This document shows, piece by piece, positions 1-64,000 of a DNA stretch of 64,000 nucleotides. The notes beneath the pieces are model-generated. The model was given only the letters and a program-made list of their open reading frames with translations, did not search any database and had not been told where the DNA came from. The stretch is taken from the NCBI GenBank assembly GCA_045589295.1, contig JAZNOU010000005.1:114398-178397 (forward strand), given 5' to 3'. Position 1 is the stretch's first letter. The number at the start of each line of letters is the position of its first letter. Origin of the DNA: Clostridia bacterium (lineage in GTDB: Bacteria; Bacillota; Clostridia; RGIG6154). The translations under genes were made by a program, and so were the position numbers.

Positions 1-2
1 CA

Positions 3-308
3 TCATTTGATAAGTATATAGATGCAGTAGTACCTGGCGGTCAGGTGTTTATTGACAGCGCTTTAATTGACAGAAAAGTTGAAAGAACTGATATTGAAGC
101 CTACTATATTCCAGCTACTAAAATCGCATCTGACGAAAATTTACCAGGACTTGCGAATATGATTATTTTAGGTATGATGATTAAAAAGTCGGGTATTATG
201 CCTTTTGAAAATATTGAAAAAGCTTTAAATAAGGTTGTATCAGCCAAAAAAGCAAACCTTTTAGAGCTTAATAAAAAAGCAATTCAAATTGGATACGATT
301 ATGAATAA
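3..308 (+). CDS. 2-oxoacid:acceptor oxidoreductase gamma subunit, 5'-truncated by window edge
   Basis: Open frame from base 3 (SFDKYIDAVVPGGQVFIDS...YYIPATKIA...ANMIILG...LNKKAIQIGY) matches POR/KOR gamma C-terminus. Confidence 0.8.
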   Translation, partial: SFDKYIDAVVPGGQVFIDSALIDRKVERTDIEAYYIPATKIASDENLPGLANMIILGMMIKKSGIMPFENIEKALNKVVSAKKANLLELNKKAIQIGYDYE

Positions 309-324
309 TTGAGGAGGATTTCCT

Positions 325-876
325 ATGAACGACCAGATTAAAGATATTGGTATGCGTCTTGCAGGTCTGCGTGACGATATGGAAATTTCTACAGCCGAAA
401 TGGCAGAAAAACTTGGTGTTGACCAGGCGACTTACGAGGCATACGAAAGCGGAGAAAAAGATTTTTCATTCAGCTTTATGTATAATGCAGCCGAAATTTT
501 GGGCGTTGATGTTTTGGATATTATAAGCGGTGATGCACCAAAGCTTTCTATGTGCTGCATGGTTAAAAAAGGAAAAGGTTACTCTGTAAAACGCGGTCAC
601 GAATATGACTACAAGCACTTAGCTTATACTTTCCGCGGCAAAAAAGGTGAGCCTTTCTTGGTAACAATTACTCCCGATGGTAAACCTCCCGTTATGCACG
701 GACATGAAGGGCAGGAATTCAATTATGTTATTTCGGGAAAAATGATGCTCTATATCGGTGATATTTCATACGAGCTTTCTGAAGGAGACAGTGTTTATTT
801 TGATTCAAGTGTGCCTCACGCAGAGGTTGCACTCGGCGATAAGGAAGCTCAATTTATCGCCGTTGTAATTAAATAA
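325..876 (+). CDS. XRE-family HTH regulator with C-terminal cupin
   Basis: N-terminal HTH (YEAYESGEKD), cupin motif HGHEGQEFNYV...GDSVYFDSSVPH; RBS GAGGAGG. Confidence 0.9.
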   Translation: MNDQIKDIGMRLAGLRDDMEISTAEMAEKLGVDQATYEAYESGEKDFSFSFMYNAAEILGVDVLDIISGDAPKLSMCCMVKKGKGYSVKRGHEYDYKHLAYTFRGKKGEPFLVTITPDGKPPVMHGHEGQEFNYVISGKMMLYIGDISYELSEGDSVYFDSSVPHAEVALGDKEAQFIAVVIK

Positions 877-907
877 TAAGACACATAAACTCTAAAGGAG
901 AATTATT

Positions 908-2602
908 ATGCCAATATACGAAAAGTACGTCGGTGCTCACCGAGATGATTTCATCTCTCTCGCCGACGCACAGAAAAACTATACACTTACATATCCTGAG
1001 GACTTTAACTTTGCATATGATGTAATTGATGAACTTGGCACAAACAAGCCTGATAAGCTTGCTATGATTTGGGTTTCCAAAGATGGTGAAGAAAAACGCT
1101 TTACTTTCCGCGATATGATGATTTATTCAAATAAAGCGGCAAATTATCTTCACTATATGGGAATCAGAAAAGGTGACAAAGTTTTACTAACTCTTAAAAG
1201 AAGCTACTATTTCTGGTTTATAATTTTAGCTCTTCATAAAATTGGTGCTGTTGCAGTTCAGGCAACAAACATGCTTAAAGCAAAGGACTATGTTTACCGC
1301 TGTAATGCCGGCAAAATCAAAGCAGTTGTTATAACCGGCGATGGTCCTGAAACCGAGTATTTTGACGAAGGCGAACCAAATTACGAAACTGTAGAGCTTA
1401 AGTTTGTAACAGGTCACAAAAATGCAGGCGAAAGTTGGATTGACTTTGAAGCAGGCTTTGAAATGGCAAGCGACTCCTGGCAGCGTCCTACCGGTGATGC
1501 GGCTGTTATGGCTGATGATATGATGCTTATGGCATTTTCATCAGGCACATCAGGATATCCTAAAATTATAACCCACAATTTCAAATATCCGCTCGGACAC
1601 ATTATGACAGGTGTTTTCTGGCACAGAGTTGTAGATGGTGGTCTTCACTTTACAATTTCTGATACAGGATGGCTTAAATCACTTTGGGGAAAAATTTACG
1701 GTCAATGGTTTGGCGAATCTGCAGTTTTTGTTTATGATTTTGAAAAATTTGATGGTGCTGATATCTTAGAAAAACTTGAAAAATACAAAGTTACAACTTT
1801 CTGTGTTCCGCCTACAATGTATCGAATGATTTTACAAAACGACGTAGAAAAATATGACCTTTCTTCCCTTGCCCATTGTTGTACTGCGGGTGAAGCGTTA
1901 AACCCTGAAATTTATAACAAGTGGCTTAAAGCGACAGGTCATAAAATTTATGAGGGTTTTGGACAGACCGAAACAACACTTTGCGTTGCTACAATATATC
2001 CGTGGTCAGAACCTGTTCCGGGTGCTATCGGCTACCCTGTTCCAGGCTATGACGTCCACATTTTAGGTGATGATGGTGAATCACTTCCACGTGGTGCTAC
2101 CGGTGAAATCAGCATCCGAGTATTAAGCAAAATGAGAAAATCCTGTGGTCTATTAGACTCATACAATTTCAGCAAAGAAGATACATTTAAAGCTCTTCAC
2201 GACGGATTTTACCATACAGGTGATACTGCTTATCGCGATGAAAAAGGAATGTTTAGATATGTCGGCAGAAATGATGATGTCATTAAATCATCAGGATACC
2301 GCATAGGTCCCTTTGAGATTGAAAGTGTGCTTTTAGAACATCCTTCCGTATCAGAGGTTGCTGTAACAGGTGTTCCTGATAAAATAAGAGGGTTTGCAGT
2401 AAAGGCTACCATTGTTTTATCTAAAGGATACGAAGGTACTGACGAGCTTACAAAGGAACTTCAAAAATATGTTAAGGACAACACTGCTCCTTACAAATAC
2501 CCAAGAGTTATTGAATATGTTGAAGCACTTCCAAAAACCTTTAATGGTAAAATAAGAAGAGCTGAAATACGAGATAACGATTCTGAAAAAACTTCGGAGT
2601 AA
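908..2602 (+). CDS. AMP-dependent acyl-CoA synthetase
   Basis: FSSGTSGYPK, EGFGQTE, YHTGD, GRNDDVIKSSGYRIGPFEIES, PKTFNGKI motifs. Confidence 0.92.
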   Translation: MPIYEKYVGAHRDDFISLADAQKNYTLTYPEDFNFAYDVIDELGTNKPDKLAMIWVSKDGEEKRFTFRDMMIYSNKAANYLHYMGIRKGDKVLLTLKRSYYFWFIILALHKIGAVAVQATNMLKAKDYVYRCNAGKIKAVVITGDGPETEYFDEGEPNYETVELKFVTGHKNAGESWIDFEAGFEMASDSWQRPTGDAAVMADDMMLMAFSSGTSGYPKIITHNFKYPLGHIMTGVFWHRVVDGGLHFTISDTGWLKSLWGKIYGQWFGESAVFVYDFEKFDGADILEKLEKYKVTTFCVPPTMYRMILQNDVEKYDLSSLAHCCTAGEALNPEIYNKWLKATGHKIYEGFGQTETTLCVATIYPWSEPVPGAIGYPVPGYDVHILGDDGESLPRGATGEISIRVLSKMRKSCGLLDSYNFSKEDTFKALHDGFYHTGDTAYRDEKGMFRYVGRNDDVIKSSGYRIGPFEIESVLLEHPSVSEVAVTGVPDKIRGFAVKATIVLSKGYEGTDELTKELQKYVKDNTAPYKYPRVIEYVEALPKTFNGKIRRAEIRDNDSEKTSE

Positions 2603-2605
2603 ATT

Positions 2606-3301
2606 ATGATAAGTAATGAAAATTTTTATGACCGACTTGTAAAATCATTATTCCTGCTTGCAGGAGAGATAATTTTAGACAAAGAGAATACAAGCGTGCG
2701 TTTTTATGATGCCAGAAGCGATTTAAAGCCCGAAGTTTTAAGTCTTGAGGGCTTAAGAAAATTGCTTTCAGAAAAAATCATAACCGACCTTAACGGCATA
2801 TTAAAATTGACATACGATGATTTCCATGCGATAAAACGTGCAACCACCTTTGCTTTCAGCGCTCAGACGCGCCCAAGAATTGTGCGACGTTATACCGCGG
2901 TAATTTACCCCTCGGAAGATAATAACAGATTATACTTTACAGTACGTGAAACTGAAAACACCGAAAATATTATAACATTCCAGCTTAAAAAAAGTTCTGC
3001 TAACTTTAATATTAATGATATTTTATATATTGGATACGGCAACCACTGTGTGCAGATTCACAAGGCTGATGAATGTATAAATATGTTCAGTATTTCTTTT
3101 TCTGATGCGGCTGACGTTTTCTTAAAACACAAGAATTTTGTAAGAAGCTACAAAAACTGTCTTGTAAATATGGATAAAGTCAAATGCATCGAAAACGATT
3201 TGTTTGTTATGACAAACGGTGAAGTTATTTCAATTCCGAAAAGAAGACTTAAAGAAATCAAAAACATTTACAAAGAATATGTAATATTAAACAATCAATA
3301 A
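2606..3301 (+). CDS. LytTR DNA-binding domain protein
   Basis: C-terminal INDILYI...FVRSYKNCLVNMDKV...ISIPKRR LytTR pattern. Confidence 0.75.
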   Translation: MISNENFYDRLVKSLFLLAGEIILDKENTSVRFYDARSDLKPEVLSLEGLRKLLSEKIITDLNGILKLTYDDFHAIKRATTFAFSAQTRPRIVRRYTAVIYPSEDNNRLYFTVRETENTENIITFQLKKSSANFNINDILYIGYGNHCVQIHKADECINMFSISFSDAADVFLKHKNFVRSYKNCLVNMDKVKCIENDLFVMTNGEVISIPKRRLKEIKNIYKEYVILNNQ

Positions 3302-3329
3302 AAAAAGAGAGCATCAGCTCTCTTTTTTA
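3299..3329. terminator. bidirectional intrinsic terminator
   Basis: AAAAAAAGAGAGC-atca-GCTCTCTTTTTT between convergent genes. Confidence 0.8.
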
Positions 3330-4817
3330 TTGCACTTTTCCGTCTGCATAACCTTCATATTCTTTCATAAAGTCTTCTGCTACTTTACTCATAGAAAGAG
3401 CAATTGTATTTTCGTCTTTGAAAGCAAATTTTATATAAAGTCTGCCAAAATACTTGTCTATAACCTGAACAAAAACAGCCAGCTGGTTTTCGTGTGTCCA
3501 AGCTCCGCTCGCAGCACAATCGTAATAATTGCCCGGGGCTTCTTGTCCCCCTACCAAGTCCGAATATCCTTCTTGAGGGAACTTTCCAAAAACATTTTCG
3601 TTTATTCCAAACTTTATCTGCTTTTCTCCTTGTTCGTTTTTATACTCAAAAATTCCTTCTTTTTCATCAAATGTAAGCTTTACATACTCAATTCCCATCG
3701 GGTTTTTGTTAAGAATATAAGTTTTTCCATTGATTTTTTCCTGCATTATTGTTTGTTTGCTGTTCTTCAATGAAAAAAGCTTCAAATTATTACTGTACTC
3801 TAAAAGGTCATTATGTGCTTTCTCATTTTCTTCCAATTCATCATCTTCTACGTTATGTACTAACAGTTCATAAAACAAATCAATGATTGTAGATTTAGCA
3901 GTTTCAATGCCCTGATTATCTGAGTTTATAACAAACACCATATCTTTATCAGGAATCGCAATACCAAACTGGCATCCCAATCCGTTAAAGAAGAAGCTAT
4001 TTTCTCTTGTTCTCCATATCAAATAACCATAACCGTAGCTGCCATAGTGAATTGCAACCGAGCTTGTACTTACAAGGTCGCTTGTTGCTGCTTTAACATA
4101 TTCTTTGTTTAAAATCTGCTCACCTTGGAAATTCCCCATATTCATTGTAAACTGAACAACTTTTGCAAGGTCAAGCGATGTACATATAACTGCGGAATCT
4201 CCCCATGCATTTCCCCCGGGGCAGTCTAAACAGTAAGCTTCTTTTGACACCCCGATTTTATCAAACATTTTTTCTCTCAAATAGTCCATAAGCTTTTTGC
4301 CGGTCTTTTTCTCAACCAAAGCACCTAATACAAATGAACCCGTGCTGTCATATTCAAATATTGTGCCTGGAATTTTATGAGTTTCTTCATTTTCATTTGA
4401 AGAGTCAAAATACCACTTTACTCTGTCGGGTGCTTTTGCTTCAAACCAGTTCCATGGCACAAGAGGTTTTCCTGTACTCATCATAAGCATATCTCTTATG
4501 GTTTGCATTTTTATTTTTTCATTTGCATTCTTCGTTGTTTCTTTATCAAGACAATCAATAATTTTATCGTCAAGACTGATAAGACCATCTTGCTCCAAAA
4601 ATCCTATTGCAAGTCCTACAAAGCTTTTGCTTACTGAATACATTCTGTGAAGAAAGTTTTTGTTAAAAGGTTTCCAATAGGCTTCATAAAACACTTTTCC
4701 ATGTCTTAACATAACTATACTATGGGTTGAAAGATTAGCATTTTCAAGTGCTTTTACATATTTTTTTATATCTTCAGACCTTACCCCAACCTTTTCGGGA
4801 GTCACTTTTTCAAACAT
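3327..4817 (-). CDS. serine hydrolase, beta-lactamase/AmpC-like family
   Basis: SxxK (YSVSKS), FEYDST, FFNGLGCQ; start at 4817 follows GAGGGG RBS. Confidence 0.85.
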   Translation of the reverse strand: MFEKVTPEKVGVRSEDIKKYVKALENANLSTHSIVMLRHGKVFYEAYWKPFNKNFLHRMYSVSKSFVGLAIGFLEQDGLISLDDKIIDCLDKETTKNANEKIKMQTIRDMLMMSTGKPLVPWNWFEAKAPDRVKWYFDSSNENEETHKIPGTIFEYDSTGSFVLGALVEKKTGKKLMDYLREKMFDKIGVSKEAYCLDCPGGNAWGDSAVICTSLDLAKVVQFTMNMGNFQGEQILNKEYVKAATSDLVSTSSVAIHYGSYGYGYLIWRTRENSFFFNGLGCQFGIAIPDKDMVFVINSDNQGIETAKSTIIDLFYELLVHNVEDDELEENEKAHNDLLEYSNNLKLFSLKNSKQTIMQEKINGKTYILNKNPMGIEYVKLTFDEKEGIFEYKNEQGEKQIKFGINENVFGKFPQEGYSDLVGGQEAPGNYYDCAASGAWTHENQLAVFVQVIDKYFGRLYIKFAFKDENTIALSMSKVAEDFMKEYEGYADGKVQ

Positions 4818-4902
4818 AATTATCCCCTCTTTCTCTGTCTTTTTGTATTCTAGCATACAAAGTATCTATTGTCAAATATAAATTTTCAATAATTCCTACA
4901 AA

Positions 4903-4996
4903 AATGCATAATTATTCTATGCAAAACACTTGACAAATGGTAAGTTTTGGTGTATAATATGCAAATATATGAAATATTTTTGCATATTTATTCACA
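4903..4996 (+). promoter_or_regulatory. sigma-A promoter of arg operon with ARG-box-like operators
   Basis: TTGACA(4930)-17bp-TATAAT(4953); flanked by ATGCATAATTATTC, TGCAAATATATGAA and TGCATATTTATTCA, resembling ArgR/AhrC boxes. Confidence 0.75.
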
Positions 4997-5014
4997 ATGA
5001 AAGGGTTTTTATAC

Positions 5015-5947
5015 ATGGCTAAGGTTTTTATTGACGGAAGTGCCGGAACAACGGGCTTAAGAATATACGACAGACTGTCATTAAGAGATGATATTTCTCT
5101 TATAATTCTCCCCGACGAAATTAGAAAAGATACTTCCGCAAGAAAAGAAGCAATTAACAGTGCAGACATAGTTTTTTTATGTCTTCCAGATGATGCAGCA
5201 AGAGAAGCTGTAACCCTTCTTGAAAACAAAAACACTGTTATAATTGATACTTCTACTGCTCACCGAACAAATCCCGATTGGACGTATGGGTTCCCCGAGC
5301 TTACCGCAATGAAAGAAAAAATAAAAAACTCAAAGCTTATTGCAAATCCGGGTTGTCACGCAAGCGGATTCATTGCTCTTGTTAAACCTTTGATAGAAAA
5401 TGGGGCTTTAGATAAAGATGCTCTTCTTACATGTTTTTCAATCACAGGATACTCAGGTGGCGGCAAGAAAATGATAGCTGAATACGAAACGCCAAATAAA
5501 GACAAGCTTTTTATGGCTCCAAGACAGTATGGACTTTCACAGATGCATAAACACCTGAAAGAAATGAAAGCAATTACAGGTATTTTAAACGACGCTGCAT
5601 TTTGCCCAATTGTTGCTGACTTTTATAGCGGAATGGAAGTTACAATCCCGCTTTTTGCAAAAAACTTAAATGTAGACCTTGCACAAATCAAGGAAATATA
5701 TAAAAACTGCTACCACTCAAAAATTGTTCACTATAACGAAGGTGTAGACGAAAACGGATTTTTATCTGCCGCAGCACTATCAGGCAGGGACGATATGCAG
5801 ATTTCAGTTTTTGGGAATGATGAACGAATTACTGTTACTGCACGTTATGACAACCTTGGAAAAGGTGCATCAGGATCTGCAATTCAGAATATGAATATTG
5901 TTTTAGGTGTAGATGAAACAACAGGTCTTATTACGGAGGAATATTAA
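5015..5947 (+). CDS. argC: N-acetyl-gamma-glutamyl-phosphate reductase (type 2)
   Basis: IDGSAGTTG, IANPGCHASG, DNLGKGASG. Confidence 0.95.
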   Translation: MAKVFIDGSAGTTGLRIYDRLSLRDDISLIILPDEIRKDTSARKEAINSADIVFLCLPDDAAREAVTLLENKNTVIIDTSTAHRTNPDWTYGFPELTAMKEKIKNSKLIANPGCHASGFIALVKPLIENGALDKDALLTCFSITGYSGGGKKMIAEYETPNKDKLFMAPRQYGLSQMHKHLKEMKAITGILNDAAFCPIVADFYSGMEVTIPLFAKNLNVDLAQIKEIYKNCYHSKIVHYNEGVDENGFLSAAALSGRDDMQISVFGNDERITVTARYDNLGKGASGSAIQNMNIVLGVDETTGLITEEY

Positions 5948-5948
5948 A

Positions 5949-7163
5949 ATGAAAATCATAAACGGCGGTGTTACTGCTGCAAAAGGTTTTACTGCAGGCG
6001 GTGTACATTGCGGAATAAGGAAAAATAAAACAAAAAGAGATTTAGCTCTCATTTTAAGTGAAACAAGAGCTGCAGCTGCAGGGGTTTACACCACAAATCT
6101 CGTAAAGGGAGCTCCGCTTACAGTTACAAAAAATCATTTAGCCGACGGGTACGCTCAGGCAATAATCTGCAATAGCGGTAATGCAAACACTTGTAATGCT
6201 GATGGTATCGAAGTTGCCGAAAACATGTCCACTCTTATCGCAAATGCGCTCGGCATTTCTGAAAATGATGTAATTGTAGCTTCAACAGGCGTAATCGGAC
6301 AGCCTCTCGATATAACTCCTATTAAAGACGGAATTGGTGATTTAGTTTCATCACTTTCTAAAGACGGCTCTGAAAATGCTGCTGAAGGAATTATGACAAC
6401 AGATACTGTAAAAAAAGAAGTTGCAGTAGAGTTTGAAATTGGCGGAAAAGTATGCAAAATTGGCGGCATTGCAAAAGGCAGCGGTATGATACACCCAAAT
6501 ATGGCAACTATGCTTGTTTTTATCACAACTGACGTTAATATCTCTCCAAAAATGCTTCAGAATGCACTTTCAAATGATATAAAAAGCACTTTTAATATGG
6601 TCAGTGTTGATGGTGATACTTCAACAAACGATATGGTTACAGTTTTAGCTAATGGTATGGCAGAAAACCAGGAAATTGTATCAGAAGGAAAAGATTTTGA
6701 CGTATTTATGGAAGCATTAAATACTGTAACAGTTACGCTCTGCAGAATGATTGCAGGTGATGGCGAGGGTGCTACTAAGCTCTTAGAATGTAATGTTTTT
6801 AATGCAAACAATGAACAAAACGCAAAAATTGTTGCAAAAAGTGTAATCTGTTCAAGCCTTTTAAAAGCAGCTATGTTTGGGGCTGACGCTAACTGGGGCC
6901 GCATACTTTGTGCAATAGGTTACAGCGGTGCTGATGTTGACGTTAACAAAATTGATGTTTCATTCAAATCCTTAAAAGGTGAAATTTTAGTTTGCAAAAA
7001 CGGAGCAGGCGTTGATTTTTCAGAAGAAAAAGCAAAAGAAATTCTTTTGGAAAAAGAAATCGAAATCAATATTAACTTAAATTCAGGCAATATCAACACT
7101 TCTGCCTGGGGTTGCGATTTAACTTATGACTATGTAAGAATCAACGGTGACTACCGCACCTGA
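5949..7163 (+). CDS. argJ: bifunctional ornithine acetyltransferase
   Basis: KGSGMIHPNMATML, DGDTSTND, DGEGATK, YVRINGDYRT. Confidence 0.97.
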   Translation: MKIINGGVTAAKGFTAGGVHCGIRKNKTKRDLALILSETRAAAAGVYTTNLVKGAPLTVTKNHLADGYAQAIICNSGNANTCNADGIEVAENMSTLIANALGISENDVIVASTGVIGQPLDITPIKDGIGDLVSSLSKDGSENAAEGIMTTDTVKKEVAVEFEIGGKVCKIGGIAKGSGMIHPNMATMLVFITTDVNISPKMLQNALSNDIKSTFNMVSVDGDTSTNDMVTVLANGMAENQEIVSEGKDFDVFMEALNTVTVTLCRMIAGDGEGATKLLECNVFNANNEQNAKIVAKSVICSSLLKAAMFGADANWGRILCAIGYSGADVDVNKIDVSFKSLKGEILVCKNGAGVDFSEEKAKEILLEKEIEININLNSGNINTSAWGCDLTYDYVRINGDYRT

Positions 7164-7178
7164 TATTAGGAGGAAATT

Positions 7179-8054
7179 ATGCTTAAAAATTTTTCTAATG
7201 CTCAAAGAGCAGAAGTTTTAACCCAGGCTCTACCCTACATAAAACGTTACAATGGTAAAGTTGTTGTTGTAAAATACGGCGGAAACGCAATGGTAAATGA
7301 ACAGCTAAAGCAACAAGTTATGGAAGATATTGTTCTTTTGTGGCTTATCGGCGTTAAAATTGTTCTTGTTCACGGTGGTGGACCTGAAATCAGCGAAACA
7401 ATGGAAAAGCTGGGTAAAAAAGCCGAATTTGTGGACGGGCTGAGAGTTACAGATAAAGAAACCGTTGACATAGTTCAAATGGTGCTTGCCGGCAAGGTTA
7501 ACAAAACTTTAGTTAATCTTTTGGAAATGTATGGCGGTAAAGCTATGGGTATTTCAGGTATGGACGGACGTCTTATTGAAGCTAAAGCCAAAAATGAAAA
7601 ATTAGGATTTGTCGGCTCTATTACAAACATAAATATCAAGCCTGTTACAGACCTTTTGGAAAAAGGATACATTCCTGTTATCTCAACACTTGGCTGTGAC
7701 AAAGATGGAAATACATATAATATTAACGGTGACACCGCAGCAGCTTATATTGCAGGTGCATTAAATGCAAAAAGACTTATTATGATGACCGACATCGCAG
7801 GTCTTTTAAAAGACAAAGACGACCCTTCAACTTTAATTCCAGAAATCACAATCAAAGAATGTGAAAATCTAAAAGAAACCGGTGTGATTTCAGGTGGTAT
7901 GATTCCAAAAATTGATTGCTGTATTGAAGCAATCAACGAAGGTGTTAAAAATGTAATTATTATGGACGGAAGAGTCCCCCACTCTATTTTAATGGAACTT
8001 TTAACCGATGAGGGTGCGGGAACTATGGTTATAGGAGACCATGAAAATGAGTAA
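7179..8054 (+). CDS. argB: acetylglutamate kinase
   Basis: VVKYGGNAM, VHGGGP, GLRVTD, NINGD, GGMIPKI. Confidence 0.97.
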   Translation: MLKNFSNAQRAEVLTQALPYIKRYNGKVVVVKYGGNAMVNEQLKQQVMEDIVLLWLIGVKIVLVHGGGPEISETMEKLGKKAEFVDGLRVTDKETVDIVQMVLAGKVNKTLVNLLEMYGGKAMGISGMDGRLIEAKAKNEKLGFVGSITNINIKPVTDLLEKGYIPVISTLGCDKDGNTYNINGDTAAAYIAGALNAKRLIMMTDIAGLLKDKDDPSTLIPEITIKECENLKETGVISGGMIPKIDCCIEAINEGVKNVIIMDGRVPHSILMELLTDEGAGTMVIGDHENE

Positions 8055-9216
8055 CATCACAAACATTGATAAAACTTATGTTGCATCAACCTACGCACGT
8101 TTTCCTGTTGAAATTGTATCGGGAAAAGGTTCAATGGTTTATGACACTTCAGGCAAAGAATATATTGATATGGGTACCGGAATCGGCGTAACAGCTTTCG
8201 GTATAGCAGATGAAATCTGGGTCAATGCAGTAACTAATCAACTTGGCAAACTTCAACACATGTCAAACCTTTATTATACCGAGCCTTGCGCACTTTTAGC
8301 CAAAGCTCTATGTGAAAAAACAGGAATGAAAAAAGTATTTTTCGGAAACTCAGGCGCTGAAGCAAACGAATGTGCCATTAAAGTTGCAAGAAAGTACGCT
8401 CAGGATAAAAAAGGCAGTGATTATTACACGATTATCACTTTGGAAAAAAGCTTTCACGGAAGAACTTTAACCACCCTTGCCGCAACAGGTCAGGATAATT
8501 TTCATCAGCTTTTCAACCCTCTTACACCCGGATTTGTCCACACTCCTGCAAATGATATTGAGGCATTAAAAAGCACTGTCAAAAACAATAAAACTGCCGC
8601 AATTATGATTGAATGCATTCAGGGTGAAGGCGGCGTTGTAGCACTTAATGAAGACTTTATTAAAGGTGTTTATGAAATTTGTCAGAAAGAAGACATTATT
8701 TTAATAGTCGATGAAGTGCAAACAGGCAACGGCAGATGCGGCAAGCTTTATTCATATATGAATTTTGGCATTACTCCTGATGTTGTTACAACCGCAAAGG
8801 GATTAGGCGGTGGTCTTCCTCTTGGTGCTTCAATATTAGGTGATAAAGTAAAAGATGTTTTAGGTTTTGGCGACCACGGCTCAACATTTGGCGGAAACCC
8901 TGTCGCTTGTGCAGGTGCACTCAGCATTATAGACCGAATTGATGACACTCTTTTAAACGAAGTCAGTGAAAAAAGCAAATTTATATTTGACAGTTTTAAA
9001 AACGCCGACGGTGTTGAAAGTGTAAGTGGTATGGGACTTATGATTGGCATAAAAACAAAAAAAGCTGCCAAAGACATTGTAAATAAATGTATCGAAAATG
9101 GGGTTTTGTGTCTTACCGCAAAAGACAAAGTGCGTCTTTTACCTGCGCTTAACATTCCAATGGATGTTTTAAAGCGTGCAGTAGAGGTTATAAAAGACGC
9201 TTGCAAGGAGAACTGA
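8041..9216 (+). CDS. argD: acetylornithine aminotransferase
   Basis: [28 protein letters not shown]; position in arg operon. Confidence 0.93.
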
Positions 9217-9218
9217 TT

Positions 9219-10202
9219 ATGAATTTAAAAGAAAAAAACTTTTTAAAACTTTTGGATTTTACTCCGGAAGAAATTAATTATTTAATTGACTATGCAGCAC
9301 AGCTCAAAAAACAGAAAAAAGAGAATGTATCACACAAATTATTCCCAGATAAAAATATTGCTCTTATCTTTGAAAAAACTTCTACAAGAACACGTTGTGC
9401 TTTTGAGGTTGCAGCCTCAGACCTTGGTATGCACCCTGTTTACTTAGACCCTCAAGGCTCTCAAATCGGCAAAAAGGAAAGCATTGCAGACACAGCAAGA
9501 GTTTTAGGCAGAATGTTTGACGGAATTGAGTACCGAGGCTTTGGTCAGGAAATCGTAGAAGAGCTTGCTGAGTTTGCTGGGGTACCTGTGTGGAATGGCC
9601 TTACGAACGAGTTTCACCCAACTCAGATTTTGGCGGACTTTTTAACGATAAAAGAACATTTTGGTTCTTTAAAAGGCAAAAAACTTGTTTATATGGGCGA
9701 TGCAAGATACAATATGGGAAATTCTTTAATGGTTGGATGTGCAAAGATGGGTATGAACTTTGTTGCCTGTGCACCAAAAAAATATTTCCCCGATGATGCG
9801 CTTATTAACGAATGCCTTGAAGTTGCAAAACAAACAGGTGCAGTCTTAGAATTTATCGAAGACCCAATTGAAGCTACAAAAAATGCAGATGTGATTTACA
9901 CAGATGTGTGGGTTTCAATGGGTGAACCTGCTGAGGTTTGGGAAGAACGTATAAAAGAGCTTTCACCTTACAGAGTAACTATGCAGCTTTTAGAAAATGC
10001 AGGCGAAAACTGCAAGTTTATGCACTGTCTGCCTGCTTTCCATGACTTAAAAACAACTGTTGGTAAAGAAATTTATGAAAAATTCGGTTTGACTTGTATG
10101 GAAGTTACTGATGAAGTGTTTGAAAGTGACAGTTCAATCGTATTTGACGAAGCCGAAAACCGTATGCACACAATAAAAGCTGTTATGGCAGCAACACTTT
10201 AA
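9219..10202 (+). CDS. argF: ornithine carbamoyltransferase
   Basis: STRTR, HPTQ, HCLP, AENRMH. Confidence 0.96.
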
Positions 10203-10207
10203 AATTA

Positions 10208-10241
10208 AATGCAGAAACTTATTGGGTTTCTGCATTTTTTA
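10208..10241 (+). terminator. intrinsic terminator after argF
   Basis: AATGCAGAAAC-ttattgg-GTTTCTGCATT followed by T run. Confidence 0.8.
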
Positions 10242-10304
10242 TTGATTTTTTTAACGATAAGTGATAAAATATTTTAAAGTTAGTCTTATATAACGGAGGT
10301 ATTT

Positions 10305-12725
10305 ATGAAGCAGTATACAATTACGGGCATGAGTTGTGCCGCTTGCAGCAGTCGTGTTGAAAAAGCAGTCTGTACTGTTGATGGTGTTGAACAATGTTCG
10401 GTTAATCTTTTAACAAACACATTATCAGTAGAAGGTACTGCCAAAGATGATGATATAATTGTAGCTGTCATTCACGCAGGATATGGGGCATATCAAAAAG
10501 AAGAAAATATTAAAACAACCCAAAGTGGATCTGATATTTTTTCTTCTTTAAAAGCGCGACTTATTTCATCTTCAATTTTTTTGCTTGTGCTTATGTACAT
10601 TTCGATGGGTCATACTATGTGGCATTTCCCGCTTCCCGAATTTCTTGAAAATAACCATTTCCTCCTGGGGTTTTCACAATTGATTTTATCAGCAATTGTC
10701 CTTATTATAAACAAAAGCTTTTTTATAAATGGTATAAAAGGATTTTGGAATAAATCGCCTAATATGGATAGTTTAGTCGCTTTAGGTGCAGGCGTTTCTT
10801 TCGTCTACAGTGTCGCCGTTTTGTTCTTTGCCAACAATATTCACGACCTTTACTTTGAATCGGCAGCTATGATTTTGGTTTTAATAACAGTAGGAAAATT
10901 GCTTGAAGCCTACTCAAAAGGAAAAACAACTAATGCAATAAACTCCCTTATTAATCTTGCACCACAAACTGCAGTTGTTTTAAAAGACAATAATGAAATT
11001 GTTGTTCCAATTAACGAGCTTAAAGTTAGTGATATATTTGTTGTAAAACCAGGAGAAAGTATTCCTGCAGATGGGATAATAATTGAAGGTTTAACCACAG
11101 TTGACGAGTCGATGCTAACAGGTGAGAGTATCCCTGTTGATAAAAATATCGGTGACAGCATTTCTGCTGCAACAGTAAATCAGACAGGTTATATAAAAGT
11201 TAAAACTACAGGTGTTGGTAATGATACTTTTTTAGCTCAAATAATAAAAATGGTAAGTGATGCATCAAGCACAAAAGCACCTATTGCTAAAACGGCAGAT
11301 AAAGTATCAGGTATTTTTGTTCCAATTATAATTTTAATTGCAATTATAACGGTTATAGGTTGGATGATATTTGGGCAAACATTCGAATTTGCTCTTACAA
11401 GAGGTATTGGCGTTTTAGTGATCAGTTGCCCATGTGCATTGGGACTTGCAACACCGGTCGCTATTATGGTTGGCGGCGGCAAAGGCGCCCAAAACGGGAT
11501 TCTTTTTAAAAACGCATCCTCACTCGAATACGCAGGTAAAATTACCGCCGTTGTACTGGACAAAACAGGAACTTTAACCAAAGGAACTCCCTGTGTTACT
11601 GATATAATTCCTCACGAATGTGAAGAAAAAGAACTTTTGACACTCGCATACTCACTTGAAAAACAAAGCGAGCACCCACTCGCCCGTGCAATAGTAAGTC
11701 ACGCACAAGAAAAGAACGTTACAAGTATTGCGTGCGAAAATTTCAAAACCCTGCCCGGCAACGGACTTGAATGCTATATAAACCAAAAATTAATTCGTGG
11801 AGGAAACTTAAATTTTGTAAGTAAATTCACCTCCATTCCTCCAAATCTGATTACAGAAGCCGAATTTTTAGCTCTAAATGGCAAAACTCCTATGTTTTTC
11901 TGTTCAGATGACAAGTGCATTGGTATCATTGCTGTTGCAGATACATTAAAGGATGACTCCGCGCAGGATATAAAAACATTAAAACAGATGGGACTTTATG
12001 TTGTTATGCTCACAGGTGATAACAAAAAAACTGCTTCTGCTATTGCAAAATCCTTAGATATTGATGATGTTATCGCAGAAGTTTTGCCTGACGGAAAAGC
12101 TGATGCAATCAAAATTCTTCAAAATAAACACAAAGTTATGATGGTAGGTGATGGAATTAACGACTCACCCGCTCTCACACAAGCAGACATTGGGATTGCA
12201 ATAGGAACCGGAACGGATATTGCCATAAATTCTGCTGATGTAGTTTTAATGAGCGGAAGTCTTAAAAATGTGCCTGCAGCAATAACCTTGAGCAGAAAAA
12301 CTCTCAAAAATATAAAAGAGAATCTCTTCTGGGCGTTTATTTATAATATAATTTCAATTCCGCTTGCAGCTGGACTTTTTATCATTCCCTTTGGTATAAA
12401 ATTAAGTCCAATGATAGGCGCTGCAGCAATGAGTTTGTCCAGTTTTTGTGTTGTCACAAACGCACTTAGATTAAATTTTGTAAAACTATATAAAGAAGAT
12501 AAGGAGAAAAAAGCTATGAAAAAAACATTAACAATTCAAGGTATGATGTGCCCTCACTGTGAGGCTGCAGTAAAAAAATGCTTAGAAGCACTCCCCGAAG
12601 TTATTTCAGCGCACCCTAGCCATGAAACAAAAACAGCAATAGTTGAATTAAACACAGAAGTTGATACAAACTACTTAAAAAAAGCAGTCGAAGATGCAGG
12701 CTATACCGTTTTGGATGTGAAATAA
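10305..12725 (+). CDS. copA: copper-translocating P1B-type ATPase with N- and C-terminal HMA domains
   Basis: [38 protein letters not shown] and MSLSS motifs, C-terminal GMMCPHC. Confidence 0.93.
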
Positions 12726-12736
12726 TAATTGCAATA

Positions 12737-12770
12737 TAAAAAGGGCGAAATCAAATCGCCCTTTTTATTA
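12737..12770 (+). terminator. intrinsic terminator after copA
   Basis: AAAAAGGGCGA-aatcaaa-TCGCCCTTTTT. Confidence 0.8.
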
Positions 12771-12785
12771 TTTTTTAAAAAACTC

Positions 12786-12814
12786 TTTACTTAACAACAA
12801 ATTTATGGTATTAT
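12786..12814 (+). promoter_or_regulatory. host tRNA-Pro promoter
   Basis: TTTACT-17bp-TATTAT, 25 bp upstream of the tRNA 5' fragment at 12840. Confidence 0.6.
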
Positions 12815-12839
12815 ATTACTTGTTTGATAAATCATATTT

Positions 12840-12888
12840 CGAGGTGTGGCTCAGTTTGGTAGTACACCTTGGACACAGAGTATACTCA
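12840..12888 (+). repeat. attL: 5' 23 nt of tRNA-Pro(CGG) fused to element P' arm
   Basis: CGAGGTGTGGCTCAGTTTGGTAG identical to 13118-13140, followed by TACACCTTGGACACAGAGTATACTCA. Confidence 0.88.
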
Positions 12889-12936
12889 ATAAAATTTAAT
12901 AATTATCCATTCATTAACCAAAATGAATGGTATTAT

Positions 12937-12985
12937 CGGGAATTAGCGCAGTTTGGTAGTACACCTTGGACACAGAGTATACTCA
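12937..12985 (+). repeat. second attL-like junction: 5' end of a different tRNA-Pro-like gene fused to the same P' arm
   Basis: CGGGAATTAGCGCAGTTTGGTAG + TACACCTTGGACACAGAGTATACTCA; 37-bp identity with 12852-12888. Confidence 0.8.
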
Positions 12986-13117
12986 TTATATTTTTGTCAC
13001 TACAAAAAAATTCGCCGTTTTTTGACCTTTCGTTCAAAATCGGAGTAGTCATTAAAATGCCTTGCCGTATTTGGCCGACTACAATTTATATTTTGAAAAT
13101 TGAATAAATAATAATAT

Positions 13118-13194
13118 CGAGGTGTGGCTCAGTTTGGTAGAGTACTTCGTTCGGGACGAAGGGGCCGCAGGTTCAAATCCTGTCACCTCGACCA
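13118..13194 (+). tRNA. tRNA-Pro(CGG), intact copy inside the element
   Basis: Cloverleaf, anticodon arm CTTCG-TT-CGG-GA-CGAAG, GGTTCAAATCC T-arm, encoded CCA. Confidence 0.96.
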
Positions 13195-13195
13195 T

Positions 13196-13240
13196 AAAAA
13201 GGGATTGCTATTCAAAAGACGAATAGTAATCCTTTTTTAT
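13196..13240. terminator. terminator between tRNA-Pro and convergent recombinase
   Basis: AAAAAGGGATTGCTATTC-loop-GAATAGTAATCCTTTTTT. Confidence 0.8.
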
Positions 13241-13266
13241 TATATCAACCACTAATATTGATTTAT

Positions 13267-14919
13267 TTAAGAAGATAATGCTTGAAACCCTAATCCGTTT
13301 TCAAACTGTTCTAAGTTAATTTTGAAATTAACTGTTAATTCATACCCTTTCTTTACTGATATACTATCTATAAGATGTGCAACAATAATTTGTTTTGTTT
13401 GTAAATCAGCATTTTCATAAACATCAGCCCATTTGATAATGTTGTTATATTCTTGTTCTATTTCATAACAGTTTTTCTGTAGCTCCTCAAAGTCTGTTTC
13501 ACATCTTTGTACTTGTTCTAATAAAGGCTGTACTTCATTTTTCAATCTCTTTAGAATTTGAAGTAATTCTTTGACAACTTCATCAAATTGAGATGCACTT
13601 ACAATCTTACTTTCTATTGAACGAATTTCATCTTGCTTTTTTCTATACAAATTCTTTGCTTGATTAAGACTACCTTGTATCCGTTTCCATTCTGTTTGAT
13701 ATTTGTAATTGATAAACTCACCGCTTTGCAAGGCTTTTGTACGTCTTAAAAGTTGTTTTATCATATCATCAATTACATCATCAATTTTATATGCTCTATA
13801 TTGTGTTTGAGCTTCATCACTTACACAGATTTTTTCTTTCTTTCCTTCATACAAGCGATTTTCACAAACATATGTCGGTATACGTGGATTATCTTCGCTG
13901 ATTGGTTTATGACCATTTAACCTTGTTGATTTTGTTCGCAATTTAGCTCCGCAACAATCACAATGTATAATTCCTGACACAAGACCTTTTCCAAAAGTGG
14001 GAACATCTGATACATCATTACAAGACATAGATATTTTTTCCTTTATCTCGGTATCTTTTGAACGTCGTTCGCATCTCAATTTTTGCACAAATTCAAAAAC
14101 AGATGGTTTAATTATTTGCAAGTGTGGATGAATTTTAGATACTGTTTCACCACTTTTCAGTACACCTGTATATGAAATATTATCAAGAATACTGTTAATT
14201 GTAGATTGCCCGAATAGTTTTCCTTTTTTATTTTTTATACATCTTCTTGCTAATTCATTGGAAATCTTTCTTGCTCCCCAAAAATTCTCATATGCTAATT
14301 GAAATATCAGTTTGACAACTTCTGCTTCATATGAGTCAATTTCCAAATCGTAGACCTCTCTGTTTTTATGATTAATAGTTCCTTTCTTAACAATCTTATA
14401 ACCATAAGGAATATACCCACCTGCATATAATCCATCTTCAACCATTTGTCCTCGTTTCTTGCGTACTCTTGTACTTGTCTTAGCTGATTCACCAGAGCTT
14501 TGCCAGAAACGGATATAATTTATTAGGTTATCAACATGATTTTCAAACTTTTGTTGTCCTTCGACTACACTCCAAACCTCAACCCCTTGTTCAACAAACC
14601 ATTTTAAGACAAAAGGAGTTTCACTTTCTATACGTCCCAACCTGTCAAACATAAAGACAAGGAGGATATCAAATTCTTTGCGTAGAGCCTCATCTTTTAA
14701 TTCTGTGATTTTATCTCTGTCTTTAGCCGACACCTTGTATCCTGATATGCCTGTCTCAACCTTTTCATCAATTAAAATCCAATCGGGGTGCAATGAAATA
14801 AATTTACGACATTCTCGGCTCTGTAAAGGTATGTCATATTTATTATTTTCTTCATCAACTAATGTTGCACATTGTTTTAATGTACTGTTACGATACAAAG
14901 TCTTTACTCGTTTTTTCAT
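13267..14919 (-). CDS. large serine recombinase (resolvase + recombinase + Zn-ribbon + coiled coil)
   Basis: LYRNST catalytic Ser region, VFMFDRLGR, GGYIPYGY, IIHCDCCG...YVC; RBS GGAGGGG before 14919. Confidence 0.93.
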   Translation of the reverse strand: MKKRVKTLYRNSTLKQCATLVDEENNKYDIPLQSRECRKFISLHPDWILIDEKVETGISGYKVSAKDRDKITELKDEALRKEFDILLVFMFDRLGRIESETPFVLKWFVEQGVEVWSVVEGQQKFENHVDNLINYIRFWQSSGESAKTSTRVRKKRGQMVEDGLYAGGYIPYGYKIVKKGTINHKNREVYDLEIDSYEAEVVKLIFQLAYENFWGARKISNELARRCIKNKKGKLFGQSTINSILDNISYTGVLKSGETVSKIHPHLQIIKPSVFEFVQKLRCERRSKDTEIKEKISMSCNDVSDVPTFGKGLVSGIIHCDCCGAKLRTKSTRLNGHKPISEDNPRIPTYVCENRLYEGKKEKICVSDEAQTQYRAYKIDDVIDDMIKQLLRRTKALQSGEFINYKYQTEWKRIQGSLNQAKNLYRKKQDEIRSIESKIVSASQFDEVVKELLQILKRLKNEVQPLLEQVQRCETDFEELQKNCYEIEQEYNNIIKWADVYENADLQTKQIIVAHLIDSISVKKGYELTVNFKINLEQFENGLGFQALSS

Positions 14920-15067
14920 TGCTCCCCTCCATGAACATTTTTTCCAATAGTAGTTTTCCAACAGAGTTTTCTGCACTAATATTTCTATCTTCTGAAAAAT
15001 TTACTGTGATTGTTAATCCGTTGATAGTCATTTTTGTAGTGTTATCTGATTGAACATTCTTAATCAT
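14888..15067 (-). CDS. 59-aa TnpW-like small protein overlapping recombinase start (not in ORF track)
   Basis: MIKNVQSDNTTKMTINGLTITVNFSEDRNISAENSVGKLLLEKMFMEGSNEKTSKDFVS; RBS GAGGTG. Confidence 0.6.
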   Translation of the reverse strand: MIKNVQSDNTTKMTINGLTITVNFSEDRNISAENSVGKLLLEKMFMEGSNEKTSKDFVS

Positions 15068-15327
15068 CTAACACCTCACCCCCTACACTATCAGACAGAG
15101 GGAGTGAAACTTTTTTATTATATACTGAATCATAAAGAAAGTACACCGTTTTTTTATGATTTATAAACTTTATATTTTGTTTCATAACAAACGCTCCTTA
15201 TCCGTTATAAAGCGTTTGGAATGTATTTTGTATGATTATTTATTATTGTTGAGTAAATACATACCTCAACGTGCTTTAATGTGTATTTAAACATTCAAAT
15301 TTATATTGTTAATAGTTGATTTAGGTT

Positions 15328-15356
15328 ATATGGGCGGTTTTTATACCGCCCATATT
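15328..15356. terminator. terminator after rep operon
   Basis: ATATGGGCGGT-tttt-ATACCGCCCATAT hairpin. Confidence 0.65.
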
Positions 15357-15365
15357 TTCAGAATT

Positions 15366-15806
15366 CTAAATCAACAATCCGTTCTCATCAAAAAGTTTCC
15401 ATGCATTTTCCGAATTTTCTGCTTCGTAATACTCAACAATCGCAGTAATCGGAAAAATGGTTTTTCCATCCTGATATATTTGCACAACTCTTTGTGTCTC
15501 AATTTCAGAGGTAGTCATATAATCAATATCAGAAAAAAACTTCTTACATTTGGCATGTGAACTTACAAACCCAACACCGCTTGGAATATCAAGAGAAAAA
15601 GAATCTACTTCTTGCTCTTTGACATCTCCAACATATGTGATTAGACACGCTCCACCATTGAAAATACATATTTCTGATATGTTTGTATCTTTAATATCGG
15701 AGTTTGTGTCACTTGTTACAACGACATATTCTTTTAAAATTTCGTTATTTAGTTTGTTTTCTTTATCATCAATCAAACTAATTCTTTTTACTTTACTTAT
15801 ATCCAT
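15366..15806 (-). CDS. hypothetical protein (rep operon)
   Basis: 146-aa ORF, RBS AAGGAG, co-oriented with rep. Confidence 0.7.
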   Translation of the reverse strand: MDISKVKRISLIDDKENKLNNEILKEYVVVTSDTNSDIKDTNISEICIFNGGACLITYVGDVKEQEVDSFSLDIPSGVGFVSSHAKCKKFFSDIDYMTTSEIETQRVVQIYQDGKTIFPITAIVEYYEAENSENAWKLFDENGLLI

Positions 15807-15808
15807 AC

Positions 15809-16168
15809 TTATTTATCTCCTTTATTACTTTTTGTTTTAAATATATTTTGATTTTCCCATTCCTCTTTGTGAACATATTCATTTTCAAATCCGATACAAT
15901 TTGATAGAATATGTTCTTCGTCAATGACAGGTTCATAACCAATCATCATTAAGAATTGTTTAATGAACCAATACGGAGCTTTTATTTCAAATCCTTGTAT
16001 CATTCCGTTTTTAACATTCGGTTTGACTTTATATTTCTTCCTCGATTTTGGAACAAATAAATTTTTCTTTACCATTATTCCAGCATAAAAATCATCAATA
16101 TTGGCGGTTGCCATATCATCATAATTTAATCTGAAAAAATTGCAAAAATTATAATTGAAATTTTTCAT
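15809..16168 (-). CDS. hypothetical protein (rep operon)
   Basis: 119-aa ORF overlapping rep 3' end. Confidence 0.65.
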   Translation of the reverse strand: MKNFNYNFCNFFRLNYDDMATANIDDFYAGIMVKKNLFVPKSRKKYKVKPNVKNGMIQGFEIKAPYWFIKQFLMMIGYEPVIDEEHILSNCIGFENEYVHKEEWENQNIFKTKSNKGDK

Positions 16169-17009
16169 AATCTCTATAACCTTTCTTATTATTAAAATAT
16201 TTTTTTGTAATGATATTTACAATGTTATCATCTCTTGAAACCTCATAAGAATCATTTTTGTATTCTATAAGGTTATTTGATTCAGCTAATTTCAAAGCTG
16301 AATCATAAGACATTTGGGACTTTTGAGGGCGGTTTATTTTCCCTCTGCACCTAAACACTTTTTCATATTGCTTATAACAACTTAATCTCATCATTTTTTT
16401 ATTGTTGTGAAATGGATTTAGGTAGTCTATTAATCCGTCAATATCATAAATTGGTCGAAAATCGACTTGTCCATTTTTCCACAATGATTTAATTTCAAGT
16501 TCAGACAAGGTCATTTTTTGGTTGTCACATCTTTTCAATAGCAGATGGATGTGAGGATTATAATTTGTTTTAAATCCTTGATATTCAACGACAAACATAG
16601 CTTTGTATAATTTGTGATTATCAACAAACCGACAAAACCTCCCCCAAAAGTTTTTTATGTCTTTTGTAACAGAATTATCTTCTGCTACTTTTCTGTTGTA
16701 AGTCAGAGTGATAAGCCCCTCTGAACTATCACCATTGAAATTAAGTGATATTAACAATGACAAGTCAAGAAAAGTATTTCGTAATGAATTAATATTCCGC
16801 TTATCATTTAATGATTTGTCAATGGTTTTTATCTCTCCTGTGGTAGTGTTTAAATACTGATTATTAGATATTTTTCTATATCCCACATCCTCACCACTTC
16901 GTTTATGAGATATTAACATATATTTCTCAGAAAAATATACTGTTACAATATCATCTTTATCCAATGGTTTATCCGTTGTTCTTACAACTGAAATTTGATT
17001 ATGGTTCAT
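16149..17009 (-). CDS. HUH-family rolling-circle replication initiator/relaxase
   Basis: motif I LITLTY, VVEYQ...PHIHLLL (HUH), W..G.V.F, candidate catalytic Tyr in LIDYLNP. Confidence 0.8.
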   Translation of the reverse strand: MNHNQISVVRTTDKPLDKDDIVTVYFSEKYMLISHKRSGEDVGYRKISNNQYLNTTTGEIKTIDKSLNDKRNINSLRNTFLDLSLLISLNFNGDSSEGLITLTYNRKVAEDNSVTKDIKNFWGRFCRFVDNHKLYKAMFVVEYQGFKTNYNPHIHLLLKRCDNQKMTLSELEIKSLWKNGQVDFRPIYDIDGLIDYLNPFHNNKKMMRLSCYKQYEKVFRCRGKINRPQKSQMSYDSALKLAESNNLIEYKNDSYEVSRDDNIVNIITKKYFNNKKGYRDYEKFQL

Positions 17010-17180
17010 ATCAATACAATCACCCTCTAAATTTATTTTCTGTCAGTTTAACGCGTCCGTTAAATTGTTCAGAATGTTATGTGGTAATTACCCTGTCTTT
17101 ATAATAGCATAGAATGAAAAATAATAATATTGACAAATTTTCCTTTAAATTATATAATGTAAATGCAGGAAAAATAAGAG

Positions 17181-18167
17181 GTGAAATATATGAATGAAAC
17201 AGAGTTTAAAGGACTATATTATGTTTTTGAATATGATATTGATGCGGGATATATGATTGAATATGTTTCCCCTTGTAATTTGGTTGAATCAAATGGAAAC
17301 TATATTTATGAAGATACTTGTATTGCAGCTAATTTTACAACTTTATTTTTATGTAGCTATGGTTATTTATCGAAAAAATTCAACAATATAGACACCAAAA
17401 TCTTTGACAAGAACTTAAAACAATCACCTCAATTATTAATTATGTTAAAAGACTCTTGTAAAGAAAGTAATATTAAAAGAACAAAAATTGATTTTGAGAA
17501 CATAGAAAAATTTTTAAAAAATACAGATTGTCATAACTTATCAGCTCTAAATTATTTTTGTAGGTTTGCAAACAAAAAAATACCTTCAGCCATTGAAGAT
17601 GTTTATAGAGATATACCTTTATTAAAATCTGACAATAAAGCATTCAACTATTTGAAAGACAATATCAAATATCAAAAGAGTAACGATTTAATAGTTGAAG
17701 CTGAAAACAGATTGGGAACCCAATCCTTTCAAAGAATTTACAAAATACTAGATCCAATGGATTTATTTTTAGTAACTTTAGATATTCTATATCAATTAAA
17801 CTGGACTATAAAGTTTTGTAAAAATTGTGGACTTCCATTTCTAGTTACCAAAAGGAAGAAAACATTATATTGTTCATATAACAACAACTCTTGTAAAATA
17901 GAGGGCAGAAAAGAAAAAGAAAGAAATCGTTATATAAATAATGAGAGAAACAGACTTTACAGAAATATTAATGGAAAATTTAGTTATAGAGCAATACATT
18001 GTAGAGGACATGAAGATGAATGGGAATCTCTTCATTCTATTTTTCTTAATACAATTTATGATAACAAGAAAAACAAAAATATTATTATATGGTTGAGAAA
18101 TATCGATTCACTATTTAATCTTCATAAAACCGAACTTTTTGAATTACCTGACATCAACTCAATATGA
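17181..18167 (+). CDS. DUF6076-like protein with CxxC...C...C Zn-finger
   Basis: IKFCKNCGLPF...LYCSYNNNSCKIEG followed by basic helix. Confidence 0.6.
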   Translation: MKYMNETEFKGLYYVFEYDIDAGYMIEYVSPCNLVESNGNYIYEDTCIAANFTTLFLCSYGYLSKKFNNIDTKIFDKNLKQSPQLLIMLKDSCKESNIKRTKIDFENIEKFLKNTDCHNLSALNYFCRFANKKIPSAIEDVYRDIPLLKSDNKAFNYLKDNIKYQKSNDLIVEAENRLGTQSFQRIYKILDPMDLFLVTLDILYQLNWTIKFCKNCGLPFLVTKRKKTLYCSYNNNSCKIEGRKEKERNRYINNERNRLYRNINGKFSYRAIHCRGHEDEWESLHSIFLNTIYDNKKNKNIIIWLRNIDSLFNLHKTELFELPDINSI

Positions 18168-18455
18168 GTTTATGGTTGTGTATTAATAAAACATTGTGAA
18201 TTTTTATGAAATTAAAGAAATATATATATTTCTTACTATCAGTCTGTGATGTTTTGATGATGAATTTATGTGTTATATACATGGTATATAACATTCATTT
18301 TGTTATACATATTTATATATTTTTAATATAACAATGAGTCACTTGTATCCATATAATAATTAAAGAGATTTTTTAAAGGGTTGCAGTATTTCTGTAATCC
18401 TTTATTATTTTTCATTAAAATAAAATTATAAAATTTATATTTTGGAGATGATATT

Positions 18456-18668
18456 ATGATAAAAGTTATTGAAGATTTACAGAATGACAAAATGAAAAAC
18501 ATTAACAAGAATATTAACACAGTTATTTGCAGATTAAAAACAATACAAGAGAACTTACAATTCACCGCTAAGAAATATGATTTGGAAACATTGTATGACA
18601 TTTTATCCCAGATATACGATGACCTTGGTGATTTTAACATTTCAGTATATGATGAAGACAACGTGTAA
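18456..18668 (+). CDS. small hypothetical protein
   Basis: 70 aa, RBS GGAG. Confidence 0.55.
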   Translation: MIKVIEDLQNDKMKNINKNINTVICRLKTIQENLQFTAKKYDLETLYDILSQIYDDLGDFNISVYDEDNV

Positions 18669-18684
18669 ATTGGAGGTGGTAGTT

Positions 18685-18867
18685 ATGAATAATGAAAAAA
18701 GAATAAACAATTCATTTATAAATGATATAATGTTCGCAAAAGAAGCAATAAAGACTCTACAAGACTCAATATATCGATATTACCCTGAAAACTGTTTTGA
18801 AGTCCTCCCATTACTTCACAAATCTTATGATAATCTTGCATTAACAATTTATCGTTTAACAAAATAA
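18685..18867 (+). CDS. small hypothetical protein
   Basis: 60 aa from ATG 18685 after GGAGGTGG RBS. Confidence 0.55.
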   Translation: MNNEKRINNSFINDIMFAKEAIKTLQDSIYRYYPENCFEVLPLLHKSYDNLALTIYRLTK

Positions 18868-19001
18868 ATTAATATGTTCAAAGTGCATAAACTCACCTTA
18901 CAAACGACTTTATTAACCTTTTTATATAAACCTTATTATTAAAATATTAAGTTTGTTTTAAATGGGTTTGAGTGATTAAAGCATAATTTAAGTATAACCA
19001 C

Positions 19002-19043
19002 AAAAAAGACAGGTTGCCTATCATTGACAACCTGTCTTTTTCC
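19002..19043. terminator. bidirectional terminator
   Basis: AAAAAAGACAGGTTG...CAACCTGTCTTTTT. Confidence 0.8.
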
Positions 19044-19159
19044 TATTTCGATTATGCCAAATTATTCTTCTTTATTATTCCCCACTTTTATTAAAAAGGT
19101 TTCTATTCCCATAATAGTCAGCCCCAACCAGCAAAAGCTCTAATATCCCTGTATAAACA

Positions 19160-19711
19160 TCATCTGTACATTTGAGTTGCAATATCTGTAATCAAAACAC
19201 AAGCAGTCATACTATCCTGAATACTTACAGAATCTGTGCAAATCTCTTGATAATCAAATGTGCTACCATAATACTTTGCAGAAGCCTCAGGGACAATTGT
19301 TTTATCAGCATTTATTGAAAACAGATATACATATGTAAAATCTTCTTTTGTGGAATAATCCTTTGCTGAAGCGATACATACATTAACACTTAATTCTCCA
19401 TAATATTTATCATTATCATAAACGAACTCACTATCTTGAATTATTTTTTCTATAAAACTACTATCTTCTTTTATTTTCTCTTCACTCCATGATGTTGAAA
19501 CCATCGTCATTATTTTGTCATTTTCGTCATTATAAGAGTCCATTTTCTTTACAAAATCAGATACCGTTTTCATTTCATATGAATTATCTTCAGCAAAAAT
19601 TTGATAATCTTCGACCGATGTTATAAATTCTTCATTTGTTACCCCACATCCAGTTACATTAATCAACACCAGCAAACATAGTAACAAAATGCTTATTTTT
19701 TTTGAATACAT
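19160..19711 (-). CDS. putative lipoprotein
   Basis: signal peptide with lipobox VTGC; RBS GGAGGG. Confidence 0.7.
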   Translation of the reverse strand: MYSKKISILLLCLLVLINVTGCGVTNEEFITSVEDYQIFAEDNSYEMKTVSDFVKKMDSYNDENDKIMTMVSTSWSEEKIKEDSSFIEKIIQDSEFVYDNDKYYGELSVNVCIASAKDYSTKEDFTYVYLFSINADKTIVPEASAKYYGSTFDYQEICTDSVSIQDSMTACVLITDIATQMYR

Positions 19712-19727
19712 CCGTAATCCCTCCCTA

Positions 19728-19958
19728 TTATTGTGCACGTCTAACACACTCTTCACAATATGATAAGGTGTTTATTAATGAGCCTCTATTTTTACAACTA
19801 TTATTTGCACACTTATGCAAAGTACAGTAATTAGACCCCAATGGACTTCTTTCAGATGGGCATCCCGAGACGGAACAATATTTTACTCCGCAGCCTGAAA
19901 GCAAAATCAACAGTATTGATAATAATACCATAGTTAAAATAAACGATGTTTTTTTCAT
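19728..19958 (-). CDS. small Cys-rich lipoprotein
   Basis: lipobox LSGC then CSVSGC...CTLHKCANNSC...YCEEC; RBS AAGGAGG. Confidence 0.7.
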   Translation of the reverse strand: MKKTSFILTMVLLSILLILLSGCGVKYCSVSGCPSERSPLGSNYCTLHKCANNSCKNRGSLINTLSYCEECVRRAQ

Positions 19959-19999
19959 ATGTAGTTCCTCCTTAGCTAATAAAATAATTTTATTAAAAA

Positions 20000-21199
20000 T
20001 TATTCGACTTTCTTCATAGTTGCTTGTGTTTTCCCTACAGATTCTATTTCATACTTAAACCCATTTTCTATTCTTACATGATTATCGTATTGAACATTCC
20101 CCATTTTGAATATAATCTTGTCTCCATTCACTCTGTATGGAATTACTATTATATCCTGTCCACGTAGAATATCTGCCTCTTTCGATGTGTCTTCGGGTCT
20201 ATATGTAGAAAAGTCAATAGTAAATGTTCCGTTGGTTTTATATTCCCATATTGAGCCGTCAGGATTTTGCCATTTACCTATAATAGCTTTTTCTAAAGGC
20301 AATTTCGTTTCAGTAGGTTGATATGTTAAATCTTTTTTAGGATATATATAGATGTATCGTTTATTATCATCAGAACTATATGTATAGAAACAAACATTTC
20401 CTACAACAGCAATAGCTTTTTCTTCATTATCAATTATGGATTCTTTTAATACAGACCAAATCTTGTTTTCATAAAGACTTTCATCCAATTCAGGAAGCAA
20501 AGCCATAGAGATAAACTTGGTTTGTTCTCTTATGACATCTTTTTCGCTTGTCGACATATTATTGTATACATCATTATCAATTTTCCAAATTACACTGCTA
20601 ATATGATTTGAAAACTCATCTACGTAAACTCGTTGTTCGCTTATTACTGACGGAAAAAAGTTACGTGTTATCTTTGTACCATTATCATTTGTATAAAATC
20701 CTTCTATAGTTGAACTATAAAACGATGGAATAGTATATTTTGAGCTATTTGTATAATGTTCAGCTTCGACATAATAATTGTAATTGTCAATAAAATCCTC
20801 ATAATCAATATCAAAATACCTTTCACCATTTTCATCAACATTTATGTTAGCAAATCTATCAATACTTTTTGAGGCAGTTTCCAACTTATTGTTTTGTTGC
20901 GACATAGTTGCACCATTGTTATAATTATTCTGACCCACTTCTTTATTAGATTTGTTATTCAATGGTGTATTTAACCTCCACGCAACCAAAGCACATATTA
21001 TCAAAATGCATGTAGTTATTATAGTGTTTATAATCACTCTTTCTTTCTTTTTCCTCAATGCTGACTGCTTATCCTCATTTTTTTCGAGGGTGTTTGTGTA
21101 AGCATACACTTTGCCACATTCCGAACAGATATATCGTCCGTTGTAATTTACTATTTTCCCTTCACACTTAGTACAGATTAAAGATTTAATTTCTTGCAT
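20000..21199 (-). CDS. Zn-ribbon + single TM + extracellular domain protein
   Basis: CTKC...CSEC at N-terminus, one TM helix, C-terminal IIGKWQ (lipocalin/DUF5640-like). Confidence 0.7.
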   Translation of the reverse strand: MQEIKSLICTKCEGKIVNYNGRYICSECGKVYAYTNTLEKNEDKQSALRKKKERVIINTIITTCILIICALVAWRLNTPLNNKSNKEVGQNNYNNGATMSQQNNKLETASKSIDRFANINVDENGERYFDIDYEDFIDNYNYYVEAEHYTNSSKYTIPSFYSSTIEGFYTNDNGTKITRNFFPSVISEQRVYVDEFSNHISSVIWKIDNDVYNNMSTSEKDVIREQTKFISMALLPELDESLYENKIWSVLKESIIDNEEKAIAVVGNVCFYTYSSDDNKRYIYIYPKKDLTYQPTETKLPLEKAIIGKWQNPDGSIWEYKTNGTFTIDFSTYRPEDTSKEADILRGQDIIVIPYRVNGDKIIFKMGNVQYDNHVRIENGFKYEIESVGKTQATMKKVE

Positions 21200-21347
21200 T
21201 ACTTCTCCTCCTTAAACTTTATTCTTAAAAACCTTTCTCATATTATATCACACACTTTTTCGACATGCAACTATTTTTTAGTTCATATTTTGACTATATC
21301 GTTAAATAATAATATCAGTTAAAATTATATTATATGGAGGTGTTAGT

Positions 21348-21521
21348 ATGGATTTTATAATAAAAAAACCTACAAGTTCAAACCGAACAGTCAGAATGCC
21401 TGATGAGTTGATTGACAAAATTGGCAAACTCGCAAATGACAAGGGTATTTCCTTTAATCAGTTAGTTATTCAATGTTGCGAATTTGCATTGGAACACTTA
21501 AACGATAAGGAAAGCAAGTAA
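21348..21521 (+). CDS. ribbon-helix-helix (Arc/YlcI-like) DNA-binding protein, 57 aa (not in ORF track)
   Basis: MDFIIKKPTSSNRTVRMPDELIDKIGKLANDKGISFNQLVIQCCEFAL; RBS GGAGGTG. Confidence 0.8.
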   Translation: MDFIIKKPTSSNRTVRMPDELIDKIGKLANDKGISFNQLVIQCCEFALEHLNDKESK

Positions 21522-21546
21522 TATAACCAGCTCCTTCTATGTGTGG

Positions 21547-22341
21547 TTATATCCAATCTTCAAGTTCAGATACCATCCCTTTTTCAAAGGATTCCTTTTG
21601 AAAAGGGATGGTTTTTTGTTCTGTCTCATTTTCTTTGATTGCTGTAACCTTTAACTCTACTTTTACAGAATCATATTTATTTTCCATAATGACATTTCCA
21701 TAGGAGTCAATTATACCAATCCCATTTTCCCCCTCTGTGATATTGCAAACATTTTGACGGTTAATAACAATCGGATGGTTAAATATTTCCTTATACACCT
21801 TATATTCACCCTCTTGTGGATACAGATATGTACTATATCTTGCATCATAAAATACAGGTCCTTTTTCCGTATTTCCACAAAAGCAAAAACAAGACTCACT
21901 ATATGAGGTATATTCCTTTTTATAAATCTCTTTGCCCAATTCTCCGTATAAGATATACTGATACTTTTCATCTTTGCAATATAAAAACGGAGTTTCAACA
22001 ACAATGTCAACAAAATCCCGTGCTGTGTTTGTTGCTGAATTATAGTATCTTACTTTTTGGTCGTTACTGAAAATCAAATCATGACCGAATGTATCCAGCG
22101 TGTCATACTCACTTTCAGCAATAAAACATACTTTGTCTGTTTCTATTCTGACCGCTCCGATTTTACCTTTTTTATGTATAACAAATACGTTCTTTCCATA
22201 CATAAAAATATTATCATACTCAATTGGTAAAATACATAAGTTGTCAGTAAGGTTTTTAATTCCCATCATCCCGTTATCAGATATAACTTTAATACTGTTT
22301 AAAACTGATTTTTCAAACACATTCCTTCTGCTAAATAACAT
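21547..22341 (-). CDS. WG-repeat-like protein
   Basis: GMMGIKN...ILPIEYDNI, GKIGAV...ESEYD, GIGIIDSYGNVIMENKYD repeats. Confidence 0.6.
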   Translation of the reverse strand: MLFSRRNVFEKSVLNSIKVISDNGMMGIKNLTDNLCILPIEYDNIFMYGKNVFVIHKKGKIGAVRIETDKVCFIAESEYDTLDTFGHDLIFSNDQKVRYYNSATNTARDFVDIVVETPFLYCKDEKYQYILYGELGKEIYKKEYTSYSESCFCFCGNTEKGPVFYDARYSTYLYPQEGEYKVYKEIFNHPIVINRQNVCNITEGENGIGIIDSYGNVIMENKYDSVKVELKVTAIKENETEQKTIPFQKESFEKGMVSELEDWI

Positions 22342-22492
22342 AATATCCTCCCATTTTTATAATTGTAACTGCCATTTTTATAAATATAAACCAAGAGCAC
22401 ATAAATGTACATAGCCAAGTTACAAAAAAGACCGCCTATGTAATTATACTTTTAACTACATAGAAAGTCTTGGACATTTTGTCCACTTTTGT

Positions 22493-24037
22493 TTAATTAG
22501 GAATTATTCTGTTATCTTTTAATAAATACCCTGTGATATCACCTACATCTTCCCAAGTCACGTTTAGTTTTCTTATATTATTATTTATCCAAAATGCATA
22601 CCCTTTAGAGAACATCTCTCCTTCGCATAAGACAAATCCTGTTTTTTCATCATAGCTGATACACCAGGCTATACAATAATTAAAATTATTATAAATCTGT
22701 TCTCCTGCTACACCGATTACACCTTCATTAAGTCCTATTAAAAGTTCTGTTCCACCATCACCATCAAAGTCATAACAGATTATGTCAGCATTTTTTCTTA
22801 AATCATCCGAATAATCCTTAGAATATTCGTATTGGTTGTTAAAACTAAATTTATTACTGTATTTATGACCTTTGCTGTCATCTAACGATACAGATAAAAT
22901 CCCACCATTCAAAGTTATATCTGCATCTACAATAGTATTATTCTTTCCTATTTTTATTTTTCCGTTTTTATTTATATCTTCTAAAAGCAAAATATGTTCC
23001 CAAGGTTGTTGCATTGAGAAAACACAAACATTGGACAACAAGTTGTATTTTTTATACTCAGACTCTTTCTGTCCTTCTAAAAATCCGTAAAATGTTCCTT
23101 CGAAATCCAACTCCTTGTTTTCCTGATTCGTTACCTCTTTTTCCTCAGTTTTTTCAATAACTATATTATTTTTCTCAACCTCTGTTTCAGGCTCGTTTGT
23201 AACCTCAGATTCAGGCACATCTGTTTTAGTTTTCTGTTCTGTCTTTTTATCGTTGCCCTGTTGTGTTTTAACTTCTATTCCATTTTCATAATTCAAAAGG
23301 TTAATTATAATCAATGCTAATACAATTACTGAGAGTGCAAAAATGAAGAGATATTTTAACGAGTTAAGTGTTATCGCTCTTTTTACCGCTTTCACACTTT
23401 GATATCTTTCAGACGGGTCAAGCCTTTTACACTTTTCTGCTACCTTATATAAAAAGCCTTTTATATTTATGTAATCAAGAAGTGTTTTTAAAGTTACACC
23501 AAACGCATATATATCTGTTTTAAAATCAGTAGGAAGCATACCATATTGTTCAATAGGTGCATATCCAAATGTACCTATTGTTTCGGTATCACGTCGTACT
23601 TCTTTTCGGTAAATTCGTGCAATATCATAATCTGTCAACCATATGTGGTCTGATTCATCAATCAGAATATTGTCAGGTTTAATATCTCTATGTATTATGT
23701 CGTATTCGTGGAGTTTATCAAGAGCTGATAAAAGTTGATTAGATATAGAATATATCTGCTTTTTACTTAACTTTTTGCCCTGTGCCATATAATCACTTAA
23801 AGACATACCTTTAACATATTCTTCAATAACTATAGTGTCTGTATCAAATCCGACATAATAAATCTTTGGAATACTTTCGTGATTTATCTTTTTAAGTAAT
23901 TTATATATTTCTCTTTTGTCACCGCTTATTACTCGTTTTAAATATCTCTTTTTGTCAGAGCCTTCCATCAATAAAATTTTTTGACGTTCACTCTGCCTTA
24001 TTATTTCTATTTCCCTTATGGAGTCTATATCGAACAT
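22493..24037 (-). CDS. membrane-anchored Hanks-type Ser/Thr protein kinase
   Basis: IIHRDIKPDNI, DYDIAR, GTFGYAPIEQ, TDIYAFG, TM helix, extracellular C-terminus. Confidence 0.9.
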   Translation of the reverse strand: MFDIDSIREIEIIRQSERQKILLMEGSDKKRYLKRVISGDKREIYKLLKKINHESIPKIYYVGFDTDTIVIEEYVKGMSLSDYMAQGKKLSKKQIYSISNQLLSALDKLHEYDIIHRDIKPDNILIDESDHIWLTDYDIARIYRKEVRRDTETIGTFGYAPIEQYGMLPTDFKTDIYAFGVTLKTLLDYINIKGFLYKVAEKCKRLDPSERYQSVKAVKRAITLNSLKYLFIFALSVIVLALIIINLLNYENGIEVKTQQGNDKKTEQKTKTDVPESEVTNEPETEVEKNNIVIEKTEEKEVTNQENKELDFEGTFYGFLEGQKESEYKKYNLLSNVCVFSMQQPWEHILLLEDINKNGKIKIGKNNTIVDADITLNGGILSVSLDDSKGHKYSNKFSFNNQYEYSKDYSDDLRKNADIICYDFDGDGGTELLIGLNEGVIGVAGEQIYNNFNYCIAWCISYDEKTGFVLCEGEMFSKGYAFWINNNIRKLNVTWEDVGDITGYLLKDNRIIPN

Positions 24038-24108
24038 TTTAGACAACTCCTTGCATATTTCGACAATGTATACTATAATAATTATAGTAAATTCAGGGAG
24101 GATTGTCA

Positions 24109-24528
24109 ATGTATACAATAACAGATGAATTACTAAAAGAACTCAAAAACGCATCAGATATAGAATCGTTTTTCAAATCTCATGAGAATCAGTTTATAAA
24201 CGAAACAACATCAAGTTATCTAAATAAAATGCTCGAATTAAGAAATATAAATATTTCTGCTATTGCAAAAAATTCAGGTACAGGTGAGTATGTATATAAG
24301 ATATTCAGAGGTGACAGAACCGCTTCCCGTGATATTTTAATTTCTATCGCTTTTAGTATGAAATTATCTTTAGAAGAAACTCAGTTGCTACTTCGAATTT
24401 CTAAATTCGCCATACTTGATTCACGTAACAAAAGAGATAGTATTATAATATATGGTCTAACTCACAATTTAACTGTTTTTCAAGCAGATGATTTGTTAGA
24501 AGAACAAAATATGACAACATTAAATTGA
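24109..24528 (+). CDS. XRE-like HTH regulator, divergent from kinase
   Basis: ISAIAKNSG...YVYKIFRGDRTASRDILISIAF...LSLEETQLLL. Confidence 0.75.
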   Translation: MYTITDELLKELKNASDIESFFKSHENQFINETTSSYLNKMLELRNINISAIAKNSGTGEYVYKIFRGDRTASRDILISIAFSMKLSLEETQLLLRISKFAILDSRNKRDSIIIYGLTHNLTVFQADDLLEEQNMTTLN

Positions 24529-24541
24529 TTTATACAAATGC

Positions 24542-25117
24542 TCATAAATTTACCGCATTGTAACAATCTATAATCACTTTTTGAGTAATACCTATATATC
24601 TTAATGTAATTGCACTCGATGAATGATTTAGGAGTTTTTGAAGTGTTTCTAATGGTACATTATTAATGTATCTGTGATATGCCATAGTCTTTCTTAATGT
24701 ATGTGTACCGAAATTACCTTTAATCCCTAAATCCTTTGTAAGTGTTTTAATGATATGATGCAGAGGTCTTACTCCTAAATGACTACCCTTTCGACTTTTA
24801 AATAAAAAATCCTCCATATCATAGTTTGCTAAAGAGTTAAGATATACCTGTATCGCACCTTTAGCATTTTTATTTAATGCGAAATTCCTTGTTTTTCCTG
24901 TTTTCTGTTCTTTAATAGTTACTGTATCAAATATTATATTTCCATCTGTAACATCATTAATTTTTAATGATAATAAATCTCCTGCTCTTAATCCAACATT
25001 GATTCCAACAACAAATATACAGTAATCTCTCTTATTTTCTTTTCCGTATAAATATTGCTTGATTTTGTTAATATCTCTTGTGTTTTTAATTGGTTCAACC
25101 TCTTTTGGTAATGTCAT
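24542..25117 (-). CDS. small tyrosine recombinase (catalytic domain only)
   Basis: GLRAGD, KEQKTGK, HTLRKT, LLNHSS...TLRYIG. Confidence 0.92.
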   Translation of the reverse strand: MTLPKEVEPIKNTRDINKIKQYLYGKENKRDYCIFVVGINVGLRAGDLLSLKINDVTDGNIIFDTVTIKEQKTGKTRNFALNKNAKGAIQVYLNSLANYDMEDFLFKSRKGSHLGVRPLHHIIKTLTKDLGIKGNFGTHTLRKTMAYHRYINNVPLETLQKLLNHSSSAITLRYIGITQKVIIDCYNAVNL

Positions 25118-25429
25118 ATGTTTAATCTCCTTTTTCAGTTGTAACTTAATTTTTTACAATTATATATCGCGTGTGTGAAAAAGTACACCGTTTTTCACAT
25201 AAAGAAAAATATTACCTTTTGCCCATTTAATGAACATAAGGTAATATTCAAAACTTGTTTTTATTAAATTTTAAACCTCACATTTCCCGAAACCATTACA
25301 AGAGTTAAGTTTGAGATGTTTGTGTGAATGATACCTTTTGTTAAAAGGTATTATTCGTTGACAATTAAACATTGAAAGAATCTAAAATTTTTGATATACT
25401 TTATACATAAATGTATAGGAGGAATTTGC

Positions 25430-26347
25430 TTGAATCTTTTCATAATTGGAAACGGATTTGATTTGGCTCACAACTTGCCAACACAATATATGAACTTTAG
25501 AGAATATTTAGAGGAAAGAGATTGGAACTTTCTTATGATGTTAGAAGAAACATATGGATTTTGTTCAGATAGCAACATAGAATATCTAAAAGAATATTTA
25601 TGGCAGAATTTTGAAACCAATTTGTCCTACATCAATGAAACAGAAATAATAGAACTCGGCTCACATATTGACTTAGGATTAGAAGGTGGTGATTTTGGAG
25701 TAGAAGAAACGTTAGATTATTATTGGGAAAACCAATATGGCTACATAAAAAAATTAAATGAATATTTATATTCTTGGATAAATCAAATTGATATTAATGT
25801 TGATAGAAAGACAAATTTTATTAACGAAGAAAACTATGATTTATTCATAAATTTTAATTATACACTATTGTTAGAAGAACTATATAATATAGATTCATAT
25901 GATATTCTCCATATTCACGGCTCCGTATATCCTCACGACACACCGCCGATTATAGGACACGGAGATTATAAGAAAATAGAAGAAATGTCATCAAAAGTTT
26001 CTGAATATTCAAATGTAAATATGGAAAAGGAAACGAGCATATATAATGCTGTTCGTAATTTTTATGAAAGAACTTTTAAGGATGTAAAACACTACATACG
26101 GTGGAACGAGAATTTTTTTGTTAGATTAAAGGAAATTGAACAAGTGTTTATTGTAGGTCATTCCTTTGGTGATGTGGATTTACCCTACTTTAAAGAGATA
26201 TTGTCTTATGTTCCTAAAAACGCACAATGGAATGTATATTATTATAAACCTGAAGAAGAATTATTTTTTAAAGATAAACTGATTGAAATTGGAATTAATG
26301 AAGAGAATATAAAGATGTATCATACATCAACATTTTTTAATATGTAA
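25430..26347 (+). CDS. abiH: AbiH-family abortive infection protein (SIR2-like fold)
   Basis: LFIIGNGFDLAHNLPT, FNYT, HIHG, IIGHG, VGHSFGDVDLPYF; TTG start after AGGAGG. Confidence 0.88.
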   Translation: MNLFIIGNGFDLAHNLPTQYMNFREYLEERDWNFLMMLEETYGFCSDSNIEYLKEYLWQNFETNLSYINETEIIELGSHIDLGLEGGDFGVEETLDYYWENQYGYIKKLNEYLYSWINQIDINVDRKTNFINEENYDLFINFNYTLLLEELYNIDSYDILHIHGSVYPHDTPPIIGHGDYKKIEEMSSKVSEYSNVNMEKETSIYNAVRNFYERTFKDVKHYIRWNENFFVRLKEIEQVFIVGHSFGDVDLPYFKEILSYVPKNAQWNVYYYKPEEELFFKDKLIEIGINEENIKMYHTSTFFNM

Positions 26348-26436
26348 ACTATTATTATATGCAGCTAACGGATTATTACATTTGGAATTATATAACTAAA
26401 GATATGAATAAAAACTCTATCAAGGAGGGAGTACAT

Positions 26437-28065
26437 ATGAATAAAATTGAAAACACATATTATCAAAAATCTAATATCGAATATCTTAAAAATATATACG
26501 GAAAAGAACTTTGGGTTCAAGTCTCTGGACGCAGAGATTTAAATGGAGCCGTTGCAAGCTTTTGGACAGGATTAGTTTATTTGGATGATTTAGATAAAAT
26601 TACTCAAAAATCAGATTGGGAGGCTCATATTGGAACACAGGCTCCTGGTTTTGTCGAATATGGTAATGGTGATATAGAGTATGAGAAAATCTCAGCTTCG
26701 AATATTTATTGTGAACACATTGTAAACTATAGAGATTTTTATGGCATAAAGCCTGAATATGTTGAAGTTGTCGATGAATTTAGACTCCTTAACAATTTAT
26801 ATCATGATTTCCAATCTAACACACTTTACGCAATTAAGGATAATGGAATTTGTGATGAAGTAGTTAAAATTGAAAATAATACGAATGTTTTTATAAAGCT
26901 AAAGTATTTAATCAATTATGCAACGGCTAAACAAATGGCTTTACTACTGTTTTTTGATATTGACCAGCAAATTTCTGGAACATTGGAAAAAAATCAATTA
27001 AAAAAATTTTCTGATAGTCATATTGGTAAAGATATTGTATACAGCATTTGGGGAGATGAAATGGGAGGGAGTAATTATGTATATAGTATCTTAATGGGTA
27101 AAAAGATAATTATGCCTAAACCAATTAATGAATGTGGTTATTGGCCATATGAGAAAGAATATGAATATTTAGACTTTATTATTGGAAATGATGAATACGG
27201 TGAAAACAAAACATTTACATCTAATCCTAACAAATTAGCCAACTACTTCGGTGCAAATCCAGATGCCCCTCACTATTTAACACCTGTTTTCTTTAATAAA
27301 GAAGTATTGCAAAAATACTTATCTTCTGATATTTATAGCATAGAAGATGGTTACTTAAGATGTCGCGGACTTTGGGGCTTAAGAATGGATAACCATCATA
27401 AAGACTATGTAGTTGTTTACTTGGGAGATTTAGGCAAAGAATTACCTTATGAAGAACAACACCATTGGAAAAATTATAATATTGTTTCTGACGATACGAT
27501 TAGTAATGCAAAATTCAAAAGAGATTTCTTAGGAATTCCAAGCAACGCTGAAATTTCTGATTTAAAATTCAAAGCAGATTTTTCATGTTTTCAAAAACAA
27601 TGGTACAATAAATTTGGATGGTATTTATTTTTACCGCTTACCTCTGATGATGAATATAATTTTAGTAAAATACATATTCCAATCGTGAATACACAAGATG
27701 AATTTGACCATTTAGTATTGTCATTAGTAAAAACAATTATTGATTCACTTAACGAAAAAGAAATAAAAAAATTAGTGAAAGACACATTGGATAAAAAGAG
27801 TGGTCAAGAATTAAAAGGAAGTATATCTAAACTTGAAAGATGGTTTGAAGAAAGTAATCTTACAGACTATATTGAACACATAGAATTTTTAAGGAATTTG
27901 CAAAATCTACGTTCTGCCGGAACAGGACATCGAAAAGGAAGCAACTATGATAAAATTTCAAAAGAGTTTGATTTAGATACTGAAAGTTACACAAATGTAT
28001 TTGATTCGATATTAGAAAAGACAAATATGTTTTTAAGTTACTTAACCAATACCTTTTTAGCATAA
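26437..28065 (+). CDS. hypothetical protein with C-terminal HEPN-like motif
   Basis: LRNLQNLRSAGTGHRKG (R-x5-H) in helical C-terminus; RBS AAGGAGG. Confidence 0.55.
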   Translation: MNKIENTYYQKSNIEYLKNIYGKELWVQVSGRRDLNGAVASFWTGLVYLDDLDKITQKSDWEAHIGTQAPGFVEYGNGDIEYEKISASNIYCEHIVNYRDFYGIKPEYVEVVDEFRLLNNLYHDFQSNTLYAIKDNGICDEVVKIENNTNVFIKLKYLINYATAKQMALLLFFDIDQQISGTLEKNQLKKFSDSHIGKDIVYSIWGDEMGGSNYVYSILMGKKIIMPKPINECGYWPYEKEYEYLDFIIGNDEYGENKTFTSNPNKLANYFGANPDAPHYLTPVFFNKEVLQKYLSSDIYSIEDGYLRCRGLWGLRMDNHHKDYVVVYLGDLGKELPYEEQHHWKNYNIVSDDTISNAKFKRDFLGIPSNAEISDLKFKADFSCFQKQWYNKFGWYLFLPLTSDDEYNFSKIHIPIVNTQDEFDHLVLSLVKTIIDSLNEKEIKKLVKDTLDKKSGQELKGSISKLERWFEESNLTDYIEHIEFLRNLQNLRSAGTGHRKGSNYDKISKEFDLDTESYTNVFDSILEKTNMFLSYLTNTFLA

Positions 28066-28083
28066 ATTTTAAAGGAGATACAA

Positions 28084-28656
28084 ATGGAATTTTATGAAAT
28101 TATGATTAACCTATCTATAGGAATAACGGGCGGTATATTTTCTAGTATTATTGTTTCACGTATCTTTTTAATACATTCTTCGCATTCAGAACAATTAGCA
28201 AGAGTGCAAGAGCATTTTGAAAATACTTACAGATTGAGTGGAACATTACTTTTTTATATGTATGCATTTCAAAAAGATGAGAATAATTTTGACGATGATA
28301 CTATTAATCGCTTTAACGACGCATTGCTAAAAGATATACACGAAGTATCAAAACAAGAATGCGAAAAATTTCGGTATATGATTTTCGATGACTTAGAAAT
28401 AGAATTATATAAAATCGCTGTTAATTTAAACGATTTAATGGAAGGAACACTATCATTAAATAAAGTCGATATATCTATAGTAAGAAAACTTCATAAAGAC
28501 TTATTTGATATACAAGATAGATTTAAAAAGTATAAGATAACTAACAACAAGCATTTTGTGACAAAAATAAAAAAGGACAAAATATTACGAATACTCATTC
28601 TTGCTTTGGTTATAATACTCATTTCAACAATAATATCTTGTATATGTGCTAAATAG
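28084..28656 (+). CDS. hypothetical protein with N- and C-terminal TM helices
   Basis: hydrophobic ends, charged helical middle; RBS AAGGAG. Confidence 0.7.
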   Translation: MEFYEIMINLSIGITGGIFSSIIVSRIFLIHSSHSEQLARVQEHFENTYRLSGTLLFYMYAFQKDENNFDDDTINRFNDALLKDIHEVSKQECEKFRYMIFDDLEIELYKIAVNLNDLMEGTLSLNKVDISIVRKLHKDLFDIQDRFKKYKITNNKHFVTKIKKDKILRILILALVIILISTIISCICAK

Positions 28657-28737
28657 AAGTTTATCAATGCAATCAAATATTACAGCTGTATTTTGCTATT
28701 AAAACGCAAAATTATTCATAATAAGAATAATTTACAA

Positions 28738-28818
28738 GAGTTTACTCTATATCCAACGTGGTAGAGTACTTCGTTCGGGACGAAGGGGCCGCAGGTTCAA
28801 ATCCTGTCACCTCGACCA
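28738..28818 (+). repeat. attR: element P arm fused to 3' part of tRNA-Pro(CGG)
   Basis: GAGTTTACTCTATATCCAACGTG then GTAGAGTAC...CTCGACCA; 28759-28818 identical to 13135-13194. Confidence 0.9.
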
Positions 28819-28979
28819 GTCGAGAGCCTCGACACGCATTATCGCGTACCGAGGTTCTTTTTAATTTTATATTTTCGTTCACGCGTTCAAGCTTGACACG
28901 TTATGAACACTCGCACCACGTCGGAACAAGTTTTGCTTGTTCCAATTTTTTTATGCGTATTATGTATAAACTGTTTTTC

Positions 28980-29681
28980 TTATATAAGTTTTGATACAAT
29001 ATTTACAATGTGATAAATAATAGGTGCAAATATAATCGCAGGCAATAAATCTGCCACCTTGATTTTTGTGATACCCATTAAATTTGTTCCTATCATGATA
29101 ATCAGAATCGAACCTACACATGTCATTTCGTTAATTGCTCCTGCACTCATAAAAGGTGATATAAGTCCCGCAAGAACAACAAGCCCGCCTTGTATAGTAA
29201 AGACGGACACAGACGCTAAAAGCACGCCAACTCCAAGACTTGATGCAAGCATCATTGAAGATACAAAGTCAAGCATTGCCTTTGTAATAAGTACTGAGTT
29301 ATCTCCTGTAAGTCCCGCTTGAATTGAGCCTGTAACTGTCATTGAGCCAACACAGAATAGAAGTGTTGAAGTTACAAACCCCTCCGCGATTGAAATAATT
29401 TGACCTTCTTTTTTGAATTTTGTTTCTACACCCTTTGCAAGCCGGTTTATTGCGCCGTCAATATTTAAAAGTGTTCCCGAAATTGCACCTAAAACGATTG
29501 ATGAAATCACAATAAGGACATTATTGCCACATAAACTGCCCGATATTCCTATATACAAGGTACATGCCCCCAAGCCAGTCATAACTGCTGAGTTCACTTT
29601 TTCAGGTATTCCCTTTTTAAACAATAATCCTATACATGAACCGAGTATTACGGTTATAATATTTACAATAACTCCCAACAT
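28980..29681 (-). CDS. DUF554 (YdfK-like) membrane protein
   Basis: MLGVIVN...GF..STLLFCVGSM.V.GSI.AGL.GD pattern. Confidence 0.88.
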   Translation of the reverse strand: MLGVIVNIITVILGSCIGLLFKKGIPEKVNSAVMTGLGACTLYIGISGSLCGNNVLIVISSIVLGAISGTLLNIDGAINRLAKGVETKFKKEGQIISIAEGFVTSTLLFCVGSMTVTGSIQAGLTGDNSVLITKAMLDFVSSMMLASSLGVGVLLASVSVFTIQGGLVVLAGLISPFMSAGAINEMTCVGSILIIMIGTNLMGITKIKVADLLPAIIFAPIIYHIVNIVSKLI

Positions 29682-29695
29682 TTACATCACCTCAA

Positions 29696-30724
29696 TTATA
29701 ATTTATCTGCAATGTCATAAATAAGTTTTTCTGTCTTTTCCCATCCCAAACAAGGGTCAGTGATTGACTTACCGTAAATATGCTCACCCATACTCTGTGC
29801 ACCATCTTCAAGATAGCTTTCAATCATCAGTCCTTTTACTAGGCGTTTAATGTCGCTGTTCTGATTTCTGCTATGAACAATATCTTTGGAGATACGGATT
29901 TGCTCAAGATACTTTTTCCCTGAATTGTTATGGTTTGTATCTACAATAACAGACGGATTTGTCAAATTAGACTGTTCATACAGTTCTTCCACCCTCAAAA
30001 GGTCTTCATAATGATAATTCGATATATTTCTTCCTGTATAATCAACATAACCTCTAAGGATTGCGTGGGCATAAGGATTTCCTTCACTTGTAACCTCCCA
30101 TCCGCGATATATAAAAGTATGGCTTGATTGTGCAGCAACAATTGAATTCATCATAACACTTAAATCTCCTCCTGTTGGATTTTTCATACCAACAGGTGTT
30201 CCAATACCACTTGCAGTAAGTCTGTGTTGCTGATTTTCAACAGACCTTGCACCTACTGCGACATACGACAGAAGATCTGAAAGAAATCGATAATTTTCAG
30301 GATAGAGCATTTCATCCGCACATGAAAAATCATATTCTCTGAGTGCTGCCAAGTGCAATTCGCGGATTGCAACAAGACCTTTATACATATCAGGTTTAGC
30401 ATCGGGATCAGGTTGATGAAGCATACCCTTGTACCCCTGCCCGGTCGTTCGCGGTTTGTTAGTATAAATTCTGGGTATAATAATTATTTTATCACAAACC
30501 CTATCCTCAACCTTACGAAGTCTTGAAATGTATTCAAGCACAGGTTCATTGTGGTCAGCAGAACAAGGACCAATGATGAGAATAAATTTATCAGATGTAC
30601 CATCAAATACTGCTCTGATTTCTTTATCACGTTTTTCTTTTATTTGCATCATCCGATCAGTAACAGGGTACTCTTGCTTCACTTCTTGAGGAATCGGAAG
30701 TTTTCTATGGAAATTCATTTTCAT
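29696..30724 (-). CDS. 3-deoxy-7-phosphoheptulonate (DAHP) synthase, class I-alpha
   Basis: IIGPCS, RIYTNKPRT, AVGARS, GMKNPT, VDTNHNNS, GLMIES, GKSITDPCLGW. Confidence 0.93.
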   Translation of the reverse strand: MKMNFHRKLPIPQEVKQEYPVTDRMMQIKEKRDKEIRAVFDGTSDKFILIIGPCSADHNEPVLEYISRLRKVEDRVCDKIIIIPRIYTNKPRTTGQGYKGMLHQPDPDAKPDMYKGLVAIRELHLAALREYDFSCADEMLYPENYRFLSDLLSYVAVGARSVENQQHRLTASGIGTPVGMKNPTGGDLSVMMNSIVAAQSSHTFIYRGWEVTSEGNPYAHAILRGYVDYTGRNISNYHYEDLLRVEELYEQSNLTNPSVIVDTNHNNSGKKYLEQIRISKDIVHSRNQNSDIKRLVKGLMIESYLEDGAQSMGEHIYGKSITDPCLGWEKTEKLIYDIADKL

Positions 30725-30809
30725 TTTTTGCCACCTCGACTTTTAAATTACATTATACCAAAACAATAATAATCATCTCTCAAATCTGCTTTGGCTCGCA
30801 TTTTTTAAT

Positions 30810-31090
30810 GAAAAAAACGTCCTCTGCAATCCTTACAGGATACAGAGGACGAAAATATCATTTCCGTGGTACCACCTCAGTTCATCGCTATCTCACGACA
30901 GCGACCTTATCAGGTACTAACATACCTTAGTTCTGTAACGGGAACTCCCGTTGCCTCCTACTTAAGATTAAACTTGTTCAGTGCACTGCTAACAGAAGGA
31001 ATTCGAGAAGGACGCCCCATTTGCCTCGCACCAACCGGCAACTCTCTCCATGTTCTTTCCAACCTACTGGTTTCTGCTCTCCGCATTTAA
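30810..31090 (-). promoter_or_regulatory. T-box riboswitch, probable Phe (UUC) specifier
   Basis: minus strand: AGTA and GAGAG..GGTTGGTGCGA stem I, GAA-TTC specifier (30999-31001), GGTGGTACCACG T-box (30865-30876), terminator CGTCCTCTG...CAGAGGACG+T run; promoter TTGACT-17-TACAAT at 31128-31100. Confidence 0.9.
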
Positions 31091-31161
31091 ATTGTATACA
31101 TTGTACCACAGCAGTGTGGTAAAGTCAATAGCTTAAAAAAATTTTTATAATGATAAAAACT

Positions 31162-31905
31162 TTACTTTCTCAATTTTCTGCAATATTGGGTACAAAGTTT
31201 ATCGGTGCATTCCGAACATCTAAGTGCAACGTTACTATTTTCCCAAAATCTTTCAGGGTATGTGATTACGCACACTTCCCATACAAGCCATATCAGAAAT
31301 GAAAAAACAACAAGAGACCAGGAATAAAAACTGTTGACTGTCACAATCGGCAAAAACATCATAAGGTGATCCCAATTAAATATTCTGCAAGTGGTACAAC
31401 ACTTGTTTTTCATTATAAGTCTAAACGGACACCATATAAGAACGCATATCAAATCACATACATAAAAGAATGTTGATAACAGTATCATTGCACCCGTGTC
31501 TATAATTCCGGTCAGGTATAATACACTGATTACTATGGTAAGAAAAATCCATATTAACATAACTTTGTACGCCGATGCAGTTGTGTCCTTAATATATTGT
31601 TTCAGGCTCTTGTAGTTGATTTTCTCTTTTATTGGTTTGAACAATGACTCAAATACTTTTTGCGAACCTATAGATATGTGCGCTTTAACAGGCATCAGTT
31701 GTACGACCATATCCAACATCCAAATTACCCATAAAAGGTGCAAAGGAGAAAATTCATAAAAGAAATTCCACCCAATCGCTATGTTAAATTCTTCTCTGTT
31801 AAATATGTATAGCATAATTGCAATAAGAAATACAACAACCCTGCCAATAAGTCGCAAAAAATATATCCCTCTTGTTTTTGATATATAGTTATTTTTTTGT
31901 TGCAT
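31162..31905 (-). CDS. conserved membrane protein with Cys clusters
   Basis: multiple TM helices, CPF..MKNKCCTTCRIFNWD, C-terminal CSECTDKLC. Confidence 0.75.
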   Translation of the reverse strand: MQQKNNYISKTRGIYFLRLIGRVVVFLIAIMLYIFNREEFNIAIGWNFFYEFSPLHLLWVIWMLDMVVQLMPVKAHISIGSQKVFESLFKPIKEKINYKSLKQYIKDTTASAYKVMLIWIFLTIVISVLYLTGIIDTGAMILLSTFFYVCDLICVLIWCPFRLIMKNKCCTTCRIFNWDHLMMFLPIVTVNSFYSWSLVVFSFLIWLVWEVCVITYPERFWENSNVALRCSECTDKLCTQYCRKLRK

Positions 31906-32079
31906 TTGATAATATCCTTTTAAATCACTATTAAATAATTTTTTATATTATACTATAAAATTCACTATAATTCAACAGTTTTTAATTTCGGAAAACAGGT
32001 TATAAAGTAACTTATACTATACTTTTTCATACTATATATCAAAACTTAAAAATATTTTTATTTTATCAAATTCCAAGAG

Positions 32080-32262
32080 GTGAACATAGTGAATTATTGT
32101 CAATTAACCGCATCTATAACCGCAATTGCCAATACACTTTCAACCAAATTATCGATTGAGGAAACAACTTTACTTGCGGCTGTTCTCGTACAATTAGGTG
32201 ATACATTGGCAACAATTGCAACACAAAGAGCAATACCCGATGCCAAAAATGACAAAAATTAA
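32080..32262 (+). CDS. DUF6774-like small protein
   Basis: LTASITAIA...LAAVLVQLGDTLATIA. Confidence 0.65.
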   Translation: MNIVNYCQLTASITAIANTLSTKLSIEETTLLAAVLVQLGDTLATIATQRAIPDAKNDKN

Positions 32263-32933
32263 TTTTGGGGAAATAAAGTTAAGTTGTTGTTTTTATCACA
32301 TATTCCTAAATATATTTCTTTAGCATCGTGATATTTTTGTTTTTTCAATTGTTTATCAAGCCATGCCAGATCAAGTCCAAGCCTTTTTAAATTTTCGTGT
32401 AAAATCCGTCCATCCATAATAATTTCTGTGCATATTCCCGTTTCTTGCACATTCAAGTTAACATCTTGTGGGGTAAGAGGTCTTTTTTCACTCTTAGGCA
32501 AAATTGTTATTCTTCCGTTGTATTCAAAAACTGCTGTTTTTATATCGTTTAGATTGAAATATCCTTCCTGACGGCACAAAACCATAAACTCAGAAAGCTC
32601 AAGTTTTGCTTTTTTCATATTTTTTCGATATATTTTCCCGTCATTCATAATAATGGTTGGTGTTCCGTTAATATATTTACGAGTTTTGGGAAATTTGTGT
32701 GCAAGTATTGTAAGTCCAAGTGCAACAGCACCATAAATCACCATTGCAATAAGTGGTTTTTCCGGTTCTTCCAATTCCGTTGCAAGTTCAGCTGCTATTG
32801 AACCAATGGTGATGCCTGTAATATAATCAAAAAAATCAAGTTGTGCCATTTGCTTATGTCCCATTATTTTTGCAATTACAAACAACGATATTACTGACAG
32901 TAAAGAGGTTAAAATGACTTTGATAAATTCCAA
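32259..32933 (-). CDS. DUF421 (YetF-like) membrane protein
   Basis: MGHKQMAQLDFFDYITGITIGSIAA, GTPTIIMNDG, AVFEYNG. Confidence 0.9.
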   Translation of the reverse strand: MEFIKVILTSLLSVISLFVIAKIMGHKQMAQLDFFDYITGITIGSIAAELATELEEPEKPLIAMVIYGAVALGLTILAHKFPKTRKYINGTPTIIMNDGKIYRKNMKKAKLELSEFMVLCRQEGYFNLNDIKTAVFEYNGRITILPKSEKRPLTPQDVNLNVQETGICTEIIMDGRILHENLKRLGLDLAWLDKQLKKQKYHDAKEIYLGICDKNNNLTLFPQN

Positions 32934-33068
32934 TTATAAATCCCTTCCTTTTTTCTTATTATGCATTATCAGCAAAACATTTATTATAATTTTTAAAAAC
33001 TCCTCACGAAAGATTAAACAATCTTTCGTGAGGAGTTCATATATCATAAAAATAAAATTTAACAGCTT

Positions 33069-34016
33069 TTAATTGCATTCAGCAACAAGTGGACCTTCCA
33101 AATCGTTAAGATAAAAAAGTTTACCCGGAAGTGTTGGAATATAGCTTGATGTTATCCATCTGCTTGGTCCATATCTCAAAGTCATCCAAAAGCTCATTCC
33201 CTGCCACTGCATTCCTCTGTTAAAAGCACCATCGCATCCGCCTATAGCATAGTCAGCCTTCAAGAACAAGCCAGGACCTATTGTGTTGGCTCTGCATGGA
33301 ACTAAAGTTGTGCGTGATTTAAAACTTGTTATAGCATTTTGTTCAATTGTTAACGGATGAAGTTTAGCCCCTATACGATATGGCTGTTTTGCCCATTCCT
33401 CATCAGTGGCAAACTCTTCACCAAAATGAGGCTCCCAAAAAGCAATATGACACATTCTGCCAATACCATAAACGAGTACAAGCTTTGCACCTTCTTCTTT
33501 TAATTTAGCAATTTTCTCTGGGTATGTAGGCAGATTTTCCTTTGTTGCAAAGTTTCTCTGGTTTTCAGGAACAGTAAGCTCTCCTAATGGAATAAAAAGT
33601 GCGTTGCACATTGCATTTTGAAATGCTGCAGGATCATTTGATGGCAAGGTATTGCCATCCTTATCAGACCATTCATCCATATTAAAGGTATATACGTGAT
33701 CACATTTTATGTTCCACTCTTTTAAAAAGTATACAGCCCACTTATACATTCCCATCGGACCTACCGGAAGTATAAATGCAATTTTTTTATTCTCTTCTTT
33801 TGCTTTTTTTATTTCAAGCGCGATTTCGTGTCCCATATATGTGTCAAATTCGCCCAAGCTATCACATTTGATTGGGTTAAAGTTTTTGTTCCAGAAGTTT
33901 TGTCTTTCAGAAACCTTGTTGTTTGGATTACAACATTCATCAATTTTTTTCATATCCCAGCCCTGAGGATAAAATCCTTCAAGCATAGAACCCTTTACAG
34001 TACTTTGAAAATCCAT
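33069..34016 (-). CDS. NagB-like glucosamine-6-phosphate isomerase/deaminase family protein
   Basis: [27 protein letters not shown]. Confidence 0.8.
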
Positions 34017-34030
34017 TTTTATTCTCCTCT

Positions 34031-34975
34031 TTATGAATTAAGTTTTTTGCGGACCTCGTTAACAACAATTTCCACCAACTTGTCAACATCATTTGTAAGT
34101 CCTTCAATTGCTGAATATGGCGCTTTGCCCTCACTTGAAAACAATTTCATTTTTGCAGCAGTTTCCTGTTTTACAGCTTCTACTGCTGCAGGTATCAAGT
34201 CAATGATACCTTTGTTCATATCAGTAAACTTCGAAAACTCCGCCTTCACTGCTGCAATATTAATGTCTGTAAAAATATTAACCTTGCTGATACCTTCTTT
34301 AATCGCAGTTTTAAAATCATCATCTGTAAGCCCTGAACCGCCATGTAGTACCAACGGAACACCAACACTATTTGCAATTGTTCGTATTCTGTCAAAGTCA
34401 AGCTTTGGTGGCAATTTATAAGCACCATGTGCATTCCCAACCGCTATCGCTAATGCGTCTACCTTGGTTTTTTCAACATAGTCCTTTGCCATCTTAGGAT
34501 CAGTGAAAAACTTACTTGGGTCAGCAAGATGAGAACTGCCCTCAGCAGAACCCTCGTTATCACCAACGTGACCAAGCTCACCTTCAATAGTTGCACCAAA
34601 TGAGTGTGCAATTTCTGCCATTTCTTTAACCTTTTTTACATTTGTATCATAATCATCTGTTGAACAATCGTACATAATTGAAGTAAAGCCTAATTCTAAT
34701 GCTTTTAGACAAGTTTCTTTCTTCAAACCGTGATCTAAATGGATAACCACAGGTACTTTTGCCTTTTTAGCCATAGGTATCAGATAATATGATACTTCCT
34801 CCAGCGGACCATACGGAAACAAAACCTCAGCAGTACCAATAATTACAGGTGACTGCGTTGCTTCTGCTGCACTTATAATTCCGCGTGCAAGTTCCATATT
34901 CACAGCGTTAAAAAGACCCACTGCATACTTATTCTTTTTTGCTGGTAAAAGCACATCGTTTAATGTTACTAACAA
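34031..34975 (-). CDS. class II fructose/tagatose-bisphosphate aldolase
   Basis: [44 protein letters not shown]. Confidence 0.92.
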
Positions 34976-35925
34976 CTTGTATCCACCCCTTTATTCATAA
35001 AACTTATAATTTCCTGATATGATTTAATGCCCTCGGTAGCACCTTTTGCCATACAACAGTGTGCACCTGTGGCATTTCCGACTTTAGCACAGTCTATGAT
35101 GTTCTCACCACGAGCATAAGCTGCCAAAAATCCTGAGCAAAAGCTGTCGCCTGCACCTGTTGTATCAGCTATATTTTCCACCTTATACACAGAAATTACA
35201 ATACCATCACTTTTTACATCAGGTCTGCAATAACAACCTTTTGAGCCGCATTTTATAACAACAGTTTTAACACCTTTTTCAAATAGTACGTCTGAAATAT
35301 CCTTTAGATCTTCCTTGTTGGTAAGCATCTTTGCTTCGTCGATACTTGGCATAAATATATCTATGTACGGCATCGCACAATCTAAAATTTTGCTCCATTG
35401 ACCGGAAGAATCCCAACATACATCCAAAACGGTTGTTTTGCCCATAGACTTGCATTTTTTCAAAAACTCCATTGTCTGTATACCATCGAAGGTATCCATA
35501 AGAAATGTTCCTGTAACAAAAATAATGTCATTGTTTCTTATTATATCAAAATCAATATCATCTATTGAAAATGCACCATTTGCTCCTCGGCAATGAAAAA
35601 ATGACCTTTCGCCAGTGTTTTTTTCTATCATCAAGACAGACGTTGAAGTCTGTACTTTATCGTAGGTTTTTATTCCATCAGTCTTAACATTAGCTTTTAT
35701 CAGGCAATTTTTTAAATAATCACCAAACATATCATTTCCAACGCCACCTATTAGGCTTGACTCCACCCCAAGTTTTCTTAAATTGATTGATGCAGTCATC
35801 GCGTTGCCACCGCTGTGCATTGTTATTGAATTTACTGGCACAAGCAAACCGTGCTCGGGATACGTTTCTACCGGCTCAACAATAACATCTGCCACCATTA
35901 TTCCTACGCAAGCAACTTTTTTCAT
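34969..35925 (-). CDS. PfkB-family carbohydrate kinase
   Basis: SGGNA, GVGNDMFG, DTTGAGDSF. Confidence 0.92.
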   Translation of the reverse strand: MKKVACVGIMVADVIVEPVETYPEHGLLVPVNSITMHSGGNAMTASINLRKLGVESSLIGGVGNDMFGDYLKNCLIKANVKTDGIKTYDKVQTSTSVLMIEKNTGERSFFHCRGANGAFSIDDIDFDIIRNNDIIFVTGTFLMDTFDGIQTMEFLKKCKSMGKTTVLDVCWDSSGQWSKILDCAMPYIDIFMPSIDEAKMLTNKEDLKDISDVLFEKGVKTVVIKCGSKGCYCRPDVKSDGIVISVYKVENIADTTGAGDSFCSGFLAAYARGENIIDCAKVGNATGAHCCMAKGATEGIKSYQEIISFMNKGVDTSC

Positions 35926-35937
35926 AACAAAACTCCT

Positions 35938-36642
35938 TTAAGGCAACAGTCTTTTTGCCTGCACTTTTCCCCATGCATAGCACTGTGAAAATGCTTCTGC
36001 ATACTCACAATCACACTGATAACCCCTGAACTTTGCACAAGTTACAACACAATCTGTAAGGTCAATGTTATCATGTTCTTTAAGCCATGTATACTGACTT
36101 TCGTGACATTTTAACATTTCGATTTTTGTGTCAATTTCATCTGTTATGTCTACGAATTCTGTGGGAATAAATTCAAAACCTCTCGCGTTTTCCATATAAT
36201 AAATGGGAACGAGTTTTGCAGGATTCATTTCTTTCGATTCATAGTGAGGTACTGTTGCTAAAAAACTAGCATCAAAAACAAGTTTGCTTACAGCAACATG
36301 ATCAGGCATATAATCAGTAGGCGCGTGTGTTATAATAAAATCGGGATTTGCCTTTCTTATAACATCTACAACCTTGTCACGTTGTTCCTTGCTGCTTTCA
36401 TATGCCAGACAATCTCCTATGTCACATGTAACGACCTCAATACCCGCAACTTTTCCGGCATTTTGTGCCTCTTGAAGACGTATCTTTCTCAATTCTTCGG
36501 GACTAATTTCAATATGTCCAAGATTGCCATTGCAAACATGACACAAAGTAACTTTGTCACCACGCTTTACACATTTTGCCAAAGTTCCTGCGCAACAACA
36601 TTCGGCATCATCGGGATGACAAATAATTGCCAATACATTCAT
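35938..36642 (-). CDS. PIG-L/LmbE family deacetylase
   Basis: HPDD, HAPTDYMPDH, FVDIT...CHESQ, YAEAF. Confidence 0.9.
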   Translation of the reverse strand: MNVLAIICHPDDAECCCAGTLAKCVKRGDKVTLCHVCNGNLGHIEISPEELRKIRLQEAQNAGKVAGIEVVTCDIGDCLAYESSKEQRDKVVDVIRKANPDFIITHAPTDYMPDHVAVSKLVFDASFLATVPHYESKEMNPAKLVPIYYMENARGFEFIPTEFVDITDEIDTKIEMLKCHESQYTWLKEHDNIDLTDCVVTCAKFRGYQCDCEYAEAFSQCYAWGKVQAKRLLP

Positions 36643-36756
36643 AATTACTCCTCCTTAGTCATCATTGACTTTATGCTATTTATATTGTATAATATTTTTA
36701 AAAAAAAGTCTTTGACAAATCAAACGATTTTTTTATCATTTCTTCCGGAGGTACAT

Positions 36757-37632
36757 ATGTTTAGTACACAATACATATCAGAAAACTTTAAAATCAAAGG
36801 TTTTAATAGCATTTATTATTTTGAATTTGATAATAATTTCAAAAGCAAACCGGAAAAACACAATTTTTGGGAAATGGTTTATGTTGATAGCGGCAGCATT
36901 TTTGCTGTTGCTGATGGAAGCAGATTTGTTCTTAACCAGGGTCAAGCCATCTTCCATCAGCCTAATGAAAAACATTCACATATTTCTAACCCTAAGTCCC
37001 ACAATAATATGTTGATAATTTCGTTTACCTGTAACAGTCCGGCCATGGATTTCTTTTGCAAGAAAATATTCACATTTGACAAGACCTCCAAAACTATTTT
37101 AAGCCTTTTTATAAACGAAACAAAAAACGCCATGGGATACATACCAAACAAATATACTGACAGAAAAAATCTTGATTTCTCAAATGAGAAGTTTGGCTCT
37201 ACACAGCTTTTAATGTGTTATCTTGTAGAATTGCTTATAAACATTTCAAGAACCAACAATGAATTGGATGACAACGTTTCCTTTAAGCAAGTATCACGTT
37301 CAATGACACATGACTCAATCGCGAAATTAATTGATGACTATTTGAGTGATAATATATACTCGAATATCACTCTTTCAGATATTTGCTCGGTTTTTATGAT
37401 GGGCAAATCGCAACTTAGTTATATTTATAAGACAAATTATGGCATCAGTGTTATGGACTCATATAATAAAATGATTATTACCGAATCAAAAAAACTTCTA
37501 CGCGAAGACAAATACTCCATCAGCCAAATTTCTGACAAATTAAATTTTTCATCTATACACTGCTTTTCACGAGCATTTAAAAAATCAGTTGGTGTTTCAC
37601 CAACTGATTATAAAAAAAGAATTAACTTATAG
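36757..37632 (+). CDS. AraC-family regulator with cupin sensor domain
   Basis: EKHNFWEMVYVDSG, C-terminal ISQISDKLNFSSIHCFSRAFKK..GVSPTDY; RBS GGAGG. Confidence 0.92.
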   Translation: MFSTQYISENFKIKGFNSIYYFEFDNNFKSKPEKHNFWEMVYVDSGSIFAVADGSRFVLNQGQAIFHQPNEKHSHISNPKSHNNMLIISFTCNSPAMDFFCKKIFTFDKTSKTILSLFINETKNAMGYIPNKYTDRKNLDFSNEKFGSTQLLMCYLVELLINISRTNNELDDNVSFKQVSRSMTHDSIAKLIDDYLSDNIYSNITLSDICSVFMMGKSQLSYIYKTNYGISVMDSYNKMIITESKKLLREDKYSISQISDKLNFSSIHCFSRAFKKSVGVSPTDYKKRINL

Positions 37633-37665
37633 AAAAAATAAAAAGCACTTCTTGTAAAAGAAGTG

Positions 37666-37730
37666 CTTTTTGGTGCTCGAAACCGGAATCGAACCGGTAC
37701 GGGGATCACTCCCCACGGGATTTTAAGTCC
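37666..37730 (-). repeat. att direct repeat: duplicated 3' part of tRNA-Leu(TAA)
   Basis: 65 bp identical to 60604-60668; extends from CCA end through the anticodon loop. Confidence 0.95.
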
Positions 37731-37866
37731 AATAACTCGGTGATTGTGCTATATTAATTGTGATTACAGATTACCATTTAACGTTATATAATTTGGCTTA
37801 AAATCTACATTTGTAACTGATTTTATGCAAAAGTGAAGTTTTATTATAATAAAAATATTTTCGAAT

Positions 37867-37887
37867 TTGGTGGAAATTTGGTGGAAA
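37867..37887 (+). repeat. integrase arm-type binding sites (left)
   Basis: TTGGTGGAAA-T-TTGGTGGAAA; same tandem motif at 60497-60517. Confidence 0.8.
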
Positions 37888-38112
37888 TTTTAATTGGTGC
37901 TTATATAACATATAATGAATAGAATGAATTTGAGACTTAAAACATTCTTTAAATGTTAAGATAAGTCTATTATTGCTTGCTTTAATACAACTAATAGTAG
38001 ATTTATTTTAGTATTTAAAGATATTTTTATATTACGATACTAAAACCGCTGCCATACCAACTTAAAATGAGAGTTTTATTGACAATTTGAAAGGAGGAAA
38101 AGAAAAAACATA

Positions 38113-38457
38113 ATGAATGAGAGAATTATTAAGCCGGGTGTAATTCACAGAATATTTGAATTAACCAAAAGCAGAAAACAAAATCATAGTTTAGAAACAA
38201 TTAATGAGATAATAACAGCTTTTCTGGATGTGATTGAAAATTCTATATCAATAGGAAGTGCTGTTGTTCTTAATGGATATATGGTAATTGAACCTCGCCA
38301 TAGACCGCAGAAGAAAGTTTACTGTGCCGGTAAAGGAAAGGAAATAACTATCCCTGAACAGTATAGGGCGTATATAAAACCCGGCTCAAAACTTGCAACC
38401 GCAGCTAAACGATACACGGAAAAGAAAATAGGAGAAATGCATGGACACTATAAATAA
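38113..38457 (+). CDS. HU/IHF-like DNA-binding protein
   Basis: IITAFLDVI...VVLNGYMVIEPRHRPQKK...GKEITIPEQYRAYIKPGSKL. Confidence 0.85.
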   Translation: MNERIIKPGVIHRIFELTKSRKQNHSLETINEIITAFLDVIENSISIGSAVVLNGYMVIEPRHRPQKKVYCAGKGKEITIPEQYRAYIKPGSKLATAAKRYTEKKIGEMHGHYK

Positions 38458-38863
38458 GAATGAATTGATTGATAGAATATCAGCAAAGCTCAACAAAGAG
38501 CGTATTGTAGTTGGTGGTAATAAATACGCCTACAAGAAAAAATACCACTTGAAATACTCTGAAGCTATTATAAGAAAAGTAGTAGATGCCTTTTGGAGTG
38601 TTGTAGCCGACACTATAGCTGACGGAGATAAAATATCAATTCAAAATTACATAACGATATACCCAAAGTACACAACTAATGGTAACATCAATTCCTTTTG
38701 CGTAAAAACTAAGGCAAAGGAAAAGCTAAAAGAAGCTTGTAGGATATTGAACACCGGTAAAAAAATACCTGATGATCTTCAGCCAATACCACCGTCTGAT
38801 ATTTTTCATGAAACATTTGCTTTTTGGGATGAGAAAGATGAGGCACAGATAGTAGAATATTAA
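38441..38863 (+). CDS. divergent HU-like protein with shortened beta arms
   Basis: INKNELIDRIS...VVDAFWSVVADTIADGDKISIQNY...KLKEAC. Confidence 0.7.
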   Translation: MDTINKNELIDRISAKLNKERIVVGGNKYAYKKKYHLKYSEAIIRKVVDAFWSVVADTIADGDKISIQNYITIYPKYTTNGNINSFCVKTKAKEKLKEACRILNTGKKIPDDLQPIPPSDIFHETFAFWDEKDEAQIVEY

Positions 38864-39034
38864 AAAACATAACAAATCATTAAATGGTGAGACTACAGCC
38901 TTAAAGTGTAGGGACTCCCATCTGCCCGGAGTAAAAAGAAAGTTTGCAGAACCATATTCAGTCATAGATGACTTCACCGCTTCGGTGAGGTCTATTTTTA
39001 TGCCTTGATTGTGGGTTGTTATAAAGGAGGACGA

Positions 39035-40360
39035 ATGAATGACAATAAAACATATAAAGAGGGGCAAGATTGGTTAAGTGACATCCTCACAAATGAGGTA
39101 ACAAAAATTTGTAACAAGTGTGGCATGATACTACCAATAGATAATTTTAGAATTGTTAAAGGACAATTTCACAACCCCTACTATTTAGGACACTGCAAAA
39201 AGTGTGAATATAAATACCAAAGGGATTATCTAAAAGAAAAGAACAAGATAACACTTTCGGATAATGTAGAAATACTCATAAAAAGAAAGTTCAAAACCAT
39301 AAATCCTTATAGAATATTAGAAATAAACAAGACATCTATAGTGCCTATCGGCACAGACGAAGTTTTTGTTAAGTTAATGGATTATAAGAATGTGTGGCTT
39401 TCTAATTATGGACGTATTATAAGAAGTACGCCAAGTGGTAAATACAAGTTATTACAAGGTAGGCGTGACAAATACGGAGTGCTCTATTACACTTTGCCAA
39501 AGTTAAAACTTATTGACGGCGAATGGGGTTGTGTAAACACAAGCCTACGTGCTGCAAAAGCTGTTGTTGATGAATTTATAGTTAATCCTGACAAAGCAAA
39601 CAATATCTTTATTTGGCACAGTGGCTATAAAAAAGAGGATTGTTATTACCGAAACTTATATCCATTAAACCAAAATCAATATAAGGTCGTGAAGCAAAGC
39701 TTTACTGAAACGGGAGAAAATTCAGAAGATTTCATTATCAAAGTAATGAACGAGCCTAAATATCAACCTGATAATTGGAGCAAACAATGTTTAGAGCCTG
39801 TATTGTGCGGCATAGGATATCACGGCACTCTATACGAAAATAGCAATGTCGAATCGTATTTAAGGTGGTCTGATATGATGAATCGTTGTTATAATAAAAA
39901 ATTTCATACAAGACAGCCACAATATAAAGAATGTGTTGTATGTGAAGAATGGCATAATTACAGTAATTTCAAGGTGTGGTATGATGAGAATAAAGTTCCC
40001 GGAATGGCGTTTGATTTAGACAAAGACATCGTATTTAAAGGCAATAAAGAATACAATCCTGCAACGGTTTCTTTTGTTCCGCACATTATTAATACACTAT
40101 TTTTAAATGGCAAAAGCAATAGAGGTAGTTTGCCGTTGGGAGTGAATTTCGATAAATCTCATAATGACTATAGGGCACAAATGAACGTTATGGGAAAAAT
40201 AAAGAAATTAGGTTATTTTAACAACGCCATAGACGCATTTAACAAATATAAGGAATATAAAGAAACATTTATTAAAAACATGGCTGAGCAATATAAGGCT
40301 CAGATACCATATAAAACGTACATAGCAATGTTAAATTGGGAAGTGGAAACCACCGACTAA
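39035..40360 (+). CDS. phage HNH-type endonuclease-like protein with NUMOD4-like and AP2 domains
   Basis: CNKC..CKKC, WLSNYGRI, WSDMMNRCY...VCEEWHNYSNF...LDKD..GNKEY, LPLGV...YRAQ...LGYF. Confidence 0.75.
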   Translation: MNDNKTYKEGQDWLSDILTNEVTKICNKCGMILPIDNFRIVKGQFHNPYYLGHCKKCEYKYQRDYLKEKNKITLSDNVEILIKRKFKTINPYRILEINKTSIVPIGTDEVFVKLMDYKNVWLSNYGRIIRSTPSGKYKLLQGRRDKYGVLYYTLPKLKLIDGEWGCVNTSLRAAKAVVDEFIVNPDKANNIFIWHSGYKKEDCYYRNLYPLNQNQYKVVKQSFTETGENSEDFIIKVMNEPKYQPDNWSKQCLEPVLCGIGYHGTLYENSNVESYLRWSDMMNRCYNKKFHTRQPQYKECVVCEEWHNYSNFKVWYDENKVPGMAFDLDKDIVFKGNKEYNPATVSFVPHIINTLFLNGKSNRGSLPLGVNFDKSHNDYRAQMNVMGKIKKLGYFNNAIDAFNKYKEYKETFIKNMAEQYKAQIPYKTYIAMLNWEVETTD

Positions 40361-40441
40361 TTTATTATACCTCTATAAAGGCTATATTGGATATTGATTT
40401 ATCTGATATAGCCTTTATCTGTTGTAAAGAAGGGAGGCTAA

Positions 40442-40894
40442 ATGAGCATACAGCAACAGCTACAAAAAATTACAAGCCGGATAGATTTAAAGTTAAACCG
40501 AGCAGCACAAGAAATTATGCTAAAGACTAAAGAACAACTCAAAGAGTCTGTTAATGATATATGGTATTCCACCTACTCACCTACAGATTATATTCGCACA
40601 TACGAAACGATTGATGCGGTTAGTGGTAAGGTGGTAAAAAATAGCAAAGGTAATTACACAATAGAGGTGTATTTTGATGAGAATTTAATGAATTCAAAAT
40701 CAAGCACCTATGGCTGGGGTACACACTCAGGCTTTGATGGTGGAGATTTTAGGAAAGGTCTTATTAGCAGTATTATTCACGGCATGGGTGGTTCTAAAAA
40801 CAATCCCAGGTATGGTGAATCCACCAATGTTATTGAGGTGGTTAAACAAGAAGCAGAAAGATATGCAAATAGCATATTAAGAAAATATTTATAA
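40442..40894 (+). CDS. putative tail completion/neck protein (HK97 gp10-like)
   Basis: WYSTYSPTDYIRTYETIDAV resembles siphophage tail-completion proteins; lies upstream of TMP. Confidence 0.5.
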   Translation: MSIQQQLQKITSRIDLKLNRAAQEIMLKTKEQLKESVNDIWYSTYSPTDYIRTYETIDAVSGKVVKNSKGNYTIEVYFDENLMNSKSSTYGWGTHSGFDGGDFRKGLISSIIHGMGGSKNNPRYGESTNVIEVVKQEAERYANSILRKYL

Positions 40895-40918
40895 AAAATT
40901 TAGGAGGATTTAATAGTT

Positions 40919-41410
40919 ATGAATAAAAGAATTGATTACAAAGGAACAGATATTACAGAGATTTATAAGTTGGCTCTTATTGGTGCTGAGTTTGTAACAG
41001 AAAAGAATGAAAATGGTATCGCACTTGTTAATTCACTTAATAAAGAGCTTTATACAAAGACCGTTTTGCTTGCAAGGTTTTTAAAAGTCGTTGACATTCC
41101 CGAAGACAGAGTTATGAACTTAGATCAGTACAAAGACAATGACTTTACTGTTACAAGCTTTTCCTGTGGTAGAATGACAAGAAAATTAAGAGCAGATTAT
41201 GATTTGTTCACATCTATGCTTAATGACGAAATAAGAAATTGTCTTGAAAGAGAAAACGATGTTAACATCCGTATTAATGAGATGATGGCAGTAGACTTAT
41301 CTCCTGAAAACCTTGAAATTATGCAGAAAAATGCCAAAGAGTTTACATCACATTTAAAGAAGATTACCAAACTTATTGAAAAGGCAGATACTACAAAAGT
41401 TAAAGCGTAA
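40919..41410 (+). CDS. hypothetical protein, possible tail assembly chaperone
   Basis: 163 aa helical protein immediately upstream of TMP; RBS AGGAGG. Confidence 0.45.
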   Translation: MNKRIDYKGTDITEIYKLALIGAEFVTEKNENGIALVNSLNKELYTKTVLLARFLKVVDIPEDRVMNLDQYKDNDFTVTSFSCGRMTRKLRADYDLFTSMLNDEIRNCLERENDVNIRINEMMAVDLSPENLEIMQKNAKEFTSHLKKITKLIEKADTTKVKA

Positions 41411-41421
41411 GGAGGTAGTCT

Positions 41422-44400
41422 ATGGCTAATAGTGATGATAGAATTCTTTTAAATTTAGTCTTAAATGAGGCAACAGTTAGCGCTGTTGAAGGCAGGATTC
41501 GTAATCTTGTAAATAGACTAAATAATACAAGTATCAGTTTGAATATCAATGGGCGAAATCTTGATAATATCGTAAATCGCCTTAACGATATACAACAGCG
41601 AATGCAGACGATAAATTCTACGCCTGTAAATATCAATGCTAATCTTACATCTGCGCAACAACAGCACCGCCTTGAGACGGAACGTATGCGTGTTGCACAG
41701 CAGTTAGAGTTATCAAGGCAAAGAACATTACAGACCGAAAACCAGGCTATTTCCGCTCTTGCACAGCAAAATAGAACACTGACTGTTAATAATAATGTTA
41801 CTCACCAAATTGAACAAAACACCCAAAACATAGGTAACAATATGAATGTTGCCGGAGGTCATGCAAGAGATTTTGTTGACTACCTTTCGGACGGCGTTAG
41901 ATACTTGGTTACATACAGAAGTCTTTATGCTATTATGAATCAAATCGGTGAAGCCTTTTCTGAAATGAAATCCGTCGATTCTGCCGCAATTCAGGTACGC
42001 AAAACAACAGGTATGTCAAAAGACGAAATTGAAGCAATTAAGAAAGCATCTTATGGTGTTGCAACAGAATATGGTAGGTCGGCAAGTGAATATCTTGAAT
42101 CTGTATCTGAGTTTGCACGTGCCGGATATAAACAACATAGTACAGAACTTGGAAAATTAAGTTTGCTCACACAAAACGTCGGCGATGTATCAGCAGAATC
42201 AGCCGATAAGCTTTTGATAGCGGTAGATGCTGCTTATCAGTTAGAAGGGAATGTGGCAGAGCTTACAAATGTCATAAATGCCTTAAATAACATTGCAAAT
42301 AAGAATCCTACTTCTATGCAAAAGATGGCAGACGGTTTACAGGTGTCAGCATCTATGGCAAAAACCGCAGGTGTGGATATTTCTGAATTAACCGCACTAA
42401 TTGGTACAGGTACGGCGGTCACTCAGCGTGAAGGCTCTGAAATTTCGAGAGCTTTAAGAACAATTTTGCTTAATATCAGGCAAGTAAAGGGTGAGCTTGA
42501 TGATGGTACTATTATTGATGAAGAATCTATTGCAAAAGCAGAAGCAGCCTTAAAAGGTGTTGGCATTTCAACAAAAGAAGTCGTTAATGGTGTGCGAGAA
42601 CTAAGAAATCCTATGGAAGTTCTTGATGAACTTTCCGATAAGTGGCATACTTTGGGAACTGAAGCAAAAAGTGTTCTTACAGAAAGTATAGCAAATAAGA
42701 GACAAGCTAATGTTCTTTCTGGTATTCTCGACAATTGGTCTATGGTAGAGAAAATGCAAAGTGAGTATTTTAACTCTGCTAATAGTGCCATTGAAGAAAA
42801 TATCTTATATCTTGAAGGATGGGAAGCGAAAAGCAAGGTAGTAAGTGCAAAGTGGACGGAATACATCTCAAATCTTGCAGATGCGAAAGTCATTACAGGA
42901 ACATTGGATGCTTTGTATGGATTGCTCACGGCACTTGATACCCCTATCGGAAGAATAGCAACTCAAATCGTACTTGTAAATACAGCATTGGCAGTTACGG
43001 GTAGATTATGGCAGCAAATCCGAGCAAGAAGTATTGTTGCAGATATTCTCTCTATGGGTGTAGCTGAAAGAAGTCTTGGAACGGCTATAGGACTTGTAAC
43101 AGAACATTTAGGTAGACAAGCATTGGCTTGGGCTTCATCACCTTTCGGTGTAGCTACAATAGCTATCTCAGGTATATCTCTACTTATTTCAGGTATCTCA
43201 AAATACAATGAAAAACTTGAAGAATCTCGCCAAGAGATGATTGAGACCGGTAAAGAAGCAGCACAGTTAACTAAAGATCTAGACGGACTTGTTGAAGAAT
43301 ATCGCAAACTTGGCACAGATGGAAAGTTTGATAATTCTGACAGAGAGCAAGCAAAGAATATACAAGAACAAATAAATGAGTTGCTTGGGGATGAAGTTGG
43401 CAATATAAACCTTGCCAACGGTAAATATGAAGACCAGTTAAAACTACTTCGTGATATACAATATGAAAAAGCAAAAGAAAAGAATTACGACTTAGAAACA
43501 GCATATACATCTTCAAAAGAAAGTTTACTTTATAAGGCTGATAATGTAGGTGTTGGTGCTTGGGCTGCTGATTCTGAAGTAGAGGCTATTAAAAACTTAA
43601 AGTCCGAGTTAAAAGATATGGATAAGTATTTCCATGCTTATGAAGCAACTGGAAATGGTGGTGCTAATTCAGCATTCTTTAAAGTTGATACTTCTTCTGC
43701 TGAGGCAGTTGTTGAGTCTTACGAAAAGATGGTTGAGGTAAAAAGAGTTCTTGAAGATTCACACCATGACGAAATACAGGCTGGTGGAGCATTGGAGGAC
43801 TTTTACAACAACCTTAAAGACGAGATAAATGATTTATCAGATGCGGTTACGAAATACAAAGATGCTATGAGTAACTACAACGTTAACCAAGCTGTAATAA
43901 TGTTTAATGAGCAAACTTTCGAAGGTCTAGCTGAAGAATTTGATGGTTTAACATTTGCTACTGTAAAAACTGAAGATCAGTTGCTTGCTTTAATGACAGC
44001 AATGATAAATCTTGATGGTGTTTCCGATGATATAAAATACAATATCATTGGTCTTGCAAGAACAAATTATCCAGAAATGTCAAAAGCTATAGATGACGCA
44101 ACGGCTAAATTTGTAAGAGGCGAAATTGCAAGTGGAAATTTCAAAGGTAGTTTAGCATCTGTCGCATCTCAGTGCGGAATGGCAACAAAAGACCTTGCCA
44201 CTATGATTCTCAAGATGATAAATCTTAATGAGACCAAACTTAATCTTAGCCAGCAGATTTCTGAGATTCTGAAATTAAGGGCTGCTATGGATATGTCTGA
44301 TATTAAAGGGTCAGACATATATGATGCTGGTGGCAAATGGATTGGGAAAGATAAGTACCTTCTTGACGGCAAAGAATATACCTACAACGAAGCCATACGT

Positions 44401-46497
44401 AAAGTTGCATACGACAAGACGATGGAAGAAATCAACAAACTTGGCAATGGCAATACCAGTGGTAACACTCCTCCATACACTTCTTCTGACGACAAATCCG
44501 GCTCCGACAAAAACGAAGCACTTGACAATTACCTCAAAGACGCAGAAAGTCGTTACAAAATTCATCAAGATGAAGCTAAATACATCAATGACTTACAATG
44601 GGCTTCTGAGAACCTAACCAAGACCGACAAAGAACGTCTTGAAATAGCGGGTAAAATCAACGAAGCATATCGCGACCTTGCAGACAATCGTATTAAAGAT
44701 TTAGAGCATCAAAATGAGTTATTACTTGCACAGGGTAAAACCGAGTATGATTTAATATCTAATTATAGACAGATGCAAGATGTTCTTCACGCAGAAGCCG
44801 AGAGACTTCGTGGTCAGGGCTATGATGACAACTCTAATGAAATTCAAGACCTTCAGAGCAAATGGCTTGACTACGATAAAAAGATTCTTGATGCAGACCT
44901 TGAAAACTCTAAGAAATGGATTGAGGCTCGTAAGAATTATGGCGATTGGAGCAGTTGGGGCGACAGCGAAGTTGAGGCTTGGGGACGTGTATTAAAGCGC
45001 CTCAGAGAAGAATACCCCAACGCGGTAAAAGAGATTGCTGAGATAGAAGCCGAATATCGCGACGCTGTTTTAGACGGCATAAGCAGATATTACGACGACC
45101 AAATTGAGCAACTCGAAAAACAAAACGAGAAAATCAAAGAGAATTGGGAACTTCAGAAATCTCAATGGCAATCACTTCTTACACTTCAAGAAAAATACTT
45201 TGAAAATGCTAACTTTGTAGAAGATACTCAAGCAGACATCAGAAAAGAACTCGATGCTTCTATGACGATGTATAAGTATCTTGATGAAGATACCAGAGTG
45301 TTATTATTCAACGAAGATGATTATATCGCTTTGAGTAACGCTTTAGAAAAATTAGATGCAGAAAACGAAGCTTTAAAAGATGCATATAAAAGTGATATTT
45401 GGTCTGCAACCGCAGAAACTATTGCAGAGGTTACTCAGCATTATGAACATCAGTTTGAGTTAAAACAAAAAGAGTATGAAATCTTAAGAGCAACGTTAGA
45501 TGTTGAGAAGAAACGTACTGAACTTAACAATGTTTTAAATGAACGCAATACTAAGATGTTTATTAATGGTCAGTGGCAATGGGTTGCTAACGCAGAGGAT
45601 GTTAAGAATGCTCAGGAGGCTTTAGCTGATGCAGAACTTGAGGCTGCAAAAACAATTAGGGATAAAGAGCAAACTTTGGCAAATCAAGAACTTGAAGCAC
45701 ATATTTCAAGACTTGAAACTCAAGAAAAATTCCTTGACAAAGAGCTTAAAGACGCGCAGGATAAATGGGATGAAATTCAAGAATCATTAGAAGACCCTGT
45801 TGCTAATATTACAGATATTCTTAAAGATGTTGCAGAAAACGGAACTCCGCAACTTAAGAGTATTATTGATGATATTTCAACTAATTTGAATAGATTGAAT
45901 AAGAGTCTCAATATATCAACAACAGTGCCCACTGGTTCATCAAGTTCAGGTAGTTCGGGTGGTTCGTCATCTACAGGCTCGTCATGGGAAGGTTCTAATG
46001 CTCAAAAAGAATTTTATAAATCACAAGACTATGCAGCGGGCATACAAGACGCTCTGTCTAAAGGCGATGTTGGCACTGCACTTGCAGGAAATGCATTAAG
46101 AAACGACAAGATTGACAAGCTTGGCTTAGACCCGAGTTTGAAATGGTCGGATAGTGATATCATAAACGGCAAAGTGTATGATAGTGGCGGTGTTGCAAGT
46201 GGTAAAGGCTTACTTGCTAAAGCCGTAGACGATGAAGAAATTGTACTTCCTCCCCACCTTACAAAACTTGTTCTTAGTCCTGAACATAATGACAATTTTA
46301 ATAACTTAGTGAAGGGCTTGGAGTGCTTCTATAACTTCCCTAATGTTAATACAACTACATTACCGCCATTTGTTCAAAAAACAAGCAATGTAACTTACGA
46401 CAATAGGACATATAATAATATCAAAGGGATAACATTAAGTCCACAAGAGAGTGAAGCACTTTCTTCGGTACTCAGCAGAATTATTCCTAATCATTAA
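41422..46497 (+). CDS. phage tail tape measure protein (TP901-like domain)
   Basis: VRKTTGMS...FARAGY...NVGDVSAE...IANKNPTS...ELTALIGT...EISRALRTI core, long coiled coils, C-terminal YDSGG...EIVLP. Confidence 0.92.
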   Translation: MANSDDRILLNLVLNEATVSAVEGRIRNLVNRLNNTSISLNINGRNLDNIVNRLNDIQQRMQTINSTPVNINANLTSAQQQHRLETERMRVAQQLELSRQRTLQTENQAISALAQQNRTLTVNNNVTHQIEQNTQNIGNNMNVAGGHARDFVDYLSDGVRYLVTYRSLYAIMNQIGEAFSEMKSVDSAAIQVRKTTGMSKDEIEAIKKASYGVATEYGRSASEYLESVSEFARAGYKQHSTELGKLSLLTQNVGDVSAESADKLLIAVDAAYQLEGNVAELTNVINALNNIANKNPTSMQKMADGLQVSASMAKTAGVDISELTALIGTGTAVTQREGSEISRALRTILLNIRQVKGELDDGTIIDEESIAKAEAALKGVGISTKEVVNGVRELRNPMEVLDELSDKWHTLGTEAKSVLTESIANKRQANVLSGILDNWSMVEKMQSEYFNSANSAIEENILYLEGWEAKSKVVSAKWTEYISNLADAKVITGTLDALYGLLTALDTPIGRIATQIVLVNTALAVTGRLWQQIRARSIVADILSMGVAERSLGTAIGLVTEHLGRQALAWASSPFGVATIAISGISLLISGISKYNEKLEESRQEMIETGKEAAQLTKDLDGLVEEYRKLGTDGKFDNSDREQAKNIQEQINELLGDEVGNINLANGKYEDQLKLLRDIQYEKAKEKNYDLETAYTSSKESLLYKADNVGVGAWAADSEVEAIKNLKSELKDMDKYFHAYEATGNGGANSAFFKVDTSSAEAVVESYEKMVEVKRVLEDSHHDEIQAGGALEDFYNNLKDEINDLSDAVTKYKDAMSNYNVNQAVIMFNEQTFEGLAEEFDGLTFATVKTEDQLLALMTAMINLDGVSDDIKYNIIGLARTNYPEMSKAIDDATAKFVRGEIASGNFKGSLASVASQCGMATKDLATMILKMINLNETKLNLSQQISEILKLRAAMDMSDIKGSDIYDAGGKWIGKDKYLLDGKEYTYNEAIRKVAYDKTMEEINKLGNGNTSGNTPPYTSSDDKSGSDKNEALDNYLKDAESRYKIHQDEAKYINDLQWASENLTKTDKERLEIAGKINEAYRDLADNRIKDLEHQNELLLAQGKTEYDLISNYRQMQDVLHAEAERLRGQGYDDNSNEIQDLQSKWLDYDKKILDADLENSKKWIEARKNYGDWSSWGDSEVEAWGRVLKRLREEYPNAVKEIAEIEAEYRDAVLDGISRYYDDQIEQLEKQNEKIKENWELQKSQWQSLLTLQEKYFENANFVEDTQADIRKELDASMTMYKYLDEDTRVLLFNEDDYIALSNALEKLDAENEALKDAYKSDIWSATAETIAEVTQHYEHQFELKQKEYEILRATLDVEKKRTELNNVLNERNTKMFINGQWQWVANAEDVKNAQEALADAELEAAKTIRDKEQTLANQELEAHISRLETQEKFLDKELKDAQDKWDEIQESLEDPVANITDILKDVAENGTPQLKSIIDDISTNLNRLNKSLNISTTVPTGSSSSGSSGGSSSTGSSWEGSNAQKEFYKSQDYAAGIQDALSKGDVGTALAGNALRNDKIDKLGLDPSLKWSDSDIINGKVYDSGGVASGKGLLAKAVDDEEIVLPPHLTKLVLSPEHNDNFNNLVKGLECFYNFPNVNTTTLPPFVQKTSNVTYDNRTYNNIKGITLSPQESEALSSVLSRIIPNH

Positions 46498-46506
46498 AAT
46501 GAGCAC

Positions 46507-46528
46507 AGGGAGCCTAAAAGGCTCCCTA
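46507..46528 (+). terminator. hairpin after TMP
   Basis: AGGGAGCC-taaaa-GGCTCCCT. Confidence 0.7.
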
Positions 46529-46600
46529 TTACAATATAAAAAGAAAATTGAAAATTTTGTCACCTTATGATATAATATAATACCAAAAAGAGGTGACAAT

Positions 46601-47107
46601 ATGGAATTTAATGTATTTAAAATCATAGAGAGTTTTAAAGATGCAAAAAAGATATTTATCAATAAGACATTTAATGATATGAAGAAAATATCTTCGACTG
46701 TTCTACAAATGCTTGTTGAAATTAAAGAAACCCCTGTTAAATGTGAGACCATTATATATAAAAACCGAAATCAAATACAACCGGAAATTACACGTTTAAT
46801 TAAAAATTTTGAGGGAAAATATTATTTAAGAAGTAAAGCAAGATTAAAATATGCAAATGCATCAATTAGTTTTTTAAAAGAATTAAAACACATTCTAGAC
46901 CTTCCTTGCAAACCCTATTCTGATTTAACGTGTAACTCTTTTCTTACTTTAATAGAACATAGAGATTATTTCATTATTTATTCATACGGCGAAGACACCT
47001 TTCTTGAAAAAATAAGGAAACTATCTATCTATTACTATCGAAAAGTTGATGATGATTGGAATTCTGTTTGTGGGGCAAAAACTCTAATAGACAATTCGAT
47101 TATTTAA
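46601..47107 (+). CDS. hypothetical protein
   Basis: 168 aa, own promoter-like TATAAT and RBS GAGGTG. Confidence 0.65.
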   Translation: MEFNVFKIIESFKDAKKIFINKTFNDMKKISSTVLQMLVEIKETPVKCETIIYKNRNQIQPEITRLIKNFEGKYYLRSKARLKYANASISFLKELKHILDLPCKPYSDLTCNSFLTLIEHRDYFIIYSYGEDTFLEKIRKLSIYYYRKVDDDWNSVCGAKTLIDNSII

Positions 47108-47193
47108 ATCTACATTAAATAAGTATATAAAATCATAGCACCCAAGACGGGTGCTATTTTGACAAGAATTATGTATAGAAATTTTAACCAGGG

Positions 47194-48159
47194 TTAAACC
47201 AATCTCTTTGAAAAATCCCCAAAAAGGCTACCTCCAGTTAAAGCAATTGATGGATATACAATATCAGCGATATTCGTGTTTGCTGCGCATAAGATTATAA
47301 CAAATATAGAAATTGCAACAACTGCCTGAATAGCAGACGATGTTAATCTGATTCGATGTATTTTTAATGGTACAACAAATATGTTTGTAAAAGAATTTAA
47401 TATTTTATTATTTTTCGAAGATGATAGCAGGAGATTTGAAGTAAAATAACTTATTGGTGCTACTACAACAAATTTTGGCTCTAGCCCATGAAATACAATA
47501 ATGCTTATTAGCGAATATGCAAACATTGATATTAGAGTAAATATTACTGCATTTAAAAGCACATTTAAACATTTTCTTCCTATATTTAAAATTTTGTTGG
47601 ATGTTTCAATTTGGGTACAACTTTCTTTCAATATATCAGCGACGTCATGTATGGCTATCTTGATTTTCTCCATTTGTTCATTGTTTGAAAATGCTATATT
47701 GTAAATTGATTCCATCTTTTTCATATTACTTTCGTAAAATTGTAATGAAATGAAATGTGATAAATGTTCGTGATAAGCAATTTGTTCTTTTAAATAATCG
47801 TCGAAGATTTTTACTATGTCCTTAACGTCCTTATTTGTATAATACTGTAATTTGTACATTTCGGTTTTTGATATTAATTCTTCAAGATTTGAAACATCGA
47901 CATCTTTGACAATTAGCTCTTTAAATATTTCTCTGTGGGATTTAATAGGAGCTTCTGACTTCATTCTTCTAATGGCTTTGTCTACTGAATGTTCAAATTC
48001 TCTTTGGCACGTGGTTTGTTGTTCTGGTGTCATCTCTGCGACCGCATTAAGAATATCACTTACAGGAGAGAACCACCCGTATACAAAAGAAAATACCGAA
48101 CACGCATACGATGAAAGAATGCAGATTTTTTTAATTGGAATCACTTCTAATATTTTCAT
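47194..48159 (-). CDS. hypothetical membrane protein (soluble helical N-half, about 4 C-terminal TM)
   Basis: 321 aa; RBS AAGGAG; hydrophobic C-terminal segments. Confidence 0.7.
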   Translation of the reverse strand: MKILEVIPIKKICILSSYACSVFSFVYGWFSPVSDILNAVAEMTPEQQTTCQREFEHSVDKAIRRMKSEAPIKSHREIFKELIVKDVDVSNLEELISKTEMYKLQYYTNKDVKDIVKIFDDYLKEQIAYHEHLSHFISLQFYESNMKKMESIYNIAFSNNEQMEKIKIAIHDVADILKESCTQIETSNKILNIGRKCLNVLLNAVIFTLISMFAYSLISIIVFHGLEPKFVVVAPISYFTSNLLLSSSKNNKILNSFTNIFVVPLKIHRIRLTSSAIQAVVAISIFVIILCAANTNIADIVYPSIALTGGSLFGDFSKRLV

Positions 48160-48338
48160 AGTATATTACTCCTTCCATTTCAACTTGTAGTATTATCACT
48201 AACGATGTGCAAATTATTGTTAGGACTATGAACTCATCGAACCTTATTATACCATAATTTACAAATTTTACAATATCTCTTGTATGTTTTATCAAAATAT
48301 GTTATAATTTGAGAAAATTATAACAAGGTGATATACAC

Positions 48339-48539
48339 ATGATAGACAATACAAATAACAACAGTAATAAAGAGCAAACGGGCGGATGCGGACATTCGCA
48401 CACTCATTGTGATCAGGCGATAATCAGTGAAACCAATAGCATAAAACAGATATTTAATATTCAGTCAAGTGGCACTAAGCCATATGATACAAATAACATG
48501 TTAAAATCGTCAGATTCAAACAAAACAAATAATAAATGA
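48339..48539 (+). CDS. small low-complexity protein
   Basis: 66 aa, RBS AAGGTG, stop codon adjoins RBS of next gene. Confidence 0.5.
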   Translation: MIDNTNNNSNKEQTGGCGHSHTHCDQAIISETNSIKQIFNIQSSGTKPYDTNNMLKSSDSNKTNNK

Positions 48540-48540
48540 G

Positions 48541-49119
48541 GTGATTTACATAGAAGAATTCTTGTTGCTATTACAAAACATTCCCACAATCCTACAATAC
48601 TTTTTGCCGGGATATTGGGCTATTATATTATTTTCGTTCCTCAGTTCTAAGAAAATTGACAAAAAAATGATATTGGTGTTAAGTTGTTTGTTCAGTTATT
48701 TAAGCATTACGCTTATATCGCTATTTCGACAGATTGATAATACACTTATATTGTCAGGTGTATCGTTTGTCTTTTTAATGGTATTGGCTATAGTTGTTTC
48801 AGTTCTACATTCGGCTAAGTGGTTTAAAAAGATATTGGTAAAACTATTTCATAAAACGCAGCATAGCGACATATGGCATGATGTTTTAGAATTGGACAAG
48901 GGATCAAATCTTAAAGTGTATTTCAAGGACAATAGCATCGGAATTATCGGACATCACGTAGTACACGAAGAAAAAGGCAATGATTCTTGGTTTGCTATAT
49001 CCGCCCCAATGAAATTTAATGTTAAAACTGATGAAACAATTGATGATAAAAACAAAGACAACAAAGATGTGATTGTAACCTTTAGATTAAGTGATGTCGA
49101 ACACATTGAAGTATTTTAA
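48541..49119 (+). CDS. DUF6338-like membrane protein
   Basis: YFLPGY, 3 TM, then DIW...LKVYFKD...IIG soluble domain. Confidence 0.6.
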   Translation: MIYIEEFLLLLQNIPTILQYFLPGYWAIILFSFLSSKKIDKKMILVLSCLFSYLSITLISLFRQIDNTLILSGVSFVFLMVLAIVVSVLHSAKWFKKILVKLFHKTQHSDIWHDVLELDKGSNLKVYFKDNSIGIIGHHVVHEEKGNDSWFAISAPMKFNVKTDETIDDKNKDNKDVIVTFRLSDVEHIEVF

Positions 49120-49299
49120 GAGACATGTCATTTGACATGTCTCTTTTTATATCTAAACAGTTATTATCGCTCTTATAAAGTGTTTTTTAAAGAAGTTTTA
49201 AAAGTGTTGATCTTTGAGGACGATATTTATTGCAAAAGTGTGATGATTAAAACTGATAATCAAAAGGGTATCCACCCCCGCCCTGTTATCATTTGAGTT

Positions 49300-49587
49300 T
49301 CATGAATAAAATTCTTTTATTTTTGCAAGTTCTATCTCGCATTCGTCAAAACATGGCTTGTACCAACTACGAGTCATTATGCTATGTCGATACAAGAGAA
49401 TGCCTATATCATCATATCTTTCTTCGTCCAATAGTTTAAAATAAAAGCTTAACTTATTAACCATTTCAACATTAATCGATTTCATTTGTTTATCCGATAA
49501 ACATCCACACGAATGATACTCTTCAACAATTCCATTGCGGAATATATAACTCACAAGACTCTTAGCTAATATTTCATACTCAAACAT
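49300..49587 (-). CDS. hypothetical protein
   Basis: 95 aa, FRNGIVEEYH...LSDKQMKSIN; RBS AAGGTG. Confidence 0.65.
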   Translation of the reverse strand: MFEYEILAKSLVSYIFRNGIVEEYHSCGCLSDKQMKSINVEMVNKLSFYFKLLDEERYDDIGILLYRHSIMTRSWYKPCFDECEIELAKIKEFYS

Positions 49588-50018
49588 AGTAATTCACCTT
49601 GATACTATTATCTATAGTGTCAGGTAAAATACACATGGATATAAATGGTGTCTGACAAGTTCGAAATTATCCTGTTTTTAACTCGGTGTGTGGATAGAAG
49701 TGCTACCCCGTTCCGGAACAATAAAAAAGACTTTTAAAATGTTTTCATACCCCCATCGAACAACACCAACACAGAGCCACAGAAACCGCCTTTAATACCC
49801 TTTGAAATGGTTTTAATAACTTTATACCCTTAAAATTAAAGGCTTTAAAATGGTGATTTTTGAGCCTTAAAACGATACAAAAAAAGAGCTTTCAACCGCT
49901 CCGAAAATATTAAAAGGTGCTTGACTTTCATTTGTCAAACACCTTATTTTTTTACTGCATAAATTAACCGTTTTTTGTTTTGTGTACAATATGCACAATT
50001 TTTGTGTATAACTTTGTG

Positions 50019-50079
50019 CACTTTTTTTGGTGTATTCACGAAAAAAAGTGTTGACAATACACGAAAAAGGGTGTATACT
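50019..50079 (+). promoter_or_regulatory. strong sigma-A promoter with three CAC-N8-GTG operators
   Basis: TTGACA(50051)-17-TATACT(50074); operators at 50019, 50037, 50060. Confidence 0.8.
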
Positions 50080-50150
50080 AATAAATGTCAAGAGGACAAC
50101 AAACCGATTGACGAAAACCAAATATTTATTAAGAAAGGGGCACACAAATT

Positions 50151-50432
50151 ATGTGTATGTCGACCAAAACAATTGAAACTAAAGCAAAGGAGATTAAGGA
50201 ACTTTCAAGAATGAAGGAAGAGATTGAAACCGAAATCGCAAGCCTTCAAGATGAATTAAAAGCAGAACTGACAGAACGCAGCACAGACGAACTCGTAGCA
50301 GGTGAATACAAAATCCGCTATAAAGCAGTTACTTCCAATCGTTTCGATACTGCAACTTTTAAAGTAAAATATGAAGAACTTTATAATCAGTTCGTAAAGC
50401 AAACAACATCAAGGCGTTTCACCATAGCGTAA
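50151..50432 (+). CDS. small coiled-coil protein resembling YqaJ C-terminal/Gam-like phage proteins
   Basis: EIKEL..MKEEIE.EI..LQDELK...GEYKIRYK.VTSNRFDT..FK...ELYNQF...TSRRF. Confidence 0.6.
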   Translation: MCMSTKTIETKAKEIKELSRMKEEIETEIASLQDELKAELTERSTDELVAGEYKIRYKAVTSNRFDTATFKVKYEELYNQFVKQTTSRRFTIA

Positions 50433-50513
50433 CAAATCAACGGCAGAGGGAGGGCGAAAGCCTTCCCAAAGCCACAACTAAACAAATAATAATATAAAGG
50501 ATGGTATTTAATA

Positions 50514-50903
50514 ATGAAAGCATTTAAAACAATTAAAAACATAGGAAGAATTGACCTTGCAACTTTAGAGGTAATGGATGACAGTTTGAGTGTCGCTATT
50601 GAATTATCAATGGTATCAGACACCATAAAAGAGCGAATCAACACAGCAATAAAAGAAGCTAACAAACAGTATGACGAAGAAATGCAAATTCCTTGGGGAA
50701 ATGCTAAAGCGGTCATTGATTATATGGGGCTTAATATTACATATGAAAAAGGCAAAACAGAGTACTATATTGCAATTACATTCCATTCGGCAGAAAATGA
50801 ACTGTTATGGGATAACGCAAATATAGCGGTTGACTTACAGGCTGAAGATGCAGCAGAGTTTAAAAAGTTAATTGTCAAAGCGGTAATTGACAAAATTTTT
50901 TAA
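50514..50903 (+). CDS. hypothetical protein
   Basis: 129 aa acidic ORF. Confidence 0.7.
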   Translation: MKAFKTIKNIGRIDLATLEVMDDSLSVAIELSMVSDTIKERINTAIKEANKQYDEEMQIPWGNAKAVIDYMGLNITYEKGKTEYYIAITFHSAENELLWDNANIAVDLQAEDAAEFKKLIVKAVIDKIF

Positions 50904-50964
50904 TCGGTAGTATGTGGATAAGGGGCGGTACTGTGACCGCCCCACCATAACGGAGGAATTAAAT

Positions 50965-51237
50965 ATGCTTTACATTACATATCAAAATATGCAGTATGTA
51001 ATAAACCTTAAACTACTCAAAAAGCCATTGAAGCAGTTGCTATTTAAAACGGTGCTTGTTTTATTGGTTGTTGTTCCGCTCCTGACTATGTATGTTGATT
51101 TTTGCAAATATCCTGAAAAGTATTTGACTACTTGGAAATATCAACTACGTAACGAAATCAGAAGTGCAAATCAAGAATCAATCGACTATTACAACCGGGT
51201 ATATGTAGCCAACGGAATAGACTTGTTTGAGGAATAA
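50965..51237 (+). CDS. hypothetical single-TM protein
   Basis: RBS GGAGG, one hydrophobic helix. Confidence 0.6.
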   Translation: MLYITYQNMQYVINLKLLKKPLKQLLFKTVLVLLVVVPLLTMYVDFCKYPEKYLTTWKYQLRNEIRSANQESIDYYNRVYVANGIDLFEE

Positions 51238-51336
51238 CGGAAAGGAAACAGAACGCAATGAAATTTTATAGAGAACCACCATAAGAAAATATTTATGCAG
51301 CTAACGAAAAATATAATGATTATGGAGGTCTTAAAC

Positions 51337-51957
51337 ATGCAGTACACTAGAGAGGATTATCGGAAAGAACTAGATGAGTTTATTAAACAATTAAATGCCA
51401 AAGCGGAAAAATATGGTGTTTTTAAATCTAAATACGAAGAAGAACTAGAGAAGAAAGAAAAGGCTGACCGCTTGGAAAAAACCACAGAAACATACATATC
51501 TTATATGAGTCAGCACAATAAAGCACGAGAAATGATTGAGCAGTTAAAAGCTAATGGATATAATTTAAAATTCTCTACTCAAATGAACAGCAAATACAAC
51601 AATGATACAATTATTGTAAATGTGTCAAGTGAAAATCCTGACGAGTTAACACAAGAGGAAATTTCAAATGTATGTCAGATGATAGACAAGTTCATATCAT
51701 ATCACTCCAATTACAATCAATTAAAAAAGATATATTGCAATCATTTTTTTGCTGACAATCAGTATTTAAAGAATATGTTTGAATATGTAGCTGTAAAAGA
51801 GTGTTGTAGAAATTCAAATAGGTACATAGAACTTAAAGATGTCAAAAAGTTAATGCTTATGTCTGGTTTATATATGTATCAAGCAGGGCTTCACTGTGCA
51901 GAAGGTCGTATGAAAAGAGTCTTGCGAAAATTTAAAAATCACTTTAATAGAATATAA
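51337..51957 (+). CDS. hypothetical protein
   Basis: RBS GGAGG, coiled-coil N-terminus. Confidence 0.65.
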   Translation: MQYTREDYRKELDEFIKQLNAKAEKYGVFKSKYEEELEKKEKADRLEKTTETYISYMSQHNKAREMIEQLKANGYNLKFSTQMNSKYNNDTIIVNVSSENPDELTQEEISNVCQMIDKFISYHSNYNQLKKIYCNHFFADNQYLKNMFEYVAVKECCRNSNRYIELKDVKKLMLMSGLYMYQAGLHCAEGRMKRVLRKFKNHFNRI

Positions 51958-52066
51958 AGTTCAAAACTTTAAAGTTTTGATACTGAAATACAAACAACGA
52001 ATTCATGCGTGTTTTAATGGTGTCAAAACCAAGTGTCAGAAGTAACAGCGGAAAAGAGGTGTTTTT

Positions 52067-52639
52067 ATGGTTTATGGATATTGTAGAGTAAGTACAAAAG
52101 GACAGTTAGATGGAAACAGTATTGAGGAACAAACACAAACAATTAAATGTAGATATAGGGATGTGGAAATAATTATAGAATCGTATTCAGGAGCAAAAGA
52201 CAGACCTATATTTAATAGTCTGTTGGAAAAACTAAAATCAGATGATATTTTAGTGGTTACAAAGCTTGACCGCTTCTGTAGAACTACAAAAGAGGGATTG
52301 ACATATATTGACAATCTTATGAATAAAGGTGTACGGATTCATATTTTAAATATGGGGTTGATTGAAGATACACCTATGGGAAGACTTATAATTACAAATC
52401 TGTTAGCCTTTGCTGAGTTTGAAAGAGCAATGATAATAGAGAGAACGCAAGGCGGTAAAGCTATTGCAAAAAATAATCCTGATTTTAGAGAAGGTAGACC
52501 AAACAAGTTCGGGAAAGAACAGATAAACCTTGCCATGCGTTTATTGGAAAACCACACATATAAGGAAGTTGAGAGTATGACCGGAATAAGTAAAAGTACT
52601 TTAATCAGAGCAAAAAGAAAAATGGATATCCTTAACTGA
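52067..52639 (+). CDS. small serine resolvase/invertase with C-terminal HTH
   Basis: [42 protein letters not shown]; upstream IR TCAAAAC-N6-GTTTTGA (51961-51980). Confidence 0.93.
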
Positions 52640-52742
52640 CAATTTTTCAAGAATTATTGACGTTTCACGAATTTGAGTGTATAATAGTTTTGGATAGGTT
52701 GTGTTAATATACAATGTTTTCCAATACAAAACAGAGGTTGAT

Positions 52743-53060
52743 ATGATGGTTAATTATAATAAATTATGGGAAAAATTTAAAGAAAAAGGCATTACAACTT
52801 ATACAATACGAAAAAAAGCATTGATACCTCAAAGTACACTTACAAAATTAAAGATGTGCAGCGGTGCGACAATGGAAGAAATAGAACAAAAACTACAAAA
52901 ATATAAAAAAACTCACGACGGAAAAGATTTTATGTGTGATGTTTCTACAAAGACAATAGAGGACATTTGTCAACTTCTACAATGTCAGCCACAAGACTTG
53001 ATTGAATGGAAAGTTGACTTAAATCCTGAACTGTCATATGATAACAGATTTAAGGGGTGA
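52743..53060 (+). CDS. Cro/C1-type (HTH_26) repressor with internal insertion
   Basis: VNYNKLW...GITTY.IRK..IPQSTLTKLK...VSTKTIEDICQLLQCQPQDLIE; promoter TTGACG-17-TATAAT at 52657-52685. Confidence 0.85.
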   Translation: MMVNYNKLWEKFKEKGITTYTIRKKALIPQSTLTKLKMCSGATMEEIEQKLQKYKKTHDGKDFMCDVSTKTIEDICQLLQCQPQDLIEWKVDLNPELSYDNRFKG

Positions 53061-53066
53061 TTAACA

Positions 53067-53345
53067 ATGTACGATACAGCGATAGAAATGGCAAAAAGGC
53101 TTTTAATGGATTCCATATGGAAGTCCGCTAACCTTGAGGGGCTTGGAACTACATTCCCCAAAACCGAAGCTATTCTTGCCAATGCTCCAACGGAAACGAA
53201 GTCAGAAGAAGTATTATTCGTTATCAATATGAAAAGAGCTTGGCAATTCCTATTAGATAATTTAGATAGTCCTAACAATATAAAGAGTCATGTATTAAAA
53301 GGGTGTGGAAAGAATGAGTGCAGAAATTTTAGGCATCAGTCCTAA
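53067..53345 (+). pseudogene. truncated Fic-family protein (N-terminus only)
   Basis: DSIWKSANLEG..TTFPKTEAIL...VINMKRAWQFL typical Fic N-terminus; no HxFxDGNGR motif before stop. Confidence 0.7.
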
Positions 53346-53761
53346 ATTCACTTCGGTTAGTCCGCTCCAGCAAACGCTTGGAACGCGCTAATATAAATAT
53401 TTGGTTTGGGGAAACCGCTGACGATTCTCGACTTTTGGGGGTTTCGGCGGTTTCCTTTTTTGTTTAATGACCCTTTATAGTAAGCTAAATATAGTTATTC
53501 GTGATGTAGTTCGTTGAAACTTGCTTAGGTCTCAATAAATGATAGTGATATGGGTGCTGATTTCGCAAAATGTTATGTTTTAATCTGTAAACCCTTAAAA
53601 ATGGCGTAGTTATGGGATCTACTAAGAATTTAATAAGTGAAATCATTTTATGTTCGATGATGTTTTAAAAATAAGGTATGTGTGGATAATTATGTTATTT
53701 AACACCAACTATCATTGTGGTATAAAAATATAAAAAACCAGCAATACAAGGTGGTGCAAAT

Positions 53762-54364
53762 ATGAAATCAAATATGGAGCAAATAGTTATTCAAGGGTTA
53801 GAACTTGAAACTATTGAAAAAGTCAAATCAGCCGAAAGAAAGGCATTAACAAGAAAGAACGGATTAAAGCAAGAAGATGCAAAACACATTGACGGCACAA
53901 CCGGACAAACAAGGGATATAGTAGCAGCAAAATTAAATATGAGCGGAAAGCATTGGGATAGAGTGAAATATATCTATAACCATAAAAACGAATGTAGTCA
54001 ACAGGAATATGAAGATTGGGATAAAGGAATTATTTCAACATCAAAACTATACTCAAAATTAAAAAATAATGTTGCGATCTTAAAAGAAATTGATACTTTA
54101 ATTGATATGCTTACTGTATTTGAGTCAAATCTTCTTAGATATATGGAAAATCTTGAGTTCCAAATAAAGGATAAATTACCAATACACTCACATTTAACAG
54201 AGCAAATTTATCCACTATTAGACGAATTCAAAAGGCAGTTCCCAATGATAGATCATAGCGATTATGCTTTATTATCTCGATATACAAAGGTAATGCGTCT
54301 TAACCATTTGGATGATATACTACGTCAAATAAACAGAATAAAGGAAGAACTAACTAAAAACTGA
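53762..54364 (+). CDS. ParB/Spo0J-like HTH protein lacking the nuclease domain
   Basis: AERKA...GQTRDIVAAKLNMSGKHWDRVKYI...WDKGIISTSKLY. Confidence 0.6.
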   Translation: MKSNMEQIVIQGLELETIEKVKSAERKALTRKNGLKQEDAKHIDGTTGQTRDIVAAKLNMSGKHWDRVKYIYNHKNECSQQEYEDWDKGIISTSKLYSKLKNNVAILKEIDTLIDMLTVFESNLLRYMENLEFQIKDKLPIHSHLTEQIYPLLDEFKRQFPMIDHSDYALLSRYTKVMRLNHLDDILRQINRIKEELTKN

Positions 54365-54578
54365 ACATAATCACCAGATTTTATAAAAAGTTTTGTTGAA
54401 TTTCGACAAACTTTTTATTTTTTTATCTCTTTTTTGACAAGGAACTGTTAAGCGTTCAAAATTTTAGAGAATAATCAGATGAAAATATAAATTCTCATTC
54501 AATTTTGCTTTACATAAAAAGAGAATATATACAATAAGAACATCAAAAGAAGTATAAATTAAAACTGGAGGAAAAGCA

Positions 54579-54818
54579 ATGTGTAAAATCAAGCTGAACA
54601 TATTAAAAATAACAGCCGAAGACTATAAACGAATACAGAGTTACAAGAATACATTTAGAAACCCAGATAAAGCGGTTTTGTGTATGTGTGACAAATGTGG
54701 TGGAGCTGGATATGTTATTAGCAAAGCTGATATTGACAAAGACGGCTATGTGTCAAACGGTGCATTTTGTTTGTGTGGTGGACGAAATTGCAAAGTAGAT
54801 AAAGTTGAAATAATTTGA
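54579..54818 (+). CDS. small Zn-finger protein
   Basis: CDKCGG...CLCGG; RBS GGAGG. Confidence 0.65.
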   Translation: MCKIKLNILKITAEDYKRIQSYKNTFRNPDKAVLCMCDKCGGAGYVISKADIDKDGYVSNGAFCLCGGRNCKVDKVEII

Positions 54819-54906
54819 AAAAATTATTATCAGACGGAGAATAATTATAGTAGGGAGTATTTTTATCCCCTACTATTACCCATACATACAAGGAGGATTT
54901 ATTATA

Positions 54907-56142
54907 ATGCAAGATTTAAACAAAACAATAACAGTAATAGATAGCATAATGGGTTCAGGAAAGACGGAATGGAGCATACATCATATAAACGATAATTGTC
55001 TTGATAACTTTCTGTACATAACACCGTTTTTGACGGAAGTAGAAAGAATTCTAAAAAAGACCACCAGAAACTTTAAGCAACCCATAAACAAAGGTGATGG
55101 AAAATTAAGCTCAATCAATGAGTTGTTGGCTTGTCAGTATGACATAGCCTCTACACATGAATTATTCAAGCATTTAGATGAAGAGAGTCGGGCAAATATT
55201 AAAGCTGGACATTATACCCTTATATTAGATGAAGTGCTGAATGTCATAGTACCATATGACGATGTTAAAAAAGACGATATGCGACTTCTGCAAGATAGCG
55301 GAGTTGTTACCATAGACGATGAAGGATATATTATATGGAACGAAGACAAACTTGACTATGACACCAAATACAATGAAATAAAGCTATTAGCCGATAATAA
55401 AAGTCTTTTATACGTAAATCAAAAATTATTGTTATGGAAGTATCCACCTGAAATATTTTCATTGTTTGATAAAGTGTATATACTCACCTACTTATTTGAA
55501 GCAAGCATATTAAAAAATTATTTTGACCTATACAACATAAAATATGAGCTAAAAAGCATCAAGAAAACTGACGATGAATACAACATTGTTGATTACTTTG
55601 TACCCGATACATCAATGTACATAAATAAAATCAACATCTTGCAAGGTAAGCTTAACGAGAATATATATCAAAAACAAAATGGACTATCTGTGACTTGGTT
55701 TAACTCAAAAATCAACAAAGAGAAGATTGCACAGTTAGGAAGAAATGTGAAGAACTATTTCGGAAACATACTACAGGCAAAGTCAGAAACAATAATGTGG
55801 ACAACCTTTAAGGATTACAAGCCCAAGTTGAAAGGTAAAGGATATACTAATCAATTTGTAAGTTGTAATTGCCGCTCCACCAACGATTATATTGACTGCT
55901 ATAATTTAGCATACTGCGTAAACATCTATCTACATCCGGCAGTAACACAATTCTTTAGGCAGAGAAACATTCAACTAGATGAAGATTTATATGCGCTATC
56001 AGAGATGATTCAATGGATATGGAGAAGCAGAATCCGTAAGGGTGAAAACATTAACATCTATATCCCGTCCGCAAGAATGAGAAATCTTCTCAATGCATGG
56101 TTAAAAATGAGCTTTTTATATCAAACTCAATTAGTATCTTAG
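54907..56142 (+). CDS. SF2 (DExH-like) helicase / origin-binding-like replication protein
   Basis: Walker A DSIMGSGKT, YITPFLTEV, STHELF, ILDEV, QWIWRSRIRKG. Confidence 0.8.
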   Translation: MQDLNKTITVIDSIMGSGKTEWSIHHINDNCLDNFLYITPFLTEVERILKKTTRNFKQPINKGDGKLSSINELLACQYDIASTHELFKHLDEESRANIKAGHYTLILDEVLNVIVPYDDVKKDDMRLLQDSGVVTIDDEGYIIWNEDKLDYDTKYNEIKLLADNKSLLYVNQKLLLWKYPPEIFSLFDKVYILTYLFEASILKNYFDLYNIKYELKSIKKTDDEYNIVDYFVPDTSMYINKINILQGKLNENIYQKQNGLSVTWFNSKINKEKIAQLGRNVKNYFGNILQAKSETIMWTTFKDYKPKLKGKGYTNQFVSCNCRSTNDYIDCYNLAYCVNIYLHPAVTQFFRQRNIQLDEDLYALSEMIQWIWRSRIRKGENINIYIPSARMRNLLNAWLKMSFLYQTQLVS

Positions 56143-56384
56143 GACTTTGCCCGTCCTAAAATTTTTCAAAAACACAGTAACAATGCGATCTTGAAGGGTA
56201 CAAGTGTTAAAGAGAAATTGGTATAAAAATACAAATAAAATTTGGCTTTTTATCTCACTTCAAATTAGCACTCGTTACGGGTTGAGTAGCAACACTTTAG
56301 CCTACGGCGTTAAGCGTATTGTATTTGCGCCGTTGTCGCAAATCCAACACTTTATGTTGTCTTGTGCAGTGGCACAATCCAACA

Positions 56385-57356
56385 TTATTTCTTTTTAATA
56401 AATCCTTTGGATTCTAACATAGCATAAAAAGATGAGCCGAGCTTTGTAGTATGTATTCTCTGAGCAGTAGTGCCAGATAATTTGACACTTTCAAGAAGAT
56501 CAAAACTCACGTAGTAAGGTGCCACATGATAATAAATGTATATTTCGTTATCACTGCTACTATTTTGATTAGTTATACCAGTAACAAAAGTATCAAACAG
56601 TATAATAAACATACTGAGAGCATTGACAGATTTATCTTTATCAGTATTTAAAATTTTAGACGGAAGTTTAAATTCCTTTTTTTTAAACAAGGTGATAAGT
56701 TCATTAAATGAGTAGTTGCCAAATTGTTCTTTATGTTTTGCATTTAATTGTTCTTGAAGTTTATGAATTTGTTTGTTAAGCGAATTATTTTCTTTAAGCA
56801 ATAAGCTATTGTCTTTTAGCAACTGAATTGTGTCATTTTCATTATTATTACGAACCCAACCAACTAAATCATAGCTGTTTATAAATTCGTTAAGTGTCGA
56901 ATGAATTGTAATTTTTATATCTTTGCAATCATCAACTTCTCTGATGATTTTTGACATAACTAACGATTTGAACTCTTGGTATTTATCTAGAGAAACTTGT
57001 TCAGTTACATTTTTTAGCCCAAAGGAGTTTATTTTTTGAGTTAAGAAAGAATCACTTAATACAACCGCAAAAACAGGAATATCTTTAGACACTGCATACT
57101 CATATTCAAGTTGTGTATAACTTTTGCCGGATTTAGTTTCAATAGAACCATAGCGTGCTCCAAGAATAAGCATATATACATCAGATTCATCAATCCATTT
57201 GTATATTGTCTTTAGTTGTGAGTCGTTACCAGCCTTAAATAATTCCATACCAGCAGGTATATGTCCTGCATCAAGGATAGCTTCAACTGCAGCTTGGCGT
57301 TCTTCAATAAGGTCTGTATATGTGGATGAAACAAAAACTTGCAATTTTTTATTCAT
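56385..57356 (-). CDS. DUF4062 (TIR/NDT-like) domain protein
   Basis: QVFVSSTYTDLIEERQAA...AGMELF...IDESDVYMLILGARYGS...SYTQLEYEYA. Confidence 0.9.
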   Translation of the reverse strand: MNKKLQVFVSSTYTDLIEERQAAVEAILDAGHIPAGMELFKAGNDSQLKTIYKWIDESDVYMLILGARYGSIETKSGKSYTQLEYEYAVSKDIPVFAVVLSDSFLTQKINSFGLKNVTEQVSLDKYQEFKSLVMSKIIREVDDCKDIKITIHSTLNEFINSYDLVGWVRNNNENDTIQLLKDNSLLLKENNSLNKQIHKLQEQLNAKHKEQFGNYSFNELITLFKKKEFKLPSKILNTDKDKSVNALSMFIILFDTFVTGITNQNSSSDNEIYIYYHVAPYYVSFDLLESVKLSGTTAQRIHTTKLGSSFYAMLESKGFIKKK

Positions 57357-57486
57357 AGTGTAAATCCTTTCAAATCAAAAACATCTGTATATATTTATTA
57401 TATCATAAAAAAGTGCTTTTGTAAATTAGAAGCATTATAAATAAAACACCCAATAAAACTATAATTCTAAAGAAAGAGTGATATGT

Positions 57487-57837
57487 ATGAAAACTATAAA
57501 CAGAAACGAAATCATTGAAAGCGTGGTAAGAATGGCGTGTGACTCAAAAAGGATTGACTGGTGGATAGTAAAAGATGTTTTAGATAGTTTGGATTTTGTA
57601 ATTTACCAATATTTGAACGATTCCCTTGCCCGTGAACCATATGAGGATATTAGAATAAAATTAGTAGATGGTATATACATTGACAGAAAATATGTTGCCG
57701 AACACATCCCACATAAAGGTATATTTAAAGGAAAAACCATACTCGAGCATTATAACATCAAAGCACATGTATCAGAATATTACAGCAAAAAAGTAAATGA
57801 CAAGGCTGCAAAAAACACGTTTAAAACAAAAAATTAA
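57487..57837 (+). CDS. third HU-like DNA-binding protein
   Basis: TINRNEIIE...VKDVLDSLDFVI...IKLVDGIYIDRKYV...IKAHVSEYY. Confidence 0.6.
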   Translation: MKTINRNEIIESVVRMACDSKRIDWWIVKDVLDSLDFVIYQYLNDSLAREPYEDIRIKLVDGIYIDRKYVAEHIPHKGIFKGKTILEHYNIKAHVSEYYSKKVNDKAAKNTFKTKN

Positions 57838-58449
57838 CCATATAATTGGCGAATCCTTGATTTTGTGCACATACGCGACTGTTCTCAAGAACGAGAAAAT
57901 ACAAGACTGTTTTAAAATCGTAGCTTTTGGCTTAGCAAAGCCATCTATGAGTATTTTAAGCTTCGTATATATACAGTATAGGATAAAGAAACAAACAACA
58001 GACAATATGTGGAAAAATAGAAAATACAATCAAAAAAGAAATTACCACCGAGCTAAAATTTTAGTTTTGCACTACATAAAGCCATTTATGAACATTTAGA
58101 CTTCGTATATATACAGTATTGGATAGTTAATAATACCTTCTATGCTTACGTAAGTCTTGTAGACTTACCAAATCACGCCTGTTTTACGAGTGATAAATTG
58201 TTGAATATCCCCTAAATTACGAGAAAAGTTTTGTCGCTATATGGAGATAACATCTGAGTCTATAAAATTACAAAAAAACAGGTAAATTCGGCGAAAGTTG
58301 TTTAATTTGAACCGAGACATTCGGTACAAATTTATTCTCTATAGGTAGAGAGTGGGCACAAAAAGATTTTTTATTTTTTTTATTCAAAAAAATGAAGTTA
58401 TCAAATGATAACAATTTAAATTCACAAAAAAATTAAAGGAGGGTTTTGC

Positions 58450-58659
58450 ATGGAACTGCAAGAAAAGGTAAAAGAATATTTGGACGTAAACGGAGTTAAA
58501 AAAAATAAACTTGCCACATTGTTGGGAATATATCCAACGCAACTATATAAATGGCTACTGGGAGAATATGAATTGTCAGATAATCAAAATAGCATTATCA
58601 AAAAATTTATAGATGGTGGATACAATATTCCCGTGCCACTGAACAAAGATATACACTAA
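58450..58659 (+). CDS. Cro-like HTH protein
   Basis: GVKKNKLATLLGIYPTQLYKWL.GE; RBS AAGGAGG. Confidence 0.8.
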   Translation: MELQEKVKEYLDVNGVKKNKLATLLGIYPTQLYKWLLGEYELSDNQNSIIKKFIDGGYNIPVPLNKDIH

Positions 58660-58692
58660 AATAAAAAATTATTAAAATGGAGGAAATACAAT

Positions 58693-59016
58693 ATGAAAAA
58701 TGTAGAGCTTATGGGTGTTCTCAAAGTTGTTGAAGACGATGGAACAATTACTATTATTGAAGAAGGCGATTATGTAATTTGCCTCATCGGCGACAATGAA
58801 TACTACATCGGCACAGTTTTTGCAATAGGGCATTGGAATGATAACGAAAATGAAACAAAAAAAGATGCCATAGGTGTATTAGGTAAATTTGGTAAAACTG
58901 TTTTGTCGTATAATATTGTTTTGTTGTCTGATATTAAGTGGATACATAAGATGAGTGATGAGGATAAAAAAGAATTTGAAGGGGTATTTAAAAACAAGAT
59001 CAAGTTATATGATTAG
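58693..59016 (+). CDS. hypothetical protein
   Basis: 107 aa, RBS GGAGG. Confidence 0.7.
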   Translation: MKNVELMGVLKVVEDDGTITIIEEGDYVICLIGDNEYYIGTVFAIGHWNDNENETKKDAIGVLGKFGKTVLSYNIVLLSDIKWIHKMSDEDKKEFEGVFKNKIKLYD

Positions 59017-59083
59017 GGTATTGTTATATAGCAATACCCTGCTCAAATTTAAGTGAAACAATTATTTTTTACATGAAGGGAAG

Positions 59084-59269
59084 ATGATTTTTATTTTAGA
59101 AGAGTATAACGATGTTTTGAATATTAATGATCTCATGGAGATTTTACATATAGGACGTAATACAGCGTATTTATTTCTACAGAGCGGGGAAATACCTAAT
59201 AAAAAAATTAGGAACAAATACATAATCCCCAAGATAGGTTTAGAAAACTATTTAAAAAATATTGCTTGA
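59084..59269 (+). CDS. excisionase-like HTH_17 protein
   Basis: DVLNINDLMEILHIGRNTAY..LQSGEIP.KKIR.KY.IPK, directly upstream of integrase. Confidence 0.85.
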   Translation: MIFILEEYNDVLNINDLMEILHIGRNTAYLFLQSGEIPNKKIRNKYIIPKIGLENYLKNIA

Positions 59270-59341
59270 TATGTATACTACTTGATGATAAAATGTAGTT
59301 ATATAGCATAATCATCGAGTAACTGAAAGTGAGGTTACTAA

Positions 59342-60496
59342 ATGAAAGCATATTTGCGAGAAAAAAGGAATGCAAAAACATATTATTGTATTTTAAAGTG
59401 GACCGATGAGAACGGAACACCACAAACAAAAGAGGTTACAACAGGTATCACGATAAAAGGCAATAATAAAAGATTAGCAAAACAAAAGGTGGAAGAAATA
59501 AGAAAGGAGTATGAGAATAAAATTGAGGTGCAAAGAATTGTACCTTGTGATAAAATGTCATTTGATGAATATTTACTCTCTTGGCTAGAAAAGCAGAAAA
59601 GTTTTTTAAAGCCAACGACATACTATGGCTACGAAGGTGTCATAAATAAGCACATTATCCCCTACTTTAAACCTCTAAAAGTATCATTGTCTGATTTGAC
59701 TTCTACACATATACAAAGTTATTACAATAAAAAATTAGAGGAAGGGTTAAGTGCAAATACGGTTAAGCACCATCATGCCAATATTCGAAAAGCTCTGCAA
59801 GAGGCTCTTAGACATAATCTTGTTCCTTGTAATATGGCAGATAGAACAACACTGCCTAGTATTATAAAGTATAAACCTAAAGTGTATAATAAAGCACAAG
59901 TGTTGGAGCTTCTTAAAGCTATAAAGAATACACCACTCGAAAGTGTAGTTATGATATGTATGCACTACGCTCTACGCCGTGGGGAGGTTTGCGGTTTGCG
60001 ATGGAGTGATATTGATTTTGAAAATCGTATCATGTATATACAAAATACAAGAACTTCAGCAAAAACAGAAATATTTCAACAAGGTGCAAAAACGGAAAGT
60101 AGTATACGTCAATATCCACTAAGTGACATGATGTTAAATTTTTTGCTTGACTTACAGGCAAAACAAAAGAAAAATAAATTGTTCTTTGGAACCGGATACA
60201 TAGAAAGTGGATTTTTGTGTACGTGGGATGATGGAAAACCTTTAGGTGTTAGTTATGTTTCTCATGCGTTCGCAACCTTATTAAAAAACAACGGATTACC
60301 ACACATAAGGTTTCATGATATTCGGCACACGGTGGCGACGAATCTTTTAGATAACGGAATAGACTTAAAAATCATTCAAGAATACTTAGGGCATTCAACA
60401 ATGGCTACTACGGCAAATTTTTATTTACATCCTGATATCAAACAAAAAGCAAAGGCACTGAATGTCATGAACGAACTGATTTATAACGAAGCATAA
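59342..60496 (+). CDS. tyrosine integrase (ICEBs1/Tn916-like)
   Basis: ALRRGEVCGL, KT, RFHDIRH, YLGHS...FYLH; adjacent to tRNA-Leu att. Confidence 0.95.
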   Translation: MKAYLREKRNAKTYYCILKWTDENGTPQTKEVTTGITIKGNNKRLAKQKVEEIRKEYENKIEVQRIVPCDKMSFDEYLLSWLEKQKSFLKPTTYYGYEGVINKHIIPYFKPLKVSLSDLTSTHIQSYYNKKLEEGLSANTVKHHHANIRKALQEALRHNLVPCNMADRTTLPSIIKYKPKVYNKAQVLELLKAIKNTPLESVVMICMHYALRRGEVCGLRWSDIDFENRIMYIQNTRTSAKTEIFQQGAKTESSIRQYPLSDMMLNFLLDLQAKQKKNKLFFGTGYIESGFLCTWDDGKPLGVSYVSHAFATLLKNNGLPHIRFHDIRHTVATNLLDNGIDLKIIQEYLGHSTMATTANFYLHPDIKQKAKALNVMNELIYNEA

Positions 60497-60517
60497 TTGG
60501 TGGAAAACTGGTGGAAA
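60497..60517 (+). repeat. integrase arm-type binding sites (right)
   Basis: TTGGTGGAAA-A-CTGGTGGAAA. Confidence 0.8.
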
Positions 60518-60608
60518 AAGAGATTTATCAGCACAAAGAGCATTAGCATAAATGTATTTGAAAAATAAAAAAACGACCCAAAACACTAGGTTTTAAGCCG
60601 TTTCTTTT

Positions 60609-60697
60609 TGGTGCTCGAAACCGGAATCGAACCGGTACGGGGATCACTCCCCACGGGATTTTAAGTCCCGGGCGTCTGCCAGTTCCGCCACTCGAGC
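60609..60697 (-). tRNA. tRNA-Leu(TAA)
   Basis: GCTCGAG acceptor, CGGGA-CT-TAA-AA-TCCCG anticodon arm, long variable arm, GGTTCGATTCC, CCA. Confidence 0.96.
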
Positions 60698-60768
60698 AAT
60701 TATTGTCTTGCGACTTAAATATGATAACATAATTAACAAGGTTTGTCAATATGTTTTTTGTAAAATAT

Positions 60769-62307
60769 TTATATGAGTGGTGCAAAAAGTTTGACAAATT
60801 TCTGATTTATGCGTTTTTTTAAAGGCATTTTCTGCAAATCACTCTTTTTAATCTGTTTGCACTCTACCATTGTTTTGACCAGATCTGATTTTATATCTTT
60901 AATTATTCTGCAACCATAAAAAACTGTTCCATTTTCAAAGTGCAAAAACAAACTTCTAAAATCCATATTCGCAGTACCAACTACAGCAATTTCATCATCA
61001 CTTATAAAAGTCTTGCTATGAACAAAACCGGGAGTATATTCATAAATTTTAACACCTGCATCCAAAAGCACCTTATAATAACTCTGGGTTACCTCAAAGA
61101 CCGTCTTTTTATCAGGAATTCCCGGAAGTATAATTCTTACATCAATCCCACTCTTAGAGGCATTTGTAAGTGCAGAAATCATAGTGTTGTCGATTGCAAG
61201 ATACGGACTTGTTAGATATACATATTTTTCAGCAGTATTTAAAATTGAAACATATAAATTTTCAGATGTCTGATCGTAATCAAGCGGAGAATCGCCATAT
61301 GTTTGTATATATCCCATATCCGCTTTTGCGCCTGTTTTACTTTCGTACAACGGAAGCTCAGGTTTATCGCCGCTTACAAAACACCAGTCTGTCATAAATA
61401 TTGCACTAAGTCCACTTACTGAGTTACCCTTTATTTTAAACGCATTGTCTTTCCATCTTCCAAAACGTACAATTTCGTTTATATATTCGTCAGCAAGATT
61501 AAGTCCGCCTGAATATGCAATTTTATCATCTATTATAATCATTTTTCTGTGATTTCTATGATTAAAAAACCTGTAATCACTTACAGATGAATATATTTTA
61601 AATCTGTTAAATCTGTATGCTCTTATCCCCCATTTTTTAAGCATTTTAGGGTAATCTTTAGGTAAAGATAAAATACACCCGAAATCATCATAAATTAATC
61701 TTACATCTAAACCTTTTTTTGCCTTTTCCTTAAGTATTTCCAAAATACTGTCCCACATTTTTCCGTTCTTTATGATATAATACTCAAGGTAAATATTTTT
61801 TCGCGCTTTTTTTAGTTCTGTTATTAAGTCTGTATAAAAAAGCTCACCAAATGCAAAATATTCAGCTCCTGCATCGTGGTTTACCGGCGCGCCCACAGTA
61901 TTTTGAAGGTATGTTGCAATTCTTGCATACTTCGGAAAAGTTTCACATAACTCATCAATTCTATTTTTAAACCCTACAAGCTTTGTGACAACAGAATTTT
62001 CAACCTTAGAATATGCAATTCTGAATTTGGAATTTGCGTGGTTTCCCCATATTACATAAAACATAAATCCCGTAACAGGCAAAACAACTATTGTTAAAAT
62101 CCACATAAGTTTATAGGCAGGGTTAATTTTGTCGTTGACAACAAGTCCTAGCGAAATAATAATGCTGACTACTGTAACGACAACATAAGCATAACCGCTG
62201 TCTTTTTTAAACACGGCGATAAATGCAAAAACTATAAACATCTGGAATATAAAAAGTATTCCAAACAAAAATGATTTTGACAATAATATTTTTGAGAGTT
62301 TTTTCAA
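60769..62307 (-). CDS. cls: cardiolipin synthase
   Basis: two HKD motifs (NHRKMIIID, VHSKTFISD), N-terminal TMs; TTG start after GAGGTG. Confidence 0.92.
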   Translation of the reverse strand: MKKLSKILLSKSFLFGILFIFQMFIVFAFIAVFKKDSGYAYVVVTVVSIIISLGLVVNDKINPAYKLMWILTIVVLPVTGFMFYVIWGNHANSKFRIAYSKVENSVVTKLVGFKNRIDELCETFPKYARIATYLQNTVGAPVNHDAGAEYFAFGELFYTDLITELKKARKNIYLEYYIIKNGKMWDSILEILKEKAKKGLDVRLIYDDFGCILSLPKDYPKMLKKWGIRAYRFNRFKIYSSVSDYRFFNHRNHRKMIIIDDKIAYSGGLNLADEYINEIVRFGRWKDNAFKIKGNSVSGLSAIFMTDWCFVSGDKPELPLYESKTGAKADMGYIQTYGDSPLDYDQTSENLYVSILNTAEKYVYLTSPYLAIDNTMISALTNASKSGIDVRIILPGIPDKKTVFEVTQSYYKVLLDAGVKIYEYTPGFVHSKTFISDDEIAVVGTANMDFRSLFLHFENGTVFYGCRIIKDIKSDLVKTMVECKQIKKSDLQKMPLKKRINQKFVKLFAPLI

Positions 62308-62439
62308 AAAACAACACCTCTTTGATACAAAAGTATACTCCAAAAGGCAAATTCTGTCAATCGCAGATATACAAGATTGACAATCAAACTTTAAGATGAT
62401 ACAATCATTTAAGTATTTTAAACAAAAAGAGGATTAATT

Positions 62440-63648
62440 ATGAAACTAACATATAAAAGCACATTTATTGCTGCCTGCATTGGCTATATATGTCAAGCTT
62501 TAGTGATAAATTTTGCTCCGCTTTTATTTTACACCTTTCAAAACACATATGGTATTACCGTAAAACAAATTGCATTTTTAATGACTGTAAATTTTTTTGT
62601 TCAACTTCTGGTTGATGCATTATCTGTTAAATTCAGCAATAGAATTGATATAAAGAAAGGCACAATAATAACACACATTTTGTGTACAATTGGTATTGCA
62701 GGCCTTTCTGTTTTCCCGAGAATTTTTCCAAGTCCTTATTTAGGACTTATGACAGCAACCATTATTGCTGCAATAGGCGGTGGGCTTACTGAGGTTTTAA
62801 TAAGTCCTATTGTTGAGGCACTGCCACTAAAACACAAATCATCAGTTATGAGTTTTTTACATTCATTTTATTCATGGGGTCAGGTAATTGTTGTTTTGTT
62901 TTCAACAATATTCTTTAAATTTTTCGGAGCACAAAGATGGTCATATCTCCCGCTCTTGTGGGCTTTGGTGCCATTTATAAACATATTTTTCTTTAGCATA
63001 GTTCCAATTTATAATCTTCCACAAGACGAAGATTTTACTATAAAAAAACTTTTAACCAACAAACTCTTTTTAGCATTTATTATATTAATGCTTGGAGCAG
63101 GTGCAGCAGAAATGACAATGAGCCAGTGGGCATCATATTTTGCCGAAGCAGGTCTTAAAGTTTCAAATACAGTTGGAAATCTTTTAGGTCCTTGCTCATT
63201 TGCTGTTTTAATGGGACTTGCAAGAATTATTTATGGTATCTATGGTTCAAAAGTTGATATGTCAAAAGCATTAGGTTTTTGCAGCATTCTCTGCATCCTA
63301 TGCTATTTAACCGCCTCTCTTTCAAAAAATCCTGTAATAAGTCTAATAAGCTGTGCCGTGTGCGGGTTTTCAGTCGGTATTATGTGGCCCGGTGTTTTAA
63401 GTATTGCCGCAGGAACTTTTAAAAAAGCAGGTCCAGCATTATTTGCCCTTTTAGCTTTAGCTGGTGATGTGGGATGCTCATTAGGACCATATATGGTTGG
63501 CGAAATCTCAAATTTTGTATTAAAAAACCTAGGAAGTTTGGAACAAGGAATAAAAAAAGGTCTTTTATTTACAACATTTTTCCCCATCATTATGCTTGCT
63601 ATTATTTTCATAATAAAAAGCCAAATTAAAAAAAATAAATTTTTTTAA
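62440..63648 (+). CDS. MFS transporter
   Basis: about 12 TM helices, SPIVEALP...MSFLHSFYSWG. Confidence 0.88.
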   Translation: MKLTYKSTFIAACIGYICQALVINFAPLLFYTFQNTYGITVKQIAFLMTVNFFVQLLVDALSVKFSNRIDIKKGTIITHILCTIGIAGLSVFPRIFPSPYLGLMTATIIAAIGGGLTEVLISPIVEALPLKHKSSVMSFLHSFYSWGQVIVVLFSTIFFKFFGAQRWSYLPLLWALVPFINIFFFSIVPIYNLPQDEDFTIKKLLTNKLFLAFIILMLGAGAAEMTMSQWASYFAEAGLKVSNTVGNLLGPCSFAVLMGLARIIYGIYGSKVDMSKALGFCSILCILCYLTASLSKNPVISLISCAVCGFSVGIMWPGVLSIAAGTFKKAGPALFALLALAGDVGCSLGPYMVGEISNFVLKNLGSLEQGIKKGLLFTTFFPIIMLAIIFIIKSQIKKNKFF

Positions 63649-63656
63649 AAAAAGTA

Positions 63657-63685
63657 TTGACAAACAATTTAAACTTTGGTATACT
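63657..63685 (+). promoter_or_regulatory. tRNA operon promoter
   Basis: TTGACA-17-TATACT. Confidence 0.8.
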
Positions 63686-63714
63686 ATAGCAGTCGCTGAT
63701 GAGCGAAGTAGTAT

Positions 63715-63790
63715 GGGAGCATAGCTCAGCTGGGAGAGCATCTGCCTTACAAGCAGAGGGTCATAGGTTCGAGCCCTATTGTTCCCACCA
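63715..63790 (+). tRNA. tRNA-Val(TAC)
   Basis: anticodon arm TCTGC-CT-TAC-AA-GCAGA, CCA end. Confidence 0.96.
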
Positions 63791-63793
63791 TAC

Positions 63794-63870
63794 GGCCCGG
63801 TAGTTCAGTTGGTTAGAACGCCTGCCTGTCACGCAGGAGGTCGAGAGTTCGAGTCTCTTCCGGGTCGCCA
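63794..63870 (+). tRNA. tRNA-Asp(GTC)
   Basis: CCTGC-CT-GTC-AC-GCAGG, CCA end. Confidence 0.96.
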
Positions 63871-63896
63871 TTACTTTTCTCAGAGAAAAGCGACGT

Positions 63897-63972
63897 GCCT
63901 CTGTAGCTCAGTCGGTAGAGCAAGGGACTGAAAATCCCTGTGTCGGTGGTTCGATTCCACCCGGCGGCACCA
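63897..63972 (+). tRNA. tRNA-Phe(GAA)
   Basis: AGGGA-CT-GAA-AA-TCCCT, CCA end. Confidence 0.95.
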
Positions 63973-63975
63973 TAT

Positions 63976-64000
63976 GCGGGCGTAGCTCATCTGGTAGAGC
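63976..64000 (+). tRNA. tRNA 5' fragment (probably Gly), cut by window edge
   Basis: GCGGGCGTAGCTCATCTGGTAGAGC; anticodon not visible. Confidence 0.6.

Follow-up and report, generated by a model that had tools for sequence, protein, structure and literature searches.

Insertion of mobile DNA into tRNA genes has been described with different solutions for the damaged target. In the tRNA-dependent lysogeny of the actinobacteriophages Fionnbharth/K4, Cluster L and Gaia (Guerrero-Bustamante and Hatfull 2024, PMC10865867), a phage tyrosine integrase acts over a core of 8-17 bp and the phage supplies a tRNA with its own tested promoter, as presented in the available part of that paper. In Islander-type islands, the attP fragment restores the host tRNA and the crossover lies at subsite A, T or J, according to the available text (Hudson, Lau, Williams 2015, PMC4383910). 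Gene-disrupting large serine recombinase elements (SPbeta SprA, phiC31 and TP901-1 in PDB; IMEs, PMC5704250; survey, PMC10083194) were compared in domain order, short core, dyad attP and disrupted target, all of which are shared by the element described here; in the available portions of PMC5704250 and PMC10083194, the elements target protein genes that are stated to be dispensable and nothing is said of a replacement gene or a renewed attB, and 'tRNA' has 0 occurrences in the main text of PMC10083194. The Dehalococcoides ssrA islands DsiB (PMC3146451) likewise have a serine recombinase whose target is a structural RNA gene (tmRNA) but differ, as far as the available text goes, by ssrA direct-repeat flanks, a CcrB-like and a second recombinase, and the lack of a D-loop split and of a same-type spare. 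Serine integrases are reported, in the parts of the literature at hand, as a class that does not target tRNA genes. Neither a serine integrase using a replacement tRNA nor a D-loop crossover was found by literature search, and site surveys by integrase type may already contain such cases.

The window is a stretch of 64,000 nucleotides from a Clostridia bacterium (GCA_045589295.1, contig JAZNOU010000005.1). With a probability of about 0.85, its positions 12863-28762 are a mobile element that interrupts the tRNA-Pro(CGG) gene of the host at the D-loop edge, at AG, with a serine integrase as the likely inserter and the carried tRNA as the likely replacement and new attB (Table 1). The short core, the tRNA left unrebuilt at the junction and the carried tRNA of the disrupted isotype are common to this element and tRNA-dependent lysogeny; the window element differs by its serine integrase, its core of only 2 bp (AG) on the edge of the D-loop and its non-phage appearance, and elements of its type differ by a spare tRNA 64-181 bp from the crossover without convincing promoter of its own and by stacked attL scars in genomes. 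The tRNA-replacement strategy that the initial annotation inferred for this element had already been published for tyrosine integrases, as the available part of PMC10865867 states. With Islander-type islands (PMC4383910, available text), the position of the integrase between a tRNA and a displaced fragment and the tandem arrays are shared; under the Islander rule, the carried tRNA would be taken as the left end, a misplacement of 255 bp into the element.

Table 1. Positions and strands of the features at the left end, in the body and at the right end of the element.
Feature	Position	Strand	Remarks
Terminator-like hairpin after copA, host flank	12736..12768	+	copA is a family assignment
Host tRNA promoter-like site, -35/-10 with TG extension	12786..12814	+	9/12
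Host tRNA-Pro(CGG) 5' half, forming the B arm of attL1	12840..12862	+	Crossover AG at 12861-12862
P' arm of attL1, left element end	12863..12887	+	
Spacer 1	12888..12936	+	92% like the G403-element spacer that lies before the intact carried tRNA
attL2, second identical P' arm fused, again at AG, to the 5' half of a carried tRNA-Pro of G403 type	12937..12984	+	
Spacer 2	12985..13117	+	Found in no other fetched locus
Intact carried tRNA-Pro(CGG)	13118..13194	+	ARAGORN, Rfam; no other intact tRNA with this anticodon is called in the assembly
Long hairpin in the tRNA-integrase interval	13197..13240	.	Likely two-way terminator
Large serine recombinase, 550 aa	13267..14919	-	Resolvase, Recombinase, Zn ribbon; Ser12 and Cys320/323/352/365 conserved
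59-aa ORF that overlaps the start of the integrase	14888..15067	-	Conservation at 5 sister loci; TnpW-like lead; putative directionality-factor candidate
Rolling-circle-type initiator	16149..17009	-	PF23343
Ser/Thr kinase, cargo	22493..24118	-	
Short tyrosine recombinase, 191 aa	24542..25117	-	Catalytic domain only
AbiH-family abortive infection gene, cargo	25391..26347	+	
P arm of attR, right element end	28738..28762	+	
Crossover AG and host tRNA 3' part, B' arm of attR	28763..28818	+	Junction without tRNA call

Serine integrase and its clade

The ORF of the integrase is fully open, and its assignment as a large serine recombinase was upheld by the domain order and the catalytic serine. Ser12 and the four Cys are invariant or nearly so, and the zinc ribbon scored 23.4 bits, just under the cut-off of 25.3. 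The clade occurs chiefly in Clostridia and in prophages of Clostridia, with members in IMG/VR records. D-loop halves or a tRNA lay beside 59 of the 83 informative integrase clusters versus 34 of 2000 random positions, with Pro, Ala, Val, Asn and Lys tRNAs as the targets; no tRNA feature was found by the automatic rule in the other 24, and the automatic tally mislabels L082 and L152 (counted too short) and L021, L093 and L141 (counted none). L064 was dropped as a duplicate, the tree was built from 89 of 95 rows with 6 short clusters left out, and four added loci were read by hand only. The target anticodon largely tracks the integrase subclade, and the junctions follow the serine integrase clade.

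Element ends and crossover

The insertion point of the element (about 16 kb) is in the D-loop of the tRNA-Pro gene. The first 23 nt of the tRNA are matched exactly at 12840-12862 and the last 60 nt at 28759-28818, and the two host parts overlap by TGGTAG (tRNA nt 18-23). These exact matches, together with ARAGORN and Rfam, bear out the earlier description of split tRNA-Pro halves with an intact copy inside the left end. The AG at 12861-12862 and 28763-28764 corresponds to tRNA A21-G22 and is the centre of a dyad formed by the element-side arms, with 19/25 pairs when counted outwards from AG. The 19/23 inverted repeat noted before at the joined ends is real; 19 was reached in 0 of 100,000 shuffles of the window dyad (maximum 17). 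A dyad attP of about 50 bp around a 2-bp crossover, as in large serine integrase systems, is present.

The dyad was in register with AG in 6 of the 8 compared genomes having both junctions. Pairs out of 25 numbered 19 in the window, 20 in G403, 19 in G337, 20 in G068, 19 in G134 and 20 in G073, were lower in G871 (14) and G860 (7, with no in-register dyad), and reached 21 in the intact attP of G416. The tRNA was left directly after AG in 19 of 22 attL units (18 clusters) and was joined exactly at AG in 8 of 26 attR clusters, three attR rows with 16-23 matched bases having been set aside as self-matches. The crossover site formerly placed in TGGTAG is narrowed to AG. As a candidate free attP, L075/L183 (dyad 9/25), a hybrid of arms from two elements, was rejected, and the attP-like site of L168 is out of register (6/25).

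For large serine integrases, the zinc-ribbon motif of attB is expected to lie closer to the centre than that of attP, by 5 bp. The motif offset peaked at 0.41-0.44 at offsets 5-6, barely above the null maximum of 0.40, and no peak was obtained for the 3' arm.

Empty-type allele and related genomes

An empty-type allele exists in the same species. On a contig of run X3 (record 18), 12332-12838 is joined straight to the tRNA and 12863-13117 is absent, which agrees with the prediction that empty sites lack 12863-13194, although this contig ends within the tRNA and the empty site is not covered from end to end by any one contig. Contigs of X1, X2, X5 and X7 diverge from the window at 12863, and that of X2 goes on as tRNA. 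The element body lacked coverage in all eight sequencing runs examined, which proves nothing alone. The promoter and one intact tRNA were found in G001, and both flanks of the element, with a different element between them (31/36 bases), in G002 of the same genus. Sister element bodies are 84-89% alike. In G359, G409, G411, G413 and G414, the search for the opposite end of the element was negative, and intact tRNA-Asn copies without attL were found in G408 and G412. Three unannotated records were obtained from INPHARED, and one relic-like copy with attR only from PLSDB.

Carried tRNA and its expression

The carried tRNA starts 255 bp inside 12863. The promoter-like site of the host tRNA is conserved 5' of the intact tRNA in G001, no terminator-like site on the + strand is listed between it and 13118, and this site likely drives the carried tRNA by read-through, judging from sequence. 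Promoter-like sites that could serve the spare itself numbered 3 versus 2.7 expected and were not accepted as its own promoter.

The spare is element-borne, because the tRNA of the sister element in G403 differs from that of its host at 6 positions, which are 3 compensatory pairs; element origin of the spare is thereby shown in this sister element, in agreement with the earlier view of a complete gene carried by the element. CCG is readable by tRNA-Pro(UGG) through wobble. As tRNA-Pro(TGG) and tRNA-Pro(GGG) are also present in the genome, tRNA-Pro(CGG) may be dispensable to the host. It is conceivable, but rather unlikely, that the carried tRNA persists chiefly because it offers a landing pad or a mild translational benefit, and that the host would survive without it. 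The two other Pro tRNAs, the use of CCG in 1988 of 10953 Pro codons (a crude count) and the Ala(GGC) subclade L095-L100, in which none of the 3 records searched by pattern showed a carried tRNA, are in line with this, and several targets (Pro CGG, Ala CGC, Ala GGC and Val CAC) are isoacceptors absent from many Firmicutes. Against it, the compensatory changes preserve the fold of the spare, and spares are also carried by elements at Pro(TGG) and Asn(GTT) (G337, G068, G134, G073, G871, G259 and G860), tRNAs for which no substitute is known.

Second attL unit

A second attL-like unit, overlooked in the initial annotation, lies at 12937-12984 and was recognized by a 37-bp direct repeat (12852-12888 and 12949-12985, period 97). 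Its tRNA 5' half differs from that of the host at 6 of 21 positions, and window 12849-12959 is 95.5% like the left end of the G403 element, in which the corresponding tRNA is intact. The unit is likely a scar left by another insertion event, which hit a carried tRNA; a sister-type carried tRNA cut at the same AG points to reuse of the carried tRNA as attB, and the claim that it regenerates a fresh attB gains sequence support in this way. The spare is also a target of other integrases (L021, L093, L123, L128, L131, L133 and L135).

By the same insertion mechanism, the second attL could have arisen from homologous collapse of a tandem in the chromosome or from slippage between short tRNA 5' repeats instead of staggered excision, which is considered the less probable course. 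The likeness of sister bodies is sufficient for homologous exchange, and the near-identical array units of L022 (99%) and L273 (100%) could be slippage copies. However, slippage cannot yield the two units of the window, with different tRNA halves and unrelated spacers (45% likeness, compared with 51-98% in L116, 70% in L078 and 75% in L137, the other arrays of unlike units), and the attL-less form, the predicted other product of staggered excision, exists in L031, L042 and L125.

Other genes and kind of element

No virion families were found among the 19 element ORFs in PHROGs, and no MOB or conjugation pore families were found in the element, which has the PF23343 initiator; it resembles a small mobilisable island that carries defence genes rather than a phage. 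The 191-aa tyrosine recombinase had been overlooked and is common to two sisters. This distribution, and the arrangement of a full tRNA and a 3' fragment with a tyrosine recombinase inside, which is the Islander signature (PMC4383910, available text), would suit an ordinary tyrosine-integrase island at 13195-28818, bounded by the 60-bp tRNA 3' repeat and moved by this recombinase, with the upstream 5' halves as unrelated relics. Such an island is highly improbable: the repeat begins in the D-loop, away from the anticodon, T-loop and junction subsites, 12863-13117 is absent from the same-species contig, P and P' form one dyad across both outer junctions, the short recombinase has no match in the whole G337 element, and the carried tRNA of G403 is not that of its host.

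Proposed mechanism and implications

In the proposed mechanism, recombination by the serine integrase would take place between the P/P' dyad and the tRNA gene across the 2-bp core, and neither junction would rebuild the tRNA because this core is too short. The spare would lie about 100 bp past P' in the direction of the host gene and be read from the host promoter. A later element would insert into the spare to give a tandem, and recombination of the outer attL with the inner attR would then excise a circle keeping an attL scar, as in the window, and leave an attL-less element behind, the form seen in the three loci named above.

More tentatively, and with somewhat less than even confidence, a serine integrase clade may have specialised on the near-invariant tRNA A21-G22 and been retuned to at least 7 isoacceptors. 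Its attP, a promoterless arm plus spare tRNA, would borrow the host promoter and renew the target at each insertion; the stacked attL scars would be an ordered record of invasion, and the short attP-tRNA spacing would prevent self-deletion of the circle.

Island finders would misplace the ends of such elements, and serine integrases acting on conserved tRNA genes with a self-renewed target are possible integration tools for repeated use in gut Clostridia. The D-loop edge is a fourth crossover subsite beside the three catalogued, and genomic support is given to tandem insertion into a carried tRNA, which is speculation only in the available text of PMC10865867. tRNA-dependent integration, described for phages of Actinobacteria with tyrosine integrases, is extended to clostridial serine integrases.

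Boundaries of the element and origin of its spare tRNA

The element had been described in the initial annotation as splitting a host tRNA-Pro(CGG) around an intact copy; that observation is real and the main line of its reading is correct. Both host segments were exact matches to the intact gene, which was the only Pro(CGG) called as intact in the 1.54-Mb assembly, and no tRNA was called at either element junction. The inverted repeat reported for the joined ends was also recovered: with the arms adjoining the tRNA halves, the best centre was the AG at tRNA A21-G22 and 19/25 pairs matched, a score reached by 0/100,000 shuffles. GC content was 29.3% in the element and 36-37% in the flanks. The integrase ORF was open, encoded a large serine recombinase and was oriented toward the tRNA. 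Alongside it the element encoded an initiator of the rolling-circle type, a kinase, AbiH and a short tyrosine recombinase; a phage virion family was not found among its genes. A small TnpW-like ORF, a candidate directionality factor, immediately preceded the integrase in the window and at many loci of its clade.

The expected empty site agreed with sequencing runs of the same species, in which one contig (run X3) connected the host promoter region (12332-12838) directly to the tRNA, and contigs from runs X1, X2, X5 and X7 diverged from the window at 12863, that of X2 going on as tRNA sequence; none of these run contigs crossed the whole empty site. In the related genome G001 the homologous promoter was followed by a single tRNA, identical and intact, and G002 had copA on the left, the right flank of the window (31/36 bases) on the right and a different element in the same tRNA. 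From these contigs and genomes, both element boundaries hold.

A whole 11.8-kb sister element, with a 90% identical integrase, was present in genome G403, and its host tRNA halves differed from its carried tRNA by 6 differences, which formed 3 compensatory pairs. By comparison with this sister, the spare is element-borne. The sole convincing promoter-like site was that of the host and no terminator-like site was found on the + strand between it and the spare, which would be read by read-through from this site.

Locations of the features described (window positions unless a locus is named)
Feature	Location	Remark
tRNA-Pro(CGG) 5' 23 nt	12840-12862	host
Second tRNA 5' half with P' arm	12937-12984	97 bp past the first
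Intact tRNA-Pro(CGG)	13118-13194	spare
Serine integrase	13267-14919 (-)	550 aa
TnpW-like ORF	14888-15067
tRNA-Pro(CGG) 3' 60 nt	28759-28818	host
Second island	37671-60697	~23 kb
Second island, exact 60-nt 3' repeat	37671-37730
Second island, tyrosine integrase	59342-60496	384 aa
Second island, tRNA-Leu(TAA)	60609-60697
Tyrosine-integrase element in tRNA-Pro(CGG) anticodon loop	L044:3208-6544	G003
Same	L045	G002
Same	L049	G017
Same	L256	G405
Hybrid junction	G309:C156:4247-4430	L075/L183
Integrase with tRNA-Ala(GGC)	L152:9770-11671
Integrase with tRNA-Asn 3' half	L337:20001-21750	pRUMAL02

Stacked junctions and probable reuse of the spare

The second tRNA 5' half in the window, overlooked previously, differed from the first at 6/21 positions and had the same AG junction and an identical P' arm. 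Since 12849-12959 was 95.5% alike to the left end of the G403 element, this half-site corresponds to a G403-type carried tRNA cut at AG, and a second insertion into the spare is the probable origin. In the window, L022, L025, L078, L116, L137, L273 and L309, two or three attL units (tRNA 5' half plus P' arm), 45%-100% alike, stood ahead of the spare; L031, L042 and L125 represented forms without attL, in which the integrase was accompanied by a host promoter and a whole tRNA. Both forms would result if excision in a tandem paired the outer attL with the inner attR (P arm plus tRNA 3' part); homologous collapse in place of such excision is the rival explanation. In genome G416 an intact attP (21/25) was followed by a spacer and then by a spare 5' half fused to another arm, and elements of the anticodon-loop and 3'-end types were likewise present in spares.

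At L075/L183 a hybrid junction consisted of the P arm of one element, AG and the P' arm of another, followed by a spare tRNA-Asn, a structure suggestive of an element having inserted in an attR. In L277, L282 and L342 (G134, G073 and G359, respectively), attL was preceded by several decayed 5' halves of tRNA-Asn with short AT-rich hairpins.

tRNA targets of the integrase clade

Relatives were selected on protein likeness, independently of tRNA context, and the 132 loci were grouped into 95 clusters at 95% identity; 12 ended too soon, leaving 83 informative. An attL with a carried tRNA was found in 18/83, a D-loop 3' half following the integrase in 29/83, and a tRNA without attL, another attL, or a full tRNA following the integrase in 4/83 each; the automatic rule gave no tRNA feature in 24/83. 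The same rule was satisfied by 34/2000 random positions of the window's genome. The targets were Pro(CGG), Pro(TGG), Ala(CGC), Ala(GGC), Val(CAC), Asn(GTT) and Lys(CTT), and largely tracked the integrase subclade (quick tree, 89 rows). The core was fixed as 2 bp, because 19/22 attL units departed from the tRNA immediately after AG and 8/26 clusters rejoined it at attR exactly at AG. The both-junction dyad was 19-20/25 in 6/8 genomes compared, 14/25 in G871 and 7/25 in G860. The distance between the spare and the crossover ahead of it ranged from 64 to 181 bp, with a median of 104. For the Pro(TGG) and Asn(GTT) targets, attL and a spare were found in G337, G068, G134, G073, G871, G259 and G860; in G359, G408, G409, G411 and G412 this pair was not found. 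The family occurred in 12/399 and 13/397 class genomes and in 5/401 phylum genomes.

In an Ala(GGC) subclade (L098, L099, L100 and L096), a carried tRNA was not found by pattern; a strong promoter-like site lay ahead of attR, the P arm opened with a G run able to pair as an acceptor stem, and the L099 junction was called as a tRNA by ARAGORN. At these loci an odd tRNA may be rebuilt at attR. In L152 and L164 a tRNA-Ala(GGC) lay upstream of the integrase on the opposite strand, and L152 had a P-like arm on both sides of the integrase gene. On the plasmid pRUMAL02 of the cultured strain Ruminococcus albus 7, a D-loop 3' half of tRNA-Asn lay behind a clade integrase, and no attL pattern was found on this plasmid.

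Tyrosine-integrase elements and known systems

The same split-and-replace layout was found in the same genus for an element with a 475-aa tyrosine integrase in the anticodon loop of tRNA-Pro(CGG), with a whole spare ~200 bp inside and stacked 202-bp attL units; in L021 such an element lay inside the spare of a serine element. The second island in the window, at tRNA-Leu(TAA), was ordinary-looking.

A serine recombinase at tmRNA is described in PMC3146451, and the main text of PMC10083194 leaves tRNA unmentioned. Passages of PMC5704250, PMC12884075, PMC13626063 and PMC6861422 showed no serine-integrase split-and-replace tRNA case, nor was one found by the literature search, as judged from paper listings and passages. 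According to PMC10865867, tRNA-dependent lysogeny employs the same strategy with tyrosine integrases. The window element would work alike, but falls outside that family by its integrase and phage criteria; the serine-integrase element is a variant of an already known strategy, tRNA-dependent lysogeny.

Follow-up and report, generated by a model that had tools for sequence, protein, structure and literature searches.

Why should the left end of a mobile element begin twice? The window analysed here, that is the whole stretch of 64,000 nt under study (Clostridia bacterium of lineage RGIG6154, assembly GCA_045589295.1, contig JAZNOU010000005.1, positions 114,398-178,397 of the forward strand), comes from a draft assembly of 22 contigs and 1.54 Mb and contains an element of ~16 kb (about 15.9 kb inserted, 12863-28764) that encodes a large serine recombinase (LSR). 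This element starts with a 26-nt P' arm, and the same arm returns 97 bp further on, behind a second tRNA 5' end. We propose, with a probability of about 85%, that these 97 bp are the relic of an attL junction, formed when related LSR elements integrated site-specifically one after the other.

The element interrupts the host tRNA-Pro(CGG) gene in its D-loop, after GGTAG. The split was recognised from the full-length replacement tRNA-Pro(CGG) gene (77 nt) that the element carries at 13118-13194 (+): the first 23 nt of this gene are those of the piece at 12840-12862 (+), which forms the B arm of the outer left junction (attL1), and its nt 24-77 recur exactly at 28765-28818 (+), the 54-nt 3' part that forms the B' arm of attR. 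The attL1 piece forms 7/7 pairs with the 3' acceptor strand at attR. The carried gene is the sole tRNA-Pro(CGG) call made by ARAGORN in the window and scores 64 bits with the Rfam tRNA model; the 23-nt fragment at 12937-12959 is called by neither ARAGORN nor Rfam. Carried and split genes are 100% identical over 77 nt. The explanation that we prefer does not predict such complete tRNA identity.

Upstream of the split gene lies a promoter-like site (TTTACT, a 17-nt spacer and a TG-extended TATTAT; 12786-12814, +), and the same block precedes the tRNA-Pro locus in two congeners, G001 and G002. A promoter scan of 12650-13300 gave 3 promoter-like sites against 3.1 expected. The carried tRNA, which is near P', lacks a convincing promoter for itself; this suggests that it may depend on transcripts that start at the captured host tRNA promoter and read through. 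CCG makes up ~18% of the proline codons in long open frames (a rough genome-wide count that does not use gene calls), so the codon read by the element-borne tRNA is in regular use.

Both junctions have the anatomy of serine integrase att sites. When the 24 element-side nucleotides of the two junctions are compared, P and P' form an inverted repeat about the AG of GGTAG that matches at 18/24 positions; with the axis placed at six other points, only 4 to 8 of 24 match. An imperfect inverted repeat about a central dinucleotide is the expected form of a serine integrase attP, and the symmetry of P and P' makes AG the probable crossover dinucleotide. The P arm and the shared core ending in GGTAG occupy 28738-28764 (+), at the right end of the element, as an imperfect inverted repeat with P'. 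The attP of such enzymes measures ~50 bp and has few bases in common with attB; here TGGTAG is all that is common to the host tRNA, attL and attR. Serine recombinases have only a few bases in common with their target, and with so little in common the tRNA is split and not rebuilt. Indeed, the crossover at attL is followed by the P' arm and not by the tRNA, and that at attR is preceded by the P arm, which is not the arrangement of an island that restores its tRNA with a carried 3' part, where attP and attB are identical from the crossover up to the 3' end of the tRNA and one junction regains an intact gene.

An unoccupied attB is seen in relatives. In the congener G001 an intact tRNA stands behind the host-type promoter block. 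Three other samples yielded contigs that agree with the host flank 12500-12862 but for 3 to 5 differences and stop at that point, and the X1 contig passes 12862 by 12 nt, which are the next bases of the tRNA. These contigs, from gut samples of the runs X1-X4, ending at the tRNA or continuing into it, indicate that the species occurs without the element in other samples.

The recombinase (569 aa, 13267-14976, minus strand) has the Pfam domains Resolvase, Recombinase and Zn_ribbon_recom (PF00239 and PF07508 exceed their cut-offs; PF13408, with 23.4 bits, lies just below its cut-off of 25.3 bits), as expected of an LSR integrative element, and matches the PHROG integrase family phrog_95 at 1.4e-57. 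The element further encodes a rolling-circle-type replication protein (REP_ORF2-G2P domain match; 16149-17009, -), a Ser/Thr kinase resembling the PD-T4-6 and mad6 defence models (22493-24118, -), a small tyrosine-recombinase-domain protein of 191 aa (24542-25117, -), an AbiH abortive-infection protein (25391-26347, +) and two unannotated proteins of 568 and 190 aa (26359-28656, +). With this kinase and AbiH cargo, the gene content looks like that of a small defence island. Three blocks, with 84-89% identity, are common to this element and to the one in genome G041; among them are block 24538-25350, which includes the small tyrosine-recombinase-domain protein (89%), and block 26433-28819, which holds the 568- and 190-aa proteins (84% DNA identity). 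Domain, PHROG and defence-model searches detected no phage structural genes in the element, and no directionality factor was identified in it. No excised circle or attP junction was seen in the collections scanned (species genomes, JGI metagenome contigs and IMG/VR viral contigs).

The original prediction had described a P' arm recurring after 97 bp, a hairpin in the 48-bp spacer and a tRNA 5' end whose 3' half is missing from the window, and all of these were found again. The 26-mer occurs exactly twice in the window, at 12863-12888 (+), where it would represent the left end of an earlier element, hereafter E1-type, and at 12960-12985 (+), the left end of the resident element; it has no other occurrence in the 1.54-Mb genome, and 0/100 shuffles gave a match, even at up to 3 mismatches. 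The exact repeat measures 37 bp (D-arm 11-mer plus P' arm); the 12 bases preceding it differ at 6/12 positions and the sequences downstream of the two P' copies are unrelated. The E1-type spacer of 48 bp (12889-12936, +), similar to the spacers of loci L031 and L035, folds into a 9-bp hairpin (12907-12915/12922-12930; -7.6 kcal/mol, z = -3.0), and 1/200 shuffles folds as well. It is followed by the 23-mer that constitutes the B arm of the inner junction, attL2 (12937-12959, +), and that would be the beginning of the E1-carried tRNA allele, cut at GGTAG. This 23-mer is identical at 23/23 positions to the start of the ARAGORN-called tRNA-Pro(CGG) genes of L031 and L035, and also heads a tRNA-Pro 5' half at the syntenic locus of the congener G002; it is thus the 5' end of a tRNA, as had been supposed. 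None of the three host tRNA-Pro genes (GGG, CGG and UGG) begins with it. The 5' end is therefore real and distinct from that of the host gene; the part of the prediction that did not stand is the attribution to a different tRNA species, the sequence being another allele of the same isoacceptor. The 3' half of this second tRNA is absent from the rest of the genome as well as from the window, and neither another P arm nor another copy of the LSR is present in the genome. Between P' copy 2 and the carried tRNA, the resident left end has a 132-bp segment (12986-13117, +) without counterpart in the elements of G041 and G042, and this layout from P' to tRNA is absent from all other loci compared. 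By eye, the last ~25 nt of the segment resemble the L049 spacer and the leader of the G001 chromosomal tRNA-Pro.

The source of the inserted 97 bp was sought among relatives by applying a degenerate pattern that fits both arms to ~185,000 species, each represented by one genome; this gave five loci, four of them relevant. The fifth, L033 (Virgibacillus), matched the pattern and was dropped from the locus count for having no adjoining tRNA piece. At L031/L032 (JAZQFN010000048.1) a host tRNA 5' piece precedes the same P' arm; a hairpin spacer of 48 bp comes next and leads to a complete tRNA-Pro(CGG) headed by the exact 23-mer, and the P arm with the host tRNA 3' part lies ~12 kb further along. 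In the genomes G041 (L031) and G042, an LSR 89% identical to that of the window lies beside the same junctions, at L031 next to the carried tRNA. The L031 spacer is identical to that of the window at 44/48 positions, and that of L035 at 42/48. L035 (SVJK01000017.1, genome G043) shows the same order around 1870-2040, from the 5' piece of the host tRNA through the P' arm and the spacer to the carried tRNA-Pro(CGG). Its likeness to the G041 element ends just after the tRNA and no LSR was found in the genome, so that a left end can outlive the rest of its element; this locus looks like an element remnant whose carried tRNA would have been left behind as a resident gene. The 3' end of the L035 tRNA is followed by TTA, and the other carried genes encode CCA. 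Intact left ends of the type that had been postulated, an element with its own replacement tRNA, therefore exist in other genomes.

The segment 12863-12959 was compared with the left end of the G041 element (L031): the two align with 95.9% identity for 97 nt, exactly as far as the GGTAG crossover. Since the alignment stops where the second P' begins, 12863-12959 is an E1-type left end cut within its carried tRNA, which supports the predicted integration of a second element into that tRNA.

The suggestion that such elements stack into arrays of att junctions is likewise supported by other genomes. L034 (JAZQAZ010000006.1; LSR 89% identical) has two near-identical units, each composed of a tRNA 5' piece, a P' arm and a 49-bp spacer, before a full carried tRNA. 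Used as a query on metagenome contigs, the LSR retrieved 14 relatives, two of which (L049 and L050, with 90% and 81% identity) have the tRNA-splitting architecture. L049 has one unit and L050 has two, and the latter differ in both their tRNA 5' pieces and their P' arms, which requires two different elements and excludes a simple duplication at that locus. The 12 other relatives (L051-L062, 31-46% identity) were not counted, no tRNA-Pro D-arm/T-arm motif being present in their available flanks. When units per locus were counted from the P'-arm and LSR searches, 3/6 loci of this element type had two (the window, L034 and L050) and none had three, in a tally that comprises a small sample (the window, L031/L032, L034, L035, L049 and L050). 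The carried genes were called tRNA-Pro(CGG) at all six loci. Within the family (here equal to the order), the P' arm occurs in 1/18 genomes, that of the window itself, and an LSR at E <= 1e-60 in 2/18, the other match (G012) being only 38% identical. The degenerate P/P' pattern had 0 matches in JGI metagenome contigs and IMG/VR viral contigs, a result that is uninformative on rarity because the metagenome relatives L049 and L050 are each one base off the pattern. No LSR relatives were found in viral contigs.

From the junction anatomy, the E1-type left end present elsewhere, the truncation point and the recurrence of stacking in other genomes, the following history can be proposed. LSR elements of this type would recombine an attP, composed of P and P' around AG, with the GGTAG of the tRNA-Pro(CGG) D-loop. 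Close behind the P' end of each lies a complete tRNA-Pro(CGG) gene with a terminator, oriented the same way, and this carried gene would itself offer a fresh attB. An E1-type element, with its P' arm, 48-bp hairpin spacer and carried tRNA, would have integrated first into the host gene. A second element would then have entered the E1-carried tRNA, which would have been cut after nt 23 and joined to the P' arm of the newcomer. Finally, the matching right junction and the rest of E1 would have been removed, likely via homologous recombination between the two related elements, leaving one element flanked by attL1, attL2 and a single attR. The loss of the E1 remainder is inferred: nested integration should also leave the rest of E1 and, as inner right junction, a P arm joined to the E1 tRNA 3' part, and the genome contains neither. 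Given the three blocks in common with the G041 element, recombination between relatives could plausibly have deleted one element's worth of DNA. The scar itself probably has no function today. Among the points that weigh against this history are that an independent second element with the resident 132-bp left-end layout is seen at no other locus, and that the chromosomal tRNA-Pro locus of G002 is a second possible source of the 23-mer.

The two integrations need not have taken place at this locus. The composite might have been built elsewhere, by an element entering the tRNA carried by another copy in an earlier host, or between excised circles, with the dimer then collapsed and brought here through its outer attP. 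The scar does lie inside the segment that attL1 x attR excision would remove, the L034 units are near-identical copies of that element's own left end, as self-targeting would give, and the consulted part of a review on integrative mobilizable elements holds that transfer of a whole composite is not excludable for accreted elements (PMC5704250). No second copy of the exact composite was found in the family genomes, the ~185,000-species scan or the metagenome and viral contigs, which argues against such travel. We consider assembly elsewhere a serious possibility, although not the favoured one; being a variant in timing and place, it is in no conflict with the mechanism. Far less probable is an origin of the second unit in the chromosome of a former G002-like host, whose attL junction would have been captured by aberrant excision. 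G002 belongs to the same genus and has the exact 23-mer right after a syntenic copper-ATPase-like gene and the host promoter. However, the 48 nt before the 23-mer match the element spacers of L031 and L035 (44/48 and 42/48), the G002 leader matches poorly (28/51 columns in a gapped global alignment of AT-rich sequence), and a second, perfect P' arm ahead of the captured piece is not what aberrant excision would produce. We therefore hold this origin to be very unlikely.

Least probable of all, and in our opinion hardly tenable, is that the repeat arose as an error of assembly, or through replication slippage that duplicated the sequence locally. The draft state of the assembly (22 contigs) and the lack of independent read coverage over 12874-13110 leave some room for it: none of the 24 public runs listed contains half or more of the window's sampled words, and contigs of 4 runs give zero depth at 12874-12907 and 12976-13077, with an X2 trace of 0.53-1.91 at 12908-12975 that comes from a different tRNA-Pro gene. 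As no run covers the array, misassembly is excluded by argument only, on a repeat that is just 37 bp long with unique sequence on both sides (6/12 upstream bases differing, downstream sequences unrelated) and on the same architecture, with different sequences, in two other independent assemblies. The interposed 97 bp also match a real element end in other assemblies. A simple duplication was rejected, the flanks being different and the interposed DNA matching a foreign element end. Two successive integrations of related elements thus remain the preferred reading.

The original prediction had proposed a relaxed specificity for the D-arm, which holds among CGG alleles: the seven distinct tRNA 5' halves found at nine junctions all end in CAGTTTGGTAG (11 nt), and the sequence just 3' of the crossover varies among carried and host alleles. 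The proposal fails if the D-arm alone is meant to suffice, for the host tRNA-Pro(UGG) bears the same 11-mer and is intact and unoccupied, which means that the 3' side matters as well. The alleles also bear on excision. The segment delimited by attL1 x attR contains the scar, and a hybrid tRNA formed by attL2 x attR would pair at only 4/7 acceptor-stem positions. Restoration of a working gene by the outermost junction pair only may thus favour retention of the element.

The same tRNA is also split by unrelated elements. In G003 and G002, which belong to the same genus, and in G017, tRNA-Pro(CGG) is interrupted at the anticodon loop by a tyrosine-integrase element (L013, G003:C19:4500-9692, at 1700-2190; L014, G002:C4:1-4000, last 250 nt, minus strand; L015, G017:C222), and this junction motif was found in 3/18 family genomes. 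As in the window, the element carries its own complete replacement tRNA-Pro(CGG), here ~165 bp in from the left end, and G003 and G002 each have a stack of two [5' half + arm] units. The order in G003 is host 5' half and arm, ~165 bp, carried 5' half and arm, ~165 bp and the full carried tRNA-Pro(CGG), with the integrase gene (Phage_integrase and SAM_3 domains) ~1.4 kb beyond; in G002 the two units run up to the contig end. These elements differ from that of the window in their recombinase family, in their crossover at the anticodon loop and in their unrelated arms. Two unrelated recombinase families therefore share a break-and-replace strategy on tRNA-Pro(CGG) and build the same kind of scar array. 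When the outermost 5' half at the G002 locus (L014 in C4), which begins with the 23-mer, was compared by eye with the 3' half beside the syntenic right flank (L016 in C12), 2/7 acceptor pairs failed. This locus therefore seems to combine ends of different tRNA alleles, a hint that its past was more complex.

It is tempting to generalise, with considerable doubt, that tRNA-Pro(CGG) may serve as a portable landing pad in gut Clostridia, on which serine (D-loop) and tyrosine (anticodon loop) families would have converged. The only host copy would be broken and a horizontally swapped, element-borne allele used in its place, the carried copy would invite the next element, and the inner scars would act as a ratchet. 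A serine-recombinase element can target a tRNA gene without costing the host that tRNA, since a complete spare is carried, and the use of this spare as the next integration site gives arrays composed of attL scars only, in which past visits can be read. The CGG isoacceptor allele in use can change with each element, and can persist after element loss, as in G043. Units composed of a tRNA 5' piece and a P' arm also offer a simple signature by which such elements can be searched for and mapped in gut metagenomes, and the recombinase with its several natural attB alleles constitutes a ready-made set for tests of target tolerance in serine integrases.

A full-text literature search, with subscription journals mostly outside its coverage, found no description of a recombinase element that breaks a tRNA gene and brings an entire substitute for it, which is not proof of novelty; several known systems share part of this arrangement, and repeated integration at tRNA genes with partial tRNAs left over has been well described. 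Tycheposons of Prochlorococcus integrate repeatedly at tRNAs, pushing older elements inward and leaving partial tRNAs as a trail, and in the survey that describes them 910/937 elements use tyrosine recombinases and the flanking att copies are partial tRNAs (bioRxiv 10.1101/2020.12.28.424599). The part of that preprint consulted mentions no carried full-length replacement tRNA, which sets the present elements apart. IMEs and prophages with serine recombinases that insert inside genes (rumA, ICE genes) resemble our element by their LSR, their very short att identity and their disrupted target, as far as described in the consulted sections of the review (PMC5704250); unlike them, the element studied here brings a working copy of the gene that it breaks. 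A further such system is the tandem accretion of ICE, IME and CIME at the ends of tRNA or ribosomal-protein genes, in which, according to the same sections (PMC5704250), successive integrations at one locus leave internal att sites while older elements decay, and composites may move together. Successive integrations at one locus and internal att sites would be common to both, and side-by-side remnants are also present here, with the 97-bp E1-type remnant between attL1 and attL2. The differences, drawn against the same partial source, are that the target tRNA is destroyed here and a complete carried spare becomes the next target, and that only attL-type junctions accumulate, each with a 23-nt tRNA 5' piece. 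Neither attL1 nor attR is a whole tRNA, and the gene entered by the second integration was a separate, carried, full-length one. The stacking at this locus is therefore tandem accretion in an altered form, in which the element breaks its target, brings an intact spare and offers this spare to the next integration.

Follow-up and report, generated by a model that had tools for sequence, protein, structure and literature searches.

The three adjacent genes at 40442 to 46497 of the window (the whole 64,000-nt stretch of DNA that was analyzed) may well form the tail-interior module of an integrative, helper-dependent, satellite-like element that makes chimeric tails, a reading that we hold at about even confidence. 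The genes encode a tape measure protein (TMP), a small protein directly before it, and a protein with weak likeness to tail completion proteins (TCPs). They lie on a mobile island of a gut Clostridia genome, with intact attachment sites and no other recognizable virion genes, and they are conserved in related islands. The genes and the signal that follows them are as follows:

40442-40894, plus strand: P0001, 150 aa, pI 9.0; YomN-family label, weakly tail-completion-protein-like
40919-41410, plus strand: P0002, 163 aa, pI 6.0; in the chaperone position, no family
41422-46497, plus strand: P0003, TMP, 1,691 aa; PF10145, phrog_4211, TIGR01760
46505-46529, no strand assigned: hairpin 3' of the trio, 11-bp stem with 6 GC pairs

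Layout of the trio

The genes are separated by 24 nt (P0001 to P0002) and 11 nt (P0002 to TMP), and each has a Shine-Dalgarno sequence (GGGAGG, AGGAGG, and AAGGAGG, in gene order) 4 to 11 nt before its ATG. This agrees with the initial annotation, which had described tightly spaced genes with strong ribosome-binding sites, closed by a hairpin. The stem-loop is present, beginning 7 nt past the TMP stop. It has a run of T on the minus-strand side only and therefore does not qualify as a canonical intrinsic terminator for the plus strand. Of the promoter-like sites in the region, the best one (46548 to 46576, 11/12) lies immediately 3' of it.

Tape measure protein

The third gene had been called a TMP from its sequence, and profile searches bear this out. 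The protein scored 79.1 bits against the N-terminal domain PF10145 (PhageMin_Tail; cut-off, 33.2) and 61.5 bits against TIGR01760 (tape_meas_TP901; cut-off, 28.8), and residues 26 to 1004 matched phrog_4211 with an E value of 1e-70. On this basis, the 1,691-aa protein is firmly predicted to be a TP901-type TMP. It has a hydrophobic segment at about residues 571 to 594; 19-residue windows exceed a Kyte-Doolittle mean of 1.5 only where they start at residues 571 to 576. Its best phage matches are in large Bacillus and Brevibacillus siphophages.

The TMP is mosaic, and its two parts meet near residue 600. The first 600 residues share 66 to 100% identity among islands, and the N terminus is nearly invariant, as expected of a TCP-binding end. 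Beyond residue 600 or so, identity to other islands is mostly 9 to 27%, and the tip end is divergent. The sole match of the C terminus in phage records was to MT835723 (35% over about 107 aa), a fecal "Bacteriophage sp." scaffold that also has a P0002-like ORF (E = 1e-8). We considered this scaffold (L001) as a sister element and rejected it, as it is high in GC and has ordinary tail genes 3' of its TMP.

Partner proteins

Tail completion proteins include lambda gpZ, HK97 gp10, SPP1 gp16.1, and 80alpha gp51. [quoted passage not shown] The label PF27376 (YomN, Pfam 38.1) was present in precomputed annotation on 14 of 36 clusters of P0001 homologues, and the Atlas placed P0001 with YomN clusters (score, 0.98). 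P0001 had no Pfam match in the library that we used, which lacks PF27376. Aligned directly to SPbeta YomN by hhalign, it gave a probability of 4%, with the shared stretch Y-x-Y-x-P-x-x-Y-x-R-T, and it matched phrog_7299, "virion structural protein," weakly (E = 4.5e-5).

The AlphaFold2 model of P0001 (pLDDT, 64) has helices at residues 3 to 41 and 47 to 59, strands at 60 to 66 and 72 to 78, further short helices, and a C-terminal helix at 130 to 149. Comparison of this model by VIA to 48,161 PDB chains gave 9mu2_P as the top match (Z, 5.3; RMSD, 4.6; 104 of 109 residues aligned), followed by rows at Z scores of 5.1 and 4.7. From its chain length and residue range, we take 9mu2_P to be the 80alpha tail completion protein gp51. 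Foldseek found nothing in the PDB at an E value of 0.001 or below, and the P0001 profile had no match among PDB sequences at an E value of 10 or below. The BFVD matches of the model were weak and included four "HK97 gp10 family" entries (E = 0.01 to 0.2). The initial label of a completion-like protein is thus favored by the YomN label and the top structural match but tempered by the low Z score and model confidence, and we describe P0001 as weakly predicted to be TCP-like.

In IMG/VR, the P0001 profile matched ORFs immediately 5' of the TMP gene in large phage contigs (122 kb; E = 7e-8 and 2e-7). Therefore, P0001 and TMP appear to be a linked pair in real phages. By tblastn, neither P0001 nor P0002 had a match in 50,697 phage records.

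P0002 had been labeled a chaperone. Its gene does occupy the tail-chaperone position, with its stop at 41410, directly ahead of TMP (from 41422), but position is the sole basis for the label. P0002 belongs to no Pfam or PHROGs family, and a PHROGs search with 26 relatives gave nothing meaningful; relatives are rare, at only 33 among 1.84 billion representatives. By hhalign, the P0002 family showed no similarity to SPbeta YomO, YomK, or YomJ. Its structural model was poor (pTM, 0.26) and, by VIA, matched generic coiled coils only, over residues 81 to 163. The ORFs offer no candidate for a programmed -1 frameshift product: no plus-strand ORF of at least 50 aa overlaps the 3' end of the gene, and the gap to TMP is only 11 nt. 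A complex prediction of TMP residues 1 to 670 with P0001 and P0002, with P0002 scored as the partner, gave 0.21 against a mark of 0.32; it was run without controls and counts neither way.

The 23-kb island

The trio is part of a 23.0-kb island (37666 to 60668) inserted in a tRNA-Leu gene. Its borders and main genes are as follows:

37666-37730, no strand assigned: attL, 65-bp direct repeat, exact match to 60604-60668
38113-38457 and 38441-38863, plus strand: two overlapping HU/IHF-like DNA-binding genes; PF00216 (E = 5e-11 and 9e-6), phrog_379
39005-40360, plus strand: HNH-like endonuclease, 451 aa; phrog_953 (E = 9e-56), phrog_374 (E = 6e-39)
52067-52639, plus strand: serine invertase/resolvase; PF00239 (E = 6e-34), phrog_125; shared backbone
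54907-56142, plus strand: P-loop helicase-like protein, 411 aa; phrog_2467 (E = 1e-73), weak ResIII
59342-60496, plus strand: tyrosine integrase; PF00589 (E = 1.5e-31), phrog_1 (E = 2e-73)
60604-60668, no strand assigned: attR, right-hand 65-bp repeat, within tRNA-Leu(taa)
60609-60697, minus strand: tRNA-Leu(taa), contains attR

The HNH-like gene adjoins the trio on its 5' side; its product has an endonuclease VII-like N terminus and no Pfam match. Pfam and PHROGs searches of the 24 remaining ORFs from 36.3 to 60.5 kb gave no head, packaging, connector, or tail family, and neither did they reveal a capsid, terminase, portal, tube, baseplate, Dit, or Tal gene on the island. The TMP gene thus lies outside any tail operon, and the earlier statement that no tube gene precedes the trio and no distal-tail gene follows it stands within the reach of Pfam and PHROGs. 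Likewise, we recognized no small terminase, pac or cos site, capsid-resizing gene, or helper-sensing regulator on the island. With an integrase, att sites, small size, and an incomplete set of virion and lysis genes, the island has several features of satellites. The satellite framing of the initial annotation fits this context: the att sites are intact, the integrase is present, the trio is without other virion genes, and relatives are conserved.

About 14 of the island's ORFs matched no family and may represent unrecognized functions. They might also hide the capsid and packaging genes of a complete small virus, too divergent for recognition, which we regard as extremely improbable. These ORFs are not conserved between islands. 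Furthermore, TMP aside, the ORFs that exceed 300 aa are those of the HNH-like, helicase-like, and DUF4062 proteins and the integrase, plus a 321-aa ORF on the minus strand. There is no space for a terminase, portal, and capsid set.

Related islands and selection

We fetched eight related loci from different Clostridia MAGs, and seven of them have the trio in the same order. The arrangement is therefore not due to chance. P0002 is likewise kept in seven of the eight, at 50 to 87% identity. We mapped att repeats in two further islands, of about 30 kb and 23.3 kb; in L006 and L008, no repeat of at least 15 nt was found in the sequence examined. The islands have a backbone in common, consisting of the HU-like gene, the invertase, phrog_11900, a phrog_36540 HTH gene, the helicase, and the integrase. 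HU/IHF-like homologues are at the left island end in L003, L004, and L007, with another in L040, and HNH-like homologues lie 5' of the trio in L003, L004, L007, and L009, with fragments downstream in L006. The invertase is 96% identical in L004 and has a homologue in L040. In other islands, the position of the helicase-like gene is taken by a distinct SF2 helicase; PDB sequence searches with the two helicase-like proteins gave no match.

The ORFs around the trio in the relatives (44 + 24 ORFs) contained no virion family except for one weak TerL PHROG match (E = 1e-5), to a 503-aa protein of the L004 island. We set this match aside as an SF2 helicase because the protein is 74% identical to an L009 protein with ResIII/DEAD and helicase motifs.

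Isolated tape measure genes in bacterial genomes are usually dismissed as prophage debris. Read in this manner, the island would be a decayed prophage or mosaic with a leftover piece of tail operon, and the trio, derived from SPbeta-like phage tail modules, would have no role in spread. The virion genes number only three, and one of eight TMP genes, that of L007, is interrupted by an in-frame stop at codon 92. However, the window island has perfect att repeats, an intact integrase, and an intact 5-kb ORF, and the trio recurs without other virion genes in seven loci from different MAGs. Independent decay is disfavored because the same three genes would not remain each time. Median dN/dS was 0.085 for P0001, 0.16 for P0002, and 0.13 for the N-terminal part of TMP, at dS of about 0.8 to 1.2, indicating purifying selection. 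Relaxed selection, which had been named beforehand as a result that would overturn the module, was not found, and we judge decay to be quite unlikely.

Purifying selection is compatible with any function, including one in which the trio serves mainly as defense, with TMP and its partners being expressed when a phage infects and then poisoning or missizing the tails of the invader, and with packaging of the island being needless. Tail assembly is a known defense target, as for the Tai systems (PMC11364771) and Rta of PLE11 (PMC12987554). In addition, the related L004 island carries HEPN and ArdC-like cargo of a defense or counter-defense kind. Nevertheless, a complete 1,691-aa TMP with a completion-like partner would be a costly decoy. 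PADLOC identified no defense family in the trio or adjoining genes; among 24 island proteins, it gave one weak PDC-S04 match, to a 92-aa ORF, and nothing else. In PLE11, the TMP serves to build tails for the satellite itself, and defense is the work of a separate small protein (PMC12987554). We therefore consider a mainly defensive role unlikely.

Anti-restriction genes of the ArdC-like type are common on conjugative elements, and the one in the L004 island, together with the hydrophobic segment of TMP, would suit a mobilizable, conjugative, or other non-virion element in which the TMP-like protein spans the envelope or pilots DNA. In the window island, however, no family for a relaxase, a coupling protein, or type IV secretion was found. 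Its TMP has a canonical TP901 domain, and contigs of real phages show linkage between P0001 and TMP genes. We find this explanation very unlikely.

Possible source of the remaining particle

If the trio is instead the tail-interior module of a satellite-like element, it would depend on a helper. No helper phage was identified for the island. In the genome, which is 97% complete, the island TMP is the only PF10145 match, and there was no match to PF05065, PF04860, or PF03354. A scan of IMG/VR viral contigs with two short peptide patterns, which can miss relatives, found no relative of P0001, and the TMPs that it found, in large phage contigs, are only 34 to 38% identical; thus, these contigs gave no sign of island packaging.

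The genome has one structural cluster, on contig C12, which has no relationship to the island family. It encodes TerL, portal, scaffold, capsid, adaptor, completion protein, a 167-aa protein, Dit, and fibers, with nothing between the 167-aa gene and Dit. In relatives from other genera, that place still holds a 176-aa ORF and a coiled-coil ORF of 380 aa. The island module might therefore complement the C12 cluster, whose chaperone and tape measure genes would have been lost in this genus; the island TMP, as the sole PF10145 protein, would fill the vacancy. The vertically inherited, integrase-less cluster would then give capsid, tube, and tip, and the island would give the tail interior and so rearm a domesticated, GTA-like particle with which to transfer itself. 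The distribution of the two argues otherwise. None of the five other island-bearing genomes has a C12-type capsid gene, and the island TMP is in none of 60 relatives, whereas the cluster is in 13 of 17 genomes of the same family. Neither the island TMP nor P0002 resembles the native 380-aa and 176-aa proteins, and the island TMP has more than four times the length of the native tape measure. We consider the complementation highly improbable and the rearming of a GTA-like particle no less so; as a general explanation, a phage split between island and cluster was rejected on the same evidence.

Proposed mechanism

The island has only inner tail parts, and therefore a helper phage probably supplies the rest of the particle. 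In the satellite reading that we favor, the island would supply the TMP that fills the tail lumen. P0001 would cap the N termini of TMP and contact the end of the DNA, and P0002 would probably aid the folding or assembly of TMP. The capsid, portal, terminase, tube, terminator, Dit/Tal hub, and receptor binders would come from a helper siphophage, probably a large SPbeta-like one. The product would be a chimeric tail with the island's own lumen content, comparable to that of PLE11 and ICP1. The initial annotation had put forward chimeric tails, an idea since demonstrated for PLE11 (PMC12987554), along with bypass of helper exclusion and poisoning of the helper, which are conjectural. The mosaic TMP would then have two roles: the conserved N terminus would pair with the island's own partners, and the divergent C terminus would dock into the tail-tip hub of each island's helper. 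If this is correct, a TMP with a conserved head-proximal third and a variable tip end is a marker of each island's helper, the tail lumen is an exchangeable unit, and the islands offer a concrete test of how a satellite TMP gets chosen over that of the helper.

Comparison with known systems

The SPbeta-like siphophages (yomO, yomN ... yomI; NC_001884) share with the island the YomN label and a TMP of the TP901/phrog_4211 type. In these phages, however, the genes are set within a full head and tail operon with Dit/Tal after TMP, whereas the island trio stands alone.

The neck of SaPI1 contains 80alpha gp51 together with the TMP gp56 (9mu2; bioRxiv 10.1101/2024.12.10.627806). Both the P0001 model and 9mu2_P start with a long N-terminal helix, continue through a beta-hairpin and then a short helix, and end in a C-terminal helix. 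P0001 differs in being 35 residues longer, with no detectable sequence similarity, and the confidence of the model is low.

The PICIs, SaPIs, and cf-PICIs resemble the island in their tRNA- or gene-targeted integrase, regulators, helicase-type replication gene, small size, and incomplete virion set. Unlike PICIs, the island has no recognizable terminase small subunit, capsid size redirection, or capsid genes. We take its backbone (HU-like gene, serine invertase, phrog_11900, and phrog_36540) not to be the PICI set.

Tail piracy by satellites became experimental only in 2025 to 2026, with PLE11 and a Vibrio myovirus, and has been proposed for the mycobacterial EPIPs. The EPIP satellites of Mycolicibacterium aichiense encode a TMP and have tail lengths unlike those of the helper (bioRxiv, December 2025; PMC12822802). 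They are small and helper dependent and, like the island, encode a TMP, but at 11 kb they carry small terminase, adaptor, stopper, scaffold, and capsid genes and a serine integrase (PMC12822802). The island lacks all of these virion genes, and its integrase is of the tyrosine type.

The closest experimental parallel described here is PLE11 of Vibrio cholerae, a satellite of phage ICP1 that encodes its own TMP, chaperone, and hub and forms chimeric tails, documented by transmission electron microscopy, Western blotting, and mass spectrometry (Nature 2026; PMC12987554). A figure legend of the same report (Extended Data Fig. 10) maps putative tmp genes in other satellites, some cf-PICIs among them. 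The PLEs resemble the island in being integrative and in having their own TMP and small tail partners without capsid or tube genes, and they differ in their Gram-negative host, myovirus helper, and far shorter TMP. PLE11 particles have been seen by experiment, whereas the island is known from its genes. If our reading is right, the range of tail piracy takes in Gram-positive anaerobes of the gut and long siphovirus tails. The module concerned would be a different, minimal one: the PLE module combines TMP, TAC, and a baseplate hub, whereas the island, which has no hub gene, combines a TCP-like protein, P0002, and TMP, that is, only the contents of the tube, the tape measure and its link to the DNA end.

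A tRNA-Leu island bearing a tape measure protein gene

The window is chromosomal DNA, with arg genes, a P-type ATPase, an aldolase and tRNAs, and belongs to a 1.54-Mb genome assembly that is 97% complete. A perfect direct repeat of 65 bp, matching the 3' part of tRNA-Leu(taa), encloses an island of 23.0 kb with the following features.

37666-37730 and 60604-60668, the two copies of the 65-bp repeat
40442-40894, plus strand, P0001, 150-aa ORF
40919-41410, plus strand, P0002, 163-aa ORF
41422-46497, plus strand, P0003 (tape measure protein, TMP), 1691-aa ORF
46505-46529, hairpin with an 11-bp stem, 7 nt past the TMP stop
59342-60496, tyrosine integrase, at the island end
elsewhere in the island, two HU-like genes
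elsewhere in the island, HNH-like endonuclease gene (phrog_953)
elsewhere in the island, serine invertase
elsewhere in the island, HTH proteins
elsewhere in the island, P-loop helicase-like gene (phrog_2467)
elsewhere in the island, DUF4062

About 14 island ORFs have no family at all. Family searches of the island ORFs did not find head, packaging, connector, tube, Dit, Tal or lysis families; as far as Pfam and PHROGs reach, this upholds the initial annotation's statement that no tail tube gene precedes the trio and no distal-tail gene follows it.

The trio had also been described as tightly spaced, with strong ribosome-binding sites and a closing hairpin, and this was confirmed. P0001 and P0002 are 24 nt apart and P0002 and P0003 are 11 nt apart, and a strong Shine-Dalgarno sequence lies ahead of each gene (GGGAGG, AGGAGG and AAGGAGG, respectively). 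The hairpin carries the T-run on the side of the minus strand and is therefore not a canonical plus-strand terminator; next after it, at 46548-46576, is the region's best promoter-like site. By eye, we also noted an 11-bp perfect inverted repeat (40377-40387 and 40406-40416, 18-nt loop) where 81 nt separate the HNH-like gene from P0001; it might form a hairpin that is terminator-like or serves in regulation.

A second low-GC island (27-31%), at 13118-28656, adjoins a tRNA-Pro and includes the following.

13267-14976, minus strand, large serine recombinase
16149-17009, minus strand, Rep-like gene
22493-24118, minus strand, Ser/Thr kinase
24542-25117, minus strand, short tyrosine recombinase
25391-26347, AbiH, then two unknown genes

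Identity of the trio proteins

On sequence matches, P0003 is a tape measure protein, as first labeled. It matched PF10145 (79.1 bits, cut-off 33.2), TIGR01760 (61.5 bits, cut-off 28.8) and phrog_4211 (E 1e-70, residues 26-1004), and has a pI of 4.75 and a single clear hydrophobic segment at about residues 571-594. At the usual 0.15 nm per residue, a TMP of 1691 aa would correspond to a tail of about 250 nm.

P0001 had no match in local Pfam and weak matches only among PHROGs. A precomputed PF27376 label was present on 14 of 36 P0001 homologue clusters; the Atlas name for this family is YomN (score 0.98). In the tail region of SPbeta, the tape measure gene yomI lies a few genes downstream of yomO and yomN. 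Direct hhalign of P0001 to SPbeta YomN was weak (probability 4%). The P0001-family profile matched an ORF a short way upstream of TMP in large IMG/VR phage contigs, L033 (122 kb; E 7e-8) and L031/L032 (E 2e-7). The AlphaFold2 model of P0001, of low confidence (pLDDT 64), opens with a long N-terminal helix and closes with a C-terminal one; between them lie a beta-hairpin and short helices. Its BFVD matches were weak, the best at E 6.6e-4, and the names "HK97 gp10 family," "neck" and "tail component" came up repeatedly. Among 48,161 chains, the same pLDDT 64 model aligned best to 9mu2_P, a chain of the 80alpha/SaPI1 neck structure (Z 5.3, rmsd 4.6, 104 of 109 residues; next rows Z 5.1 and 4.7). 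From its length and residue range (7-115), we infer this chain to be 80alpha gp51, which the structural study describes as a monomer within the neck that touches the DNA end (bioRxiv 10.1101/2024.12.10.627806). In 80alpha, gp51 together with the TMP gp56 makes up a five-stranded sheet and a five-helix bundle. The initial description of P0001 as completion-like is favored by the YomN label and the top fold match, but the low confidence of the model and the hhalign result keep the assignment weak.

P0002 has just 33 relatives among 1.84 billion representatives. A PHROG search gave no match, and no similarity was found to SPbeta YomO, YomK or YomJ. The structural matches of its poor model (pTM 0.26) were generic coiled coils only.

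Related islands and TMP mosaicism

Scanning one genome per species for relatives gave eight loci (L003-L010), all from Clostridia MAGs. The trio is present in order in seven of the eight (L003-L009), with identities to the window of 65-91% for P0001, 50-87% for P0002 and 69-86% for TMP residues 1-670, except L009, at 42% for the last; L010 has a distant TMP only. Among 60 relatives of the window's genome, the TMP was found in none.

Two layouts recur. In L003, L004, L007 and the window, chromosomal genes are followed by an HU-like gene, an HNH-like gene and the trio; in L006, L008 and L009, a tyrosine integrase comes one to five ORFs after the trio, with chromosomal genes beyond it. The L004 island (with L041) spans about 30 kb with a mapped 45-bp tRNA-like repeat, and the L009 island (with L040) about 23.3 kb with a mapped 23-bp repeat. 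The islands share a backbone of an HU-like gene, phrog_6244, invertase, phrog_11900, a phrog_36540 HTH gene, an SF2 helicase (74% identical between L009 and L004) and integrase, within which the position of the HNH and trio block varies. Among 44 + 24 ORFs flanking the trio in relatives, no virion families were found, bar a weak TerL PHROG match on the SF2 helicase. The syntenic island of L004 (a Congzhengia MAG) has extra cargo at 18254-20932, a HEPN (LA2681-like) gene and an ArdC-like anti-restriction/metallopeptidase gene.

Many TMP homologues are 60-85% identical across the N-terminal 40-56% of the protein, and residues 1-35 are close to invariant across the islands compared. We measured mosaicism as identity per 100-residue bin.

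Identity of relatives' TMPs to the window TMP
L004: residues 1-600, 80-100%; residues 601-1000, 16-27%; last 200 residues, 25%
L008: residues 1-600, 66-80%; residues 601-1000, 9-20%; last 200 residues, 14-18%

Purifying selection, raised in the initial annotation as a check, was borne out by pairwise Nei-Gojobori dN/dS across loci (dS against the window about 0.8-1.2).

Median dN/dS of the trio
P0001: 0.085, finite dS in 21 of 28 pairs
P0002: 0.16, finite dS in 19 of 21 pairs, L005 left out
TMP codons 1-670: 0.13, finite dS in 27 of 28 pairs

Codon 92 of the L007 TMP gene (10001-15247) is an in-frame stop, and reading reopens at 10418; the gene could be a pseudogene or be recoded, or the assembly could be wrong there. 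In L033 (7427-16364), the TMP gene consists of two ORFs (641 and 1255 aa) with an HNH/D5-like ORF between them, and a transposase gene separates the P0001-like gene from TMP. This tail region seems to be targeted by selfish nucleases; in the islands, an HNH-like gene stands beside the trio. In L031/L032 (about 9600-13700, 29% GC), tblastn placed TMP at 10001-11191, yet no long ORF is open under table 11; the gene could be broken, or the genetic code a different one.

Search for a helper

In the window's genome, PF05065, PF04860 and PF03354 were not found, PF10145 matched nothing other than the island TMP, and PF03237 led to a phage structural cluster; none of these searches found a helper phage. 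The cluster occupies 14 kb of another contig, C12 (about 79.4-93.3 kb; L013, L014), between holA and rpsO/pnp, and is without an integrase. It encodes TerL, an SPP1-type portal, scaffold, a P22-coat-like capsid, adaptor, completion protein, a 167-aa protein, Dit, a Gp37-like protein and fibres. Of 17 same-family genomes, 13 carry the capsid gene, and its identity follows kinship, so the cluster looks vertically inherited and GTA-like.

In the cluster, Dit comes straight after the 167-aa gene. Three genomes from other genera have two ORFs before Dit, one of 176 aa and a coiled-coil one of 380 aa, probably a chaperone and a short tape measure; a same-genus genome (G002) also lacks both, and the window's genus has lost them. 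The island TMP module might complement a cluster without chaperone and tape measure genes of its own, and the match between this empty position and the genome's sole PF10145 protein is striking. However, the capsid gene is in none of five other island genomes, such clusters are common without the island, and the island proteins are unrelated to the native 176-aa and 380-aa proteins, making complementation very improbable.

The most economical reading, which we consider about as likely as not, is that the island is helper-dependent and satellite-like and carries the genes for the inside of a siphovirus tail. Scanning IMG/VR with two short peptide patterns gave no P0001 relative, and hence no sign of island packaging. 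The 80alpha/SaPI1 study reports few contacts between interior (TCP, the tail completion protein, and TMP) and exterior neck proteins (bioRxiv 10.1101/2024.12.10.627806), so the tail lumen would be exchangeable. The conserved TMP N terminus, co-inherited with P0001 and P0002, would pair with the island's own partners, and the variable C terminus (Tal-binding in 80alpha) would provide helper-specific docking. The initial annotation had proposed that a private TMP, with P0002 as putative chaperone, could build chimeric tails, bypass helper exclusion or poison helper tail assembly. The satellite-like context, the TMP and the low dN/dS support this interpretation in part, in its chimeric-tail form; bypass of exclusion and poisoning would be further possibilities, and P0002 is a candidate chaperone by its position just ahead of TMP.

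Comparison with known satellites

Among the matches listed by a literature search on phage satellites, clostridia and tails, nothing looked relevant by title and the opening of the abstract. These islands appear to be an undescribed family of tRNA-integrating elements in gut Clostridia; what stays constant among them is the combination of a TCP-like protein, a small protein of no known family and a giant TMP. PLE11, a Vibrio cholerae satellite of phage ICP1, encodes a TMP, chaperone and hub protein, and its virions hold the PLE TMP and not that of ICP1; the same study also places putative tmp genes on further PLE-like elements and on cf-PICIs (PMC12987554). PLE11 provides an experimental precedent for the reading proposed here. 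Mycolicibacterium EPIPs also carry a TMP, and tail lengths are altered (PMC12822802). Satellites with a private tape measure are already known, if recently established, and this island family would join them as a variant.
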